64,000 nt of DNA from an uncultured Gemmatimonadales bacterium (GCA_963739455.1 CAVUAK010000001.1:1600001-1664000); one strand, 5' to 3'; positions 1 through 64,000 are shown, numbered from the stretch's first letter. Notes: generated by a model not told the origin, from the sequence alone. Numbers and translations: made by a program.

Positions 1-1
1 C

Positions 2-844
2 ATGCGCGCGGGCTCTGACACTGACAGGCTCACTGCGGGGGCCGGTTGGCACGTACAGCTGTTCAAGATGCTGCTCCCTTTGGCATTCTTCAGCGCCGGT
101 ATCGCGAAGCTGCGTGTAAGCGGACTGTGGGCGTGGGCCAGTGCAGACAACCTCCGATATCAAGCGCTTCGTCACTTTTACACCCATAGGCCTCCGACCC
201 AGATTGCCCAATGGATCGCTAGCTATCCCATCCTGACCCAGAGCCTGGCGATCAATACCCTAGTGATCGAGCTTGGCGCTCCGCTCTTGGTCGTGCTCCG
301 CGGCTTTTGGCTGCTTGCGGCGCTTGGAGCCGTCGCGGGCATGCAGATCGGTTTCTGGCTCATCCTGGGCGTTTTCTTCTTCCACCTACTGCTGCTGATC
401 CTCTTTTTCTTCCTTCCCTGGCGCTCCATCGCCGCCCTGCTGCGCGCCCGTTGGCCCGCGGTGCCGATGGATGTGCTGTTTGATGGGTCTTGCGGGATCT
501 GCCAACAGACAATGTCGGTCCTTAGAGGTCTGGATGTTTTCGGTCGCCTCCGCAGACGCGACGTCCTTGCCGACTGGAGAGGGATCTCGGTTGATCATCC
601 TGCTCTAAGTCAGGACCGCTGTCTCGACACAATGCACGTCATCGCCTCGGATGGCGTGTACACGGGATTTGAGGCGTATCGACGCATGGCCCGCGTCCTT
701 CCGCTCATTTGGCTGGTCCTGCCGCTCCTATATCTTCCGCCTGTCCCTTGGTTTGGCCGGCGCATTTATGCGCGCGTTGCGCACTCGAGGCTCCTCAATG
801 GTTGCCCCATCCCGGAGCGCTCCGGTGTCGGGCCAATTGCCTGA
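2..844 (+). CDS. HTTM-like membrane domain fused to DCC1-like (DUF393) thiol-disulfide oxidoreductase; probably 5'-truncated by window edge
   Basis: Hydrophobic N-half with FFSAGIAKL; C-half VLFDGSCGIC (DxxCxxC), MHVI..GVYTGFEAY and RIYARVA typical of DCC family. Confidence 0.75.
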   Translation: MRAGSDTDRLTAGAGWHVQLFKMLLPLAFFSAGIAKLRVSGLWAWASADNLRYQALRHFYTHRPPTQIAQWIASYPILTQSLAINTLVIELGAPLLVVLRGFWLLAALGAVAGMQIGFWLILGVFFFHLLLLILFFFLPWRSIAALLRARWPAVPMDVLFDGSCGICQQTMSVLRGLDVFGRLRRRDVLADWRGISVDHPALSQDRCLDTMHVIASDGVYTGFEAYRRMARVLPLIWLVLPLLYLPPVPWFGRRIYARVAHSRLLNGCPIPERSGVGPIA

Positions 845-902
845 GCAATCTAAGTCTCTGCCATTGAGCGTCACTAGTCTGGTGGTGCACTCCGGGCGAG
901 CG

Positions 903-2408
903 ATGCAAATCGGCATCATGGCGCTGACGGGCTTGCTTGTGTCCGTCGGGTTCGCGTTGATGCTGCGCAACAACAGCACCCTCAGCATTTGGACAGATGA
1001 GGCGTACTCCCTCCACACAGCTACTCAGTCGCTCGGAAACGTTTGGAGCGAGAGTCTGGGCCTTCAGCGGCAGGGGCCCGTCTACTTTCTCTCCCTCGCC
1101 ACCTGGCTCAAGCTCGCTCCCGGTTTGTGGGGAGCTCGCCTGCTGTCGACCGTGTTTGTTGGGGGTGCGGTGCTCTTCGCTGGGCTCACGGCGCGTGACG
1201 TCATGCCAAGGGACCGTTGGTTGTACCCCCTGCTCGTCGCGCTGTGCCCATATACGCTCTGGGCCGGCTCCGAAGCCCGCGTGTACGCGATGAGCCTCTT
1301 CCTCGCGTCCCTGTCGACATACCTCCTTCTCAGGGCGCTCGCGCAGCCGCGCCCCCTCGTCTACTGGATCGGCTACGCACTCACGACCGCCTTTGGAGTC
1401 ATCGCGTTCTACCCGATGGCCCTGCTTCCCGTCGGTCAGGTGCTGGCGGCCTACGCAGTCGGTTCGCGGGAGGCGCGCCGCAGCCTGTGCATCGCCGCTG
1501 GAGGTACGATCCTGATGCTCCTGCCATGGGTGCCGATTGCCTGGTCGCAGGTGAGCCAAAGCTGGCTGCCAGAATGGAACAACCTCATCCAGCCGTTCGA
1601 TGCGCCACAGCAGCATGTCTCCATGATCGGGAGCATCGTGAATGCCGCGGGCTTCATGGCCGGCTCGGTGATGCGCTCACCGATCATCATCGATCGTGCA
1701 CCGGTGCGACTTTTTGCGATTCTCCTGGTCCTCGTCGCCGGCGGCATTGCAGTTGCCCGTGGCAAGACAGCGATGAACCCGGCTTGCCGCTTCTTCTTGC
1801 TCTGCTTCGGGATCATCGCGTCCGGCCTCATCCTGCTCATCGTGCTTCGGCCCGGCTTGATCCGGGATCGCTACGCGGTGATTCTCGTCGTGCCCACCAT
1901 GGCCGCCATCGCCAGTTGCGTCACTGCAATTCCGGCTGAACGCCTGCGCACCGTGCTGGTCGTGGCCTGGTGCGGGCTAATGGGCGTCTCGATGATCAGT
2001 TACCAGCGCAACAACCAAAGCGTGCAGGACTGGCGCGGAATCTCGACCTACATCGCCGCGAGGGGGCAGCCGCACGAGCCCATTCTCGTTCATTCCGCCG
2101 ACGGTGTGCTGCCTCTAAAGTTCGAGATGCACGGCTCTAACCCGGTGCGCGGCATCCCTGCCGAGCCCGATCTTGTGGTCTATGACCCCGGCGAGTTGCG
2201 TGTCTCCTCCGTCGCGCAGGTCGATTCCGCCTTGACTCCGCTTCTGTCGGGGCAGGGGACCATCTGGCTGGTCCTCAACCGATCGCTGACTCCCCGCTTC
2301 GGGACGGCGTATGTCGACCAGTTCAGGGTGGCGTCACTGCGGACGATCGATTCGGTAAGTGCGCCCGGGCTATCGGCGTATCACGTACAGTTACGGTCGC
2401 AGAACTAG
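903..2408 (+). CDS. GT-C fold membrane glycosyltransferase (family 39/ArnT/PMT-like)
   Basis: SIWTDEAYS, PVYFLSL, ARLLS, EARVYA, QDWRG motifs; many TM segments; ATG at 903 chosen within ORF 651..2408 (after upstream stop at 844). Confidence 0.75.
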   Translation: MQIGIMALTGLLVSVGFALMLRNNSTLSIWTDEAYSLHTATQSLGNVWSESLGLQRQGPVYFLSLATWLKLAPGLWGARLLSTVFVGGAVLFAGLTARDVMPRDRWLYPLLVALCPYTLWAGSEARVYAMSLFLASLSTYLLLRALAQPRPLVYWIGYALTTAFGVIAFYPMALLPVGQVLAAYAVGSREARRSLCIAAGGTILMLLPWVPIAWSQVSQSWLPEWNNLIQPFDAPQQHVSMIGSIVNAAGFMAGSVMRSPIIIDRAPVRLFAILLVLVAGGIAVARGKTAMNPACRFFLLCFGIIASGLILLIVLRPGLIRDRYAVILVVPTMAAIASCVTAIPAERLRTVLVVAWCGLMGVSMISYQRNNQSVQDWRGISTYIAARGQPHEPILVHSADGVLPLKFEMHGSNPVRGIPAEPDLVVYDPGELRVSSVAQVDSALTPLLSGQGTIWLVLNRSLTPRFGTAYVDQFRVASLRTIDSVSAPGLSAYHVQLRSQN

Positions 2409-3463
2409 CGGGAACTCACAGGCGGTCCGGCGGTCGAATTGGCGTTCACCAGCCACGACAAGGCACCTGCAAGCGCCCAGTCGGTGTACTTTTCATTGCC
2501 CTCCCTTGTCACATGGTCGAAGTCATCGGCAAAATCGGCGTCCGTCAGCGGCGACGTAGTTGTCATGTCGACGACCGCTGCTCCATACGGTTCCGCGATC
2601 CTCCGGACTTCGTCGGCAAACGTCGAAAGGGTCGTGCTGAGGGCGAGCGGGCTGATCGTCCCTGGCTTCCTGGGATACAGGATGATCGTCACGTCGATGC
2701 CGCGTGCCTGGAATGACGTCAGGATGTTGCGGAGCGACTGCATCTGAGTCGAGTCACCGATGCACTGGGCGCCGCGCTCCATGGCGCGCTGCCAGCTCGC
2801 ATTACGCTGGTTGAGGTCGCTGGCGACTTCGTCCGCTGGCACAGGTCGGAAGCGCTGCCTGAGCAGGGGCAGGAGCATCTGCTGGCTCCGGTTGCGCACC
2901 AACACCGATACGCGCATCAGGCGCGACCAGTGATACTGCAGGAAGTTACGATTGTACGCGTTGAGTCCGTTTTGGCGCACGTCTTCCAGAAAATCGATAG
3001 TAGTCCAGGCGCGAGCAGGCAGGTTCGGCACATATCCGCCAGCGGTGCCGGGCGCGCAGGAATCCCACCACTCTGTCAGCAGGATCGCGTGACGCACGGC
3101 ACTCTTGTCGCCGAGTTCAGGCCAGACCCGGTGATTCAGCAACCACTCGTAGCTGCTGAGCTTGCCCCATTCCAGCGGTACCGCGACGATCCGCTGCTGG
3201 CCCGCAGTTCGCTTCGCCACCTCGGCCCCGACCTGGTCGAAGGTTCGCGCATGGCTCGAGCCGATGACGAGCACAGTCGGGTTGACCTGCCGCATGTCGC
3301 TGATCGCGTCGTCGACCTCGCGCCGCGGTCGTGGGTAGGCGCTAAGGCGCGCAAGGGCGATGTCGAGGCCAGCCACTGCCACGACAGCGAACAATGCGAC
3401 GATGGCGACGTTTCGCCATGTCTTGCTGACGGGAGCTGAACCCGATTCGAGCGGGGCGCTCAC
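2405..3463 (-). CDS. SGNH-like/DltD-like extracytoplasmic acyltransferase partner of MBOAT
   Basis: N-terminal TM anchor, VLVIGSSH (block I Ser) and C-terminal DFDHV (DxxH); last gene of MBOAT-ACP-ligase cassette. Confidence 0.65.
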   Translation of the reverse strand: MSAPLESGSAPVSKTWRNVAIVALFAVVAVAGLDIALARLSAYPRPRREVDDAISDMRQVNPTVLVIGSSHARTFDQVGAEVAKRTAGQQRIVAVPLEWGKLSSYEWLLNHRVWPELGDKSAVRHAILLTEWWDSCAPGTAGGYVPNLPARAWTTIDFLEDVRQNGLNAYNRNFLQYHWSRLMRVSVLVRNRSQQMLLPLLRQRFRPVPADEVASDLNQRNASWQRAMERGAQCIGDSTQMQSLRNILTSFQARGIDVTIILYPRKPGTISPLALSTTLSTFADEVRRIAEPYGAAVVDMTTTSPLTDADFADDFDHVTREGNEKYTDWALAGALSWLVNANSTAGPPVSSR

Positions 3464-5448
3464 TTGGACTCCGCGGCGCCGAGCTGTGTCGCGACGGACA
3501 GCGACGGATGCCGTGAAATAGCCGCGAGCGAAGCAGGGTTCCTGAGTGAGCTGAGGTTCGCGGGGACCTTCCCGTTCAGCACGTCCCGTGCAGCCCGCTC
3601 ACTCACCTTGCCGCTGAACGTTTGTGGAAGGTCCGTCACCTCAGCGATGACGGCCGGCACGTGATTCACCGACAGCGTCGTGGCGAGCATCTTCTTGAGT
3701 TGCAGTGTCAGCTTCCGGTCGAGGGACTTGCCAGTGGCCATCGTAAGCAAGAGAACGAGCCGGCTCCCTCCCGGTTCACGACTGTCTATCTGCTCGACGG
3801 CGAGGGCCTCGGACACCTCCGGCACTCGCTGCAGGGCATTGTAGATCTCCGCCGGACCGATCCGGACTCCACGGATGTTGAGGACGCCGTCTGTGCGGCC
3901 GAGCACTCGCGCGGTATTCCGGGGAGTGAGGGTGATCAGGTCCCCGTGCGTCCAGACACACGGATGCTGGTCGAAGTAAGAGGCGCGCATCCGCTCCCCA
4001 CCGGGATCATTGAGAAAGCCGACCGGACGTGAGGGGAAGGGCGTGCAGCAAACGAGCTCGCCGGTGCCGACCACCATTGGACCGTCGTCAACCCAGGCGC
4101 GCACGTCGAGGCCAAGGCTGAGGCACTGACTTTCGCCGGCAAACACCGGCAACTCCGGGTTGCCCAGCACAAAGCAGCCAATGATGTCGGTTCCGCCGGA
4201 GATCGATTGCACAAGGCACCCGCCGAACGCGGCGGTGGCCCACTCATGGAGGTCGTCGCGCAAGACAGAGCCGGTGGAGAGAACGGACCGGACCCCTGAC
4301 ACGTCGCCACGTGTTCGGGGCTCGATGGACGCCTCCCGGAGCATCTGCAGGTAGGTCGGATTTGTCCCGAAGACGGTGACGCCCCGGGCAAGGGCTGTGA
4401 CCAGCAGGCTGTCAGGCTCAGGATACGTGACCGAGCCATCATAGACCACGATCTCCGCGCCCGTACCGAGACCGGAGAGCAGCCAATTCCACATCATCCA
4501 GCCGCACGTGGTCTGGTACAGCATCACGTCGCCGTACCCAAGGTCGCCGTGCAGACGGTGCTCCTTGAGGTGCTCGAGCAGGGTCCCACCCACACCGTGC
4601 ACGATGGCCTTGGGGCGCCCAGTCGTCCCGGAGCTGTAGAGCACGAAGAGTGGATGGTCGAACGGGACCCTCGGCCACTCGTGCTCGCCGTCGCCAGGCT
4701 TCGCAGCTGCACTCAGGCTCTGGATGGTGTGAGTCGGGCAACCCCCCGTTGCGGCGGCGCCATCCAGTGCAATGATCCCAGCAATGCTCGGAATATCCCG
4801 CGAGAGTCGACTGAGTACATCCGTCACGTTGCGGACGACACCGTGATGCTGGAACTGTCCATGCGCCACCAGCAGCCTGGGCTCGAACTGCCCAAAGCGC
4901 TCCCGGATCGCGTCATAGCCGAGATCTGGCGAGAGCGCGCTCCACACAGCACCGCGACCGGTCACCGCGAGGCAAGCCACCGCCGTGTCGATAGTGTTCC
5001 GCACGATAGCGGCAACATGGTCCCCAGGACCGATACCGAGCTGTTCAAGTCCCCCAGCCAGTGCAGAAACACGCGCGCGGAGCTCACCCCTCGAGATCGA
5101 GCTGGTCGCGCCCGCCTCGTTCACCTCTCGGATGGCGGGCCAGCTGTCATCACCGGGAAGCTGGCGCAGCAGGTTCTCAGTGTAGTTGAGGCGAAGCTCC
5201 GGAAAAAACCGGGCACTCGCGATCTCGTCTCCGGTGCAAACCGGGTAGATCGAGCCAATGGCGATCAACCCGCTCCAGTCCAGGAATGCCTCCCAGAACG
5301 CGCGAAAGTGCTGTATGGAGAAGGCGTGAAGGTTATGCCACTCACCGAGATCGACCCCCACCTTTGCCTGCAGGAAGTCGCGGAACTCGCCGAGGTCGGT
5401 GGCCGACTGCGCAGGTGGTTGCCATAATGGTGCCAGGGTGCTGGTCAT
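3460..5448 (-). CDS. Acetoacetate--CoA ligase family adenylate-forming enzyme
   Basis: FFPELRLNYTENLL, YSSGTTGRPKAIVH, TTCGWMMWNWL, SISGGTDI, WTHGD, LPQTFSGK; 662 aa. Confidence 0.9.
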   Translation of the reverse strand: MTSTLAPLWQPPAQSATDLGEFRDFLQAKVGVDLGEWHNLHAFSIQHFRAFWEAFLDWSGLIAIGSIYPVCTGDEIASARFFPELRLNYTENLLRQLPGDDSWPAIREVNEAGATSSISRGELRARVSALAGGLEQLGIGPGDHVAAIVRNTIDTAVACLAVTGRGAVWSALSPDLGYDAIRERFGQFEPRLLVAHGQFQHHGVVRNVTDVLSRLSRDIPSIAGIIALDGAAATGGCPTHTIQSLSAAAKPGDGEHEWPRVPFDHPLFVLYSSGTTGRPKAIVHGVGGTLLEHLKEHRLHGDLGYGDVMLYQTTCGWMMWNWLLSGLGTGAEIVVYDGSVTYPEPDSLLVTALARGVTVFGTNPTYLQMLREASIEPRTRGDVSGVRSVLSTGSVLRDDLHEWATAAFGGCLVQSISGGTDIIGCFVLGNPELPVFAGESQCLSLGLDVRAWVDDGPMVVGTGELVCCTPFPSRPVGFLNDPGGERMRASYFDQHPCVWTHGDLITLTPRNTARVLGRTDGVLNIRGVRIGPAEIYNALQRVPEVSEALAVEQIDSREPGGSRLVLLLTMATGKSLDRKLTLQLKKMLATTLSVNHVPAVIAEVTDLPQTFSGKVSERAARDVLNGKVPANLSSLRNPASLAAISRHPSLSVATQLGAAESK

Positions 5449-5708
5449 GGCGCGGGCTGGAGGCGCCGAACCTGGCCAACGATCTTCCCCAAGCTGTCGA
5501 AGTTCTCGCGCGTCAGGCTCTTTCGATCGACGGTGATGCCGTAGCGCTGCTCCAGATACACCACGAGCCGAACGAATCCAAGGCTGTCGAGAATGCCATT
5601 CTCGATGAACGAGCGCTCGTCATCGCCGATCAATGTCTCGGCGTCGCCGAAATGCACGTTGTCATCGAGCCAGTCGATGACGTCGCGGCGGATATCAGAA
5701 CTGGGCAT
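5445..5708 (-). CDS. Stand-alone acyl carrier protein (DltC-like)
   Basis: 87 aa acidic protein, GILDSLG phosphopantetheine motif and ENFDSL tail; overlaps both neighbours. Confidence 0.9.
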   Translation of the reverse strand: MPSSDIRRDVIDWLDDNVHFGDAETLIGDDERSFIENGILDSLGFVRLVVYLEQRYGITVDRKSLTRENFDSLGKIVGQVRRLQPAP

Positions 5709-7149
5709 AGATGAACGCCCCGTCGCCGATCGGCGCGAAGAGCAGCAGGAAGGCGATGAGCGCACCATACGCAAGCCCGCGTACCGGTGCGGGCAGCCGG
5801 AACAGCCGGTCACGGATGCGCGTACCGAGTGAGGATGACTGCCCGTGGTAGGCTGCCACGATCACAACGGCCAGCAGCAGGGTCTTGCTCGTCAGTACCA
5901 GCGAGTCGTTGCCACCCTGTAGGAGGCCTGGCCAGAAGCGCGCGATGTCACCCAGCGTCGCGGCGCGGAACGGCAACATGCTGGCGACGAAGAAAAACTG
6001 CGTGACGGCCCAGGCAAACATCAGGTACGGGGTACTGCGGCGCAGCGTGACCCAGCGCCGGTCGGCGCGCGACCTCCGCTTGAAAGCCTCATCCCACCAG
6101 GCATGCACGGCGAGCCCGATCCCCTGAACGAGCCCCCACAGGACGAAGGGCCAGGTGGCCCCGTGCCAGAGACCGGAGAAAAGGAACACGGCGGTGAACG
6201 CGGCCGGAATACTCTTCTTGAACCAGCCCTTCCCTGTCGTCATGGGAACGAAGAGGTACTCGAAGAGCCAGGTGCTTAGGCTGATGTGCCAGTTGCGCCA
6301 GAAGGCGAGCAGGTTCGTGGTGGCGAAGGGGAATGCAAAGTTCCGGGGCAGTTCCAGCCCCAGCAACTTGCCGGCACCAATGGCGATGGCGCTGTACCCG
6401 CCGAAGTCGCACAGTACTTGTCCGGCATAACAAGCCAGGGCAACCCAGTGAGAGATCGTGTTGAAGCGCTCGGGGTCGGCGAACACCGGATTGACCGACT
6501 GGGCGAAGATCGGGGCGAGGTAGAGTTTCGCAAAGAGCCCGAAAAGTATGTGTGTGGCACCAGATGCCCATTGTTCCGCCCGGGGGCTCCGAGGAGCGGC
6601 CAACTGTGGTAGCATGGCGCGCGCGCTGCTGATCGGACCAGCAAGGAGTTGGGGAAAGAACGATACAAAGAGGGCATAGTCGAGCAGTGACTCCGACGGA
6701 AACACCCGCTCATGGTAGACGTCGATCAGGTAGCCCAGCTTGCTCAACGTGTAGAAGGAGAGCCCGATCGGAATCGCGAGGTGCAGCAGCGGAAGCGCCG
6801 ATGGAAACCCGGCGCTCGTCAGCAGGGAGTTGAGGGACGATGCCAGGAAGGGCTCGTACTTGAGCAGTGCCAGCACGCCGACATTGACGGCGATTCCCGA
6901 CAGGAACGCTGCTTGTCGTAGACGAGGCCTGCCGGAAGAACCGCCAGCTACCATCAGCCTGGCGACGGCGAAGTCACATAGCGTGAGCGCGACAAGGAGC
7001 GGGAGGAGCCTCAGGCTCCACGAAGCGAAGAAGAGGTAACTCGCCAGCAGCAGGAGCGCATTCTGCAGCATCCGCTGGCGCGGCATGAGCCAATACAGTG
7101 CCCAGACCACCGGAAAGAAGAACGCGAACTCAATGGCGGCGAGACTCAC
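5695..7149 (-). CDS. MBOAT family O-acyltransferase (AlgI/DltB-like)
   Basis: PIGLSFYT, FFPQLLAGPI, DFGGYS, FWRNWHISLSTW, GLWHGA, C-terminal FIYAQF. Confidence 0.92.
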   Translation of the reverse strand: MSLAAIEFAFFFPVVWALYWLMPRQRMLQNALLLLASYLFFASWSLRLLPLLVALTLCDFAVARLMVAGGSSGRPRLRQAAFLSGIAVNVGVLALLKYEPFLASSLNSLLTSAGFPSALPLLHLAIPIGLSFYTLSKLGYLIDVYHERVFPSESLLDYALFVSFFPQLLAGPISSARAMLPQLAAPRSPRAEQWASGATHILFGLFAKLYLAPIFAQSVNPVFADPERFNTISHWVALACYAGQVLCDFGGYSAIAIGAGKLLGLELPRNFAFPFATTNLLAFWRNWHISLSTWLFEYLFVPMTTGKGWFKKSIPAAFTAVFLFSGLWHGATWPFVLWGLVQGIGLAVHAWWDEAFKRRSRADRRWVTLRRSTPYLMFAWAVTQFFFVASMLPFRAATLGDIARFWPGLLQGGNDSLVLTSKTLLLAVVIVAAYHGQSSSLGTRIRDRLFRLPAPVRGLAYGALIAFLLLFAPIGDGAFIYAQF

Positions 7150-7161
7150 GTCAGTCGACCC

Positions 7162-8685
7162 CTATGCAACGGACCCACCACGCATCGCGGCGAGGAAGGC
7201 GGCGCCCCGGTGCCTGAGTACAGGAAACATGGCAAGAGAATAGGCCACGGCGCCTGCAAGAATCTCGAGGGCTAATCGCGGTATTGCCGGAAAGTCGGCT
7301 GCGAGCAGCGTCCGCACCGCATATACGGCTGCTACCATGACCACGGACCCCGTGATCGCCGGGAGAAGCGAGGCGACGTACTTCACGAACGAGAGGTCGA
7401 TTTCATGGAGGACCGCCACGAGGAGTGGCCCGCTCACCACTGGATAGAAAATCAGCCAGGCAACAGCGACACCCGGGAGGCCGTACCGCGCCCCCACGGC
7501 GAAACTGCCAATCAGGAGCGCGCTTGCAAGAAGGCTGTTCTTGAGCACTGCACGGGTCTTGTTGCGGGCGATGAGTATCGACGGTAGCAGCACGAGGACC
7601 GAGCGCATCACAGCGAGCACGCACAGGATCTGCATCGGCACGACAGCTGGGCCCCACTTCGCTCCCAGGACGCCGACCAGGAGATGGTCCGCGATCATCG
7701 CCAGTCCCAGGGAGGCCGGGAATGTCACGAGACTCAAACCTTGGGTGACCAGCAACAGGTATCGGCGCATGCGCGCCGAATCATGCTTTGTTGCTGAGAA
7801 ATAGGATGGCAAGACCCGGGTGACGAGGCCTGAGATCTTGTCCAGTGGCGCTGCGGAGAACGACAGTGCAAGCGTATACGCGCCCAAGGATGCGGCACCC
7901 AGGAGCCGTCCAACGATCAATTGGTCCGCGTTGGAATACGCGAAGTAGCCCAGCCTGCTCAGTAGCACGTCCCGCCCAAACCCCAGGGCATGCCCAAGGC
8001 CCTGCCCGGTTGGTCGCCGGAACCCGATGGGTACCGCTCTGCTCAGCATGATGGTAGAGAGGAATTGAGCCATGACGCCGCCGAGCACAAGCGACCAGTA
8101 GCGAAACCCCATGAATGCAAGGGCAACCGTAATGAGGGCCTGCGTTGCCGCCTGGGCAGCCTCGATGATCGAGAGGCGCTTGAAGCCGAGGTCCCGCTGG
8201 AGCACCCCGGAGCGAACAGTCTGAAGCGACGCAAAACAGGCCGTGAGCCCGAGAACAGCAAGCACCGGGAACAGTTCGGGGTACCGGAAGAACAGGCTGA
8301 GTGGCCAGGCAAGTGCAAGAGTAAGCGCGTAGGCGCCCGCGCCAAGCAAGGCTGCCAGGCCGTTGAGCTCCTCCAATTGTGTCGTGGTCATCTGTCGAAG
8401 GTTGACCACCGCACTCCCTAACCCGAACTCGCTCAGCATCGTCATGAGCGACAGATAGACCGTCGCCATGCCGAAAATGCCGTAGTCGGCGGGGGCGAGG
8501 AGCCGAGCCGTCGCGAGCGTCGCCACCCACGAAAGCACTTGCGCGCTCCACTTCGCCGCGGCCGTCCAGGCGACCCCATGGGCAAATGAGCGATCGAGCT
8601 GACGAGCTGGTGCACCAAGAGCGTCTGTAGGAAAGGATTCTCTCAGCGCACTCTGGTGGCTGTCGCTCGCGGTCGGAATACTCAT
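7162..8685 (-). CDS. wzx: Wzx/WzxC-like polysaccharide flippase
   Basis: ARLLAPADYG, EFGLGSAVV, DQLIVGRLLG..LGAY, 12+ TM segments. Confidence 0.9.
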   Translation of the reverse strand: MSIPTASDSHQSALRESFPTDALGAPARQLDRSFAHGVAWTAAAKWSAQVLSWVATLATARLLAPADYGIFGMATVYLSLMTMLSEFGLGSAVVNLRQMTTTQLEELNGLAALLGAGAYALTLALAWPLSLFFRYPELFPVLAVLGLTACFASLQTVRSGVLQRDLGFKRLSIIEAAQAATQALITVALAFMGFRYWSLVLGGVMAQFLSTIMLSRAVPIGFRRPTGQGLGHALGFGRDVLLSRLGYFAYSNADQLIVGRLLGAASLGAYTLALSFSAAPLDKISGLVTRVLPSYFSATKHDSARMRRYLLLVTQGLSLVTFPASLGLAMIADHLLVGVLGAKWGPAVVPMQILCVLAVMRSVLVLLPSILIARNKTRAVLKNSLLASALLIGSFAVGARYGLPGVAVAWLIFYPVVSGPLLVAVLHEIDLSFVKYVASLLPAITGSVVMVAAVYAVRTLLAADFPAIPRLALEILAGAVAYSLAMFPVLRHRGAAFLAAMRGGSVA

Positions 8686-8690
8686 CAGGT

Positions 8691-10436
8691 TTAGGCGAAC
8701 GCCGTGACGGGCTCGCCAACCGCACCTAGCGCGCGCCGGACCAGTTGGGACGCGAAGCCCGACTCAGGTGGCGGCAGCGCCGCGCCTTCACTCACGATCG
8801 CGCAGCCGGTCGGGCAGGTCCCCGCGATCCGCTGCACCTCGCTGAACTGGACCCGGTTGAATGACGTCGGCGCGTAGCGCACGTTCAGGAAGCGCACCAG
8901 CTCCGCCACCTCGTTGCCGACACCGGTTTCGACCGCCCGGAACCCCGCATATACCGCCTCTACCAGCGCCGCCGACGGCGCCTGTCGCCCCCGGCCAATG
9001 CCGACATACGCGAGGCCGCTCGCCTCCACGTCCGCCGCCCGCATCAGGTTGCACGCATCCACCACCTGCTTCGCCTTCGGCGCCATCGCAGCAATCGCCT
9101 TCCACTGCTCCGCGTACACACGGTGCGGACAGCAGAGCACGATCACCTCCGCGTCGCCCACCGCCTCGGCTAGGTCACGCGTGAACACATCCGTCATGCC
9201 GAAGATGCTTCAGGTTCGCGTCCGTCGCATACACATACGGGTCATGGATCTGCACCTGTACGCCGTGTGCCCGGAGCACCTTCGCGAAGTACAGCGTCGG
9301 CGAGTTCCGCGTGTCCTCGGAGTTGCCCCGGTAGGCCGCGCCCAGCAGCGCAACACGCTTCCCCTTGAGGCTACCGAACGCGCGCTCCGCCAGCCGCAGC
9401 GTCTCTGCCGGCGACTGGTCGTTGATCCGGCGCGACTCCAGGATCAGCGACCGCGAGTTGTCCTCCCCCGCCTCGAGCGCCCGCCACCAGAGCAGCACGC
9501 CGTCCTTCGGCAGGCAGTGCCCGCCCACGCCCAGCATCGGCACCAGCAGCCCGCCGCTCGGCACCGCCTGCGGGTCGCTCGACGCCGTGTCCTCCTGCTT
9601 CGCCTTCGTGTTCACGGCATCGCGCAGGGCGAAGAAATCGATGTCCTGCGCGTCGCAGTAGCGCACGACCTCGGCCGCATACGCGATGCGCACGTCGCGG
9701 TAGGCGTTCTCCAGCGTCTTCACCACCTCGGCCGTCATGCTGTTCGTCGCGTGCAGCTCGCCCTGGGTCACGATCTTCGAGTAGAGCCGCCGGATCAGCC
9801 CCGGCGTCTCCGGGTGCAGGCCCGCGATGATCTTGTCCGACGCCGCCACACGCTCCACCAGGCGGCCCGGCATCACCCGGTTGGGGCTGTTGCCCAGCAG
9901 GATGTCCTTCCCCTCGATCAGGCCGTGCTTGGCGAAGTGATCCGTGATCACCGTCGCCATGGACGACGGCGCCAGCGTCGACTCGAACACGATCACCGGC
10001 ACGTTGCCCTGCGGGCCGCTTCTGCAGCGCCAGCGCGATGCCCGTCAGCGCCTCGAACATCGGGCCGTAGTCGGGCACAGCCCCCTTCTTGTCGGTCTGC
10101 ACGGAGATCAGGATCATGTCGGCGTCGCGACAGCGCATCGTAGCCGTGCGCCGCGCTCAGCAGCCCCGCCGCGACCGATTCCTTCACCACCCGGTCGAGG
10201 TCGGGCTCGACGCCGCCGATCGGCGACTTGCCCGCGTTGATCGCGTCCACCTTCCAGCCCGAGGTCGGCGAGTTGCGCTGCACCACGACCACCTTGGCCG
10301 GCTCCGTCGAGCCTTCCCGGATGCGGGCGTGAGCCAGCATCGCCGCCATCGGCATGCCGACGATGCCAGGGCCCACGACGGCGATCTTGCGGACGGTCCA
10401 GGCGGTGACCTTGTCGTTCTCTAGCGTGAGCGGCAT
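8691..10436 (-). CDS. UDP-sugar (UDP-Glc/GDP-Man/UDP-ManNAc family) dehydrogenase, split by about 3 indels
   Basis: Fragments 9993..10436, 9371..10138, 9175..10002, 8691..9197 carry GPGIVG, FESTLAP, AEVVKTLENAYRDV, GVGGHCLPKD, YRGNSEDTRNSP. Confidence 0.88.
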
Positions 10437-10455
10437 CGGTCTCGTCGGGTCAGGG

Positions 10456-12338
10456 TCAGTCGGCGTCGATGAACTGCCGGTGCCACAGCTCCAGGTTCAG
10501 GAGCCCCCACAGGCGACGGCCGAAGGCCGCCTCCTTGCCTAGCAACTGCTGTACCTCGGCCGGGTCGAAGATTCCCCGCTCCCGGCAGCGCTGCGACAGC
10601 AGCACGTCGTGGAAGAAGTCCCGCGCCCGGCCCTGGGCCCACAGGTGCAGCGGCACCGGGAAGCCCATCTTGTCCTTGCGCTCCAGGATCCGCGTCGGCA
10701 GCGTGTGCTGCACCGCGCGCTTGAGGATGTACTTCATCTCGCCGCCGCGGAACTTCATCGCCGGCGGCATGCTCGCCACCAGGTCCGCCATCCGGTAGTC
10801 GAGCATCGGCACCCGCGACTCGAGCGACACCGCCATGCTCACGCGGTCCTCCACCTGCAGCAGCGCCGGGAGGGTGGTCACCATGTCGAAGTGCGTCATC
10901 TTGTTGTAGTACGACGACGTCTCCGGGTGGTTGAACACCTCCTGGAACCGCTCGAACTGCGCCTCGGGCTGGTAGCCTGCCCGGAAGTCCTCGCTCAGCA
11001 GGTCCAGCGCGCCACCGCTCCGGTCGATCAGCCGGAAGTAGCGCCGGTCCATCGGCGAGAACAGCTCATCGTTCCAGAACTGCTTCAGCATCGGCACGTA
11101 CTGCTTGAGCGCCGCCAGGTTGGGCACGATCGAGCGGAGCGAGACGATGTGCTCCTGCTCTTCGTTCGTCTCGAAGATCGCGCCCTTGAGCGCCTGCTCG
11201 AGGTACGCCACCAGGTAGCGCGCGTAGCCGCCGAAGATCTCATCGCCGCCCTGGCCGCCCAGGCACACCTTCACCTGCTTCTGCGCCATCCGCGAGACGA
11301 TGTACTGCGGAAACAGGCCCGGCCCCGCCACCGGCTCGTCCATGTGGTAGACGAGCTTCGGCAGCAGGTCGACGAACTCCTGCTCGGTCGGGAAGATCTC
11401 GTGCGACTCGGCGCCGCAGGCGCGGCCACCTCGCGCGCATAGTCGAGCTCGTCGAACTCCGGCCCTTCCTCGAACGCGCCCGAGAAGGTGTGCAGCTTGC
11501 CGCCGACATGCGGGGCGGCCAGCATCGTCACCAGGCTCGAGTCCATGCCGCCGCTCAGGTAGCAGCCCACCGGCACGTCGCTGCGCATCTGCAGCCGCAC
11601 CGCGTCGGTGAGCAGCCGCCGGACCTCCTCCACGAAGTACTCCTCCGTGTGGTACGGGTCGAGCTGGAACGTCGGTTCCCAGTACTTCTCCGTTCGCACC
11701 TCGAGCGATGCCAGGTTCACCACCTGGTAGTGCCCCGGCAGCAGCTTGCGTACGCCCCGGAACAGCGTCGCATCGCCCAGCACGAACTGGAAGGTCAGGT
11801 AGTCGTGCAGCGCCTCGGTGTGCGGGGCTCGCATCGCCTCCGGATGCCGCAGCAGCGCCTTGATCTCCGAGGCGTAGCATACCTGCCCCGCGATCTCGGC
11901 GTAGTACAGCGGCTTGACCCCGAAGTGATCGCGCGCCGCCAGCACCGTGCCCCGTTCCCGGTCGTACAGCAGGAACGCGAACATGCCGTTGAGCAGCTCG
12001 ACGCAGCCCTCGCCATGCTCGGCGTAGAGCCGCAGGATCACTTCGGTGTCCGACTGCGTCCTGAACTCGTGGCCCTGTCGACGCAGCTCGTCGCGCAGTT
12101 CCACGTAGTTGTAGATCTCGCCGTTGAACACGATCGTCAGCGGCCCGCTCGTCATCGGCTGCTGGCCGGTGGCGAGGTCGATGATCGCCAGCCGCTTGTG
12201 GTGGAAGCCCACCCGGTCGTCGATCTGCTGGCCCTCGCCGTCCGGTCCGCGATGCTGGATCGTGTGCGCCATCGCGCCCAGGATCTCCGCGTCCACCGGC
12301 TGCGCCGGGCGCGTCAGGATCCCCACGAATCCGCACAT
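10456..12338 (-). CDS. asnB: Asparagine synthase (glutamine-hydrolysing)-like amidotransferase, one frameshift near 11420
   Basis: MCGF start, RGPD, FNGEIYN, LSGGMDSS, GQGGDEIFGGY, DRVSMAVSLESRVP, KMGFPVP. Confidence 0.92.
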
Positions 12339-12341
12339 GCG

Positions 12342-13314
12342 CTAGGCCGCCACGGCCGGCGCGCGGAGCGCCAGGCCCTTCCGGTCCATCAGGGCGCGCG
12401 CATGGGTGCTCATGTTCACCAGTTCGAAGTGCTCACCGAGCACCTTCAGCACCCGCTCGAAGAGCTCGATCTTCTTGCTGCTCTTCACGTCCATGCCCGG
12501 GAAGAAGGCGAGGGCCGGAGCCTCTTCGCCGCCGAGCAGGTCGAGCGGGTGAAGCAGGAACGAAGGCTCGAGTCCGGTGGCGCGGCACATGGTCACCGCC
12601 GTGCGGAGGTACGCCGCCATCGCCACTTCCGAGTAGCGCGCCAGGTAGAGCAGGTAGCTGAAGTGGAATGGCACCTTGAACACCGGCATCGTGGTCACCG
12701 GGATCTCGAGCAGCGTCTTGCCGCCATCCAGGTTCCAGTGATACGGCTTGTTCGGGCGGAACCCCTCGCTCAGTGAACCGAAGAGGTAGCTGCGCTTCTC
12801 CCGCTCTTCCTTCGACAGCTTCGCGGTCCAGAAGTAGTAGGCGCGCGCCAGCGGTCCGAGGAAGGTGGGGAAGGTCGAGGCGTCGTACAGATACCCTCGA
12901 CGCGAGAGCACGCGCAGCAGTTCCGGGCTCCAGCTGAAGCCCGGTCCGCGGAACCCGAGGGGTCGCTGCCCAGTCGCCGCCTGGATCGCCGAGCTCGGCG
13001 CCGGTGATTTCCTTCTCGAGCTGGTCCGGCGCGTACAGGTGCAGCCACGGCTCGTGCTCGTAGGAGTGGTTGCCCACCTCGTGCCCCGCCGTCACGAACG
13101 CGCGCAGCGCCGGGATGTTCTCCTCCCGCGCCGCATCAACGCCCACGATGAAGAACGTGATCTTGATGCCAAGGCGCTCGAGCGACTCGAGCACGATGGG
13201 CGAGAACGTCGGGAGGTACGTCGGGCGGCTTTCCCAGCCGGCGTCCCCGTGCGTCTTCATGTACGACCAGAGGTTGTCGACGTCGAGCGAGACGCTTGCT
13301 AGCGGACGGCTCAT
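12342..13314 (-). CDS. Polysaccharide deacetylase (CE4), frameshifted near 12960-13010
   Basis: SLDVDN, ITFFIVG, HEVGNHSYEH, GFRGPG, YLYDAS, LLHPLD. Confidence 0.85.
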
Positions 13315-14665
13315 GCAGCCCCCGTGGCGGCCAGTACGGCGGCTCGCTTGCGCGCAGGCGCGTGAGAAGCTGGGCCGCCTGGCTGTTGGCGAGGCCGATG
13401 GTCTCGTTCACGTTGAGCGTCCCGTTCGCGATCTGCGCCGAGTTGACGATGGAGACCGCCGGCAGGGACGTCGCAAGGGCCGGAAGTCGCTCCGCCGTGT
13501 AGTTGAGCGTTGATACTGCGAGCACTTCCCTCACACGCGACACCTGGAACGCGAGCACCTGGTCGCGCTTGAACGCGGGATACATCCGCTCCAGCGCCGC
13601 GAGGAACAGTTCACGGATTTCGTCGTCGGTCTTGCTCCAGAAGGTGTCGTCCTGTGCCAGGTACCGCGGCAGGTACACCAGGCTCCGGCCGCCGAACCGT
13701 TCCTTGTCCACCAGCGTCGTCATTTCGATCACGCCAGTGAATGGAACCCAGTCGTCAGTGAGGTTGGTGACGTAGTAGTCCGCCAGGGGTCGCTCCAGCA
13801 GCAGCGACGCGCAGGCGATTCCCTGATATACCACGCCATTCAGTCGCTCGCTCTCGGCGGCGCTCAGCTGGGGCGCCAGCTTGGCCACCCGCCCGCACGG
13901 TACCGTGAGCACTACATGATCGAAGGTACGACTTGTCCCGTTGGCGAACTGTACCTCGGCGCCGTGATCCAGTTGCTTCACTTCGGCCACCGGGTGGTCT
14001 GTCAGGGTCTCGACGCCCAGCGCATCGAGGTGCTTCTGGAAGCGGTCCAGCACCAGCGTATATCCGCCGTCCACATAGCCGAACCGTTCCACCTTGAGGC
14101 CGGACCGGCGGGCGGCATACATCCGCTGGATGATTGCCCAGATGAACGACGCACTCGCGAGGCGGTAGTTCTCTCCCAGCTTCGACCGCAGCAGCGGCAA
14201 CCACATCTTCTGGAACACCCGCTTCCCCGAGAGCTTCTCGAGCCACGTCGCCACCGGAACCTCTTCGAGCGCGCGCCAGTCGGTCACGCGTGAAGCGTAG
14301 AGGATGGTGCCAGCCAGTCGCGCCTTGTCGATGAGGGACAGCGGGGGGAACATGGCGAAGTCGAGGCTCGTGGAAAGCGAATAGAGCTTGCCGTCAGTAT
14401 AGAAACCGGTGCGCGTGGTGCCCCATCGCAGCCGGTCGGCGAGCTCGAGATCCTCGAGTAACGCGCGAAGGTTCAGGTCGGAGAGGAGGATGACGTGGTA
14501 GAACCGGTCCCAGGTGTACTCCCCGTGACGCGCGGCGCTCGCCAGCCCACCGGTGGTCGGTGCCGCCTCGATGAGCGTGGCATTGCAGCCAGCCTCCTTG
14601 AGCCGCTTGGCCAGGGTCATGCCGAGCATGCCGCCACCAACGATGCCGATGCTAGGAGTGGACAC
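13311..14665 (-). CDS. NAD(P)/FAD-dependent oxidoreductase (protoporphyrinogen/amine oxidase-like)
   Basis: IGIVGGGMLG dinucleotide fold, EAAPTTGGLA, WDRFYHVI; GTG at 14665; end placed at the TGA overlapping the next ATG, which requires one terminal indel. Confidence 0.8.
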
Positions 14666-14669
14666 GCGT

Positions 14670-16453
14670 CGGCGGGACAGGGGAGGGAATTGCCGTCCGT
14701 GGCGCAGGTGCCGGGGTGGCACCGCGGGTCCTGAGAGGCGCACGACCATCAGCTTGCGCAGCAGGCCAAGCTGGCCCACGATCGTCTTGAGCACCTTCAT
14801 CTTTGAGCGGCCCAGCATGCGCACCTCGAGCCGCGTCGGGTATTCGACGATGCGGGAGCCGGACAGGTCGAGCCGCCCGATGAACTCCGCGACGCCGAGG
14901 AATCCTCGCTCATTGATCGGGATCTTGATCGCGGCGCTGCGGCGATACACCCGGAAGCAGCTGGTGTAGGTGTGGAGGTTGTTGTGCAGCACATGCCGGT
15001 AGAGTCCCGAGAGCGACCGCGACAGGAACAGCCGCCAGGCCGCCACGTTGAGCACGCCGCCGTCCGGGTGATACGGCGAGGCGGTCACCAGGTCCACGTC
15101 ATCGGTAAGCAGCGGCATCATGCCGGCAAGCTCGTGCGGGTCATAGCTGCAGTCCGCGTCGATCGAGGCAGACGATCTCGGTGTCGGCCTGCCTTGATCC
15201 CGGTCATGATGGCAGCAGCGACACCGCCATTTACCTCGTGCCGCACCACCTTGCAGTTGCTCCTGGCCGCCGAACGTCTTCTGGAGGCCCGCGAAGGTGC
15301 CGTCGGTGCTGCAGTCGTCCACGAACACGAACCGCAAGTCGAATCGAGTCCCCCAGTCGCTTCTCCACCGACTGCAGCGTGTTCCGCAGGTACGCGAGGC
15401 CGTTCTCCTCGTTGAAGCAGGGAACCACCAGCGTCACCGGGATCGGGGCGGGGATATCCACGCCAAGCTGGAGCTGTTGCGGCGTGGCGAGGCGCGATGG
15501 CGCCGGGGTGCGAACCCGGACATTGGCCAGGTGTCGCTGATACCTCCGGCGCCATCCGGAGCCAGTCTACTACGCTGGTGAAGCGGTAGGCTGAGAGCGT
15601 CTCCTGCAGCAGGCCGTACATCTTGTCGAGGTTGCGATACTGGCGCACCCGTTGCAGGAAAGGTGCGGCCTCGATCCGCGGCTGGTCCGGGTCGATCTCC
15701 CACACATTGAAGTACGTCACCAGTGGCACAGCGAGATGCGACGCCCACCGCTTCAGTTCGTGCCGCACCAACGGGCGGGGGAATTGACGCAGGAAATTTC
15801 CGCCCAGCGGAAGCCGATAGCCCGCTAGGCTGAACGAGGAGATGGGAAGCACCCACAGGTCGCGATCACCCACCGCTCGGCGATGTGTAAACAACAGGTC
15901 GGGACGATCCTTGGCCCGCCGCATCCACGGGACAGAAGCTGGAGTCGTACTGGTAGCCCGCCTCGGCGATCAGGTCCAGTATCCACAGATGATCCGGATT
16001 GTTCCAGACTTCCCCTGCGCGGAAGCCGCGTACTGTCTGGCGCGTGGCCTTCTCCACCACTTCCTTCGACCGCGCGAGATCGATAGCGAGTTCTTCCGGC
16101 GTGAGCTGTGAGATGTCTCGTGGATACATCCCGCGGCTGCCCACCTCGTGCCCCCGCTCCACGATCTTCCGCACCAGCTCCGGCATGCTCTCCGCCAGGT
16201 TGCCGAATACGAAGAAAGTTGCCTTCGACTTTGTCTCGTCCAGAAGGTCGAGCGTGAGGTTGGTGTTGCGCTCCAGCCGGTTCTCAAAGCGATACCACTG
16301 ACCGGCGTGGATCAGCCGGTTGAATGCCTTGACGTGGTAGTAGTCCTCCAGCGTCACCGTCAGCACATGCCGTGGTGAGACACCGCCGCCCCGCTTCATT
16401 GAGCGCCGCTCGACACTCGATGAGGGGGCCGACTGGCTGGGCAGCTGCGTCAC
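14670..16453 (-). CDS. Polysaccharide deacetylase/DUF3473 domain fused to GT2 glycosyltransferase, multiple indels; 3' end approximate
   Basis: LTVTLEDYYH, ATFFVFG, YQYDSS, LGGNFLRQFP, WEIDPDQPR, then TLVVPCFNEE, FVDDCSTD, IDADCSYDP in successive frames. Confidence 0.72.
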
Positions 16454-16510
16454 GCAGGGATCCGGTTTGGCGTGGTGCGGAAAAAGGAACTGGGACAGCG
16501 CCCTAGCAGG

Positions 16511-16526
16511 AGCAAGCCGGAGGCCA
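16511..16526 (-). promoter_or_regulatory. Sigma-54 (-24/-12) promoter for the 16453->2405 operon
   Basis: Minus strand TGGCCTC-CGGC-TTGCT matches TGGCACG-N4-TTGCW spacing, 58 nt upstream of start. Confidence 0.7.
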
Positions 16527-16688
16527 GCCCCAGGCCAGAACGTGCCGGGACAAATGCCTGCTCAGTGAACTGACGTTGAATCGTAAGCGTATGTCCTGTA
16601 TCACTTTCACAGCGATGGCGGCACATCCAGCGCGCCCTGGCTGGCCGACACCTGCCAATGGTTGCACTCGTCCCACAGGCAGCCGCCC

Positions 16689-17330
16689 TTAGGCTGGCAA
16701 TACGCCGTTCAGCGAGGGGACCAGCCGCCTTACCGCCTCGTCGGCCAGTCTATCCGCTGCGGCGTCTCCGGAGGCGTCTCCCAGCGGCACGACGATACGT
16801 ACCATCGCCTCCTCCGTACGCGCCTTGAGCGCCGCGTCCCTCAGCAACTCCCACTTCACCTGGTATTCACTCGCTGCCACCCGCCCTCGCCCCTGATACC
16901 AGTAGTACACCAGTGCCCGCTGTCCTCCCTGTGCCAGCACATAGCGGTTCACCGGTACGCTCCCCCCATCCACTGTCACCTGCCTGACGTCGGCGGACAG
17001 CGGTTCCCACCCCGAACCCGGCAGGCAGTTCTTCGGTGAGTGGATTGTCTTTCCGTTCCGCTGGTGCGCGTAGTAACCCACATACACCGAGAATCCCGCG
17101 GCGCTGGACGAGTCGGTGAAGTAACGGAGCAGGTAGTCGCTCGCCCCGTTCGCGGCCAGCTCATCGGCAGCCAGCGCCCGGTCCTCCGACCCGTACGATC
17201 CCATTTCCGCGGGCAATGTCGAAAGCGGCTGTCGCAGCTCCATGCCGCTTGGATCGCGGATCCCGAGCACCAGGAGCGCTCCGGCGCCGAGCACCATGGC
17301 AGGGAGCCACGCCCGGCGCTCAACTGGCAT
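16689..17330 (-). CDS. epsI: EpsI family exosortase-associated protein
   Basis: VYVGYY, IHSPKNCLPGSGW, LVYYWYQGRGR, AMVRI; overlaps exosortase stop. Confidence 0.9.
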   Translation of the reverse strand: MPVERRAWLPAMVLGAGALLVLGIRDPSGMELRQPLSTLPAEMGSYGSEDRALAADELAANGASDYLLRYFTDSSSAAGFSVYVGYYAHQRNGKTIHSPKNCLPGSGWEPLSADVRQVTVDGGSVPVNRYVLAQGGQRALVYYWYQGRGRVAASEYQVKWELLRDAALKARTEEAMVRIVVPLGDASGDAAADRLADEAVRRLVPSLNGVLPA

Positions 17331-18204
17331 GAGCCCGCCTCGCTGCGAGCCTGGTTTCGAGGCCACGGGCCAGCCACGTTACCCCGCCCAGCACCGCCAG
17401 CGAGACAACAAACAGTAGCCACCCTTCGCTCAAGTGGAGGAACCCTTGTCCCATCTCCGGCGAGATGAAATACACGAAGAATCCCGTGAGGAATACCCGC
17501 ACTGCGTTGACCAGCACCGCCATCCCCACCGCCGCCACTATCAGCAGCACCCTCAGTACCCGGCTGTGTAGCCACAGCGCTCCCAGCAGGAGTCCAATGC
17601 TGAGCAGTGCCGTCAGCGACCTGAGCCCGCTGCACGCCTCGGTAACGAACAACTGGTGTCCTGGCAGCAGGATCACGTTGCCTGCCAGGCGCACCGGGAT
17701 CTGCCGCCACTCGAGTAACGCTGCCCCCATGCGAGAGGCCTGCAGCTGCAGTGGGAGGGCTAGCTGGTTGAGTATGATCGTCGGCAGGGGAACTGACAGG
17801 ATCAGGAGCGACGCCGGAAGCCACCAGCGCTTCAGCTGGCGCCATCCGAGGAAGAAGAGGGTCAGGCCGGCAAGCCCCCCCAGCATCGCCACCCGCTGGG
17901 AAAAGAGTTCCACGGCCAGGGCACCGGCGAAACGCAGCAGCACCGAACCCAGCAGGAACAACAAGCCCCACCACGGGGCGGGACGCGAAGTACGGTCGAT
18001 CCCGGCGCGGTACGCTAGCCAGAGCGCGAGCGGCACCAGCAGTAGCCCGTGCCCAGCATCGGGGTCGCTCCACCACTGCCGCACCAGGCCCGCCGCCGTC
18101 GGCGCGAACAGCACGCCGAACGCCCCCAGCGCCGCCCATAGCGGCAGCTTGAGGTCGCCGCCCGCGACGGCTACAACCGGGGTTGTCCGGGTTCCAGAAG
18201 TCAT
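17320..18204 (-). CDS. xrt: Exosortase (EpsH/Xrt family)
   Basis: WWSDPDAGHG, VTEACSGLRSL (catalytic Cys), NAVRV (Arg), FLHLSEGW (His). Confidence 0.93.
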   Translation of the reverse strand: MTSGTRTTPVVAVAGGDLKLPLWAALGAFGVLFAPTAAGLVRQWWSDPDAGHGLLLVPLALWLAYRAGIDRTSRPAPWWGLLFLLGSVLLRFAGALAVELFSQRVAMLGGLAGLTLFFLGWRQLKRWWLPASLLILSVPLPTIILNQLALPLQLQASRMGAALLEWRQIPVRLAGNVILLPGHQLFVTEACSGLRSLTALLSIGLLLGALWLHSRVLRVLLIVAAVGMAVLVNAVRVFLTGFFVYFISPEMGQGFLHLSEGWLLFVVSLAVLGGVTWLARGLETRLAARRAHAS

Positions 18205-18412
18205 GCGCGCCCTGGCTGCAATTGCGATACCCTCTTCGCTCTTCCGTTCCCGTCTACTGCACCACAAGCACACTGGTCTCCAAACCTACCCGACTCATGC
18301 GCACGCTGCGCGCTTCCACTGTGCCGCAGCTGCAGCGTGGCTTGGAAAAGAGGCGGCCCCTGGAGGGGGCCGCCAATGTGTTGCTGGGTCACACCCGCAC
18401 GGTCTGCTCGCG

Positions 18413-18721
18413 TCACCCGGTCTCTTGTTTCCGACGCCTTGCGGCCATGCCGATTCCAGCGAGGCCGGTACCCAGGAGTGCCATCGTCATGGGCTCCGGA
18501 GTCGTCGTGATCGGGCCGCCGTTTCCGATCGGGCTTGGGTTGACCGTTGGCCGCGGAAAGCGCCTGGTGGGAGTGTTCCTCATGATGCAGCCTAGCGTGT
18601 GGCAGTTTGGCAGCGGCTGAAGCCAGTGCTGCAGGCGATCCGGCAGCTGAGCCTCAGCGTCGGGGGAAGCCGCGACTGCAAGCAATGCGACCGCAAGAAG
18701 AACTCGGGCTTGGCGATTCAC
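18413..18721 (-). CDS. Small PEP-CTERM sorting-domain protein (102 aa)
   Basis: GGAG RBS then GTG; signal peptide ending AEA-Q; C-terminal TTTPEPMTMALLGTGLAGIGMAARRRK. Confidence 0.9.
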   Translation of the reverse strand: MNRQARVLLAVALLAVAASPDAEAQLPDRLQHWLQPLPNCHTLGCIMRNTPTRRFPRPTVNPSPIGNGGPITTTPEPMTMALLGTGLAGIGMAARRRKQETG

Positions 18722-18767
18722 TATTTGAACTCCGGGCAAGGGCCTGAATGTGACCACTCAAGCCTTA

Positions 18768-18784
18768 TTGCACCCGGCGCGCCA
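18768..18784 (-). promoter_or_regulatory. Sigma-54 promoter upstream of PEP-CTERM gene
   Basis: Minus strand TGGCGCG-CCGG-GTGCAA (GG-N10-GC). Confidence 0.7.
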
Positions 18785-19023
18785 CGCCGCAGATCACCGT
18801 GTAACGAGCGGCTTAACGCATTTAATTGCAGTGTATTAGGACGATCGTCCCATGTCCCGTTACAATGCGGATTTTCGGTCTATGCGAATAGGGCTCCAGC
18901 AGCCGCGGCCACTTCCTTTCCGCCGCCGCCTGCCCCGCCTCCTGAAGTCTCGTCCGTCCCGTCTCCTGACTATGTTGCACCACTAACACAGTTGTCACGG
19001 CACCCGGAGTCTAGCCCAGCCAC

Positions 19024-19650
19024 ATGACCTTCAAGCTCAAGCGCCTCATTCCCACCTCGCTGCGTCGCTGGCGCGAGGTGCTGGCGACCCTCAAGCCTGA
19101 GGAGCGCCGCGTGCTCATTCGAACCGCCATTGCCGCCACGCTCCGTCCGCGTCGCCGGGACTGGCGGGAGCTCGTGCGGAACGGCAGCAATTTCGTAATG
19201 GTTTGCCACGGCAACATCATCCGGAGTCCGCTCGCCGCGGCGGCACTTGCCCGCGAGGCCGCTTCGCGCCAACGAACTGCAACCCTGTCGAGCGCCGGCC
19301 TCTTCGCCCGGCCCGGCGAACCCGCGGATCCCCGCGCCCTCGAATCAGGCAGGGCGCGCGGGCTTCCCATCGAGGCCCATCGGTCTCGCCTGCTCGGCAC
19401 ACCCCAGGTGTGGTCGGCGGACGCCATCTTCGTCATGGACCACTACAACCTCGGTCGAATCATCTCGCGCTTTCCGGAGGCAGCCGAACGGGTCTTCCTC
19501 CTGGGCGGCTGCCAGCCCGATGGGCGCATGACACTTACCGAGATCTACGACCCCGTCTCTGGTTCGCTCGCCGACGTTGAGCTTGCGCACGATCAGGCCA
19601 TCGCCGCCGTGCGCATTCTTGCCGAGGCATGGGACACCTCGCCAGCGTGA
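19024..19650 (+). CDS. Low-molecular-weight protein-tyrosine phosphatase-like (Wzb-like)
   Basis: VCHGNIIRSP P-loop, SSAG, ADAIFVMD, EIYDP. Confidence 0.8.
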   Translation: MTFKLKRLIPTSLRRWREVLATLKPEERRVLIRTAIAATLRPRRRDWRELVRNGSNFVMVCHGNIIRSPLAAAALAREAASRQRTATLSSAGLFARPGEPADPRALESGRARGLPIEAHRSRLLGTPQVWSADAIFVMDHYNLGRIISRFPEAAERVFLLGGCQPDGRMTLTEIYDPVSGSLADVELAHDQAIAAVRILAEAWDTSPA

Positions 19651-20309
19651 CGGGGAGCGGGCTGGAATCGCTCTTTCCCGCGGGCGTCGTGGTCGAGGTT
19701 GCGACCGCCGCCGATGAGGACGAGCGTCTCCTGTTTGAAGCCGAACTCGCCCTGATGGGCAGCATGATTCCAGCCCGCCGTCGTGAGTTCGCCTCGGGTC
19801 GGAACACCGCCCGCCGCGCCCTCGCCCAACTTGGCATTCCCCCCTCGCCCCTGCTTCGCCAAGGCACGGGCCGCGACATCGCCTGGCCCGCCGGTCTCAT
19901 CGGGAGCATCAGCCACACCCGCGGCCTCTGCGCCGTCGCCTGCGCCCGCATCTCAAGCCAGCTGCAGTCGCTCGGCCTCGACGTCGAACAGCCCGGCCTG
20001 CTGGGCGACGATATCGTGCCCACAGTCTGCCGCTCCGATGAGCTCCAGATGCTCGCCGCCTTTCCGCAGCCCTGGCCATCCGACTGGCCCCGCCTGCTCT
20101 TTGTCATGAAGGAGGCGGCGTACAAGGCGTGGTATCCCGTCACCCGTCGGGAAATCTCGTTTCAGGAAATGCGCGTCACCATCGATGTCGCGGAGCGGAG
20201 TTGTGTGGCCGAAGTGGATGGAAATGTCGCAGCCGGCCTGAAGATCAACGGCCGATTCGGGTGGGAAGAACATCTTGTCTATGCGGGAGCGGTACTGACG
20301 CGGCACTGA
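19629..20309 (+). CDS. 4'-phosphopantetheinyl transferase (EntD/Npt type)
   Basis: RRREFASGR, WPAGLIGSISHT, LGLDVE, KEAAYKAW. Confidence 0.92.
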   Translation: MGHLASVTGSGLESLFPAGVVVEVATAADEDERLLFEAELALMGSMIPARRREFASGRNTARRALAQLGIPPSPLLRQGTGRDIAWPAGLIGSISHTRGLCAVACARISSQLQSLGLDVEQPGLLGDDIVPTVCRSDELQMLAAFPQPWPSDWPRLLFVMKEAAYKAWYPVTRREISFQEMRVTIDVAERSCVAEVDGNVAAGLKINGRFGWEEHLVYAGAVLTRH

Positions 20310-20328
20310 CGAGCTGGGTCCCCGATTG

Positions 20329-21564
20329 CTACGCAGCGGTGGGGAGATGTACCCGGCACTCCACGCCACCAACCTGCAGCCGGGCTGCGGGGCGAAGTCC
20401 TTGTCCGAAGAGTCCGTGCACCCGCGCTGGAATCGACACCGATCCGTCGTTTGTCGGGAGCGTTGTGCCCAGCTCGATCATCCCGGTGACCTGGCTGCCA
20501 TCGTGGCTCACGACGGTGAGTTGCCCCGCTTCCTCTCCCTGGCAACCGAAGCGGTACCGCCCCGCCACCGCGCCCGTTGGAGCCACGGCCCGCCACAGCG
20601 GATGGCTCGCATCGAGAATGGTTGACACCGTGGCACCGCCAATGACCAGGTTGGCATACCCCACGCGTCGCAGCGCATTGGGCCACGCCTGACGGAGGGC
20701 CTGCCGCACCCGCCCCGCCAGCCGGAAAAAGGCGCGCACGCGCTGCTGCTGAAAGAGGAAGCGGTAGCTCGCCAGGTCGTCCACATCCACCACGTAGTCG
20801 TAGTCGTTGTAACTCGAGATCAGGTCGAACACCCGTGCGACGGGAAACCCTGCGTCGCGCAGCAGGCGTCGATAGCTGGGCGGGTGGTACAGGTAGGTGC
20901 GGAACTGGGTGCCGGTGCGCATCCGCGTGACGGCGTTGGCGGCCCAGCGCGGCAGCACCGTCGGCCAGATCACCCCGGTGTGGGTGTCCGGCATGCCGAG
21001 CAGGCTCTCGAGTGCAAACCGGTTCTCGATCGCCACGGCGAGGTGGCCCTTGCCAGGCGCGAGCACGCGTCGTGCTTCCCCCAGCATCCGCAGTTGCAAC
21101 GCTCGCGGGTTGCCCTCCGCGTACACGCCGGCCCACTCCAGGACACCATTGAGCGTCACGAGCCCGAAGGATCCTGCCGCGAAGGGCAGCGCAAATCCGC
21201 TGGCCCGCACGAAGCGGCAGGCGCTGCGGGCGTCCTCGGCCGCGCGCGTCGAGGCATAGGCGATGCGATTCGGCAGGAACTCCGCACCCACCGCCTTCCG
21301 GTAGTATTCCGCCAGTCCCAGCGGGAGCGACCCGAAACCGCAGCCGATATCCAGGGCCGAGTCGTCGCGGTCACGGAGAAGGAGCAGGTGCCAGTTGCCC
21401 AGCGCCAGGTTCCGCATCCGCTTCACGAAGAAGGGGGCGTTCGGCTCGATGTCGTTCAGCGCCTGGCGCCATCCCTTCTCGCGGGTGGCAGCAAGGAGGT
21501 CGGCGAGCTGTTCTGCGTCGAGATCAGCCCAGGCTCTTCCGGTCAGGTACGGTGCGACAGTCAC
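20329..21564 (-). CDS. Class I SAM-dependent methyltransferase with C-terminal extension
   Basis: ALDIGCGFG, LPFAAGSFGLVTLNGVLEW, VAIENR; GTG with GGAG upstream directly after PKS. Confidence 0.82.
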   Translation of the reverse strand: MTVAPYLTGRAWADLDAEQLADLLAATREKGWRQALNDIEPNAPFFVKRMRNLALGNWHLLLLRDRDDSALDIGCGFGSLPLGLAEYYRKAVGAEFLPNRIAYASTRAAEDARSACRFVRASGFALPFAAGSFGLVTLNGVLEWAGVYAEGNPRALQLRMLGEARRVLAPGKGHLAVAIENRFALESLLGMPDTHTGVIWPTVLPRWAANAVTRMRTGTQFRTYLYHPPSYRRLLRDAGFPVARVFDLISSYNDYDYVVDVDDLASYRFLFQQQRVRAFFRLAGRVRQALRQAWPNALRRVGYANLVIGGATVSTILDASHPLWRAVAPTGAVAGRYRFGCQGEEAGQLTVVSHDGSQVTGMIELGTTLPTNDGSVSIPARVHGLFGQGLRPAARLQVGGVECRVHLPTAA

Positions 21565-21580
21565 GAACGCTCCATAGTCA

Positions 21581-24500
21581 TCATCCCGCGTGGGCCAGTT
21601 CAGCCGAGGCCGCCGCAAGCTGTGCCTCCCTGAGCCGGGTGCGGAACAGTTCGCCGAACACCGGATCGTGCACCAGCGAGTTGTGCGTGCCTGGCGCGTC
21701 GATCACTTCGATCCGTCCGTGGACCGATGCCGTCCACCCCATGGTCGGATCCGAGAAATCCGCGTCGGCATCATCCAGCGCCCGGAACAGCACCACATCG
21801 CCCTCGTAGACTTTCGGCACGTATTGCCGTAGTGCCGCCATGTTCGCGTGCTCCACATAGAGGTAGCGCAGGCTGTGCGGCAGTTCGCTCCCGGTCGCCC
21901 GGAGCACTCGCGCCGCCGTCAGCTGGCCATAATCCCGGAATCTCTGGATACCCCGGCGGAACAAAAGTCTCACTTCGCCCGCTGCACCCTCGCGCTGCGT
22001 GCGCCGCAAGTGCCCCTCGATCCGCCGCCACAGCCGGGCGGGCGCTGGTGGCTGGTGCTCCGTCGAGAACCACGTCGGTCCCCACGAGTCGAACATCGTC
22101 AGCAGGCCGATCGTTTCACCCTCAGCCTGCAGGCGCTGCGCGATCTCCAGCGCCACGATACCGCCCAGTGAGCCGCCACCCAGGAAGTAGGGTCCGTGTG
22201 GCTGGATGCGCCGGATCTCCTCGATGTACTGCTCCGCCATCTCCAACAGGCTGCGGAACGGCTCCGTCTTGCCGTCGAGCCCCCGGCACTGGATGCCGTA
22301 GACCGGCTGGTCCGCGTCGGTGAAATTCGCCAGTGCGCGATAGTTCAGCACGGCGCCACCGCGGGCATGCATGCAGAAGAACGGCGGCAGGTTCCCACCC
22401 GGCTTGAGCGGTACGACGTGGCTCCAGAGCGGGCGCAACCAATCCTCATGTGCCCGGGGATCCCGCACGGCGTCCGATGAGGTCAGGATGTCGGGCGCCG
22501 GCGCGGTGAACGCCGGCATCTGCTGTGGCGTGCGCGGCACCGATGAGCTGATCTGCTGGTCGAATCGCACCGCCAGCGTTCGCACCGTCTGCGCTTCCAG
22601 CAGCGTGGCCAGTGGCAGGTTGTGCCCGGTCAGCTTCTTGAGGCGGGTGAAGAGGCGCACCGCCAGCAGCGAGTGCAGCCCCAGGTCGAGCAGGTTCTCG
22701 TCCAGTCCCACGCGCGGCAGCGAGAGCAGCCCCGACACGAGCGTCGCGATCTCCCGTTCCAGCGGGGTCGCCGCGGCCTCCGCGGCCTCCACCACCGCGA
22801 GCGGACGGGTCAGGATCTGGGGCCGGCTGCTCTCGCGCAGTTGCCGCAAGCAGCAGGGCGAGCGGCAGCGGCGACACCGCGACCTGCGGCACCGCGCCCG
22901 CTGCGAGGATCCGCTCGAGGGCGGCGACACCCTCCTCTGCGCGAATCCCCTCGCGGATCGTGAGGCCGAGTAGCGGGTTCGCCGGCGCCGTCTCGCGCCC
23001 GCGCGGTCGCGGCTGCCGCTGGCGGTGCCGCGAGCCTGGTCATGTCACGCACCGCGAGCAGGCTCAGCTCCAGCACTTCCACCAGCACCCGGCCCGACGC
23101 GTCGCACATCGCAGCATCGAACACCGCCACGTCGCCTGGGGTCGAGAGGTCCTCCCGGTACCGCACGCGGCTCGAGATCGCCCGCGGCAGGTCGCCATGG
23201 ATCCTGACCGTTCCGATCGAGAGTGGCACCAGCAGTTGGGCCTTGCGGTCCAGCCACGGCACCAGCGCCTGCGCCCCCGCCATCGCGATGTCCACCAGCG
23301 CCGGATGCAGCGGGAAGGCCTCCAGGTCGCCGGCGAATCGCGCGTCCAGCTCCAGCTCGAGGAGTGCCTCGCGCTGGCCCAGCCCTATGCGTCGCAGGTT
23401 GTCCCACCGCGGCCCGAACGCCAGGAACGGCGCTGCCGTCGTTACCGATGCCGGATCCTCCGCCAGCCTTGCGCGGCGGGCCAGGGCACCGAGATCCACG
23501 GGGGGCGCCGTGTCGATCACCGTGCCGATGCGCGCGCGCGCATGCAGCCGCCACGACGCGCTCGCGTTCGGCCGGCTCTCCACCGACACCCGCCCATCAG
23601 TGGTGTCGAGGCGCACCCGGATATCGCTGCGACCTGCCCTCCGGCACGATGAGCGGGTCGACGAACTCCACGTCGCGCAGTGCCGCCGGTCCCGCTGCGC
23701 CCCGACAGTCGGTCGGCCAGGTAGGCCAGCGCGAGGAACCCCGTGCCCGGTACCATCGGCTGTCCACCCCGCACGCGATGCTCGGAGAGCAGCCAGTGGG
23801 TCTCCGGCGCAATGCTGCCGAGGTATGCCTGCTCCCGCGCGTTCAGGTGCACCCGGCGGGCGAGCAGTGGATGCCCCGTCGGTTCGCCCGTGAGCGGCGC
23901 ACTCACGCCCAATCGCTGATGCCAGCGATGCCGCCATGCCGACATCCGACCACGGCGCCCAGTTGATCGACACGACCCGCGTGCCGCCGAGCGGCAAACT
24001 GTCGCTGCGACCAGGCGTCCAGGAACGCGTTTGCGGCGGCGTAGTCGAATTGCCCCGGCAGTCCGGTGAGCGCACTGATGGAAGAGAACAGGACAATGAA
24101 GTCGAGCGGTGCGCCCCGCAGCGCCTCCTCCAGCGCCAGCGTGCCCTGAACCTTGGGCGCCAGGACGCGCTGCGCACTCTCCGCGGCGCGCACCTGCAGC
24201 GCGCCGTCGTCGAGCGTGCCGGCCGCATGGAAGACCCCGTGCAGTGCGCCGAGGCGCTGGCGCACCAGCTCGACAGCCTTCTTGAGCGCGCGCGCATCTG
24301 TCACGTCCGCTTCCACCGGGAGCACCGTGGCCCCCGCGGCCTCCAGCTCCCGTACCATCAGCATGCGGCGCACGGATTCGTCCTGCGCATCGTGTGACGC
24401 GATCCACTTGTCCCACGCCTCGCGGGGAGGCAGGAAGTGCCGGCCCAGGAGCGCGATGCGCGCGCCGTGCGCATGAGCGAGGTGCCGCGCCACCGAGAGT

Positions 24501-27500
24501 CCCAGTCCGCCAAACCCACCGGTAATGACGTACACGCCGCCATCCCGGAACGGTGACACGGTTGCCGGCCCGAGCGGCAGGCTCTCGAGCGAGGGAATCC
24601 ACCGGTCGGGGCCGCGCAGTGCCACCACATCGTGATCGATCGCCACCAGCTCTGCCGAGCAGCAGGTCGGTGAGGCGCGTGCTGGCCCGCTCCGCCACGG
24701 GGATGTCCACCAGGCGCGCACTGATCCCCGGCAATTCCGTCGGGATCACCCGCACCGCACCGACCAGCGTCCCCAGTCGCGGGTCGGTGGCCTCGTCGCC
24801 CGTCACGCGCGCGGCGCCGGTGGTGAGTACCGTGAGCTGGACCTGGGAAAGTTCCTCGCTGCCCATCGCCTGGCTCAGCGCCAGCAGCGACAGGAAGCCG
24901 GTTTCGATCGATGCGTCTTCCAGTGGCCAGGCGAACACGATCCGCCGCGGGCTGCGGCCGGCATCGCGCAGCGCCGCGAGCAAAGCCGCCGCATCATCCG
25001 CGTTGGCCTGGTTGAGCGTATAGCCATTGGCACCGGCCACGCTGAAGCGCGTTCCGCGCGATGCCACGATCACGTCCAGGCCCGCGCGACGGCACTGGTC
25101 GACGAGGCCTCGTGCCACGGCCGACCGGTCGGTGAATACCAGCACCGGTCCGTCCAGCGGGTCACCTGGAAGCACTGGTGCGGCGCGGCGCCACGATGGC
25201 TGCGTGAACCAGTCGCCGGAGGTCTTCGGCCCTGCGTCAGCACCGCACCCGGCACCGCCTCCACCGGCCGTGGATCGATCCAGTGCCGTTCCCGCTCGAA
25301 CGGATAGGTCGGCAGCGCCACCCGCCGGCGCGCTTCACCTTCGTGCAGCCGCGCCCAATCCACCTCGACTCCCGAAATCCAGAGGCGCCCCAGCGCCGCC
25401 AGCATGTGCCCGGCGTCGTCCACCGGTTCGTCGGGATGTGGCATCGAGGTGAGGGCCACTGGCGGAGTGCCACCCTGCTGCTTTGCGAGCGTGGACAGCG
25501 TGCGCCCCGGCCCCACCTCGAGCAGCACGCTCGCGTCAGGCTGCGTCAGCGCGCGCAGTCCATCGGCGAATCGCACCGTCTGCCGCAGGTGCCGCAGCCA
25601 GTAGTCCGGATCGGTCGCGTCCGCCTCCGTCATCCAGGTGCCGGTCAGGTTGGAAGCGATCGGGATGGTCGGTGGACGCAGGTCCAGCCGTCGCACAAAA
25701 GCGTGAAACTCCGGGAGGATCGGCTCCAGCAGCTTCGAGTGCGCCGCCACGTTGATGCGGAGCCGCGAACTCTCTATTCCGCGCCCCGCCAGCGCGCGCA
25801 TCAACCGCTCGATCGCTGCCACCGGGCCGGACGCCACCGAGAGCGCCGGCCCGTTGGCCGCGGCGATCGACAGTTCCGTCCCCAGCAGTGGCTCGAGTTC
25901 GGCGGCGCCAAGCGGCACGCTCAGCATCGCACCCTCGGTCACCGTCTCGAAGAGCCGCGCCCGCGTGGTCACGAGGGCCAGCGCGTCGGCCAGGGAAAAC
26001 ACTCCCGCCAGGCACGCCGCGGTGTACTCGCCCATGCTGTGCCCGATCAATGCCGCCGGCTCGATGCCCCAGTGCATCCACAGCCGTGCCTGCGCGTACT
26101 GCGTAAGAACAGCGCCGGCAATCCTGTGAGCGGTTCCTGCAGTCTGGCCGCTGCCGTCGCATCAGTCACCGGCGACAGCAGAAGCGCGCGCACCTGGTCA
26201 GCGTGGTCGCGCTCCATCAGTGCGAGGCACTCATCGACCGCTGCCCGGTATACGGGCTCGTCACGATAGAGCGAGGCCCCCATGCCCGGATGCTGCGCAC
26301 CACCTCCGGCGAACATGAAGGCAACCGATCGCGCCCGGTCAGGTGCCTTGCCGCTGAACAGCACCCTCGCATCTCGCGCGGCCAGCCCCTGCGCCGCGGC
26401 GCTGGCGCTGTCGGCCACCACGTATGCGTCGATCTGCCATCGCCGCGCGGCCTGCCTGCAGTGTCCAGGCGGCATCCGCCAGCGACGGCGCGTCGGGAGC
26501 AGTCAGTGCGTCTGCGAGCCGGTCAGTGGCGCGTTCCAGGGCCGCTGATGAGCGCGCTGACATCACGAGGAGCTGGAGGTGCCGGGTGGGTGCTCGATGC
26601 GGCGGGGGCTCGGGTGGCTGCTCGAGCACCACATGCGCATTGGTGCCACCCACCCCGAGTGAACTCACCCCGGCGCGGCGCGGGTATGGCGCGTCCCACT
26701 CCTTGAGCAGCGAGTTCACGTAGAACGGGGTCTCCTCGAACTGGCACGCCGGATTTGGGGTGGAGTAGTGCAGGGAAGGGGGTAGCTGTCGGTAGCGCAG
26801 CGCCTGGATCGCCTTGATCATGCTGGCGGCGCCAGCCGCGGTGTCGATGTGACCGATGTTCGTCTTCACCGACCCGATCGCGCAGTAGCCCCGCTTGTCG
26901 GTGTGCCGGCGGAATGCTTCGGTCAGCGCCGCAATCTCGATCGGGTCACCCACCAGCGTCCCGGTGCCGTGCGCCTCGATCATTGAAACGCTGGAGGCAT
27001 CCACGCCCGCCACCGCGAGCGCCTCGCTGATCGCGCTCGCCTGGCCCTTCACGCTCGGCGCCAGGTAGCTCACCTTCTCGGAGCCATCGTTGTTGACCGC
27101 CGTGCCCTTCACCACCGCATAGATCGTGTCACCATCGGCAATGGCATCGTCCAGGCGGCGAAGCACCACGGCCCCCGCGCCACTGCCGAACACAGTTCCC
27201 GCCGCGCGCGCATCGAACGCGCGGCAGCGGCCGTCCGGTGACAGGATCTCACCCTCGGCGTAGAGATAGCCCTGCCGGTGCGGCAGCTCGATGGTAACGC
27301 CACCCGCAACGGCAAGGTCGCACTCCCCTGCCAGGAGGCTCTGCACTCCCAGGTGCACTGCCACCAGCGACGTCGAGCACGCCGTCTGCACCGCCACACT
27401 CGGCCCATGCAGGTTGAGTGCGTACGAAACGCGCGTGGTGAGGAAGTCCTTGTCGTTGCCCGTGTGCCGCAGCAGGAAGAAGCCGACCGAGTCCACCAGC

Positions 27501-27928
27501 TCCGGTCGTGTCAGCAGGTTGTAGCCCAGGTAGGCGTTGTGGCCCGAACCGCCGAAGACGCCGATCGGTCCGTTGAATCGTGAGGGCGCGTGACCGGCGT
27601 GCTCCAGCGCTTCCCACACGCACTCCAGGAAGTGCCGGTGCTGCGGGTCCATGATCGCCGCTTCATGCGGGCTGAGCCCGAAGAAGCCGGCGTCGAACAT
27701 CTCCATGTCTTCGAGCGGGGCACCGCGGGGCACGTAGTGCGGATTGCCGAGCAGCGTCGACGACACGCCTGCTGCACGGAGCTCGTCGATGCTGTAGGAC
27801 CGTATCGACTCGACTCCGTCGCGCACGTTTCGCCAGAACGCCTCGGCGTCGGACGCGCCGGGCAGGCGGCACGCCATGCCAACGACGGCGATGTCGGTAG
27901 CCTGCGAGTCGGTCTTTGTCGCGGACAT
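21581..27928 (-). CDS. Type I polyketide synthase KS-AT-KR-DH-ACP-TE, split by several indels
   Basis: KS: VQTACSTS, HGTGT, NIGH; AT: GHSMGE, VAAHS; KR: GGFGGLG, LDD, YAAAN; DH: EHRVRGGQPMVPG, HPALVD; ACP: LGLHSL; TE: GGSLG, PGTH. Confidence 0.93.
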
Positions 27929-27935
27929 CAGGTGC

Positions 27936-32585
<4,650 letters not shown>

Positions 32586-32771
32586 TCAGTGCTCCTGCTG
32601 AAACTTGTCCTTGCGGCCCCGGTAACAATATGCAGATACCGGAGCCGGGGCCGGACGATTCCTCGACGGACCCAGAAGCACCTGTTGCGCCGGTGCATCA
32701 TCGTGGGGAGATAGGCAGAAGTTCGCGAAATCTGGGCCGCTTGAAGGGTTACCGTGGTCAGGGCCGGAACA

Positions 32772-32810
32772 CCTGCCCTCCCCGCCTTTCCCGCCCTCCC
32801 CGCCTTTGCC
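32772..32810. repeat. Four tandem 9-bp C-rich units in divergent intergenic region
   Basis: cctgccctc cccgccttt cccgccctc cccgccttt. Confidence 0.75.
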
Positions 32811-32817
32811 TCACCCA

Positions 32818-32832
32818 TGGCCCACGATTTGA
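32818..32832 (+). promoter_or_regulatory. Possible sigma-54 promoter with non-canonical -12 (TTGA)
   Basis: TGGCCCA-CGAT-TTGA upstream of deacetylase operon. Confidence 0.4.
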
Positions 32833-32924
32833 CGAGGGGAGAGGGTTCAGCCCTTGTCAGTGTAGCGATGGTGTCACATTATCCCGAATCCAAGCTGTCC
32901 CCTGAAGGCTATCCCGGAGCTCAA

Positions 32925-33827
32925 GTGGCTGTGACGAATAGCGGTCCAATCATGCGCGTGCCGCCTTCGCTCACCCGGAATGCGAGTCACATCTTTTCAG
33001 TGGACGTGGAGGAGTATTTCCACGCACTCGCCTTGGCCCCTTGTGCACCCCGCTCGCGCTGGGCTTCCATGCCGAGCCGGGTTGAAGCCAATACCGGCAT
33101 CCTCCTCGACCTGCTGGCGCGCAATAACACCAAGGGAACCTTCTTCGTCGTCGGCTGGGTCGCGGAACGGTGCCCACAACTGGTGCGACGCATCGCGGCC
33201 GAAGGCCACGAAGTGGGCTGCCACAGTCAGTGGCACCGCCAGGTCTTCACGCTTACTCCTGCCGAGTTCCGCGAGGACCTGAAGCAGTCGAAGGACACAC
33301 TGGAGCAGGTGTTGGGTGAGCGGATTCAGGGTTTCCGCGCCCCCGGCTTTTCCATCATTCCCGGATGCGAGTGGGCCTTTGACGTCCTGCTGGAGGAGGG
33401 CATCACCTACGACTCCAGCCTCTTTCCCATCGTGCGGCCCGAGTATGGCTACCCCAGTAGCCCCGGCGATCCCTATGTAATCCGTCGCGCTTCCGGTACC
33501 CTGCTCGAATTGCCCCTGACCACTACACGCATCGCAGGGGTCCCGTTCCCGGCCGCCGGCGGGGCCTACCTGCGCCAGCTTCCCTACGGCCTCATTCACC
33601 GCGCCTTCAGCGAGTATCGCGCGCGCGGTGTGCCGGCCATGTTTTACGTACACCCATGGGAAGTCGACCCCGGCCAGCCGCGCCTCCCCGTCCCGCTCAT
33701 CTCGCGCCTGCGCCACTACCGCGGGCTCGACGGCATGCTCGGCCGCCTCGAGCGCCTGCTGCGCGACTTCAAGTTCACCTCGGTGGAACAGGCACTCGAC
33801 GTTCCGGCCCTTCGCGCCGCAGCGTGA
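32925..33827 (+). CDS. Polysaccharide deacetylase, XrtA/PEP-CTERM locus subfamily
   Basis: FSVDVEEYFH, TFFVVGW, HEVGCHS..H, GFRAPGFS, YDSS, AGGAYLR, HPWEVDPGQPR; start approximate. Confidence 0.92.
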   Translation: MAVTNSGPIMRVPPSLTRNASHIFSVDVEEYFHALALAPCAPRSRWASMPSRVEANTGILLDLLARNNTKGTFFVVGWVAERCPQLVRRIAAEGHEVGCHSQWHRQVFTLTPAEFREDLKQSKDTLEQVLGERIQGFRAPGFSIIPGCEWAFDVLLEEGITYDSSLFPIVRPEYGYPSSPGDPYVIRRASGTLLELPLTTTRIAGVPFPAAGGAYLRQLPYGLIHRAFSEYRARGVPAMFYVHPWEVDPGQPRLPVPLISRLRHYRGLDGMLGRLERLLRDFKFTSVEQALDVPALRAAA

Positions 33828-33846
33828 GGCCACTGCAGGATCGAGC

Positions 33847-34866
33847 GTGATCCGCGTCGAGCGGCTCACCGGAGTGGCCGCCGACTGGGATCCATTCGTT
33901 CGAAGCCAGCGGAACTGGACCCCGTTTCACCTCCTCGCCTGGCGCGATATCATCGCCCAGGTGTTCGGGCATCAGACCGTCTATCTCGCTGCTCGCGACG
34001 ACGATCGCCTTGCAGGCGTCCTCCCCCTCGTACTGGTCAAGAGCGCGGTCTTCGGGCGCTTCCTCGTCTCCATGCCCTTCGTCAATTACGGTGGCCCGCT
34101 CGGCACTCCCGAGGCGGTGCGCGCGCTCGCCGGTGAAGCGGCTCGCATCGGCAACGAGGAGCGGGTGAAGCTCCTCGAGTTGCGCAGTCGCACCGAGCTG
34201 CCCATCGACCTTCCCGTTTCGCACCGCAAGATCACGGTTGTCCTCGACATACCCGCTGGATCGCCCGACGCCTTGTTCAAGTCCTTCGACGCCAAGCTGA
34301 GGAGCCAGGTGCGGCGTCCCCAGAAGGCTGGTATTGTCGTACGCTTCGGCGCGGATCAGCTCGATCCCTTCTACCGTGTCTTTGCCCGGCACATGCGCGA
34401 CCTCGGCACGCCGGTCCAGCCGAAGAAGCTCTTCACTGCACTGTCGGAGGCCTTTGGAGAGGATCTCTGGATCGGGGTCGCCTGGCACGGTGATGAGCCA
34501 GTGGCAGCCGGCGTCGGCTTTCGGTGGGACAGCGAATTCGAGATGACCTGGGCGTCGTCGCTCTACGCCTGGAACAAGCTGTCGCCCAACATGGCGCTCT
34601 ACTGGGCGTTCATGGAGCGCGCGTGCAATACCGAAGTGACCCTCTTCAACTTCGGTCGCTGCTCGGTGGGCGTCGGGACGCATCGCTTCAAGAGGCAGTG
34701 GGGCTCGCGCGACGAACAGCTCTGGTGGTATCAGCAGGGCGATGGTGTGGCCAGCACTCCCTCTCCCGATGACGGGGCGTACTCCTGGGGTCCCCGTCTC
34801 TGGAAGCACCTTCCGGTCGGCATCGCCAACCTTATCGGCCCGCCCATCGTGGCGGGAATTCCCTGA
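33847..34866 (+). CDS. FemAB-like protein, XrtA/PEP-CTERM system-associated
   Basis: GVLPL, LVSMPFVNYGG, KLRSQVR, MRDLGTP, FNFGR, RFKRQWG. Confidence 0.9.
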   Translation: MIRVERLTGVAADWDPFVRSQRNWTPFHLLAWRDIIAQVFGHQTVYLAARDDDRLAGVLPLVLVKSAVFGRFLVSMPFVNYGGPLGTPEAVRALAGEAARIGNEERVKLLELRSRTELPIDLPVSHRKITVVLDIPAGSPDALFKSFDAKLRSQVRRPQKAGIVVRFGADQLDPFYRVFARHMRDLGTPVQPKKLFTALSEAFGEDLWIGVAWHGDEPVAAGVGFRWDSEFEMTWASSLYAWNKLSPNMALYWAFMERACNTEVTLFNFGRCSVGVGTHRFKRQWGSRDEQLWWYQQGDGVASTPSPDDGAYSWGPRLWKHLPVGIANLIGPPIVAGIP

Positions 34867-34875
34867 CATCGTCGT

Positions 34876-36057
34876 TGTCGTGGCGCTACCTCGCACCGGC
34901 CTACTCGCCAGTGACGGTGGGATCAGTTGCGGGTGGGCTGCGGGGGCTTTGCATCTGGGGAACGGGCCGGCCGGGACCAGTGGCTCGCCCATCGTTATGA
35001 AGTCGACGTGGCGCTGCTCGTTGACAGCGGCACTTCCGCCCTTCGCCTGGCACTCGAGGCTGTTCGGGCGCCCGGTGGTTCACCCCCGTCCGTGGTACTT
35101 CCTGCTTACGGCTGCTACGACCTCGCCACCGCCGCCATCGGCGCAGGCGCGGTGGTCTCCTTCTACGACCTCGACCCGGCCACGCTCGGGCCTGACTGGC
35201 ACTCGCTCGCTACGGCGCTCTCGGCCGGAGTCGACGCGCTTGTACTCGTGCATCAGTACGGCGTTCCGGTGGACATCGACCGCGCACGGGCGCTCGCCGA
35301 GGCCTGCGGCACGGTTGTCATCGAGGATGCTGCGCAAGGCGCTGGAGCGTGGTGGCGCCATCGCCGCCTTGGCGCTCGAGGTGACCTGGGCATTCTCAGC
35401 TTTGGCCGGGGCAAGGGCATGACTGCCGGCGGGGGAGGTGCTCTCTTCGCCACCGGACCTCGCGGGCGCGAGCTCATCGAGCGCGCCAGGCCTCGGATGG
35501 CGCCTGGGGGGCGCGGCGTCGGCAGCGTGGTCCGGTTGGCACTACAGGCAGTGCTGAGTCACCCGATGCTCTACGGTGTTCCGGCTCGCCTGCCGTGGCT
35601 TGCCCTGGGCGACACGCCCTTCCATGGACCATGGGCACCTCGCAGCATCGAGGCGGCGCAGGCCGGAGCCCTCGAGGCCGCAGCGGCACTCGCCGACGAC
35701 GAAGCAGCGACGCGCCGCCGGGTCGCGGAGTTCCTGAAGGCGGAGCTCCACCAATTGCCCGCCCTGAGCCTTGTACAATCGCCAGCAGGCGAAGGGACCT
35801 TGCCCGGGTGGCTCAGGTTCCCGGTGGTCCTGAACGAAGCGAAGTGGGCCAGGGCCATCACTTCAACCCTCCGTCATTTGGGCGTGGCTCCCGGGTACCC
35901 CATGCCGCTCCCCGACCTTCCGGCCTTCCAGACCCGCTCCAGGGCAGCCCAGTACCCAGGCGCCGCGCGGCTGGCCGCACATCTTGTTACGCTGCCCACC
36001 CACCGCTGGGTCACCTCGCGCGATATTTCCCACCTTCGTCAGTCCCTCAATAGCTGA
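34876..36057 (+). CDS. DegT/DnrJ/EryC1/StrS PLP-dependent aminotransferase family; start uncertain (probable indel near 34930)
   Basis: SGTSAL, PAYGC, IEDAAQG, SFGRGKG (PLP Lys), LVTLPTH. Confidence 0.82.
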
Positions 36058-36070
36058 ACCAGCGATCTCC

Positions 36071-36118
36071 GCGGTTGAGGTTCCTCCTTACGCGGTTGCC
36101 GTTCCTCCTCACGCTGTT
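36071..36118. repeat. 21-bp tandem repeat x2.3 (copy 1)
   Basis: gcggttgaggttcctccttac gcggttgccgttcctcctcac gctgtt. Confidence 0.75.
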
Positions 36119-36341
36119 AATGTATCCAAGACCGACATCGCTGCATGTTTTTGCACTGCCTCTCGCACCTCCTCCAAGCGACCTGCTCCTTCCCCCCGGA
36201 CTGTATTGAATCAATATCAGACGACGGCAAGAAATTGCACATGTAATACAAATCACATAAGTCACTTGTTTTCAAAGTTATAGCTATTAGTCTCACCCGA
36301 TGAAAAATTCAAAATCAATACAGTCTCTACTACACCTCTAT

Positions 36342-36356
36342 TGGCTTGCTCCTTGC
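36342..36356 (+). promoter_or_regulatory. Sigma-54 promoter
   Basis: TGGCTTG-CTCC-TTGC downstream of an AT-rich tract, about 63 nt before ATG 36419. Confidence 0.7.
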
Positions 36357-36418
36357 CCTCGTTGTTCTCTCGAAATCGGGTCTTTCGCCCACCATGCTCG
36401 GCCAGCGAACTGTAAGAA

Positions 36419-37372
36419 ATGAACAGCTATACTCAGCTGAGTTCTCTGCACGGCTTCTCCGCGCGGTACCGGGCCGTATGCCTGTTTTCCCTGGCAGCGG
36501 CAGGGTGCGGCACGGGGGCGAGCGTGGACGCCTTGGATCCGCCTGTCTCCGGTGCAAACCGGGTGCTGTCCGGGGAGTGCCAGCGGCCTGGATCCGGGTG
36601 GATCTGGTGTGACGACTTCGATGTCGATCGGCTCAGCTCCTACTTCGAGTTCGATGCGGCCGGCGGCAGGTTCTCGCGTGTTGCCGGCGTGGGGGCCGAG
36701 GGTTCGGCTGGCATGCGCGCTATCTACGCCACCATGCCCCAGACATCATCGGGATCCCTGAAGCTCGCCTTCGGGCGCACCCCTCAGCCGTACTTCCGGC
36801 CCGCCGACGCCGGCACAGCGACCTACCGCGAGCTCTACTGGCGCGTCTACCTCCGGTATCCCGCTGGGTGGCAGGGTGGCGGCGCAGACAAGCTTTCGCG
36901 CGCCACCAGCTTCGTTTCCGCTACCTCCTGGGCCCAGGCCATGATCGCCCACGTCTGGAGCGGCGGTAGCGCCGCCACCTGGGACTACCTCGTCATCGAC
37001 CCCGCGTCGGGCACCGACTCCATCGGCGCCATTCGCACCACCACCTACAACGACTTCCCCAACCTCCGCTGGCTGGGAGGCGTGCGCGGTACCACGCCTC
37101 TCTTCGCCTCCGCAGCGCGCGATCGCTGGCACTGCGTGGAAGCTCATGCACGCCTCAACGACGCCGGCGCGGCCAATGGGGTCTTCGAGTTGTGGGTGGA
37201 TGGACGGGTCGATGCGCGGCGGGAAGGGCTCAACTGGGTCGGCAACTACGCCGCCTACGGGCTCAATGCCGTCTTCATCGAGAATTTCTGGAATGCCGGC
37301 GCGCCCGTCGTCCAGGAGCGGTACCTCGACAATCTCGTCGTCAGCACGCAGCGGATCGGTTGCCCCTCGTAG
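36419..37372 (+). CDS. Putative lipoprotein with beta-sandwich (polysaccharide lyase/LamG-like) domain
   Basis: AAAGC lipobox-like; IWCDDFD, LYWRVYLRY..GADKL, WHCVEAH..NGVFELWVDG, YLDNLVVST. Confidence 0.55.
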   Translation: MNSYTQLSSLHGFSARYRAVCLFSLAAAGCGTGASVDALDPPVSGANRVLSGECQRPGSGWIWCDDFDVDRLSSYFEFDAAGGRFSRVAGVGAEGSAGMRAIYATMPQTSSGSLKLAFGRTPQPYFRPADAGTATYRELYWRVYLRYPAGWQGGGADKLSRATSFVSATSWAQAMIAHVWSGGSAATWDYLVIDPASGTDSIGAIRTTTYNDFPNLRWLGGVRGTTPLFASAARDRWHCVEAHARLNDAGAANGVFELWVDGRVDARREGLNWVGNYAAYGLNAVFIENFWNAGAPVVQERYLDNLVVSTQRIGCPS

Positions 37373-37428
37373 GGGGGCGACTGGTCAGCAACAATCACGG
37401 CGGGCCCACGTATTCAGGAGGAGGCAGG

Positions 37429-38334
37429 GTGAAGTATCTTTCGAAACTCTCTCGGCGAATGGCCTCGATGTTATGCATCCCGATGCTGTTGTCCTGGTCC
37501 CTCGCGGCGTGCAACCTCCCGGAGCCTCAGGCGCTCACTGACGGTCTCGAGCCCCCGCCACCCGTGGTGGATCTCCCGTCTGGGCCGCCGGTCGCTGCTA
37601 CGCGCACCTGCGACAACCAGCCGGCGGACTATGCCACCGTGCTCAATGTGCCGTGGAACGCACTGCCTCTGCAGAAGCCGGCGGTGTCGAGCGAGGGCTT
37701 CTGGTTCGCGCCGGGTCAGGCGAACACGCTGTCCCTGGTTGACGTCCCTGACGCGCCGCTCTCTCCCGGCAAGGCATTGCGCATCGGCTTTCCTCGTGGC
37801 ACTCCTGGTGGCGGCGCGCCCTCACGCTGGGGTTCATCACCGGAATTCCCCGCCAACGGGGGGAGTGTGTATGTGTGCGTGTGGGTGCGGATGAGCCAGG
37901 GCTACTCGAACAACGGCAACGTCGGGACAAAACTGTTCTTCATCCGTGACCCGTGGAACAATCATTTCGTTGGGTTCGACTCCCCTGATCGTGATCGCGA
38001 TGCCTACGTGATGACCGGGCTGCAGTTCCGCGACGCGTCCCTGAGCACCAACGTTGGTCAGGTCCACCCCGCAGGCAACAACATTGCCGGTGGCGCCTGG
38101 CACAAGGTCGAGGTCTTGTGGCAGGCCAACACGCCCGGCCTGAAGAACGGACGCTACCGCCACTGGGTCGATGGAGTGTTGATGGCGCAATCCAATACCG
38201 TAATGTGGTGGCTGGCAGGGCAGGTGCCCCGCTGGAACTCCATCTGGTTCGATCCAACCTTCGGTGGCGGGTTGAACCCCGTGCCGCATGATCAGTGGAT
38301 CGACCTTGACCACCTCGTCGTGGCGCTCAAGTAA
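37429..38334 (+). CDS. Putative lipoprotein with polysaccharide-lyase-like beta-sandwich domain
   Basis: AGGAGGAGG RBS; LAAC lipobox; GTKLFF, WHKVEV..NGRYRHWVDG, PTFGGG, IDLDHLVV. Confidence 0.55.
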   Translation: MKYLSKLSRRMASMLCIPMLLSWSLAACNLPEPQALTDGLEPPPPVVDLPSGPPVAATRTCDNQPADYATVLNVPWNALPLQKPAVSSEGFWFAPGQANTLSLVDVPDAPLSPGKALRIGFPRGTPGGGAPSRWGSSPEFPANGGSVYVCVWVRMSQGYSNNGNVGTKLFFIRDPWNNHFVGFDSPDRDRDAYVMTGLQFRDASLSTNVGQVHPAGNNIAGGAWHKVEVLWQANTPGLKNGRYRHWVDGVLMAQSNTVMWWLAGQVPRWNSIWFDPTFGGGLNPVPHDQWIDLDHLVVALK

Positions 38335-38337
38335 CCG

Positions 38338-39607
38338 GTGAGCGATTTGCGGCTGTCGGCGCGCCCCAGGCTGCTGTTCCTGTCACACCGCTTGCCTTTC
38401 CCGCCGCACAACGGCGCCTCCATCCGTACCTATCACACCCTGCGCCAATTGGCGCAGGAGTTCGATGTGGTCATGCTCTGCTTCGACCGGGTGGACCCCG
38501 CGCTCCGGAACACCTCGATCGACGATCGTATCGCTGGGCTCTCCCCCTGGGCCACCGTCAAGGTCTTCCCGATTCCTGAGGAACACTCGCGGGTGCGCTT
38601 CGCGTGGAACCATGCGCGAAGCCTCGCGACCCGGCTGCCCTACGTCCACTACGTGCACGAGAGTCACGACTTCGAGCAGGCCCTCCGTCGTGAACTGGAC
38701 ACCGGTGCGTTCGACCTCGTGCACATCGACAGCCTCGATCTTCAGCGCTTCCTCCCGCTGGTGCGCCACCTGCCGGTCGTCTGCACCCACCACAACGCCG
38801 AGTCGGTTCTCCTCGATCGCCGCGTGGCACGCGAGCTTGGGCCACGCGCCTGGTATCTTCGCCATCAGGCTGCATTGTTGGCCCGGAGCGAATCCGCCCT
38901 GCTGCCGCGCGTTGATCTGAACGTCACCGCCTCCGAGGTGGACGCGGCGCTGTTGCAGGAGCTGGCACCCTCGGCCCGCTTCGCCACCATTCCAAACGGC
39001 GTGGACACCGAGTTCTTCACTCCGTCTGGCAATGGCGCCGGCGCCGGCTGCGTCTTCGTGGGTGGCACCACCTGGTTCCCCAATCGCGACGGCCTCGACT
39101 GGTTCGCTGCCGACATCCTGCCGCGAGATGCGAAGTGCCGGAATCGCCGCTCCGGTCGAGTGGGTCGGGCGCGTCACCGAAGCCGAGCGCGCCCAGTTCG
39201 CGGCCCTCCCTGGCTTCAACTTCACCGGCTATGTCGATGACATCAGGCCGCACGTGCACGCGGCCGCGTGCTTCATCGCGCCACTTCGGGTTGGTGGTGG
39301 CACCCGCCTCAAGATTCTCGACGCGTGGGCCATGGGGATGCCGGTCGTCGCCACCAGCATTGCTTGTGAGGGACTCGACGCGGTGATCGGGGAGAACATC
39401 CTGGTGGCAGATGACGTCGCCGGCTTCGTGGGGGCGGTGTCCCGGGTGCTCGGCGATCCGGGCCTGGGCGCGCGGCTGGGCGCCGGTGGCCGCGCCACCG
39501 TCGAGCGCACCTACAGCTGGAATGTGCTCGGCACCAAGCTGCGCCGATTGTACCACGACGTCATTGCACGGCGCGCGCAGTATGGGGCGCCGACCCCGAC
39601 GCACTGA
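38338..39607 (+). CDS. GT4 glycosyltransferase (PEP-CTERM system sugar-transferase-like), one frameshift near 39125
   Basis: LSHRLPFPPHNG, IPNGVD, PNRDG, GGGTRLKILDAWAMG. Confidence 0.88.
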
Positions 39608-39609
39608 TC

Positions 39610-40574
39610 GCTAGCGGGCCAGCGTCGGCATCGGCGGGTCTCCGCTCCCTCGCCGGAGCCCGCTGGAATGCACCCAGCTCGTAGGCGCCTAGCAGCGCCG
39701 CGCCCAGCTTCCATCCCGACCGGCGCTCCGACATCGAGAAACGCGGCATTCCCCTCTCATCCCAGCGGCCCACATTGCGCGGGGCGATGCGCAGCACCGC
39801 CTCCATGCCGGCGCGCTTCGCCAGCGGTGCCGTGCGCTCGTCCCGCAGGCCGTACGGAATCGCCAGTACCGGCAGGACCTGCGGGGTCGCGCCACGCAGC
39901 CATTCGTGGCACCCTCTCACCTCGGACTCGATCTCGTCGTCACTGAGGAGCGGAAGTGCGCGATGCGTGACGGTGTGTACTCCGACCTCGAAGTGTGCAT
40001 CGGAGGCCAGCGTCGCAGAGTTCCGCCGTCGTCATGGCGCGATCGTATTGCCCCGCCGCCCCATGTCGCGTCTCGGCGGCTTGCAGGAGCTCGAGCGCCT
40101 TGGGCGGCAGGGCGCCACGGTGCCGGACGATGACGGTGTCGCGCGCCAGCCGGCCTGGATCATTCTCCGGCACCGTCAGCGGCGGAATGTCGAGCGAGAC
40201 GAACAGCGATTCCCACTCAGCTGGGGACAGGAGCGGTCGCCAGTTGGGAGAGCCGGTCCCACCAGAATGGCGTTCCCGACTCGCTCGCCTCGCGCACGCC
40301 GAAGACGGTGGCATGGGTGCCCGTCTCGCGGATGATCGGCGCCGCGACCCGAAGCACGGACAGGCAGGCGTCGTCGAATGTCAGCGCCACGAGCCCGGCG
40401 ACCTGTCTTGCCGGCACGGGACCGCGCGATGAGCTCGCGCAGCGGCACCACGGTGCCAAGTCGCTTCGCCAGCCCGATTGCCTGGCGCAGGTACGGTTCG
40501 CGGACATGAATGCCGCCCCCATCGGGCTGTTCTTGGCCCCGGATGCCGTGAAAGCAGAAAATCGTGGCGCCCAC
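39610..40574 (-). CDS. Polysaccharide deacetylase, several indels; 3' end approximate
   Basis: FCFHGI, ALTFDDA, ATVF, FWWD, GVHTVTH, AIPYG, MPRF across frames. Confidence 0.72.
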
Positions 40575-40575
40575 G

Positions 40576-41967
40576 TCAGAACTGGAAGTAGAGGAAGGGC
40601 GACGGGCGGTTGCCCACGATGAGCGCGAGCGCGGCGCCGAACGCCGAGGCCAGCGCCAGCCGACCCGGCCAGCGCCACTCGTGCTTCAGCTCGAACGCAT
40701 TCGGGCCGCGCATCGCCCACGAGGCCCGCCACCAGCAGCGCCACGAGCACCAGGGGCAACTGCTCCGGCACGAGGCCCTCGGCCGGTAGGAACATTCGGC
40801 GCAGCAGCCCGAGGGCCATCGCGAAGTCGGTGGCGCGGAAGAACACCCAGCCGATCACTGCCGCGAGGAACATCGCGCCCTGGCGGAACCAGCGTCGGCA
40901 GCACGTCCCACCGCTTCGCCTGCCACCGGTGCACCGCCAGCAGCACGCCGTGATAGCCGCCCCAGAACACGAACGTCCACGCCGCCCCGTGCCACAGGCC
41001 GCCGATGAGCATCGTCAGCATCAGGTTGCGGTACGTCTCCATCGTGCCGCCGCGATTGCCGCCGAACGGGATGTACAGGTAGTCGCGCATGCACGTGGAG
41101 AGCGAGATGTGCCACCGCCGCCAGAAGTCGGCGGGATCGAGCGCCTTGTACGGCGAGTTGAAGTTCTGCGGGATGCGCAGCCCGAACATGTAGCCCAGGC
41201 CCACCGCCATCGTGCTGTAGCCGGAGAAGTCGAAGTAGAGCTGGAAGGTGTAGCCCAGCATCGCGATCCAGGCGCCGGCCGTGGAAAGCGACGTGTACTG
41301 CGCCAGCGCCGGGTCGACGAATGCGGCGAGGCTGTCGGCCACCACCACCTTTTCCACCAGGCCCACCACGAAGAAGGAGATCCCCCGCGTCAGCCAGCGC
41401 GTGCGATCGGCCCGACCCAGGTTCTCCAGGTCCTGCTCGATCTGCCGGAACCGGACGATCGGGCCCGCGACCAGCTGCGAGAAGAGCGACACGTACGCCG
41501 CAAACTCGAAGAAATTCCGCGTCGGCTTGATCACTCCCCGGTAGCTGTCGACGATGTAGCTGATCGTGTGGAAGGTGTAGAACGAGATGCCGATCGGCAG
41601 GATGATGTCGAGATGCGGTACCTCAACCGGGTGCCCGAACCACCCGCGTCACCGTGCGTGTCGTGGCCAGGCCGAAATTGGCGTACTTGAAGAACCCCAG
41701 CAGCAGCAGGTCCGCAGTCACCGGGATGGCCACGCAGAGCTTGCGGCGGCGCTCGTCGGTCCAGTGCAGCAGGCCGAGTCCGGCGCCGAAGCTCACCACC
41801 GTCGAGAAGAGCATCAGCAGGGTGAACCAGGGGTTCCAGTAGCTGTAGAACACGTAGCCGGTCACCGCCAGCCATACGTACCGCGCCTTGGCACTGGGGA
41901 GCCCCCAGAACACCAGGTAGGTGATCGGCAGGAAGACGAAGAGGAATTCGACGCTGTTGAAGAGCAT
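40576..41967 (-). CDS. Second MBOAT O-acyltransferase (AlgI-like), frameshifted
   Basis: MLFNSVEF, PIGISFYTF, QLVAGPI, QLYFDFSGY, FWRRWHISLS, GLWHGA, PFLYFQF. Confidence 0.9.
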
Positions 41968-42121
41968 TCTTTGGTGTCCGAAGGGTAACAGGTGTAGCGT
42001 CGAAGCCACGCCGGCCAGCGGCAGTCGCCTGGCTCTTGGCTAAGTCGTTAATCTACATGGGTCTTTGGTCCCCCGGGCTGTCCCGGGTGTCCGGCGGGAT
42101 CCTTGCCCCGGAGGAAGTCAC

Positions 42122-43258
42122 GTGAATACCCCAGCCCCCCTACTTCGTCGGGCCATCTGGCTCGCTGCCGGGCTGGCGGCATTCGGATTCACTTTTGAGG
42201 CCACGGCCCGGCTCGAGGACCTGATCCGCTACGGCATGCCGGTGGCAGCGCCTTACGGCTCCGAGGCCGACCTGGTCATCCGCGATTCGCTGGGGGTCCA
42301 TGGACGCCCCGGGGCTCAGTATCTCAAGTGGACCCTTAACTCGCTGGGCACTCGGGGTCCCGAGGTCCCTCTCCTGCCGGGGCCGGGGGTGCTGCGTGTT
42401 GTAACCACCGGCGCCTCTGAGACCTTTGGCCAGTCCGAGGGCCCAGGCCAGGAGTATCCGAGGCAACTCGAGGATTCGCTGCGCACGCGACTCGCTCGCC
42501 TCGGGTCGCCGCCATATCAGGCGGCGGAAGTGCTCAACGCGGCTTTCTTTGGAATGTCGCTGCCCACGGCGACCCAGGACGTGAAGCTCCGGGTCGCCGG
42601 CTTCCGGCCGCGGGTGGTCGTGCTCTACCCGACGAGCGTGCAGTACCTCCACGAGGTGCTGCCAAAGGCCGTGCCGCCACTGGTGGGGCAGGCGGAAGTC
42701 CCGGGTGTCTGGGCCATCCTGCGGCCAAGGACTTTTACGCGGCTGAGGGAAGAGCTCAAGCGGCTTGCGCCGGTGGCATGGCGTGAGCGCCTGTGGCAGA
42801 ACGAGGTGCGGCGCCAGCTGGCTCAGCACGAGGCGGGCTGGCGCTACAGTTCTTTGCCCGCGGACCGGCTTGGGTTCTTCGATGCCGACCTCCGCGCGTT
42901 TGTCGGGGCGGTACGCGCCATCGGCGCGGAGCCGGTGCTGGCGACACACGCAAATCGGTTCGTTGATGCCAACGTGCAGGACTCGTCGCTACTCAGCGCC
43001 TGGGGGCGATTCTACCCGCGAGCGGAGGGAGCAATCATTCTGGCGTTCGACTCCGCGGGCGCGGACGTGACTCGTCGCGTTGCCGCCGACTCTGGCGTCG
43101 CCGTCGCTGATATCCGCTCGACGTTGAGCGGCTGCGGCAACTGCTTCGCCGACTATGCCCACTTCACTGACGTGGGCGCGGCACGCGCTGCAGGTACCCT
43201 CGCCTCCACGATCGCCGACTTGCTCGTTCGCCTCGACACCGTAGCGGTTCGGCCTTGA
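42122..43258 (+). CDS. SGNH/GDSL-like protein, probable partner of the divergent MBOAT
   Basis: TM anchor, NSLGTRG, GASETFG, EVLNAA, DYAHFT; GGAGG RBS. Confidence 0.78.
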   Translation: MNTPAPLLRRAIWLAAGLAAFGFTFEATARLEDLIRYGMPVAAPYGSEADLVIRDSLGVHGRPGAQYLKWTLNSLGTRGPEVPLLPGPGVLRVVTTGASETFGQSEGPGQEYPRQLEDSLRTRLARLGSPPYQAAEVLNAAFFGMSLPTATQDVKLRVAGFRPRVVVLYPTSVQYLHEVLPKAVPPLVGQAEVPGVWAILRPRTFTRLREELKRLAPVAWRERLWQNEVRRQLAQHEAGWRYSSLPADRLGFFDADLRAFVGAVRAIGAEPVLATHANRFVDANVQDSSLLSAWGRFYPRAEGAIILAFDSAGADVTRRVAADSGVAVADIRSTLSGCGNCFADYAHFTDVGAARAAGTLASTIADLLVRLDTVAVRP

Positions 43259-44742
43259 CGCTGGCGGCGCAGTCCCGTGCCCGCGCGGGCCACGCGCCAC
43301 GCGCCGACCGCCTGCGCGTGCGGCTGGACCCGCTGCGCCTCGTGGTCTGCCTCATCATTGTCCTGGTGGTGAGCCGGGTGCACCAGTACGTGCCGGCACT
43401 CGCCAAGGCGCGGCCGCTGCTCATCCTCATCGTCGTCGCCGCTGGCTACGCCTTTGCCAATCCCCGGCTGCTCATTCGCGAAAGCGTGTTCAGCACCTGG
43501 CCCGCCAAGGTGATTGCGGGCCTCGGGGTCGCGGCGGTACTCGCCGTTCCGTTCGGCATTTCCATGGGGAACTCGGGCAAGTTCGTCCTGGAGGTGTACT
43601 GGAAGAACCTGCTGCTCGCGTTCCTCATCATCGCCACGTGCCGGCGCGCGCGCGATCTCTACGCCTACGCCTGGTCCTACGTCCTCGGCGCGCTGATCCT
43701 CACCTACTTCGCCCTCTTCTTTTTCGACCTGCAGCGCTACGGCTCTGACTTCAGCTATGCCCGGCTCGCGGGCCTGGCCACCTGGGACGCCAACGACGTG
43801 GTGCTCGTGCTCATGCCGGCCCTGGCGTGTGCGCTCCTCCTGCTTCAGGTCAGCCGGGGTACCGGTAAGATCGTCGCCGTCATGGCCCTCATCGGCGTCG
43901 GCGCAACCGTTGCGAGGAGTGGCTCGCGCGGCGGCCTTATTGGGCTGGTGGCAGTCGGCGCAGCCCTCCTCTTCTTCGGCCGGGGCGTCTCATTCGGCAA
44001 GCGCCTCGTTACGGTGGTGGTCGTCGGCATTGCGCTCGGCGTGTGGGCCCCACAGGGGTACTGGCGCCAGATGCAGACCATCCTGAGCCCCACACAGGAC
44101 TACAACTACACGTCGAAGGATGGCCGGAAGCAGATCGCAAAGCGTGGCATCGGCTATATGATGAGCCATCCGATCTTCGGCCTCGGTATCGGCAATTTCG
44201 AGAAGGCCGAGTGCACCATCTCCGAGAAGGCGCGTGCGACGCCGGCCGGGTACGGCTTCCGGTGCACGCCCCCTCACAACTCGTTTGTCCAGGCGGGAGC
44301 CGAGCTCGGCGTCCCGGGCCTGATCCTCTGGTCGTCCATTCCGATCCTTGGCATCTTCGCACTGCTTCGCCTGGGCCGCCGGCTCCCCTACCGCTGGCGT
44401 CGCGGTACCCGTGAGCAGCGCTTCCTCAGGCTCGCCTGCCCCTACTTTGCCGTGGCGCTTGTCGGCTTCACTGCTACCTGCTTCTTCCTCAACTTCGCAT
44501 GGATGGAGCCGTACTACGTTCTCAGTGCCTTCGTGGCCGCACTCATGGGCGTCATCACCTCCCGGGTGGCCGAGGAAAAGGTGGAACTGCGGGCAGCCGC
44601 GCGTGCCGATCGCCATGCGCAGGTCGAGACGCCGTCGCTGGCGGAGCCGGTTCCGGTCCTCCCTGGACAGGCGCGCTATCCTCGACCTCTCGTCATGCTG
44701 CCGGCTGGTCGCCTCAAACCGGGTGACATGGGTTCGTGGTGA
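43255..44742 (+). CDS. O-antigen ligase/Wzy-like membrane protein
   Basis: DAND, SGSRGG, HPIFGLGIGNF, PHNSFVQAGAELGVPG. Confidence 0.88.
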   Translation: MTLAAQSRARAGHAPRADRLRVRLDPLRLVVCLIIVLVVSRVHQYVPALAKARPLLILIVVAAGYAFANPRLLIRESVFSTWPAKVIAGLGVAAVLAVPFGISMGNSGKFVLEVYWKNLLLAFLIIATCRRARDLYAYAWSYVLGALILTYFALFFFDLQRYGSDFSYARLAGLATWDANDVVLVLMPALACALLLLQVSRGTGKIVAVMALIGVGATVARSGSRGGLIGLVAVGAALLFFGRGVSFGKRLVTVVVVGIALGVWAPQGYWRQMQTILSPTQDYNYTSKDGRKQIAKRGIGYMMSHPIFGLGIGNFEKAECTISEKARATPAGYGFRCTPPHNSFVQAGAELGVPGLILWSSIPILGIFALLRLGRRLPYRWRRGTREQRFLRLACPYFAVALVGFTATCFFLNFAWMEPYYVLSAFVAALMGVITSRVAEEKVELRAAARADRHAQVETPSLAEPVPVLPGQARYPRPLVMLPAGRLKPGDMGSW

Positions 44743-45920
44743 CGGGCACCGTCCTGGTTACTGACGCAAATGAGCGCGCGGCGCTCGCTGTGGTGCGCTC
44801 CATCGGTCGGTCCGGAACCCGCGTCGTCACCTGCGCCTCCACCACTCCCTCACTCGCCGGGCGTTCGCGCTACGCTGCTCGCTCGGCGGTTGTCCCCGAT
44901 CCCCTTCGCCAGCCCCAGGCATTCGCCACTGCGGTCGGGAACCTTGGCCGTGAGGAAGGAGCCGGGGTCATTCTTCCCATCAGCGAGCCGGCCCTCCTGG
45001 CGCTGCTGGAACACCACGAACGGGTGGCGCCCGCCGTCATCCCCTGGCCGGGTCTCGAAACGGTCCGCACCATCCTCGACAAGCAGAGGGTACTCGAGGC
45101 CGCTCCGGCTTTCGGCATCAGGGTACCACGGCAGGCGGTCCTGTCGTCGAGCGCCGCGCGCCTGCCCGAGCTGGAATTCCCCGTCGTCATCAAGCCCGCT
45201 CGCTCCGTTGGCGAAGCGGGTGGGATACGACAGAAGCTCACGGTGCGGCACGCTGCCTCATTGGAGGAACTGCAGCAGGTGCTTGCGGGATACTCTGAGG
45301 CGGCATTTCCACTGCTGTTGCAGGAGCGAGTCACGGGGCCCGGCGTCGGTGTCTTCCTGCTGCTGTGGAACGGGGTGCTCCGCGCCACCTTTTGTCATCG
45401 GCGACTTCGGGAGAAGCCGCCTGCTGGTGGAGTCAGTGTCTACAGCGAGAGTGTCGCGGCCGATGAGGCGCTGGTGCAGCGCGCCTCCCGGCTCCTCCAG
45501 TCACTTGGTTGGCAGGGAATTGCCATGGTCGAGTTCAAGACCGACGATCGGAACGGTGAACCGGTGTTGATGGAGATCAACGGCCGGTTCTGGGGCTCGC
45601 TCCAGTTGGCCATCGATGCCGGAGTCGACTTCCCCCGGCTGCTCCTCGAGTGTGTCACCGGCCAGCCTGCCGCAGCACCACCGCCGTATCGCATCGGCGC
45701 TCGCCTTCGCTGGTGGTGGGGCGATGTGGACCAGCTGCTGCTGCGCCTGCGGAAGACCCCGAAGGAACTGCACTTGCCCGCTGACGCCGCGGTGGGCGGC
45801 GCAGCCCTTCGCGATTTCCTCCGGCTCCGAATGAGCGATCACGGCGAGACCCTCCGCTGGAGCGATCCGCGGCCCTTCCTGTTCGAGTCCCGGCAGTGGC
45901 TTGCGGAGGTGCTGTCATGA
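44736..45920 (+). CDS. ATP-grasp domain protein
   Basis: ALAVVRSIG, FPVVIKP, LLQERV, RRLREKPPAGGVS, MEINGRFWGS. Confidence 0.85.
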   Translation: MVTGTVLVTDANERAALAVVRSIGRSGTRVVTCASTTPSLAGRSRYAARSAVVPDPLRQPQAFATAVGNLGREEGAGVILPISEPALLALLEHHERVAPAVIPWPGLETVRTILDKQRVLEAAPAFGIRVPRQAVLSSSAARLPELEFPVVIKPARSVGEAGGIRQKLTVRHAASLEELQQVLAGYSEAAFPLLLQERVTGPGVGVFLLLWNGVLRATFCHRRLREKPPAGGVSVYSESVAADEALVQRASRLLQSLGWQGIAMVEFKTDDRNGEPVLMEINGRFWGSLQLAIDAGVDFPRLLLECVTGQPAAAPPPYRIGARLRWWWGDVDQLLLRLRKTPKELHLPADAAVGGAALRDFLRLRMSDHGETLRWSDPRPFLFESRQWLAEVLS

Positions 45921-47023
45921 AGCCGCTCACCATTTTGCAGATGCTCGAGTCCGACGGTCCCGGTGGGGCCGAGACCGTCATGCTCCAGCTGTCCGATGAA
46001 CTCCGCGACCGGGGTCACCACATCATTCCCGTGGGTCCGGTGAACCGCGTCGGCTGGCTCGGCCAGCGTTTTCGCGATGGTGGCTATCAGCCGGAGACCT
46101 TCACCCTTTCCGGCCCCATCGATCCCCAGTGCGTCCGCCGAATGGTGGCATTGATCCGAGCCAAGGGCGCCGACCTGGTACACAGCCACGAGTTCACCAT
46201 GGCGGTGTACGGCGCGGCGGCGGCCGCCATCGCCGGCGTCCCGCACGTCATGACGATGCACGGCAACCAGAAGATGACCGCTGTCTGGCGCCGTCGCGCT
46301 GCCCTGCGACTTGCGTTCAAGCACGGCGGCACCACTGCTGCCGTGTCCCGCGCCACCAAGCTGCAGCTCGACCATGACCTGGGCCTCGACTCCAGCATCA
46401 TCCGCGTGGCCCACAACGGCGTGCCCACCCGCCAGGGAGATCCCGAAGCAGTTCGCCGCGAGTTCAACCTGCGGCCTGACGAGTTGGTTCTGCTGGCGGT
46501 CGGTAATCTCGAGCCGCGGAAGGGACACGCGATCCTGCTGCGGGCACTGGCCCAGGTGGTGCGAGGCGGGCTCGAGCGCCCGTGGCGCCTGCTCATCGCC
46601 GGTGGACGCGGCGGTTCCGAGGCCGAGGGGCTTCAGGCCTTCATCCGCGAAAATGACCTGGGGTCACGCGTCCACGTGCTGACGCACCGCGCCGACGTCC
46701 CCGATCTGCAGGCCGCAGCTCACGTCTTCGTCATGCCGTCGCTCTGGGAGGGGCTGCCGCTCGCGATGCTCGAGGCCATGGTTGCCGGCCGTGCCCTTGT
46801 TGCCTCGGACACCTCCGGCATTCCCGAAGCCGTCACCACCGAGGTCGAGGGCCTTCTCGTTCCCCCCGGCAATGAGGAAGCACTGGCGCAGGCGCTTGCG
46901 CGCGTCCTCACCGACGACGCGCTCCGTTCCTCTCTTGGTCACGCCGCCGCCGAGCGCGGTCGGCGGGAGTTCAGTGTGGGGGCCATGGCTGACCGCTACG
47001 AGGCGCTCTATCGTGCGCCCTGA
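45917..47023 (+). CDS. GT4 glycosyltransferase
   Basis: GGAE, HNGV, RKGH, PSLWEGLPLAMLEAM. Confidence 0.92.
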   Translation: MKPLTILQMLESDGPGGAETVMLQLSDELRDRGHHIIPVGPVNRVGWLGQRFRDGGYQPETFTLSGPIDPQCVRRMVALIRAKGADLVHSHEFTMAVYGAAAAAIAGVPHVMTMHGNQKMTAVWRRRAALRLAFKHGGTTAAVSRATKLQLDHDLGLDSSIIRVAHNGVPTRQGDPEAVRREFNLRPDELVLLAVGNLEPRKGHAILLRALAQVVRGGLERPWRLLIAGGRGGSEAEGLQAFIRENDLGSRVHVLTHRADVPDLQAAAHVFVMPSLWEGLPLAMLEAMVAGRALVASDTSGIPEAVTTEVEGLLVPPGNEEALAQALARVLTDDALRSSLGHAAAERGRREFSVGAMADRYEALYRAP

Positions 47024-48206
47024 AGGGCCCGGGCTGCTGTGCGTGGTGAACTTCCCGGCCAACACCGGCTTCGCCTGGGATTTCATCGAGGGACTCTACG
47101 CTGCAGTCGCCAGGGAAGGGCAGGCGCTTGGCTGGCGGACCTTCGTGGCCTACCCGCGCATTGACCAGCCACCCCGCACGTTGGGGGGATCGCCCGCCGT
47201 CCCCGTGACGCTGAGCCTCGACCTTGGCAGTGTGCCCGGTGCCATCAACCTCTGGCGCTTCCTCCGGACAAACAGGATTTCCATCGCCTATCTCACCGAC
47301 CGGCCAGCCAGGAGCATGGTGCATTTGTTCATGCGTCTCGCGGGCGTGCGGCGCATCGTGGTACACGATCACACCTCCGGTCATCGAACCATTCCTGCCG
47401 GTGTTCGGCGCTTCTCAAAACACCTGCTGAGCGCGCTGCCGGGCCTCGAGGCCGACCGGGTGCTCGCGGTGAGCGACTACGTGGCGCGGCGTCAGGTCGA
47501 GGTCGGCCTCATGCCAGCGGCGCGGGTCGTCCGCGTCTGGAACGGGATACCGCTGCCCGCTGAGCCCAGTGGTGGCATCCCCGAGCTGCGCGCGGCGCTC
47601 GGCCTCCCCGCGGACCGGCCCATCATCACCTGCTGCTGTCGGGCGGCTCCCGAGAAGGGTGTCCATCACCTGCTGCGCGCCTTTACCGTGGTGCGGCAGG
47701 CCGCGACGGCTGAGCGGCCACTTCTGGTCTACGTCGGTGACGGTCCGGAGTTCGAAAGGCTGCGGAGCCTGGCGATGGAGCTCGGCATCGCCGATGACAC
47801 CCGGTTCGTGGGCTATTCCCGCGAGGTTGCCCGTTACCTGCAGGCATCGGACATCGTCGCCGTGCCATCGGTATGGCAGGACGCACTGCCGCTCGGCGTG
47901 CTTGAGGCGATGGCGGTCGGGAAGCCGGTCGTCGCCACCCGAGTTGGTGGCATTCCCGAGATGTGTCGCGATGGAGTGGAAGGCCTGCTGGTCGAACCAG
48001 CCGCCGAGGCAGCACTCGCCCGGGCGATCAGCCAGTTGCTTGAGTCACCCTCACTGCGCAATGACATGGGCCGGCGCGGGCGGCAGCGAGTCGCTGAGTT
48101 CTTCTCGCCGCTGAAGCAGGTTGCGGCAATCGTGGAGCAGCTTGGCCTGCAGAACCCCGATCAGGCTCCAGAAGTGTCGTCGCCCGTGCCAAGCAGTCGG
48201 CGGTAG
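47013..48206 (+). CDS. GT4 glycosyltransferase
   Basis: VWNGI, EKGV, VGDGP, DALPLGVLEAMAVG, GGIPE. Confidence 0.9.
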   Translation: MRPEGPGLLCVVNFPANTGFAWDFIEGLYAAVAREGQALGWRTFVAYPRIDQPPRTLGGSPAVPVTLSLDLGSVPGAINLWRFLRTNRISIAYLTDRPARSMVHLFMRLAGVRRIVVHDHTSGHRTIPAGVRRFSKHLLSALPGLEADRVLAVSDYVARRQVEVGLMPAARVVRVWNGIPLPAEPSGGIPELRAALGLPADRPIITCCCRAAPEKGVHHLLRAFTVVRQAATAERPLLVYVGDGPEFERLRSLAMELGIADDTRFVGYSREVARYLQASDIVAVPSVWQDALPLGVLEAMAVGKPVVATRVGGIPEMCRDGVEGLLVEPAAEAALARAISQLLESPSLRNDMGRRGRQRVAEFFSPLKQVAAIVEQLGLQNPDQAPEVSSPVPSSRR

Positions 48207-49369
48207 ATCGCCGCATGGGCCCGCGCCACCTTGTCGGCCGAGAATTCCACCGCGCGGCGCCGGCCTCCTGCGCTGAGCTCACGGCATAGCGGTTGGTCGG
48301 CGGCCAGGCGTTCCAGTGTCGCGGCGAGCTGGGCCGCGTCGCCCGCCCGCACCAGCAGCCCACTTCCCGCATCGATGATCTCTGGCGGGCCGCCGGTATC
48401 GCTCGCCACCACCGGGACTCCCATCGCCATCGCTTCCACCAGGACCAGTCCGAACGGCTCCGGCGAGGTCGACGCATGCACCATCACGTCGGCTGCACTG
48501 AGCAGGTCGGCGACGTCGCTGCGTGATCCTAGGAAGGACACCGTGGCAGGGTTGTGCAGGCGCGCAGCCTGAGCCCGGAGTCGCTCCGCATAGGGCTGGT
48601 CGTCCTGCGATGCCTCACCCGCCAGTAGCACCCGGAGCCGCGACTGCAGTCCATCGGGCAGCCGCGAGGCGGCGTCGAGTAATACATCCTGCCCCTTCCA
48701 GTCGCGAATATTCCCCAGCATCAGTACCACGAAGTCGTTCGGGGCAACGCCGAGCGCTGCGCGCATCGCGGCTCGCGTCGTCGTGGCGGAGTGCACGAAG
48801 CGCTCGATGTCGATGCCAAGGTGTACCACCTCTATTCGGTCCGGTGGGAGGCCGAGGTGCCGCAGCGACGCCGCCATGTACTCACTGCAGGGCAGGATGG
48901 CGTCGAAACGCTGCGCCAGCAATCGCAATGGCCAGCGGCCCGTCGGGGTTTGCCGGGTCATTGCCGTGGCCACGCAGGGCAGTCCCAGGAGGCGGCTGGC
49001 CGGCAGCCAGTCATCGAAGCCCACGAACGGTGAATTGTTGAGGTGTACCAGCGCGATTCGCTCCTGCTTGAGGAAGGCGGCGCGCTCACGAACCGCCCGG
49101 AACGCCTTCGCGAGGCGCCGCGGCAGGGCGCCTCGCTCGTTCACGTCGCGTTCGTGCGCGCGCAGGGCGCCCAGGATCCTCACGTCAAATCCCGCTGCGG
49201 CGAGGCGCTCCGCTACGCGATTGTCCTGGTAGAACACCGGCACCATTTCGAAGCCCAGGCTGGAAAGACCACCGGCGAGCAGTTCGAGCGCTCGGTGCGA
49301 GCCGCCGGTCGTGCCGTCCTCATTGACTTCAATGCATGCGATGCGGGGTGTTGCTGCAACAGGCGCCAC
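48161..49369 (-). CDS. GT4 glycosyltransferase
   Basis: WKGQ, PEPFGLVLVEAMAMG, GGPPE. Confidence 0.9.
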   Translation of the reverse strand: MAPVAATPRIACIEVNEDGTTGGSHRALELLAGGLSSLGFEMVPVFYQDNRVAERLAAAGFDVRILGALRAHERDVNERGALPRRLAKAFRAVRERAAFLKQERIALVHLNNSPFVGFDDWLPASRLLGLPCVATAMTRQTPTGRWPLRLLAQRFDAILPCSEYMAASLRHLGLPPDRIEVVHLGIDIERFVHSATTTRAAMRAALGVAPNDFVVLMLGNIRDWKGQDVLLDAASRLPDGLQSRLRVLLAGEASQDDQPYAERLRAQAARLHNPATVSFLGSRSDVADLLSAADVMVHASTSPEPFGLVLVEAMAMGVPVVASDTGGPPEIIDAGSGLLVRAGDAAQLAATLERLAADQPLCRELSAGGRRRAVEFSADKVARAHAAIYRRLLGTGDDTSGA

Positions 49370-49373
49370 GGGG

Positions 49374-50876
49374 TCAGGACCGCTGGGTCATGAACGACCA
49401 TGCGCCGGCGGGGTCGGTCAGCAGTCGTCGCAACAACTGCTTGTCGTCGCGCTCGAGGATGAACGTGTGCACGCCGGCGAAGTAGATCACCATGAGCAGG
49501 GCGCCGGCGCCGACCAGGCCGGCGATCGGGAGCGCGGGCAGCAGGAAGGCCACCAGCGACACGCCTGCGCCGATGCCCGCGAGTAGCAGCGGTCGCCGGA
49601 ACGAGTAGGCAATGCGCCACTCGCGCTGCGCCCATCGGTACATCAGGCTGGCCCGGAAGAAGGAACCGGTCGCTGTGGCCGCGGCTGCTCCCAGCGCACC
49701 AAATGGCGGGATCAGTGCGGCGTAGAGCAGGACCACCAGCACCACGGTGATCCAGGTCGCCTTGGTCACCAGTGCGGTGCGCTCCGAGACGTCGATCCCG
49801 AATCGGAACGACTCATTCCACGCCTCCGCTGTATATGCGAGCAGGATCACCGGCACGATGTAGGCGGCGCTGTGAAAGGCGGGCGTAGTCATCAGCCGAA
49901 TGACCGGCCTGATGAATACCGCCAGCCCGGTCGCCATGGTGATCAGCAGCAGGTTGAAGTACATGAAGCCCATGTCGTAGTGCCGGTCGCGCTCGGCCTG
50001 GGGGAGTTTCGCCAGTTCATGCCGGTGCGGGTTCCACGCGCTGAGGAAGGGCGTGCAGCCCAGCTGGACCAGCAGGAACCCGAACTGGTACGCCAGGGAG
50101 TAGAGGCCGACCGCCGTCGCCCCACGAGCCGCCTGAAGGAAGAATCGGTCGCCGAATGTCAGGATGAATGACCCGGCCCAGCTCACCTGGTAAGGCGTAC
50201 CGAAGCGCCGGAGGTCCCGCAGGATCGCGCGGTCGAAATGGAAGCCTGTCTGGCGCAGCAGCCATGTCGTCATCGCCGTGCCCAGCACCAGGTTGGTGAT
50301 GAACGTGCTCCAGAGCAGGCCCACCACGCCCAGCCGGAGCACCACAATGAAGTAGATGTTGAGCGACAGCTGCAGTACCAGTTTGCACGTGGACGTCAGC
50401 AGGAACAGGCTCGGGCGTTGTGTCGTTTGCGCAAAGCTCTGGGGAAAGTTGAGCAGGAACGACAACGCGAAGTTGATGGCCGCCAGCCGGATGAACCACG
50501 ACTTTCCCGCCTCCTTGAGGGCGAAGTGCCATAGTGCCGGGCTCAGGATCATCAACACAACGGTGCACGCTGCGGCGAGCGAGAGCACCGTGAAGAACGC
50601 CGTCGACACGATCCGGTGTCGTTCGTCCGCGGAGTTCGCCTTGAAGTAGAAGCGTTGTACTCCCGCCGTGGTGCCCGCCGTGAAGAAGATCGCGGCCACC
50701 TCCACCGTGATCTCGAGCAACTGTACCAGGCCATAGTCGGCTGGCGTCAGGAACCGGGTGTACACCGGCAGCATCAGGAAGCTGACGGCGCGCCCGAGGA
50801 TCACTCCCATGCTGTAGATCGCCGTTTGCCGGCCCAGCGTCCGGAACGACGTGACGCGCGTGATGGGTGCGGTCAC
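49374..50876 (-). CDS. Second Wzx-type oligosaccharide flippase
   Basis: LPVYTRFLTPADYG, DRFFL, VGLYS, LIPPFGALGAA; GTG overlaps upstream stop. Confidence 0.88.
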   Translation of the reverse strand: MTAPITRVTSFRTLGRQTAIYSMGVILGRAVSFLMLPVYTRFLTPADYGLVQLLEITVEVAAIFFTAGTTAGVQRFYFKANSADERHRIVSTAFFTVLSLAAACTVVLMILSPALWHFALKEAGKSWFIRLAAINFALSFLLNFPQSFAQTTQRPSLFLLTSTCKLVLQLSLNIYFIVVLRLGVVGLLWSTFITNLVLGTAMTTWLLRQTGFHFDRAILRDLRRFGTPYQVSWAGSFILTFGDRFFLQAARGATAVGLYSLAYQFGFLLVQLGCTPFLSAWNPHRHELAKLPQAERDRHYDMGFMYFNLLLITMATGLAVFIRPVIRLMTTPAFHSAAYIVPVILLAYTAEAWNESFRFGIDVSERTALVTKATWITVVLVVLLYAALIPPFGALGAAAATATGSFFRASLMYRWAQREWRIAYSFRRPLLLAGIGAGVSLVAFLLPALPIAGLVGAGALLMVIYFAGVHTFILERDDKQLLRRLLTDPAGAWSFMTQRS

Positions 50877-52273
50877 CGGCTCGGGCATTCCCAGAGCAGG
50901 GTGGTGTACTGCTCGAAGTCGAGTCGCAGCTTGCTCGTGGTCAGGACTCCACTGCAGTGCTGCGCCAGCCACTGATGCTTGTGCCCGTCGGTGTCGGTAA
51001 TGAATCCCTTCCGCCGTTGCGAGGTAATCACCCAGAAGCGGTCCTTCGAGGCCGCCAGCGAATCGAATAGCGCGACGTCGGTCGTCTGGCGGAGCTCGAT
51101 GGCCTGCAAGTCCGGCGCAGCCCAGGTCGCTTGCACCAGCGGCCATAGCACCACGGTGCCGCCTGGATCCTGCTCCCTGATGCGGGTCAGTGCCTCGCGG
51201 TAGTCGAAGCGCGATCCGTCGGAGAGCTGCGACACCGTGCTGGGAGACAGTGCCGCGGCCAGGACCAGCAGGAGCGCCACTGCTGCCCGCCATTCGCCGA
51301 TCGCGGTAGACTCGAACCATGTGACAAGGGCGCCGGCCGTGCCCAGCACCAGCGGGAATGCCGCCGACACGTACAGCACCGACACCGGCAGGAACTGCAG
51401 GTACCCGCCGATAAGAAGCGTCACTACCGACACCATCGTTCCCAGCAATGCCATGAGCGCGAAGCGGCGCGCAGTGGCATCCCTGCGCTGCATAAGGCAG
51501 ACAAAGCCGAGCGCGCTCGCCGTCACGACGGCGGGCGACAGGTTGAATGCGAGCGACCGGAGCAGCAGGTCCGGCGATCCGGCGGCCGCGCCGACCAGCC
51601 TCTCCGTGGTAAAGAAGAGCCACAGTCCGGTGTAGAACGCCATCAGGAGCACCACCGCCGGGATCCAGCTGAAGCGCCACGCTATCGCCGTCGGCCACCG
51701 CCACGCCAGCCGGCCCGTATCGGTCACGAGGTGCGCGGCCAGCGTCATCCCCACCGCGGAGATGGCGAACGTGGGATGTGTCAGCGTGCCCAGCAGCAAC
51801 CACAGGAGCGTCATCAGGTGGTCGCGCTTCCGTCCGCTGTCCATGGCGCGCAGCAGCGCGCCCGCGTAGAGCGCCCCCAGCAGGTAGATCAGCGACCAGT
51901 AGCGGATGATCTGGGAAGCGTTGATGTGCAGCGGAAGGATGGCGAGCGTTCCCGCCGCGACGATCGCGGCATTCCGGCCCAGGTTGCGGTTCGCCAGGTT
52001 CCACGTGGCCGCGATACCCAGCAGGCCGAATACCAGCGACGGCAGGCGCAGCAGGACGATCGCCCTCGGCCACGCCTCGACCAGTGGGTGCAATGCCAGG
52101 AAGTAGAGCGGCCGCAGTTCCATGCCGCCCGGACCGAACGGCGAGTGGATGAGGTCGCGTGCCTCGTAGATCGAGTAGATCTCGTCCTGCCATACATCGA
52201 ATTGCCACAGCCCCGGCAGTCGGAGCAGTGCTCCCACCGCAAGGATGAGGAGCAGGATGCTCCTATCATTCAT
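50873..52273 (-). CDS. GT-C fold membrane glycosyltransferase (family 39-like)
   Basis: VWQDEIYS, RPLYF, LRLPS, SQIIRYWS, DYRE; many TM segments. Confidence 0.75.
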   Translation of the reverse strand: MNDRSILLLILAVGALLRLPGLWQFDVWQDEIYSIYEARDLIHSPFGPGGMELRPLYFLALHPLVEAWPRAIVLLRLPSLVFGLLGIAATWNLANRNLGRNAAIVAAGTLAILPLHINASQIIRYWSLIYLLGALYAGALLRAMDSGRKRDHLMTLLWLLLGTLTHPTFAISAVGMTLAAHLVTDTGRLAWRWPTAIAWRFSWIPAVVLLMAFYTGLWLFFTTERLVGAAAGSPDLLLRSLAFNLSPAVVTASALGFVCLMQRRDATARRFALMALLGTMVSVVTLLIGGYLQFLPVSVLYVSAAFPLVLGTAGALVTWFESTAIGEWRAAVALLLVLAAALSPSTVSQLSDGSRFDYREALTRIREQDPGGTVVLWPLVQATWAAPDLQAIELRQTTDVALFDSLAASKDRFWVITSQRRKGFITDTDGHKHQWLAQHCSGVLTTSKLRLDFEQYTTLLWECPSR

Positions 52274-52320
52274 GCCCGTGTCAAGCGATTTTGCGGCGGC
52301 CAAGACCAGCCTGAGTTAAG

Positions 52321-53466
52321 GTGACAATGACCAACAGTGTAAGCGCGACAGAGACCCATCGGTTCCAGGCCGTGGACGCCATGCGCGGCCTGGCGGCACT
52401 CGCTGTCGTGTTCTATCACGTGCAGGGCGCCATGAGTCGCGGCGCGCAGCCCTGGTTCCCTGGCGCGTTGAGCTGGCTCGCCGAGCGCGGCCATTTCGGT
52501 GTCAACGTCTTCTTCGTCCTCAGCGGCTTCGTCATAGCCCGCTCCGTCCGCCACGGGTCCATGACACCGGGCTACTTCGGGCGCTTCGTGCTGCGCCGCT
52601 CGATCCGGCTCGACCCTCCATACTGGACCGCCATCGCGCTCGAGGTACTGCTCATCTACGGCGGGCTCGCCCTCTTCCCGTCGCTTGGCACCCCTGCGCC
52701 CACCTGGCCGCAGTTACTCTCTCACCTGGCGTACCTGCAGGACATCCTGGGCTACGGCCAGCTGATTCCGATCTTCTGGACTCTCTGCTATGAATTTCAG
52801 TTCTACCTGGTCCTCGTCGGCGTCCTTGTTGCCGCTCAACAGGTAGCGCGATGGACCAGCCAGCGCGTCGCCCACGGCACCATGGTGATTCTGTTTGTTG
52901 CCCTCTTCTTCGCATCCGTCGGCGCCCATCACGGCTGGCTCAAGGGTGTGCCGCATGGGCTCGCGCTCGACCGGTGGTACGAATTCTTCACCGGCGTCAT
53001 CGCCTGGTGGGTCGTATCCGGCATTCTCCCACTGGCAACGCTCTTCGCCGCCTGGGGTGTCAACGCTGTCCTTGCCCGACACACGGACTCGCTCACCGAG
53101 GGAATCCTCGTGGTCCTGGTCAGCTCCATCTGCCTGCTCAGTGCTCGCTACCCGTCGTTCGACCGCCGGTTCAAGCTGCGACCGCTCCAGTTCCTCGGGG
53201 CGATCTCCTACAGTCTGTACCTGTACCACGCCTCGATCAGCTGGCGTGTGGTGTCACTGGTGCAGCACTTCGCCGGGACGTCACTTTCGGCCGTGGTCGG
53301 CACACTGACATGGTTGGCGGCCGTCGCGGCCGCACTGGTCGCCGGATACCTGGGATGGCGACTGATCGAGGTTCCCTCGATGCGACTCGCGCGGCGTATC
53401 ACCTTGCCGGTGCGCGTCGAGCCGGTGTCGCCAGTTACGTCGCCCGGCGCAGCGCCGGCTCTGTAA
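52321..53466 (+). CDS. Acyltransferase 3 (OafA-like) family protein
   Basis: [48 protein letters not shown]. Confidence 0.92.
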
Positions 53467-54082
53467 CTGCCTGGATCGACTCGAAGCTCTCGCCTGGTGA
53501 CGCTTCCACCAGCACCAGGCCCGTGGATGTCACGTCGATGACGGCGCGCTCCGTGATGATGCGGTCCACGCAGCGCCGTCCCGTGAGCGGCAGGGAACAC
53601 TGCTCCAGGATCTTGGGCCCGCCGTCCCGGGTGCAGTGCTCCATGATCACTACCACCCGGCGCGATCCCGCCACCAGGTCCATCGCCCCGCCCATCCCCT
53701 TTACCATCTTGCCCGGGACCATCCAGTTGGCCAGGTCTCCCTCGCGGGACACCTGCAGCGCCCCCAGGATCGACAGTGGCACGTGCCCGCCCCGGATCAT
53801 CGCGAAGCTGAGTGCGCTGTCGAAGTAGCTGCAACCCGGCAATTCGCTCACCGTCTCCTTGCCCGCATTGATGAGGTCGGCATCCACCTCACTCTCCAGC
53901 GGGTAGGGCCCCACACCCAGCATCCCGTTCTCCGACTGCAGGACGACCGGAATGCCTGCCGGCACGTAGTTGGCCACCATCGTCGGCATCCCGATGCCGA
54001 GATTGACGTAATAGCCGGTGGCGGGCGTCAGGGCGCTCAGCTCCTGCGCCGCGCGGCGGGCGATCACCTCACGGACGTCCAT
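53435..54082 (-). CDS. scoB: 3-oxoacid CoA-transferase subunit B
   Basis: [16 protein letters not shown] (catalytic Glu), [22 protein letters not shown]. Confidence 0.95.
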
Positions 54083-54783
54083 TCGGCGTGGCCTCCCGGA
54101 CGGTGCGGCGCTCGATGCGCTTGGAATTCTCGCGACACACCACCACGCGCTGCACGAAGATCCCCGGCGTGTGGATCGCATCGGGGTCGAGCGCCCCTGC
54201 TGGCACCAGTTCCTCAACCTCGGCCACGGTGATACGCCCTGCCATCGCCACCAAGCGGGTTGAAGTTCCGTGCCGTCTTGCGATACACCAGGTTGCCCTC
54301 GGAGTCTCCCTTCCACGCATGCACCAGGGCGAACTCGCCGGTAATGCCACGCTCCAGGATGTATTCCCGGCCGTCGAAGCCACGCGTTTCCTTGCCCTCA
54401 GCCACTCGGGTGTTGACACCCGTCGCGGTATAGAACCCCGGTATGCCAGCCCCACCCGCGCGGAGCCGCTCCGCCAGCGTGCCCTGCGGCACCAGCTCGA
54501 CGTCGAGTGTCCCGGAGAGCATCAGCTGCTCGAATACGTCGTTCTCTCCGACATAGCTGGCCATCACCTTGCGCACCTGGTTGTTCCGCAGGAGCTGCAC
54601 CAGCCCGAAACGGGTCGTGCCGGCGTTGTTGCTGACGACGGTCAGCCCCGTACGGCCCAGGTCCCGTACCGCCTCGATGAGTTCCTCTGGAATGCCGCAA
54701 AGCCCAAAGCCACCGACCAGCAGCGTGGCACCCTCGGGAAGGTCCGCAACAGCGCTGCTGGCGTCAGGAAAGAGTTTGCTCAA
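54069..54783 (-). CDS. scoA: 3-oxoacid CoA-transferase subunit A, one frameshift near 54255
   Basis: [37 protein letters not shown], then [12 protein letters not shown] in second frame. Confidence 0.92.
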
Positions 54784-54822
54784 CGCGGAATCGCCTCGAA
54801 CGGGGAAGGCCTCAAATCTATC

Positions 54823-55797
54823 TCAGAAGCTGTGTTCGCGGCGCGGAAGCAGGGGCAGCACCGGCAGGAGCGCCAGGTGCGCCAGGGCGCTGAGGCGCCG
54901 ACCGGGCCACAGCAGCGCGCGGCCATAGAACGAGGCCGCCTTGCCGGCGTCATGCTGCCAGAAATATCTCCAACCCAGGCCGCAGTGCTCCGCGGCGATC
55001 CGGCGGCGCAGGATGGCGCGTTGCTCATCCGTCAGGCGGGCCTCCGCCATGAAGGTTAGCACGCTGCGGAGCGTGGCGTTCTGGATATGATCGCCGCTGA
55101 CATAGCTGTTCTTGCCGTGGCGCCGGACTTCAACCAGCACCTCATCCAGGAACGCAATCGGCATGCCCCCGGCGTACACGTTCAGGATCAGGTACAGGTC
55201 TTCCGCCGACCTGATGTTCGTGTTGGACCACCGTCCCTCCAGTGCCGCGCGCCGGAACACGCTCGCCTGCAGCCACCCCGGAAGGCTGGTACTTGGTGCC
55301 AGCGCCGCGAACGGATCCATCGTGATCACCCGGCCCTCGCCGCCGGCAGCCGGGCGAGTCGGGAGTTCCCTGAGCCGCGGTGCCAGGTCGAACTGCGTAC
55401 CCGGTATCGCGTGTCCGTGGTCTGTCCGGATGAAGTTCGCGAAGCAGTGCCCCACTTCGGGCTCCGACTCCAGCAGGGTGACCATGCGCTCCAGGAAAGT
55501 CGGCCGCCAGAGGTCATCGGCGTCGAGCCACGCGATCAGCTCACCCCGCGCTTCTGCGCGCCCCCGGTTGCGCGCCGACGCCGTTCCCCCGTTTTCGCCG
55601 CTGATGAGGCGCACGCGCGCATCGGTAAACCGCCCCACCACCTCTCGCGTGTTGTCCGTCGAGCCATCGTCCACCACCACCACTTCGAGATCGCGAAATG
55701 TCTGCGCCAGGATGCTCTCCAGCGCATCTGCGATGTACTGCCCGTAGTTGTAGGTCGGGATGATGACGCTGACGAGCGGTTGCCGCGCAGTAGTCAC
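54823..55797 (-). CDS. GT2 glycosyltransferase
   Basis: VSVIIPTYN, VVDDGSTD, ARNRG, LDADD, ED. Confidence 0.92.
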   Translation of the reverse strand: MTTARQPLVSVIIPTYNYGQYIADALESILAQTFRDLEVVVVDDGSTDNTREVVGRFTDARVRLISGENGGTASARNRGRAEARGELIAWLDADDLWRPTFLERMVTLLESEPEVGHCFANFIRTDHGHAIPGTQFDLAPRLRELPTRPAAGGEGRVITMDPFAALAPSTSLPGWLQASVFRRAALEGRWSNTNIRSAEDLYLILNVYAGGMPIAFLDEVLVEVRRHGKNSYVSGDHIQNATLRSVLTFMAEARLTDEQRAILRRRIAAEHCGLGWRYFWQHDAGKAASFYGRALLWPGRRLSALAHLALLPVLPLLPRREHSF

Positions 55798-56642
55798 AGG
55801 CGAGTTCCAGGACCTTCGATAGCGGTCGTGATGCTGTTGCTAGCGGCTGCCAGGCGGACCGGATCGATGCCGGTGGCTCCGGGGAAGGCCTGTACCAGTG
55901 CCTCGGTGCTGACATTGCCCGGTGCGCCCGGCGCATACGGGCACCCGCCGATGCCACCAGCGCTGCTGTCAAACACCCGTACGCCCATTTCCGCGGCGGC
56001 CAGCACGTTCCTCACCGCCTGCCCAAAGGTATCGTGGCAGTGCAGCGCGATCTGCTCGACCGGTATTTCCAGCAGGACCGACTCCAGCAGCGCGCGCACC
56101 AGGTCTGGGGTGGCTCGGCCGATCGTGTCGCCCAGTGAGATCTCGTGGCAACCGAGGCCGATGAGGGCCGTCGCCACCTCACGCACTCGTTCCGGGGCCA
56201 CCGGTCCCTCAAAGGGGCACACGAACGCCATCGATACATACCCGCGCACCGGAACCCGGGAAGCGGCAATCACGGGCGCGAAGCGTTCCAGTGTATCGGC
56301 AATCGAGGCGTTGGTGTTCTGCCGCGAGAACGTCTCACTCGCCGCCGTGAAAACCGCCACCACATCCACCCGCGCCGCAACTGCCCGCTCCAGTCCCTGA
56401 AGATTTGGCACGAGTGCATGGTACCGGACCCCATCCTGCCGTTGGATGAGCCGGAACACCTCTTCTGCGTCGGCTAGCTGCGGTACCCACTTGGGCGACA
56501 CGAAGCTCGAGACCTCGATATCGGTCAGCCCGGTGCGCGACAGGGCGTCCACAAACGCCACTTTCTCTGCAGTCGGCACGAACCCACTGATGCTCTGCAG
56601 CCCGTCTCTGGGACCGACCTCTACTATCCGCACTTTCTTCAC
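55794..56642 (-). CDS. hmgL: Hydroxymethylglutaryl-CoA lyase
   Basis: EVGPRDGLQ, SFVSPKWVPQ, ISLGDTIG, HCHDT, GGCPYAPGA, GNV. Confidence 0.95.
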   Translation of the reverse strand: MKKVRIVEVGPRDGLQSISGFVPTAEKVAFVDALSRTGLTDIEVSSFVSPKWVPQLADAEEVFRLIQRQDGVRYHALVPNLQGLERAVAARVDVVAVFTAASETFSRQNTNASIADTLERFAPVIAASRVPVRGYVSMAFVCPFEGPVAPERVREVATALIGLGCHEISLGDTIGRATPDLVRALLESVLLEIPVEQIALHCHDTFGQAVRNVLAAAEMGVRVFDSSAGGIGGCPYAPGAPGNVSTEALVQAFPGATGIDPVRLAAASNSITTAIEGPGTRL

Positions 56643-56663
56643 GTCCTCACGTCCTCACGTCCT
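56640..56663. repeat. Perfect 8-bp tandem repeat x3 at gene junction
   Basis: (CACGTCCT)3. Confidence 0.85.
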
Positions 56664-57530
56664 CGCCTGTCGTCTTAGCACCGCCCAGACCAGGTCCCCA
56701 AGATGATACGGCAGTGAAATCCGTCCGATGCGGTAGCGCAGGCCATGCCGCGGCGGACCCCCGTTGCGGGTCGGGTGTGGCCCAAGTCCCAGCGCGTGCA
56801 GGCCATGCGCCAGCGTGATCCACTTGGTTCGCGCGCGATACTCCACCAGCGTCCAGTGCTCCGGAGCGAACAGTGTCGACAGAGACCGTCGGTTCAGGTA
56901 GATCGGGGTGTCGTTGGGCCGGTACTTGTGCCACCTCATCCCCGAGATGCGCGCTACAAGTGCGTCCACATCCCATGTTTCAAGCGCGAGCAGCCCTCCT
57001 GGCACCACCATGTCCCGCAGGATCCGTTCAGCAGCGTGGGGATCGGGGAGCTGTTCGAAGACATTGAGAAAGGTCACCGCATCGTACTGCTGCGGGCCCA
57101 GGAGTGGTGTGGGGAACGGAGCCAGTATCACGTCCAGACCGAACCGCTGCTGCGCGAAGGTCGCCGCCCACTCGCTCACTTCGCAGCCCCGAACCTTCCA
57201 TCCAGCCTTCCGGGCCTCGTCCAGGAAGAATCCCGTGGCGCAACCCACATCCAGCAGGCTCCCGGCGGATGGTGTGTGCGCCATCAGGTCCTGCAGGTAG
57301 TCTCTCGCCCGGTCCCGGTGCAGATCCTCATCTGCTTCGTACGCCGGGTACCCGGCAGGCGACCCGTGGAAGTACGCCTTGCTGTACATCTCGGGGAGCT
57401 GGCTCACCTCCGGTGCACGCTCCGAGTACTGCACCGTGCAATTGCTGCAGCGCAGCACCCGCAAACCATCCTTCACGCCAACCGTCCCCGCTGCTGCGCT
57501 GCCGCAGATGGGACAGTTTTCCTGGATCAT
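56655..57530 (-). CDS. Class I SAM-dependent methyltransferase with N-terminal Cys motifs
   Basis: CPICG..CSNC, LLDVGCATG, YDAVTF, PGG. Confidence 0.88.
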   Translation of the reverse strand: MIQENCPICGSAAAGTVGVKDGLRVLRCSNCTVQYSERAPEVSQLPEMYSKAYFHGSPAGYPAYEADEDLHRDRARDYLQDLMAHTPSAGSLLDVGCATGFFLDEARKAGWKVRGCEVSEWAATFAQQRFGLDVILAPFPTPLLGPQQYDAVTFLNVFEQLPDPHAAERILRDMVVPGGLLALETWDVDALVARISGMRWHKYRPNDTPIYLNRRSLSTLFAPEHWTLVEYRARTKWITLAHGLHALGLGPHPTRNGGPPRHGLRYRIGRISLPYHLGDLVWAVLRRQART

Positions 57531-57737
57531 GCGCGGGATCCTTGGACGGGTGGATGTACTTGGTGCCTCCTGCCAGATCTGCATCCAGATACCCCTCGGA
57601 AAGCCAAGGTAGTCGAAGGTGCGCCCTGGGTCAGGCGGCAGGGGAGCTTGGAACGGCACAATAGTGGCAAGGAAGGGGCCATTGACGATGGCATTGAAGT
57701 CGTTGTATTACACTGACTTATGAGATAAGTTCCATTC

Positions 57738-58877
57738 ATGACACCCCACTTGTGGCCCGGCGGCAACGCGAGTGTGCTGCACGCCATCGCTCCCGGGCCC
57801 GTGGGGGGCGCCGAATCGGTCGTTCTGGGCCTCTCCGCTGGTCTTGCCGAGGCTGGGGTAGGGGTGGTTATCGCGGTCCTGGCAGACCATGGGTCTGGGC
57901 CTTTCATCGAGCAGGCGCGCGCCCAGGGCCGTCAGGTGGAAGTCCTCCCCTCCTCTGGTCGCAACTATTGGCGTGACCGCTCGCTGCTTGTGCAGCTTAT
58001 CCGGGACAGGCGCATCGATGTTGTTCATACCCACGGCTACCGTGCCGACATGATGGGTTTCCTCGCAGCTCGCGCCGAGCGGCGCCCAGTCGTGTCCACA
58101 GCGCATGGATTCACTGGTGGCGGTCGCAGGAATCGACTGAACCAGTGGCTCGCCATGCGTGCCCTCAGCCGGGACGACTGCGTCGTCGCGGTATCCGCCC
58201 CCCTCGCAGCGCAGTTGGAGGTCATGGGCGTCCCCGCCGACCGCATCGCCACGATTCCGAACGCCTGGCGACCACCGACGATTCCGCCACTCGAGCGCGC
58301 TGCCGCTCGCGCTGCACTCGGACTCGAAGGCGACGGCCCGATGCTCGGGTGGGTAGGGCGCCTGAGCCGCGTGAAGGGCGCCGACATTGCCCTCGATGCT
58401 TTCGCACTCATGCGAAACAGGCAGGCGCGCCTCGTTCTCGTTGGTGACGGCCCCGAGCGCGGGGTGCTGGAGGCCCAGGCGAGAGCCCTCGGGTTCGGTC
58501 CGCAGGTGCGGTTCGTCGGGATGATGGCATCGGCTTCGTCCCTCTTGAAGGCGTTTGATGCCGTCGTCCTCAGTTCCCGCAGCGAGGGCACGCCCATGAT
58601 CCTGCTCGAGGCCATTCATGCAGGCGTCCCCATCGTGGCGAGTGCCGTCGGTGGTGTGCCCGACTTGATCACCCCAAGCATTGGTACACTGGTCCCCCCG
58701 AACGATTCCGCGGCACTCGCAGGAGCATTGGACGACGTGCTGTCCCATCCTGGCGCGGCGCATGCGCGGGCACTCGCTGCCCGAACCCGTGTGGCCGAGC
58801 TCTACTCCCCGGAAACATGGGTCAGTCGGCATCTCGCGGTGTACCAGCGTGTCATGGAGCGTCGCATCACCTCATGA
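57738..58877 (+). CDS. GT4 glycosyltransferase
   Basis: GGAE, VVHTH, VGRLSRVKG, SRSEGTPMILLEA. Confidence 0.92.
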   Translation: MTPHLWPGGNASVLHAIAPGPVGGAESVVLGLSAGLAEAGVGVVIAVLADHGSGPFIEQARAQGRQVEVLPSSGRNYWRDRSLLVQLIRDRRIDVVHTHGYRADMMGFLAARAERRPVVSTAHGFTGGGRRNRLNQWLAMRALSRDDCVVAVSAPLAAQLEVMGVPADRIATIPNAWRPPTIPPLERAAARAALGLEGDGPMLGWVGRLSRVKGADIALDAFALMRNRQARLVLVGDGPERGVLEAQARALGFGPQVRFVGMMASASSLLKAFDAVVLSSRSEGTPMILLEAIHAGVPIVASAVGGVPDLITPSIGTLVPPNDSAALAGALDDVLSHPGAAHARALAARTRVAELYSPETWVSRHLAVYQRVMERRITS

Positions 58878-60061
58878 ACGATTCCGTTGGCCTGCTGCTG
58901 CTGGCAACCCCGGGAGCGCTGTTCGGTTACGCCCTGGCCGGCTATCCCGCATTGCTCTGGCTCGCTTCCCGGGTGGCGCGTCGGCCTCGCACCTGGGGTG
59001 ACCCGGCGGAGTGGCCCCGGATTGCCATCCTGGTGCCGGCCTACAATGAGGAAGCATCGATCGCCGGCACGCTCGACAGCCTGCTCGCCATCGACTATCC
59101 CGCCAATCGCCGTGAGATAGTCGTCATGTCCGACGCCTCCACCGACCGCACCGACGAAATCGTCCGGGCGTATGAGTCGCTTGGTGTGCGGCTCGTCCGC
59201 ATGCAGGTGCGTCGCGGAAAGAGCGCCGCTGAGAATCGCGCCCTTGGTCTCGTCGACTGCGATATCGTGGTCAACACCGACGCCACCATCCGCATTCCGC
59301 CCGCGTCCCTGAAACCGCTGCTGCGCGTCTTCCAGGATCCCACTGTCGGCGCGGCATCAGGTCGTGATGTCAGCGTGGGCGACATCAACGCTGAGGCTAA
59401 CGCCAGCGAGGCTGGCTACGTCGGGTATGAAATGGGCGTGCGTGCGCTGGAAACCCGTCTTGGTGGGATCATTGGCGCGAGCGGCTGCTTCTACGCCATC
59501 CGTCGCGAACTGGTGGATACTGCCTTCCCCGAGGAGTTGAGCCGCGATTTTGCCTCGCCTCTCCGCGCGCGGCAGCTGGGCTATCGCACCGTATCCGTCG
59601 ATGCGGCACTGTGCATAGTACCCCGCGCTCGCTCGCTTCAGGCCGAGTACAAGCGGAAGATCCGCACCATGCTCCGCGGGCTCAACACCCTCTGGTTTCT
59701 CCGGTCGCTGCTCGATCCTTTCCGCTACGGTCGCTTCGCCTGGATGCTCGCGAGCCACAAGCTCGCCCGCTGGCTCGGCTTTCTCACGCTGCCACTCGCG
59801 CCGCTGGGACTCCTGCTCCTGGCACCGTCGCATCGCTGGGCTGCCGTGGCTGCGGCAGTCGCCTTGGCGGGCGCTGCCACCGGGGCGCTGGTCCTTGCTC
59901 GACCGGACTCGGATTCGCTCCCCGGCCTCCTCAAGCGCGCCGGCTTTGCCTTCGCATCGGCACTGGCTGGCTTCATTGCCTGGATGAAATTCTTCAGCGG
60001 CACGAACGCCGCCACCTGGGAACCCACCCGCCGCCCCGACGCTGCGAGTAGCGGACCCTGA
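58874..60061 (+). CDS. GT2 glycosyltransferase with TM segments
   Basis: PAYNEE, SDASTD, GKS, TDA, GASGCFYAIR, SHKLARW. Confidence 0.9.
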   Translation: MNDSVGLLLLATPGALFGYALAGYPALLWLASRVARRPRTWGDPAEWPRIAILVPAYNEEASIAGTLDSLLAIDYPANRREIVVMSDASTDRTDEIVRAYESLGVRLVRMQVRRGKSAAENRALGLVDCDIVVNTDATIRIPPASLKPLLRVFQDPTVGAASGRDVSVGDINAEANASEAGYVGYEMGVRALETRLGGIIGASGCFYAIRRELVDTAFPEELSRDFASPLRARQLGYRTVSVDAALCIVPRARSLQAEYKRKIRTMLRGLNTLWFLRSLLDPFRYGRFAWMLASHKLARWLGFLTLPLAPLGLLLLAPSHRWAAVAAAVALAGAATGALVLARPDSDSLPGLLKRAGFAFASALAGFIAWMKFFSGTNAATWEPTRRPDAASSGP

Positions 60062-60089
60062 AAGCGAACGCGGGGACCGATAGGCCCCC

Positions 60090-60137
60090 GCAGTTGTTCT
60101 TCCTCCTTACGCAGTCGCGGTTCCTCCTCACGCAGTT
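60090..60137. repeat. 21-bp tandem repeat x2.3 (copy 2)
   Basis: gcagttgttcttcctccttac gcagtcgcggttcctcctcac gcagtt. Confidence 0.75.
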
Positions 60138-60140
60138 TCC

Positions 60141-60941
60141 CTACCACCCACCGCGTCGGAAAAGAATCACCGGCACCGTCCTCAACATGATCTTCAGATC
60201 CTCCGCCAGCCCCCGGCGGTGGATGTACTCATGGTCGAACTGAACCTTGCGCCGCACGTCATCCAGGTTCGTGTCGTACGACTGGTTCACCTGGGCCCAC
60301 CCGGTAATGCCCGGGCGCGCCAGTTGCCGCTTCTGGTAGTCGGGAATCTCTTCCCGCAGCTTCTTGAAGATGCTCGGCCGTTCTGGCCGCGGCCCCACCA
60401 GGTTCATGTCACCGCGCAGCACGTTGAACAGCTGGGGCAGCTCATCCAGCCGGAACTGCCGCAACACCTTCCCGATCGTCGTCACCCGCGAATCGTCATT
60501 CGAAGCCCAGACCGCCCCGGTGCTCTTCTCGGCATCGGTGCGCATCGTGCGGAACTTGTAGATCGTGAACGGAAGTCCGCCCGCGTCATCGCGCCGCCGC
60601 GTATCGCGCCGCGCCGCCCGCCCTGCGCGTCGGTCGAGACCCACCCGGGTCTGGGTGTAGATCACCGGGCCCGGTGAGGTCACCTTCACCAGCACCGCGA
60701 TCACCAGCATGATCGGTGCAGTCACGATGATGAGCACCAGCGATACCGCCACGTTCAACAGGCGCCGCGGGACCTCGTGATTCAGCGCGTCGGGTTGCGG
60801 CTGGTTCAGCACCTCGGCCAGCCTCGGCGCCCGGCGCTGTTCCGGCCTGAACGCCGGCACCGAACTCGGCGTGTTGCGGGTCGTGTGTCGGCCCGGGAGG
60901 CGCTCATCCGATTGCGGCATGACAGACTCAGGCATTGGCAT
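60141..60941 (-). CDS. Priming (undecaprenyl-phosphate) sugar transferase
   Basis: YKFRTM, LDELPQLFNVLRGDM, VGPRPE, PGITGWAQV. Confidence 0.95.
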   Translation of the reverse strand: MPMPESVMPQSDERLPGRHTTRNTPSSVPAFRPEQRRAPRLAEVLNQPQPDALNHEVPRRLLNVAVSLVLIIVTAPIMLVIAVLVKVTSPGPVIYTQTRVGLDRRAGRAARRDTRRRDDAGGLPFTIYKFRTMRTDAEKSTGAVWASNDDSRVTTIGKVLRQFRLDELPQLFNVLRGDMNLVGPRPERPSIFKKLREEIPDYQKRQLARPGITGWAQVNQSYDTNLDDVRRKVQFDHEYIHRRGLAEDLKIMLRTVPVILFRRGGW

Positions 60942-60946
60942 CAGGG

Positions 60947-61681
60947 TCAGTTCCCGAAGAGACCGGCGAACGCGGCGACGGCGAATGCTATGCCCGTCAC
61001 GGCAGCAATGATTGGCAGGACGTTGGTGCTGCTGCGCCGGCCGACGCTGAACTGGTCTCCCGTGCGGAGGCCGATCCCATCGAGTGACGAGCCGTCGATG
61101 TAGAACTGCCGCACCTGGTACTTCGTGTACAAGGTCTTGTTGTCCCGCCGGATGACCGTGCGCTGCGGATCGCCCGCCGACGCGAGGCCGCCGGCTGCCA
61201 CGATGACTTCCGATGCCGCAGCGTCCGGCGGCAAGTCATAGAACCCTGGCCGCGCCACCTCGCCGACCACCGCCAGCCGGATCAGCGACCGCGCCTGGAC
61301 GTCCGGGTTCGTCATGTACCGGCGCAGCTGTGTGTCAAGGTAGCTGTCCAGCTCTGAGCGCAGCACCCCGTGCAGGCTGATCGGGTTGATGTTCGGCAAT
61401 TCGAGCGTCGTGTCCGGCCGCACCGAGAACGAGTTGCTGAACGCCGAGTCGCCTACCACCACGAGCTGGATCCGGTCACCCGGGATGAAGTCGCCATTGG
61501 TGAGCCGGTTACGTATGACGTCCGCTACCTCGCCGTTCTTCTCATTCGCCGGCAGGGCATCGAGCTGCTTCTGGAGCTGGGCGCGCGTGGCCAGCGGACG
61601 CGGTGTCAGGTCGGGACCCTGGGCCGACGCCGTGCCGGCAAGAGCGCCGAACAGGAGGGCGCTGACGAGCAGCACGCGCAT
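60947..61681 (-). CDS. Polysaccharide export protein (Wza-like, SLBB domain)
   Basis: Signal peptide, PGDRI, VVGEVARPG, AAGG, LRTGD. Confidence 0.85.
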   Translation of the reverse strand: MRVLLVSALLFGALAGTASAQGPDLTPRPLATRAQLQKQLDALPANEKNGEVADVIRNRLTNGDFIPGDRIQLVVVGDSAFSNSFSVRPDTTLELPNINPISLHGVLRSELDSYLDTQLRRYMTNPDVQARSLIRLAVVGEVARPGFYDLPPDAAASEVIVAAGGLASAGDPQRTVIRRDNKTLYTKYQVRQFYIDGSSLDGIGLRTGDQFSVGRRSSTNVLPIIAAVTGIAFAVAAFAGLFGN

Positions 61682-61885
61682 TCAGGCTTCTCCCGGTGTA
61701 CGACCTAGGGGTGTCGTCAAGCGTTCTCCTATCAGGCCCAGTTGTGTGAGACGCGCGCGGAACCCCGCCAGCTCTGCCTCGGTGTCGGGCGGCAGCAACC
61801 AGGTGCCGCAGGCAGGGCAACGAGGAAAACTCTCGTTGCTCCGCTGCACTGGCTTTGCATCCGCATGACAGGTTGGGCAACTCAT
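61682..61885 (-). CDS. Small putative zinc-ribbon protein (67 aa)
   Basis: MSCPTC..RCPACG; stop abuts the Wza-like ATG. Confidence 0.55.
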   Translation of the reverse strand: MSCPTCHADAKPVQRSNESFPRCPACGTWLLPPDTEAELAGFRARLTQLGLIGERLTTPLGRTPGEA

Positions 61886-61943
61886 CGAATCGCCGGAACC
61901 GGGTTGGGGGGTCCAACTGATCACTGCTCCTCAACTTGCAGTA

Positions 61944-61958
61944 TCAAATCTGAAGCCG
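61944..61958 (-). promoter_or_regulatory. Possible sigma-54 promoter with non-canonical -12 (TTGA)
   Basis: Minus strand CGGCTTC-AGAT-TTGA upstream of zinc-ribbon/wza/priming GT operon. Confidence 0.4.
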
Positions 61959-62230
61959 GGAGGGCTCCCAGCGATCTTCGCCCTGCGGCTAGTCCGTAAC
62001 ACTATAATTGACAGGTACTTACGCCAGCGTAACTGTAATGGCATCGACTCGAGCCATTCCTTGACCGACCCCGGGTGTGGGGTCTGCTCAACGTCTCCGG
62101 CCTTGAGTGCGTGCTGCGGACCACAGCCTCGAGGCTTCGGTCCGCCGGTGACGATATTGTTGACATGTGCGCCTATCGGCGCGGAGCCCCACAATGATCC
62201 ATTACGCGGTGCCATGCGCAGGGAACCAGC

Positions 62231-62668
62231 TTGGGTAAGGTGATCCTGATCGCCAACGATCAGGAATGGACGGCGCGCTCCCTGGAGAGCGTGCTGGCCC
62301 CAAGCGGCTATGTCATCCTGCGTGCGTTCACCGGCCAGCAGGCGCTCGATCGCGCCCGCTCGGGTCAGCCGGCGCTCATCCTGCTCGATGCCCAGCTCCC
62401 CGACATTCACGGCTTCGAAGTCTGCCGCACCCTTCGCTCAGACCCCACAGTCGGTCCAGGGGTTCCGGTCATCATTACCACGGCCGGTCCCTCCGGCCGC
62501 CAACAGCGGCTCGAAGCAACCCGGGCCGGTGCCTGGGAGTTCTTCGGCCAGCCGCTCGACAGCGAGCTGCTGCTGGCCAAGGTCGAGACCTTTCTCCGCG
62601 CCGCCGATGCCCTGCGGGCGATTCGCGCGGACTCGCTGCTCCACGAGATTGTCGCCGACCCTTCCTGA
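62231..62668 (+). CDS. Single-domain response regulator receiver
   Basis: ILIAND, PALILLDAQLPDIHGFEVC, PVIIT, AGA; start uncertain. Confidence 0.85.
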   Translation: MGKVILIANDQEWTARSLESVLAPSGYVILRAFTGQQALDRARSGQPALILLDAQLPDIHGFEVCRTLRSDPTVGPGVPVIITTAGPSGRQQRLEATRAGAWEFFGQPLDSELLLAKVETFLRAADALRAIRADSLLHEIVADPS

Positions 62669-62693
62669 CCCAGCCGCGCCTGTATCGCAGGCA

Positions 62694-62726
62694 GAAAAAG
62701 GGCGACCAACCTGGTCGCCCTCTTTC
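62694..62726. terminator. Bidirectional intrinsic terminator between convergent genes
   Basis: AGGGCGACCA-ACC-TGGTCGCCCT perfect 10-bp stem with A-tract left and T-rich right. Confidence 0.82.
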
Positions 62727-62754
62727 GTACACCGACCTAACTGATGTGATCCTA

Positions 62755-64000
62755 TCAGGTTGACGCGCCAGACCCGCTTCCGATTTCGCTCATCGGGCTG
62801 ATTTCATCGGCCGTGTACCCGTATACGTAGGCATAGTGGCGGTACGCGCCCTCGGCACGGATGTCATTCAGCACCGCACCCAGCACTTCCACCGGAAGCC
62901 TGTCGAACAAGCGCAGCTTGGCCAGCGCGAACTCGCGGTCCGTCTCGCCGGCACGGAGCACCAGCATCACGTTCTTCGTGAGCGTCGAGAGCACGAATGG
63001 ATCGACGCCGGCACCCAGCGGCGGGCTGTCGACGATCACGCAGTCGAATCGGCGCTGCAGCGTTGCCATCAGCTTCACCATCGCCTCGCTGCCCAGCATT
63101 TCTGGCCCGCGCTCGAAGCGCGTCCCGCATGGGATCATCGTCAGGTTCGGGTGCCCACCCGAGCGGAGCACCTGCTCGATGCTGGCAGTGCCGCTCAGGC
63201 AGTCGAGCAGTCCCGGCTTCCGGTCCACCCCGAAGCTGCGGTGCAACTCGCCCCGCCGGATGTCGCCGTCCACCAGCACCACCTTGTAGCCTGACTCTGC
63301 AAAGCTCAGCGCCAGGTTCGCCGACACCAGCGACTTCCCGTCGCCCGGTCCAGGGCTCGAGATGGTGATCGTCACCGGGCCCTTCGCCGACCCGAGCGTG
63401 TGTGTGACGTTCATCCGGATGGTGCGGAATGCCTCGACCACGTTTGCAGCTTCCTCCGGGCTCTGCGCCAGCTTGCCCCGGCGGCGGATCTGCGGCACCG
63501 CGCCCAGGATCGACAGGCCCAGTTCCTTCTCCACCTGGTCCGGATAGCGGAAACGGCGGTCGAACCGGTCGAGCAGGATGGCGAGACCGAGCGCGAACGC
63601 CAGGCTGCCCAGTGCTCCCAGCGCGATCAGCCGGAGGCGGTCGTTCGCATCGGGACGGGACGGCGGCACCGCAGGATCGAGTACCCGCACATCCGGCAGG
63701 GCACTCGCCTCGGCCAGCTTCGCCTCTTCGTATCGCTGGGAAAGGTTCCGGTACAGCCCTTCCGCGCCCAGCATTTCGCGGGTCAGGCGCTGTTCATTGA
63801 TCGAGCGCTGTGGAATCGACTGCAGGTCGCGCGACGACGTGGCAATCCGCGTGTCGATGGACCGCTCGGTCTGCTCCATCTGCCGCGTCAACTGGCTTAC
63901 CAGCCCGGGGATCAGGTTGCTGCGAAGCCCGTTGATCTTCTCCTCCAGCTCCTTCACCGGCTTGTACTCGTCCGTGAAACGCTGGCGCATCACCCGCAGG
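62755..64000 (-). CDS. wzc: Polysaccharide co-polymerase/tyrosine autokinase (C-terminal part; runs off window)
   Basis: Coiled coil, TM, EAFRTIR, Walker A GPGDGKS, LVDGDIRR, IVDSPP, Tyr-rich tail YRHYAYVYGY. Confidence 0.93.
   Translation of the reverse strand, partial: LRVMRQRFTDEYKPVKELEEKINGLRSNLIPGLVSQLTRQMEQTERSIDTRIATSSRDLQSIPQRSINEQRLTREMLGAEGLYRNLSQRYEEAKLAEASALPDVRVLDPAVPPSRPDANDRLRLIALGALGSLAFALGLAILLDRFDRRFRYPDQVEKELGLSILGAVPQIRRRGKLAQSPEEAANVVEAFRTIRMNVTHTLGSAKGPVTITISSPGPGDGKSLVSANLALSFAESGYKVVLVDGDIRRGELHRSFGVDRKPGLLDCLSGTASIEQVLRSGGHPNLTMIPCGTRFERGPEMLGSEAMVKLMATLQRRFDCVIVDSPPLGAGVDPFVLSTLTKNVMLVLRAGETDREFALAKLRLFDRLPVEVLGAVLNDIRAEGAYRHYAYVYGYTADEISPMSEIGSGSGAST

Follow-up and report, generated by a model that had tools for sequence, protein, structure and literature searches.

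Four overlapping genes lie behind a Wzx-type flippase gene in the DNA of an uncultured Gemmatimonadales bacterium, and they raise the question of whether a dedicated ligase charges a carrier protein with a short acid for export onto a surface glycan. The window, which is the whole stretch of DNA analysed, covers 64,000 nucleotides (GCA_963739455.1 CAVUAK010000001.1:1600001-1664000). The layout described in an earlier note on this DNA was confirmed: the MBOAT and ACP genes overlap by 14 nt, ACP and ligase by 4 nt (ATGA) and ligase and SGNH by 4 nt (GTGA), a gap of 12 nt separates MBOAT from the Wzx gene upstream, and all four cassette reading frames are intact (Table 1). Several window genes upstream of the cassette carry frameshifts. 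A promoter and terminator scan returned matches at chance level (1 vs 1.2 and 4 vs 4.4).

Table 1. Positions of the cassette genes and of context genes in the window.
Feature	Position	Strand	Model evidence or site
MBOAT membrane acyltransferase, PatA/AlgI type, 484 aa	5695..7149	-	PF03062 E 8e-23
Stand-alone carrier protein (ACP), 87 aa	5445..5708	-	PF00550 over cut-off; Ser42 in LDSL
AACS-derived adenylating enzyme, putative acid:carrier-protein ligase, 662 aa	3460..5448	-	TIGR01217 and NF002937 over cut-offs
Membrane-anchored SGNH protein, 352 aa	2405..3463	-	PF13472 E 1e-4, below cut-off
Wzx-type flippase (context, outside the conserved core)	7162..8685	-	Polysacc_synt_3 E 3e-60; PF13440/PF01943
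Sfp-type phosphopantetheinyl transferase (PPTase), candidate ACP primer, beside NRPS/PKS	19629..20309	+	PF17837/PF01648
Hybrid NRPS/PKS	21581-32585		
3-oxoacid CoA-transferase B	53435-54082	-	TIGR02429/TIGR02428 set over cut-off
3-oxoacid CoA-transferase A, frameshifted	54093-54783	-	TIGR02429/TIGR02428 set over cut-off
HMG-CoA lyase	55794-56642	-	NF004283 over cut-off
GT2, grouped with the HMG-CoA lyase and CoA-transferase genes	within 53435..56642	-	

The cassette appears, as four linked genes, in many unrelated environmental bacteria. Genes at the loci compared were called with a codon-trained caller. The full set occurs together in 36 of 50 genome loci seeded by SGNH alone (about seven phyla), so the grouping is far beyond chance. 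Among ACP-seeded metagenome loci, MBOAT lies immediately upstream of ACP in 60/73 and the ligase immediately downstream in 50 of the 58 informative loci, and SGNH occurs in 29 of the 35 whose flanks are long enough; the gene-neighbourhood search proposed earlier thus found the cassette conserved elsewhere. The order SGNH-MBOAT-ACP-ligase is found in 34/50 loci, and the window order, with SGNH last, is unusual. Two ligase-clade members (L066, L074) and the SGNHs of three loci (L020, L038, L042) stand apart from other cassette genes, and L045 has no ligase within 8 kb. Povalibacter uvarum DSM 26723 is a cultured carrier of the cassette and also holds two housekeeping acetoacetyl-CoA synthetase (AACS) genes.

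The genes had been read as the parts list DltB-DltC-DltA-DltD, and as a description of how the cassette would work this stands: an adenylating loader, a stand-alone phosphopantetheinyl carrier, a catalytic-His MBOAT, an FxYxxF Tyr shuttle and a membrane-anchored SGNH protein are shared with Dlt (PMC12148441, PMC11035591). As a claim of orthology it does not. DltC models scored below cut-off against the ACP (NF003464 40.3/68, TIGR01688 28.1/52.35, score/cut-off), a likeness at the level of fold class only, as did the DltB model against the MBOAT (TIGR04091 146/375), and no DltA model was among the best 25 of 78 model matches for the ligase. Assignment to the Dlt system was rejected, as none of the four Dlt features looked for (DltA, DltC, DltB with DltX, DltD) was found. 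The loader derives from acetoacetyl-CoA synthetase whereas that of Dlt is the NRPS-like DltA; the MBOAT carries the shuttle itself, where Dlt has a separate DltX; and a C4 acid is the predicted cargo, as opposed to the D-alanine that Dlt attaches to teichoic acids. A teichoic acid acceptor is unlikely because the named cassette hosts belong to what we take to be diderm lineages.

Both features of the MBOAT-SGNH acyl-Tyr relay class are present, namely an MBOAT with catalytic His and FxYxxF and an anchored SGNH protein with Ser and Asp-x-x-His, and this Tyr shuttle motif and Ser/Asp/His set support the earlier proposal that the two proteins would act as an acyl-transfer pair. His329 of the MBOAT aligns with DltB His336, and the protein itself ends in the acyl-shuttle motif FIYAQF (479-484, with Tyr481), so that no separate DltX would be needed. 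FxYxxF ends 80 full-length MBOAT homologue ORFs from the loci, duplicates included, of which 79 contain WHG; six ORFs end in FIYANF, the hexapeptide of N. gonorrhoeae PatA (PMC12148441). The SGNH protein has a single N-terminal hydrophobic helix (19-37, by hydropathy), Ser70 in GSSH and Asp314/His317 in DFDH, and residues S69, S70, H71, D314, D316 and H317 are invariant in 73/73 sequences. A Foldseek search with its structure model (pLDDT 92) returned the SGNH fold, with DltD (7dxm) at rank 4 (E 1.2e-3, TM 0.39, 14% identity); the label 'DltD-like' therefore holds at fold level, but no DltD model matched the protein. PatA/PatB, AlgI/AlgJ/AlgX, WssH and CcsH/I likewise join an MBOAT with fused C-terminal FxYxxF to an SGNH partner. 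Those O-acetyltransferases use acetyl-CoA, whereas the cassette couples a carrier and a dedicated loader to the MBOAT; MBOAT/SGNH pathways other than Dlt are described as having no carrier protein, since acyl-CoA is used (PMC12148441, 2025).

Ser42 of the ACP, the phosphopantetheine site, is invariant in 31/31 sequences, and the N-terminal motif WLDDxxHFG is family-specific. Among solved structures the ACP is closest to DltC and to type II peptidyl carriers, including PltL. PltF/PltL-type modules resemble the cassette in pairing a stand-alone adenylation enzyme with a stand-alone carrier, and Vibrio AlmE/AlmF is a type II carrier-loading module of the same kind. To our knowledge, loaders of these types act on amino acids and supply no MBOAT-SGNH pair.

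The ligase scores above both curated AACS cut-offs (TIGR01217 606/520.9; NF002937 661/639), its closest PDB relative is S. lividans AACS (4wd1), and fold, ATP motifs, catalytic Lys614 and acid pocket are those of AACS. In the tree against housekeeping AACS that the earlier note had called for, cassette ligases were placed separately, in a clade of their own (33 ACP-adjacent sequences and one orphan; support 0.999, clade supports being bipartition values), and they score 543-678 bits against the family model vs 721-932 bits for housekeeping AACS. Ligase positions 197, 204 and 589 were mapped to Salmonella Acs D187, R194 and R584, the last of which touches the CoA 3'-phosphate (PMC10455477). Housekeeping enzymes have D/E, K and R at these positions in 39, 40 and 38 of 40 sequences, cassette ligases in 1, 0 and 6 of 33, and the window ligase has G197, V204 and A589. 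Both basic sites carry a basic residue in 38/40 housekeeping and 5/33 cassette sequences; in an independent set (n=21), D/E and K/R at the first two positions were each found in 0/21. By family score and pocket the window ligase thus falls inside AACS, and by its CoA-nucleotide residues outside. In 32/33 cassette ligases, but in 0/40 housekeeping enzymes, the A8 motif is xRGxR; a similar A8 occurs in 6/7 NRPS adenylation domains from the same loci. Apart from a few orphans, and unlike AACS, members of the cassette clade have a carrier as neighbour or as fused domain. A profile of the cassette ligases was searched against 1.84 billion representatives, and among the best 42 matches 36 exceeded 700 aa, 35 of these with a fused carrier domain. 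The 31 fused-carrier relatives that were placed in the tree fell inside the cassette clade (support 0.983; SH-aLRT 95.5 for the same placement in a 43-sequence subset), and P0207 joins the cassette ACP family itself and the ligase in one protein (40% identity). In L091, a suspected ligase-carrier fusion was not borne out.

The separate clade, the lost CoA-nucleotide residues and the carrier-fused relatives make loading of the ACP likely, as the earlier note had claimed, and on these sequence grounds the ligase very probably loads a carrier rather than CoA. Complex prediction for ligase and ACP scored 0.37 vs 0.00 for the best control, with at least 83% of contacts agreeing between runs and partner pLDDT of at least 81. 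The mark applied was reached by 116/157 solved pairs and 2/215 mismatched pairs, and at scores of 0.60 or less by only 18 of the 157 solved pairs and by both mismatches. Because adenylation-domain/carrier complexes have already been solved, the pass may reflect likeness to them, and the prediction weakly supports the pairing. The enzyme could instead be an ordinary acetoacetate-CoA ligase whose product, acetoacetyl-CoA, serves a PatA-like MBOAT or enters catabolism, with the ACP loaded otherwise or a passenger. Besides the cut-offs passed, this would fit an enzyme that is the only AACS found in its own genome (84% complete) and in most cassette genomes, an MBOAT that belongs with the CoA-using PatA, and L066, which branches at the base of the clade, follows scoA-scoB and lacks an ACP. 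The residue losses are compatible with CoA use, since an enzyme without the 3'-phosphate arginine shows a Km for CoA increased by only some 6-8-fold, and the family varies in its CoA sites (PMC10455477). We nevertheless consider an ordinary CoA ligase very improbable, given the separate clade, the altered CoA-nucleotide site, the carrier domains in 35/36 long relatives and the ACP coupling in 50/58 loci; moreover, 9/37 cassette genomes also carry a higher-scoring housekeeping AACS, and 144 of 301 own-phylum genomes searched had no AACS match, so that no AACS is obligatory.

With carrier loading as the preferred reading, the cargo is probably a C4 acid. The catalytic Lys614 and the pocket residues M318, M319, T392 and G418 are invariant in 33/33 cassette ligases and match in 35, 39, 40 and 40 of 40 housekeeping enzymes at the four pocket positions, and both groups share the GWMMWNW and SISGGTD motifs. 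We infer acetoacetate or a close relative, and by sequence a ligase for 3-hydroxybutyrate would look the same. Some acetoacetyl-CoA synthetases may also activate 3-hydroxybutyrate. For a Leishmania enzyme, PMC11584562 gives this activity as 15% of Vmax. As no conserved reductase was seen near the cassette, 3-hydroxybutyrate would be without a local source. A different short acid on the ACP (branched C4-C5, 3-amino- or 3-hydroxy-3-methyl), or an acetoacetyl-ACP that is reduced, dehydrated or aminated before export, would give a final group that is neither acetoacetyl nor 3-hydroxybutyryl. Room for this is left by the clade-specific V395, Q/H414, G424 and T500 beside the active site, by a G at the Acs W414 position that is common to medium-chain ligases generally (PMC10455477), and by two neighbouring genes, a MaoC-SDR fusion close to L143 and, next to L087, a class III aminotransferase. 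It is nonetheless quite unlikely, as pocket and motifs are those of housekeeping AACS, tailoring enzymes are not conserved cassette neighbours, and acetoacetate-related genes recur beside the cassette.

The HMG-CoA lyase and 3-oxoacid CoA-transferase A/B genes of the window, which lie in the same glycan region, are the only copies in the genome and may supply acetoacetate. Genes of these types adjoin the cassette in L023, L135, L142, L163 and L187; acetoacetate-related genes lie beside it in 6/56 long loci and L163, compared with 0/47 housekeeping AACS loci, which mostly have short flanks. A cassette-specific supply module was not upheld, for HMG-CoA lyase and ScoB occur in 5/5 same-genus genomes tested, three of them ACP-less. 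Given these genomes and the ACP-less scoAB neighbourhood of L066, such neighbours may be inherited catabolic context.

Neighbour markers were counted in 56 long loci, with the glycan markers drawn from those same loci: a glycan gene lies near the cassette in 32 (GT-C in 15), polysaccharide deacetylases in 14, Wzx in 5 and an AcpS-type gene in 4. GT-C directly follows the ligase in some glycan-linked loci, and in L192 and L193 ACP and ligase are separated by a UDP-GlcNAc 2-epimerase gene. The acyl group would cross the inner membrane to an acceptor on the cell surface, for which a sugar polymer is the likeliest candidate. That the same carrier-fed relay serves a membrane lipid, peptidoglycan, a periplasmic protein or a neighbouring NRPS/PKS product is unlikely, if less so than the alternatives above. 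No glycan marker was detected in 24/56 loci, mostly Myxococcota/Deltaproteobacteria; a hybrid NRPS/PKS gene directly follows the ligase in five loci (L036, L037, L044, L047, L170), and one lies in the window; and PatAB works on peptidoglycan and needs no nearby glycan genes (PMC12148441). Against this stand the glycan genes in 32/56 loci, often coupled as described, and the characterised MBOAT-SGNH pairs listed in the same source, which all acylate envelope polymers.

From the genes, motifs, conservation, clade structure and fusions observed, the following chemistry is predicted. A PPTase would prime Ser42 of the ACP, for which the Sfp-type gene is the only match to two PPTase markers in the genome. 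The ligase would then adenylate an AACS-type C4 acid with ATP (acetoacetate likeliest, 3-hydroxybutyrate next) and pass the acyl group to the ACP arm, not to CoA. Acyl-ACP would dock at the cytoplasmic face of the MBOAT, and by homology to PatA and DltB/DltX the acyl group would very likely be moved by His329 to Tyr481 of FIYAQF, a motif standing in for DltX. The periplasm-facing SGNH protein would take it on Ser70 and, with fair likelihood, esterify an extracytoplasmic glycan, which may be a lipid-linked repeat unit, an exopolysaccharide or a GT-C-built glycan. We put the complete Dlt-like, carrier-fed relay in Gram-negative cells, from C4 acid through ACP, MBOAT and SGNH to glycan, at slightly better than even. 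In the literature searched no description of a carrier-fed C4 MBOAT-SGNH cassette was found; a published survey or its supplements may mention carrier-linked MBOAT clusters.

A more specific joint reading, tentative and rather doubtful, is that the cassette installs O-acetoacetyl esters and that acetoacetate:carrier-protein ligases make up a large, wrongly annotated clade of the AACS family; these would feed MBOAT-SGNH here and, in the fused forms, hexapeptide, GNAT or thioesterase domains. No description of an O-acetoacetyl group (a beta-keto ester) on a bacterial glycan was found in the literature searched. Acetoacetyl esters react with free amines; purely speculatively, and with little probability, a role of the group in matrix cross-linking or chelation is conceivable, given the deacetylases in 14/56 loci.

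The cassette is a four-gene counter-example to the rule that non-Dlt MBOAT-SGNH systems are carrier-less (PMC12148441), and joins the donor logic of Dlt with the shuttle architecture of PatA. It would be a candidate route to C4 O-acyl groups of the kind found on rhizobial exopolysaccharide, which bears 3-hydroxybutanoyl esters (PMC5748678). A new surface modification is predicted. The metabolic annotation of many environmental genomes is also affected, because the curated model for acetoacetate-CoA ligase lets in a whole clade whose members probably form no CoA ester.

The four genes described in the earlier note were confirmed: they lie on the minus strand and follow a Wzx flippase gene after a gap of 12 nt, with overlaps of 14, 4 and 4 nt. 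Family scans assigned MBOAT, PP-binding and AMP-binding domains and a weak GDSL match, and the ligase, which scored above the cut-offs of both curated acetoacetate-CoA ligase (AACS) models, is the sole AACS-level match in its own genome (84% complete). Third-position GC in Wzx and the cassette genes (0.73-0.79) is lower than in two upstream genes (0.90 and 0.92), which suggests that Wzx and the cassette were acquired separately as a block. The ACPs of loci L034 and L049 begin like the window ACP (MPSS). The cassette is intact despite frameshifted genes elsewhere in the window, among them a UDP-sugar dehydrogenase split in three, AsnB split in two, deacetylases and a second, fragmented MBOAT.

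Coordinates of cassette genes and associated features in the window and in cassette-related loci (L-numbers)
Sequence	Coordinates	Feature
Window	2405-3463	SGNH, minus strand
Window	3460-5448	AACS-derived ligase, minus strand
Window	5445-5708	ACP, minus strand
Window	5695-5708	ACP start codon within the codons of the MBOAT shuttle motif
Window	5695-7149	MBOAT, minus strand
Window	7162-8685	Wzx
Window	8691-16453; 40217-41967	Many frameshifted genes, probably long-read assembly errors
Window	21581-32585	Hybrid NRPS/PKS split into many frames, inside the surface-glycan region
Window	31684-31772	ARAGORN tRNA-Val call within an NRPS reading frame, probably false
Window	52321-56642	AT3 acyltransferase adjoining scoB-scoA, GT2 and HMG-CoA lyase
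Outside window	G000:C1:1569561-1570619	A third MBOAT (identity 33%), close to a different Wzx
L176	5472-16250	Two SGNH-MBOAT pairs; ACP and GT-C after one, ligase after the other
L022	5015-7974	Second module immediately upstream of the cassette: an adenylation enzyme of NRPS type, a carrier and an unknown protein of 349 aa
L020	12287-15498	Exosortase-associated ligase (TIGR03098, just below cut-off), carrier and PLP decarboxylase adjoining a lone cassette-family SGNH
L023, L142		HMG-CoA lyase and scoAB directly before SGNH
L135		scoB
L187		Flanked by thiolase, an HMG-CoA-synthase-like gene and scoAB
L136		Short-chain fatty acid transporter
L144		Thiolases
L163 (short locus)		scoAB

A neighbourhood search for the MBOAT-ACP-AACS-SGNH set, suggested in the earlier note, found it conserved. 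The SGNH protein has 72 relatives (37-49% identity, every E < 1e-58), and with SGNH alone as seed on contigs from one genome per species, 50 loci were recovered. All four genes are present in 36 of these, 34 in the order SGNH-MBOAT-ACP-ligase on a single strand (in two of these the contig ends within the ligase) and 2 rearranged; 7 loci are cut short, 2 are broken, 1 holds just SGNH-MBOAT, 3 have SGNH alone, and in 1 of the 50 no ligase lies within 8 kb. MBOAT-ACP-ligase is found elsewhere in two of the 3 lone-SGNH genomes, and the ligase alone in one. With ACP as a second seed on metagenome contigs (best 80 of 132 relatives; a few of the loci come from genomes already in the SGNH-seeded set), the ligase was directly downstream in 50 of the 58 loci having at least 500 nt, and MBOAT was directly upstream in 60/73 and SGNH in 29/35. 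An ACP profile matched 774 proteins at E <=1e-8, the best 120 of which were viewed. The cassette is rare and patchy (a search of 401 own-phylum genomes found ACP in 5), and record titles place complete copies in Myxococcota/Deltaproteobacteria, Gemmatimonadota, Pseudomonadota, Planctomycetota, Spirochaetota, Acidobacteriota and Entotheonella. MAGs make up almost all of these; the one cultured carrier is Povalibacter uvarum DSM 26723, which also has housekeeping AACS enzymes. We conclude that the cassette is real, conserved and uncharacterised; no description of it or of a carrier-loading AACS was found in the largely open-access literature searched.

Searching the AACS model in 37 genomes of cassette loci gave two score classes, housekeeping AACS at 721-932 bits versus full-length cassette ligases at 543-678 bits, and both classes occur in 9 of the 37. 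In a 62-sequence tree (built with half of the 30 housekeeping sequences from the own phylum, 15 being omitted, and with two ligases that have internal stops dropped), the separation from housekeeping AACS that the earlier note had proposed to look for was recovered: 33 ACP-adjacent ligases and the orphan ligase of L074 form a single clade (0.999), with that of L066 as sister (1.0).

Alignment to Salmonella Acs equates the housekeeping-invariant D197, K204 and R589 (window numbering) with Acs D187, R194 and R584. Cassette ligases keep the GWMMWNW and SISGGTD motifs, Lys614 and the acid pocket M318, M319, T392 and G418, aligned to Acs V310, T311, V386 and W414. Basic residues at both 204 and 589 occur in 38 of 40 housekeeping AACS versus 5 of 33 cassette ligases; 23 of the 33 have one at neither site, and 21 further ligases from ACP-seeded loci have none at 204. 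The cassette ligase has the family score and pocket of AACS, but not its CoA-site pattern. Its A8 loop has gained an arginine, as in 6 of 7 NRPS adenylation domains from the same loci. The role of the Acs D187-R194 loop is presumed from that of R191 (PMC10455477). Acs R584 touches the CoA 3'-phosphate; as a caveat, its loss lowers CoA binding only several-fold and ligases vary in their CoA sites (PMC10455477).

The strongest evidence that the cassette clade loads carriers is provided by fusion proteins. The cassette ligase profile was searched against 1.84 billion representatives and the best 42 matches (at least 702 bits) were examined; 36 are longer than 700 aa and 35 of these contain a PP-binding domain, with a thioesterase (26), hexapeptide acyltransferase (4), GNAT (2) or no named domain (3) as third domain. 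The 31 long top matches that were placed in a tree fall inside the cassette clade (63 members, 0.983; SH-aLRT 95.5 in a fast IQ-TREE run of 43 sequences). Six long proteins lower in the match list have no carrier, and the five of them that were put into the tree cluster with housekeeping AACS. Among 30 fused ligases counted, K204 is present in 1, D/E197 in none and the AACS pocket in 29. The single chain P0207 joins a hexapeptide domain, a carrier of the cassette ACP family (40% identity) and a ligase, and is the only top ligase-profile match that also matches the ACP profile. P0196-P0236, a large family in which an AACS-like ligase and a carrier are fused to a thioesterase, hexapeptide acyltransferase or GNAT domain, are named 'acetoacetyl-CoA synthetase' at source; as a guess, amino-sugar nucleotides may be N-acylated by those members that have a hexapeptide or GNAT domain. 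Complex prediction for ligase and ACP gave 0.37 versus 0.00 for the best control (contact agreement at least 83%, partner pLDDT at least 81), a range into which 18 of the 157 solved benchmark pairs fell, as did both passing mismatches (2 of 215). Similar complexes have already been solved, so the pass may reflect likeness to them, and the prediction lends the pairing weak support.

In the membrane half, MBOAT His329 aligns to DltB His336 and the protein ends in FIYAQF; FxYxxF stands at the end of 80 full-length MBOAT homologue ORFs, with WHG in 79 of the 80. The SGNH protein has a single N-terminal hydrophobic helix, invariant Ser70, Asp314 and His317, and a model (pLDDT 92) weakly matching SGNH hydrolases and DltD. 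According to PMC12148441, PatA acetylates the Tyr of its own fused FxYxxF motif and passes the group to the SGNH protein PatB, Dlt has the same motif provided by DltX, and MBOAT-SGNH pathways of the PatA/PatB type have no carrier protein, whereas the cassette has an ACP. Given the fused motif and the SGNH catalytic set, MBOAT and SGNH are predicted to be a PatA/PatB-type relay that needs no DltX, and by both features examined the cassette belongs to the MBOAT-SGNH acyl-Tyr relay class. The earlier description as Dlt-like holds for the predicted working, yet four features of Dlt membership are lacking: the cassette proteins were below cut-off for the DltB and DltC models, none matched the DltD model, and the best models for the ligase are AACS, with no DltA model among the 25 best of 78.

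Neighbours were counted in 56 of the 111 loci, chosen to be non-redundant and to have flanks of 5 kb or more. Acetoacetate-related genes neighbour the cassette in 6 of the 56 (table; L163 is additional) and are seen in none of 47 housekeeping AACS loci, though 39 of these have flanks of about 1.5 kb. A ligase making acetoacetyl-CoA would duplicate ScoAB; if it loads ACP, these neighbours would supply free acetoacetate. Against a supply role, each of the five same-genus genomes tested has HMG-CoA lyase and scoB, yet three of the five have no ACP, and L066 sits after scoAB without an ACP. No recurrent reductase was found among cassette loci. We give acetoacetate roughly even chances of being the acid; 3-hydroxybutyrate is rather unlikely, as is another acid. 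Of 301 own-phylum genomes, just 19 have a scoB match, and the window AT3 is possibly a second, CoA-fed route for C4 glycan acylation.

The window itself forms a large region of surface-glycan genes, with exosortase, glycosyltransferases, Wzy, Wzx, Wzc, deacetylases and enzymes for amino sugars. Its NRPS/PKS has formyltransferase, adenylation, luciferase-like monooxygenase, KS, AT, KR, DH, carrier and TE domains, and hybrids resembling it come after the cassette in L036, L037, L044, L047 and L170. Glycan markers occur in 28 of the 56 long loci (two or more in 21), or a glycan gene in 32 when a frequent neighbour lacking a Pfam match but having a GT-C fold (15 loci) is counted, figures that are rough in both directions since the markers were drawn from these same loci and only part of the ORFs were annotated. 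The 24 loci without a marker are mostly from Myxococcota/Deltaproteobacteria and set among signalling genes. UDP-GlcNAc 2-epimerase follows ACP in six short loci (three of the six scanned) and lies between ACP and ligase in two. A glycan is our best guess for the acceptor, and a fairly probable one.
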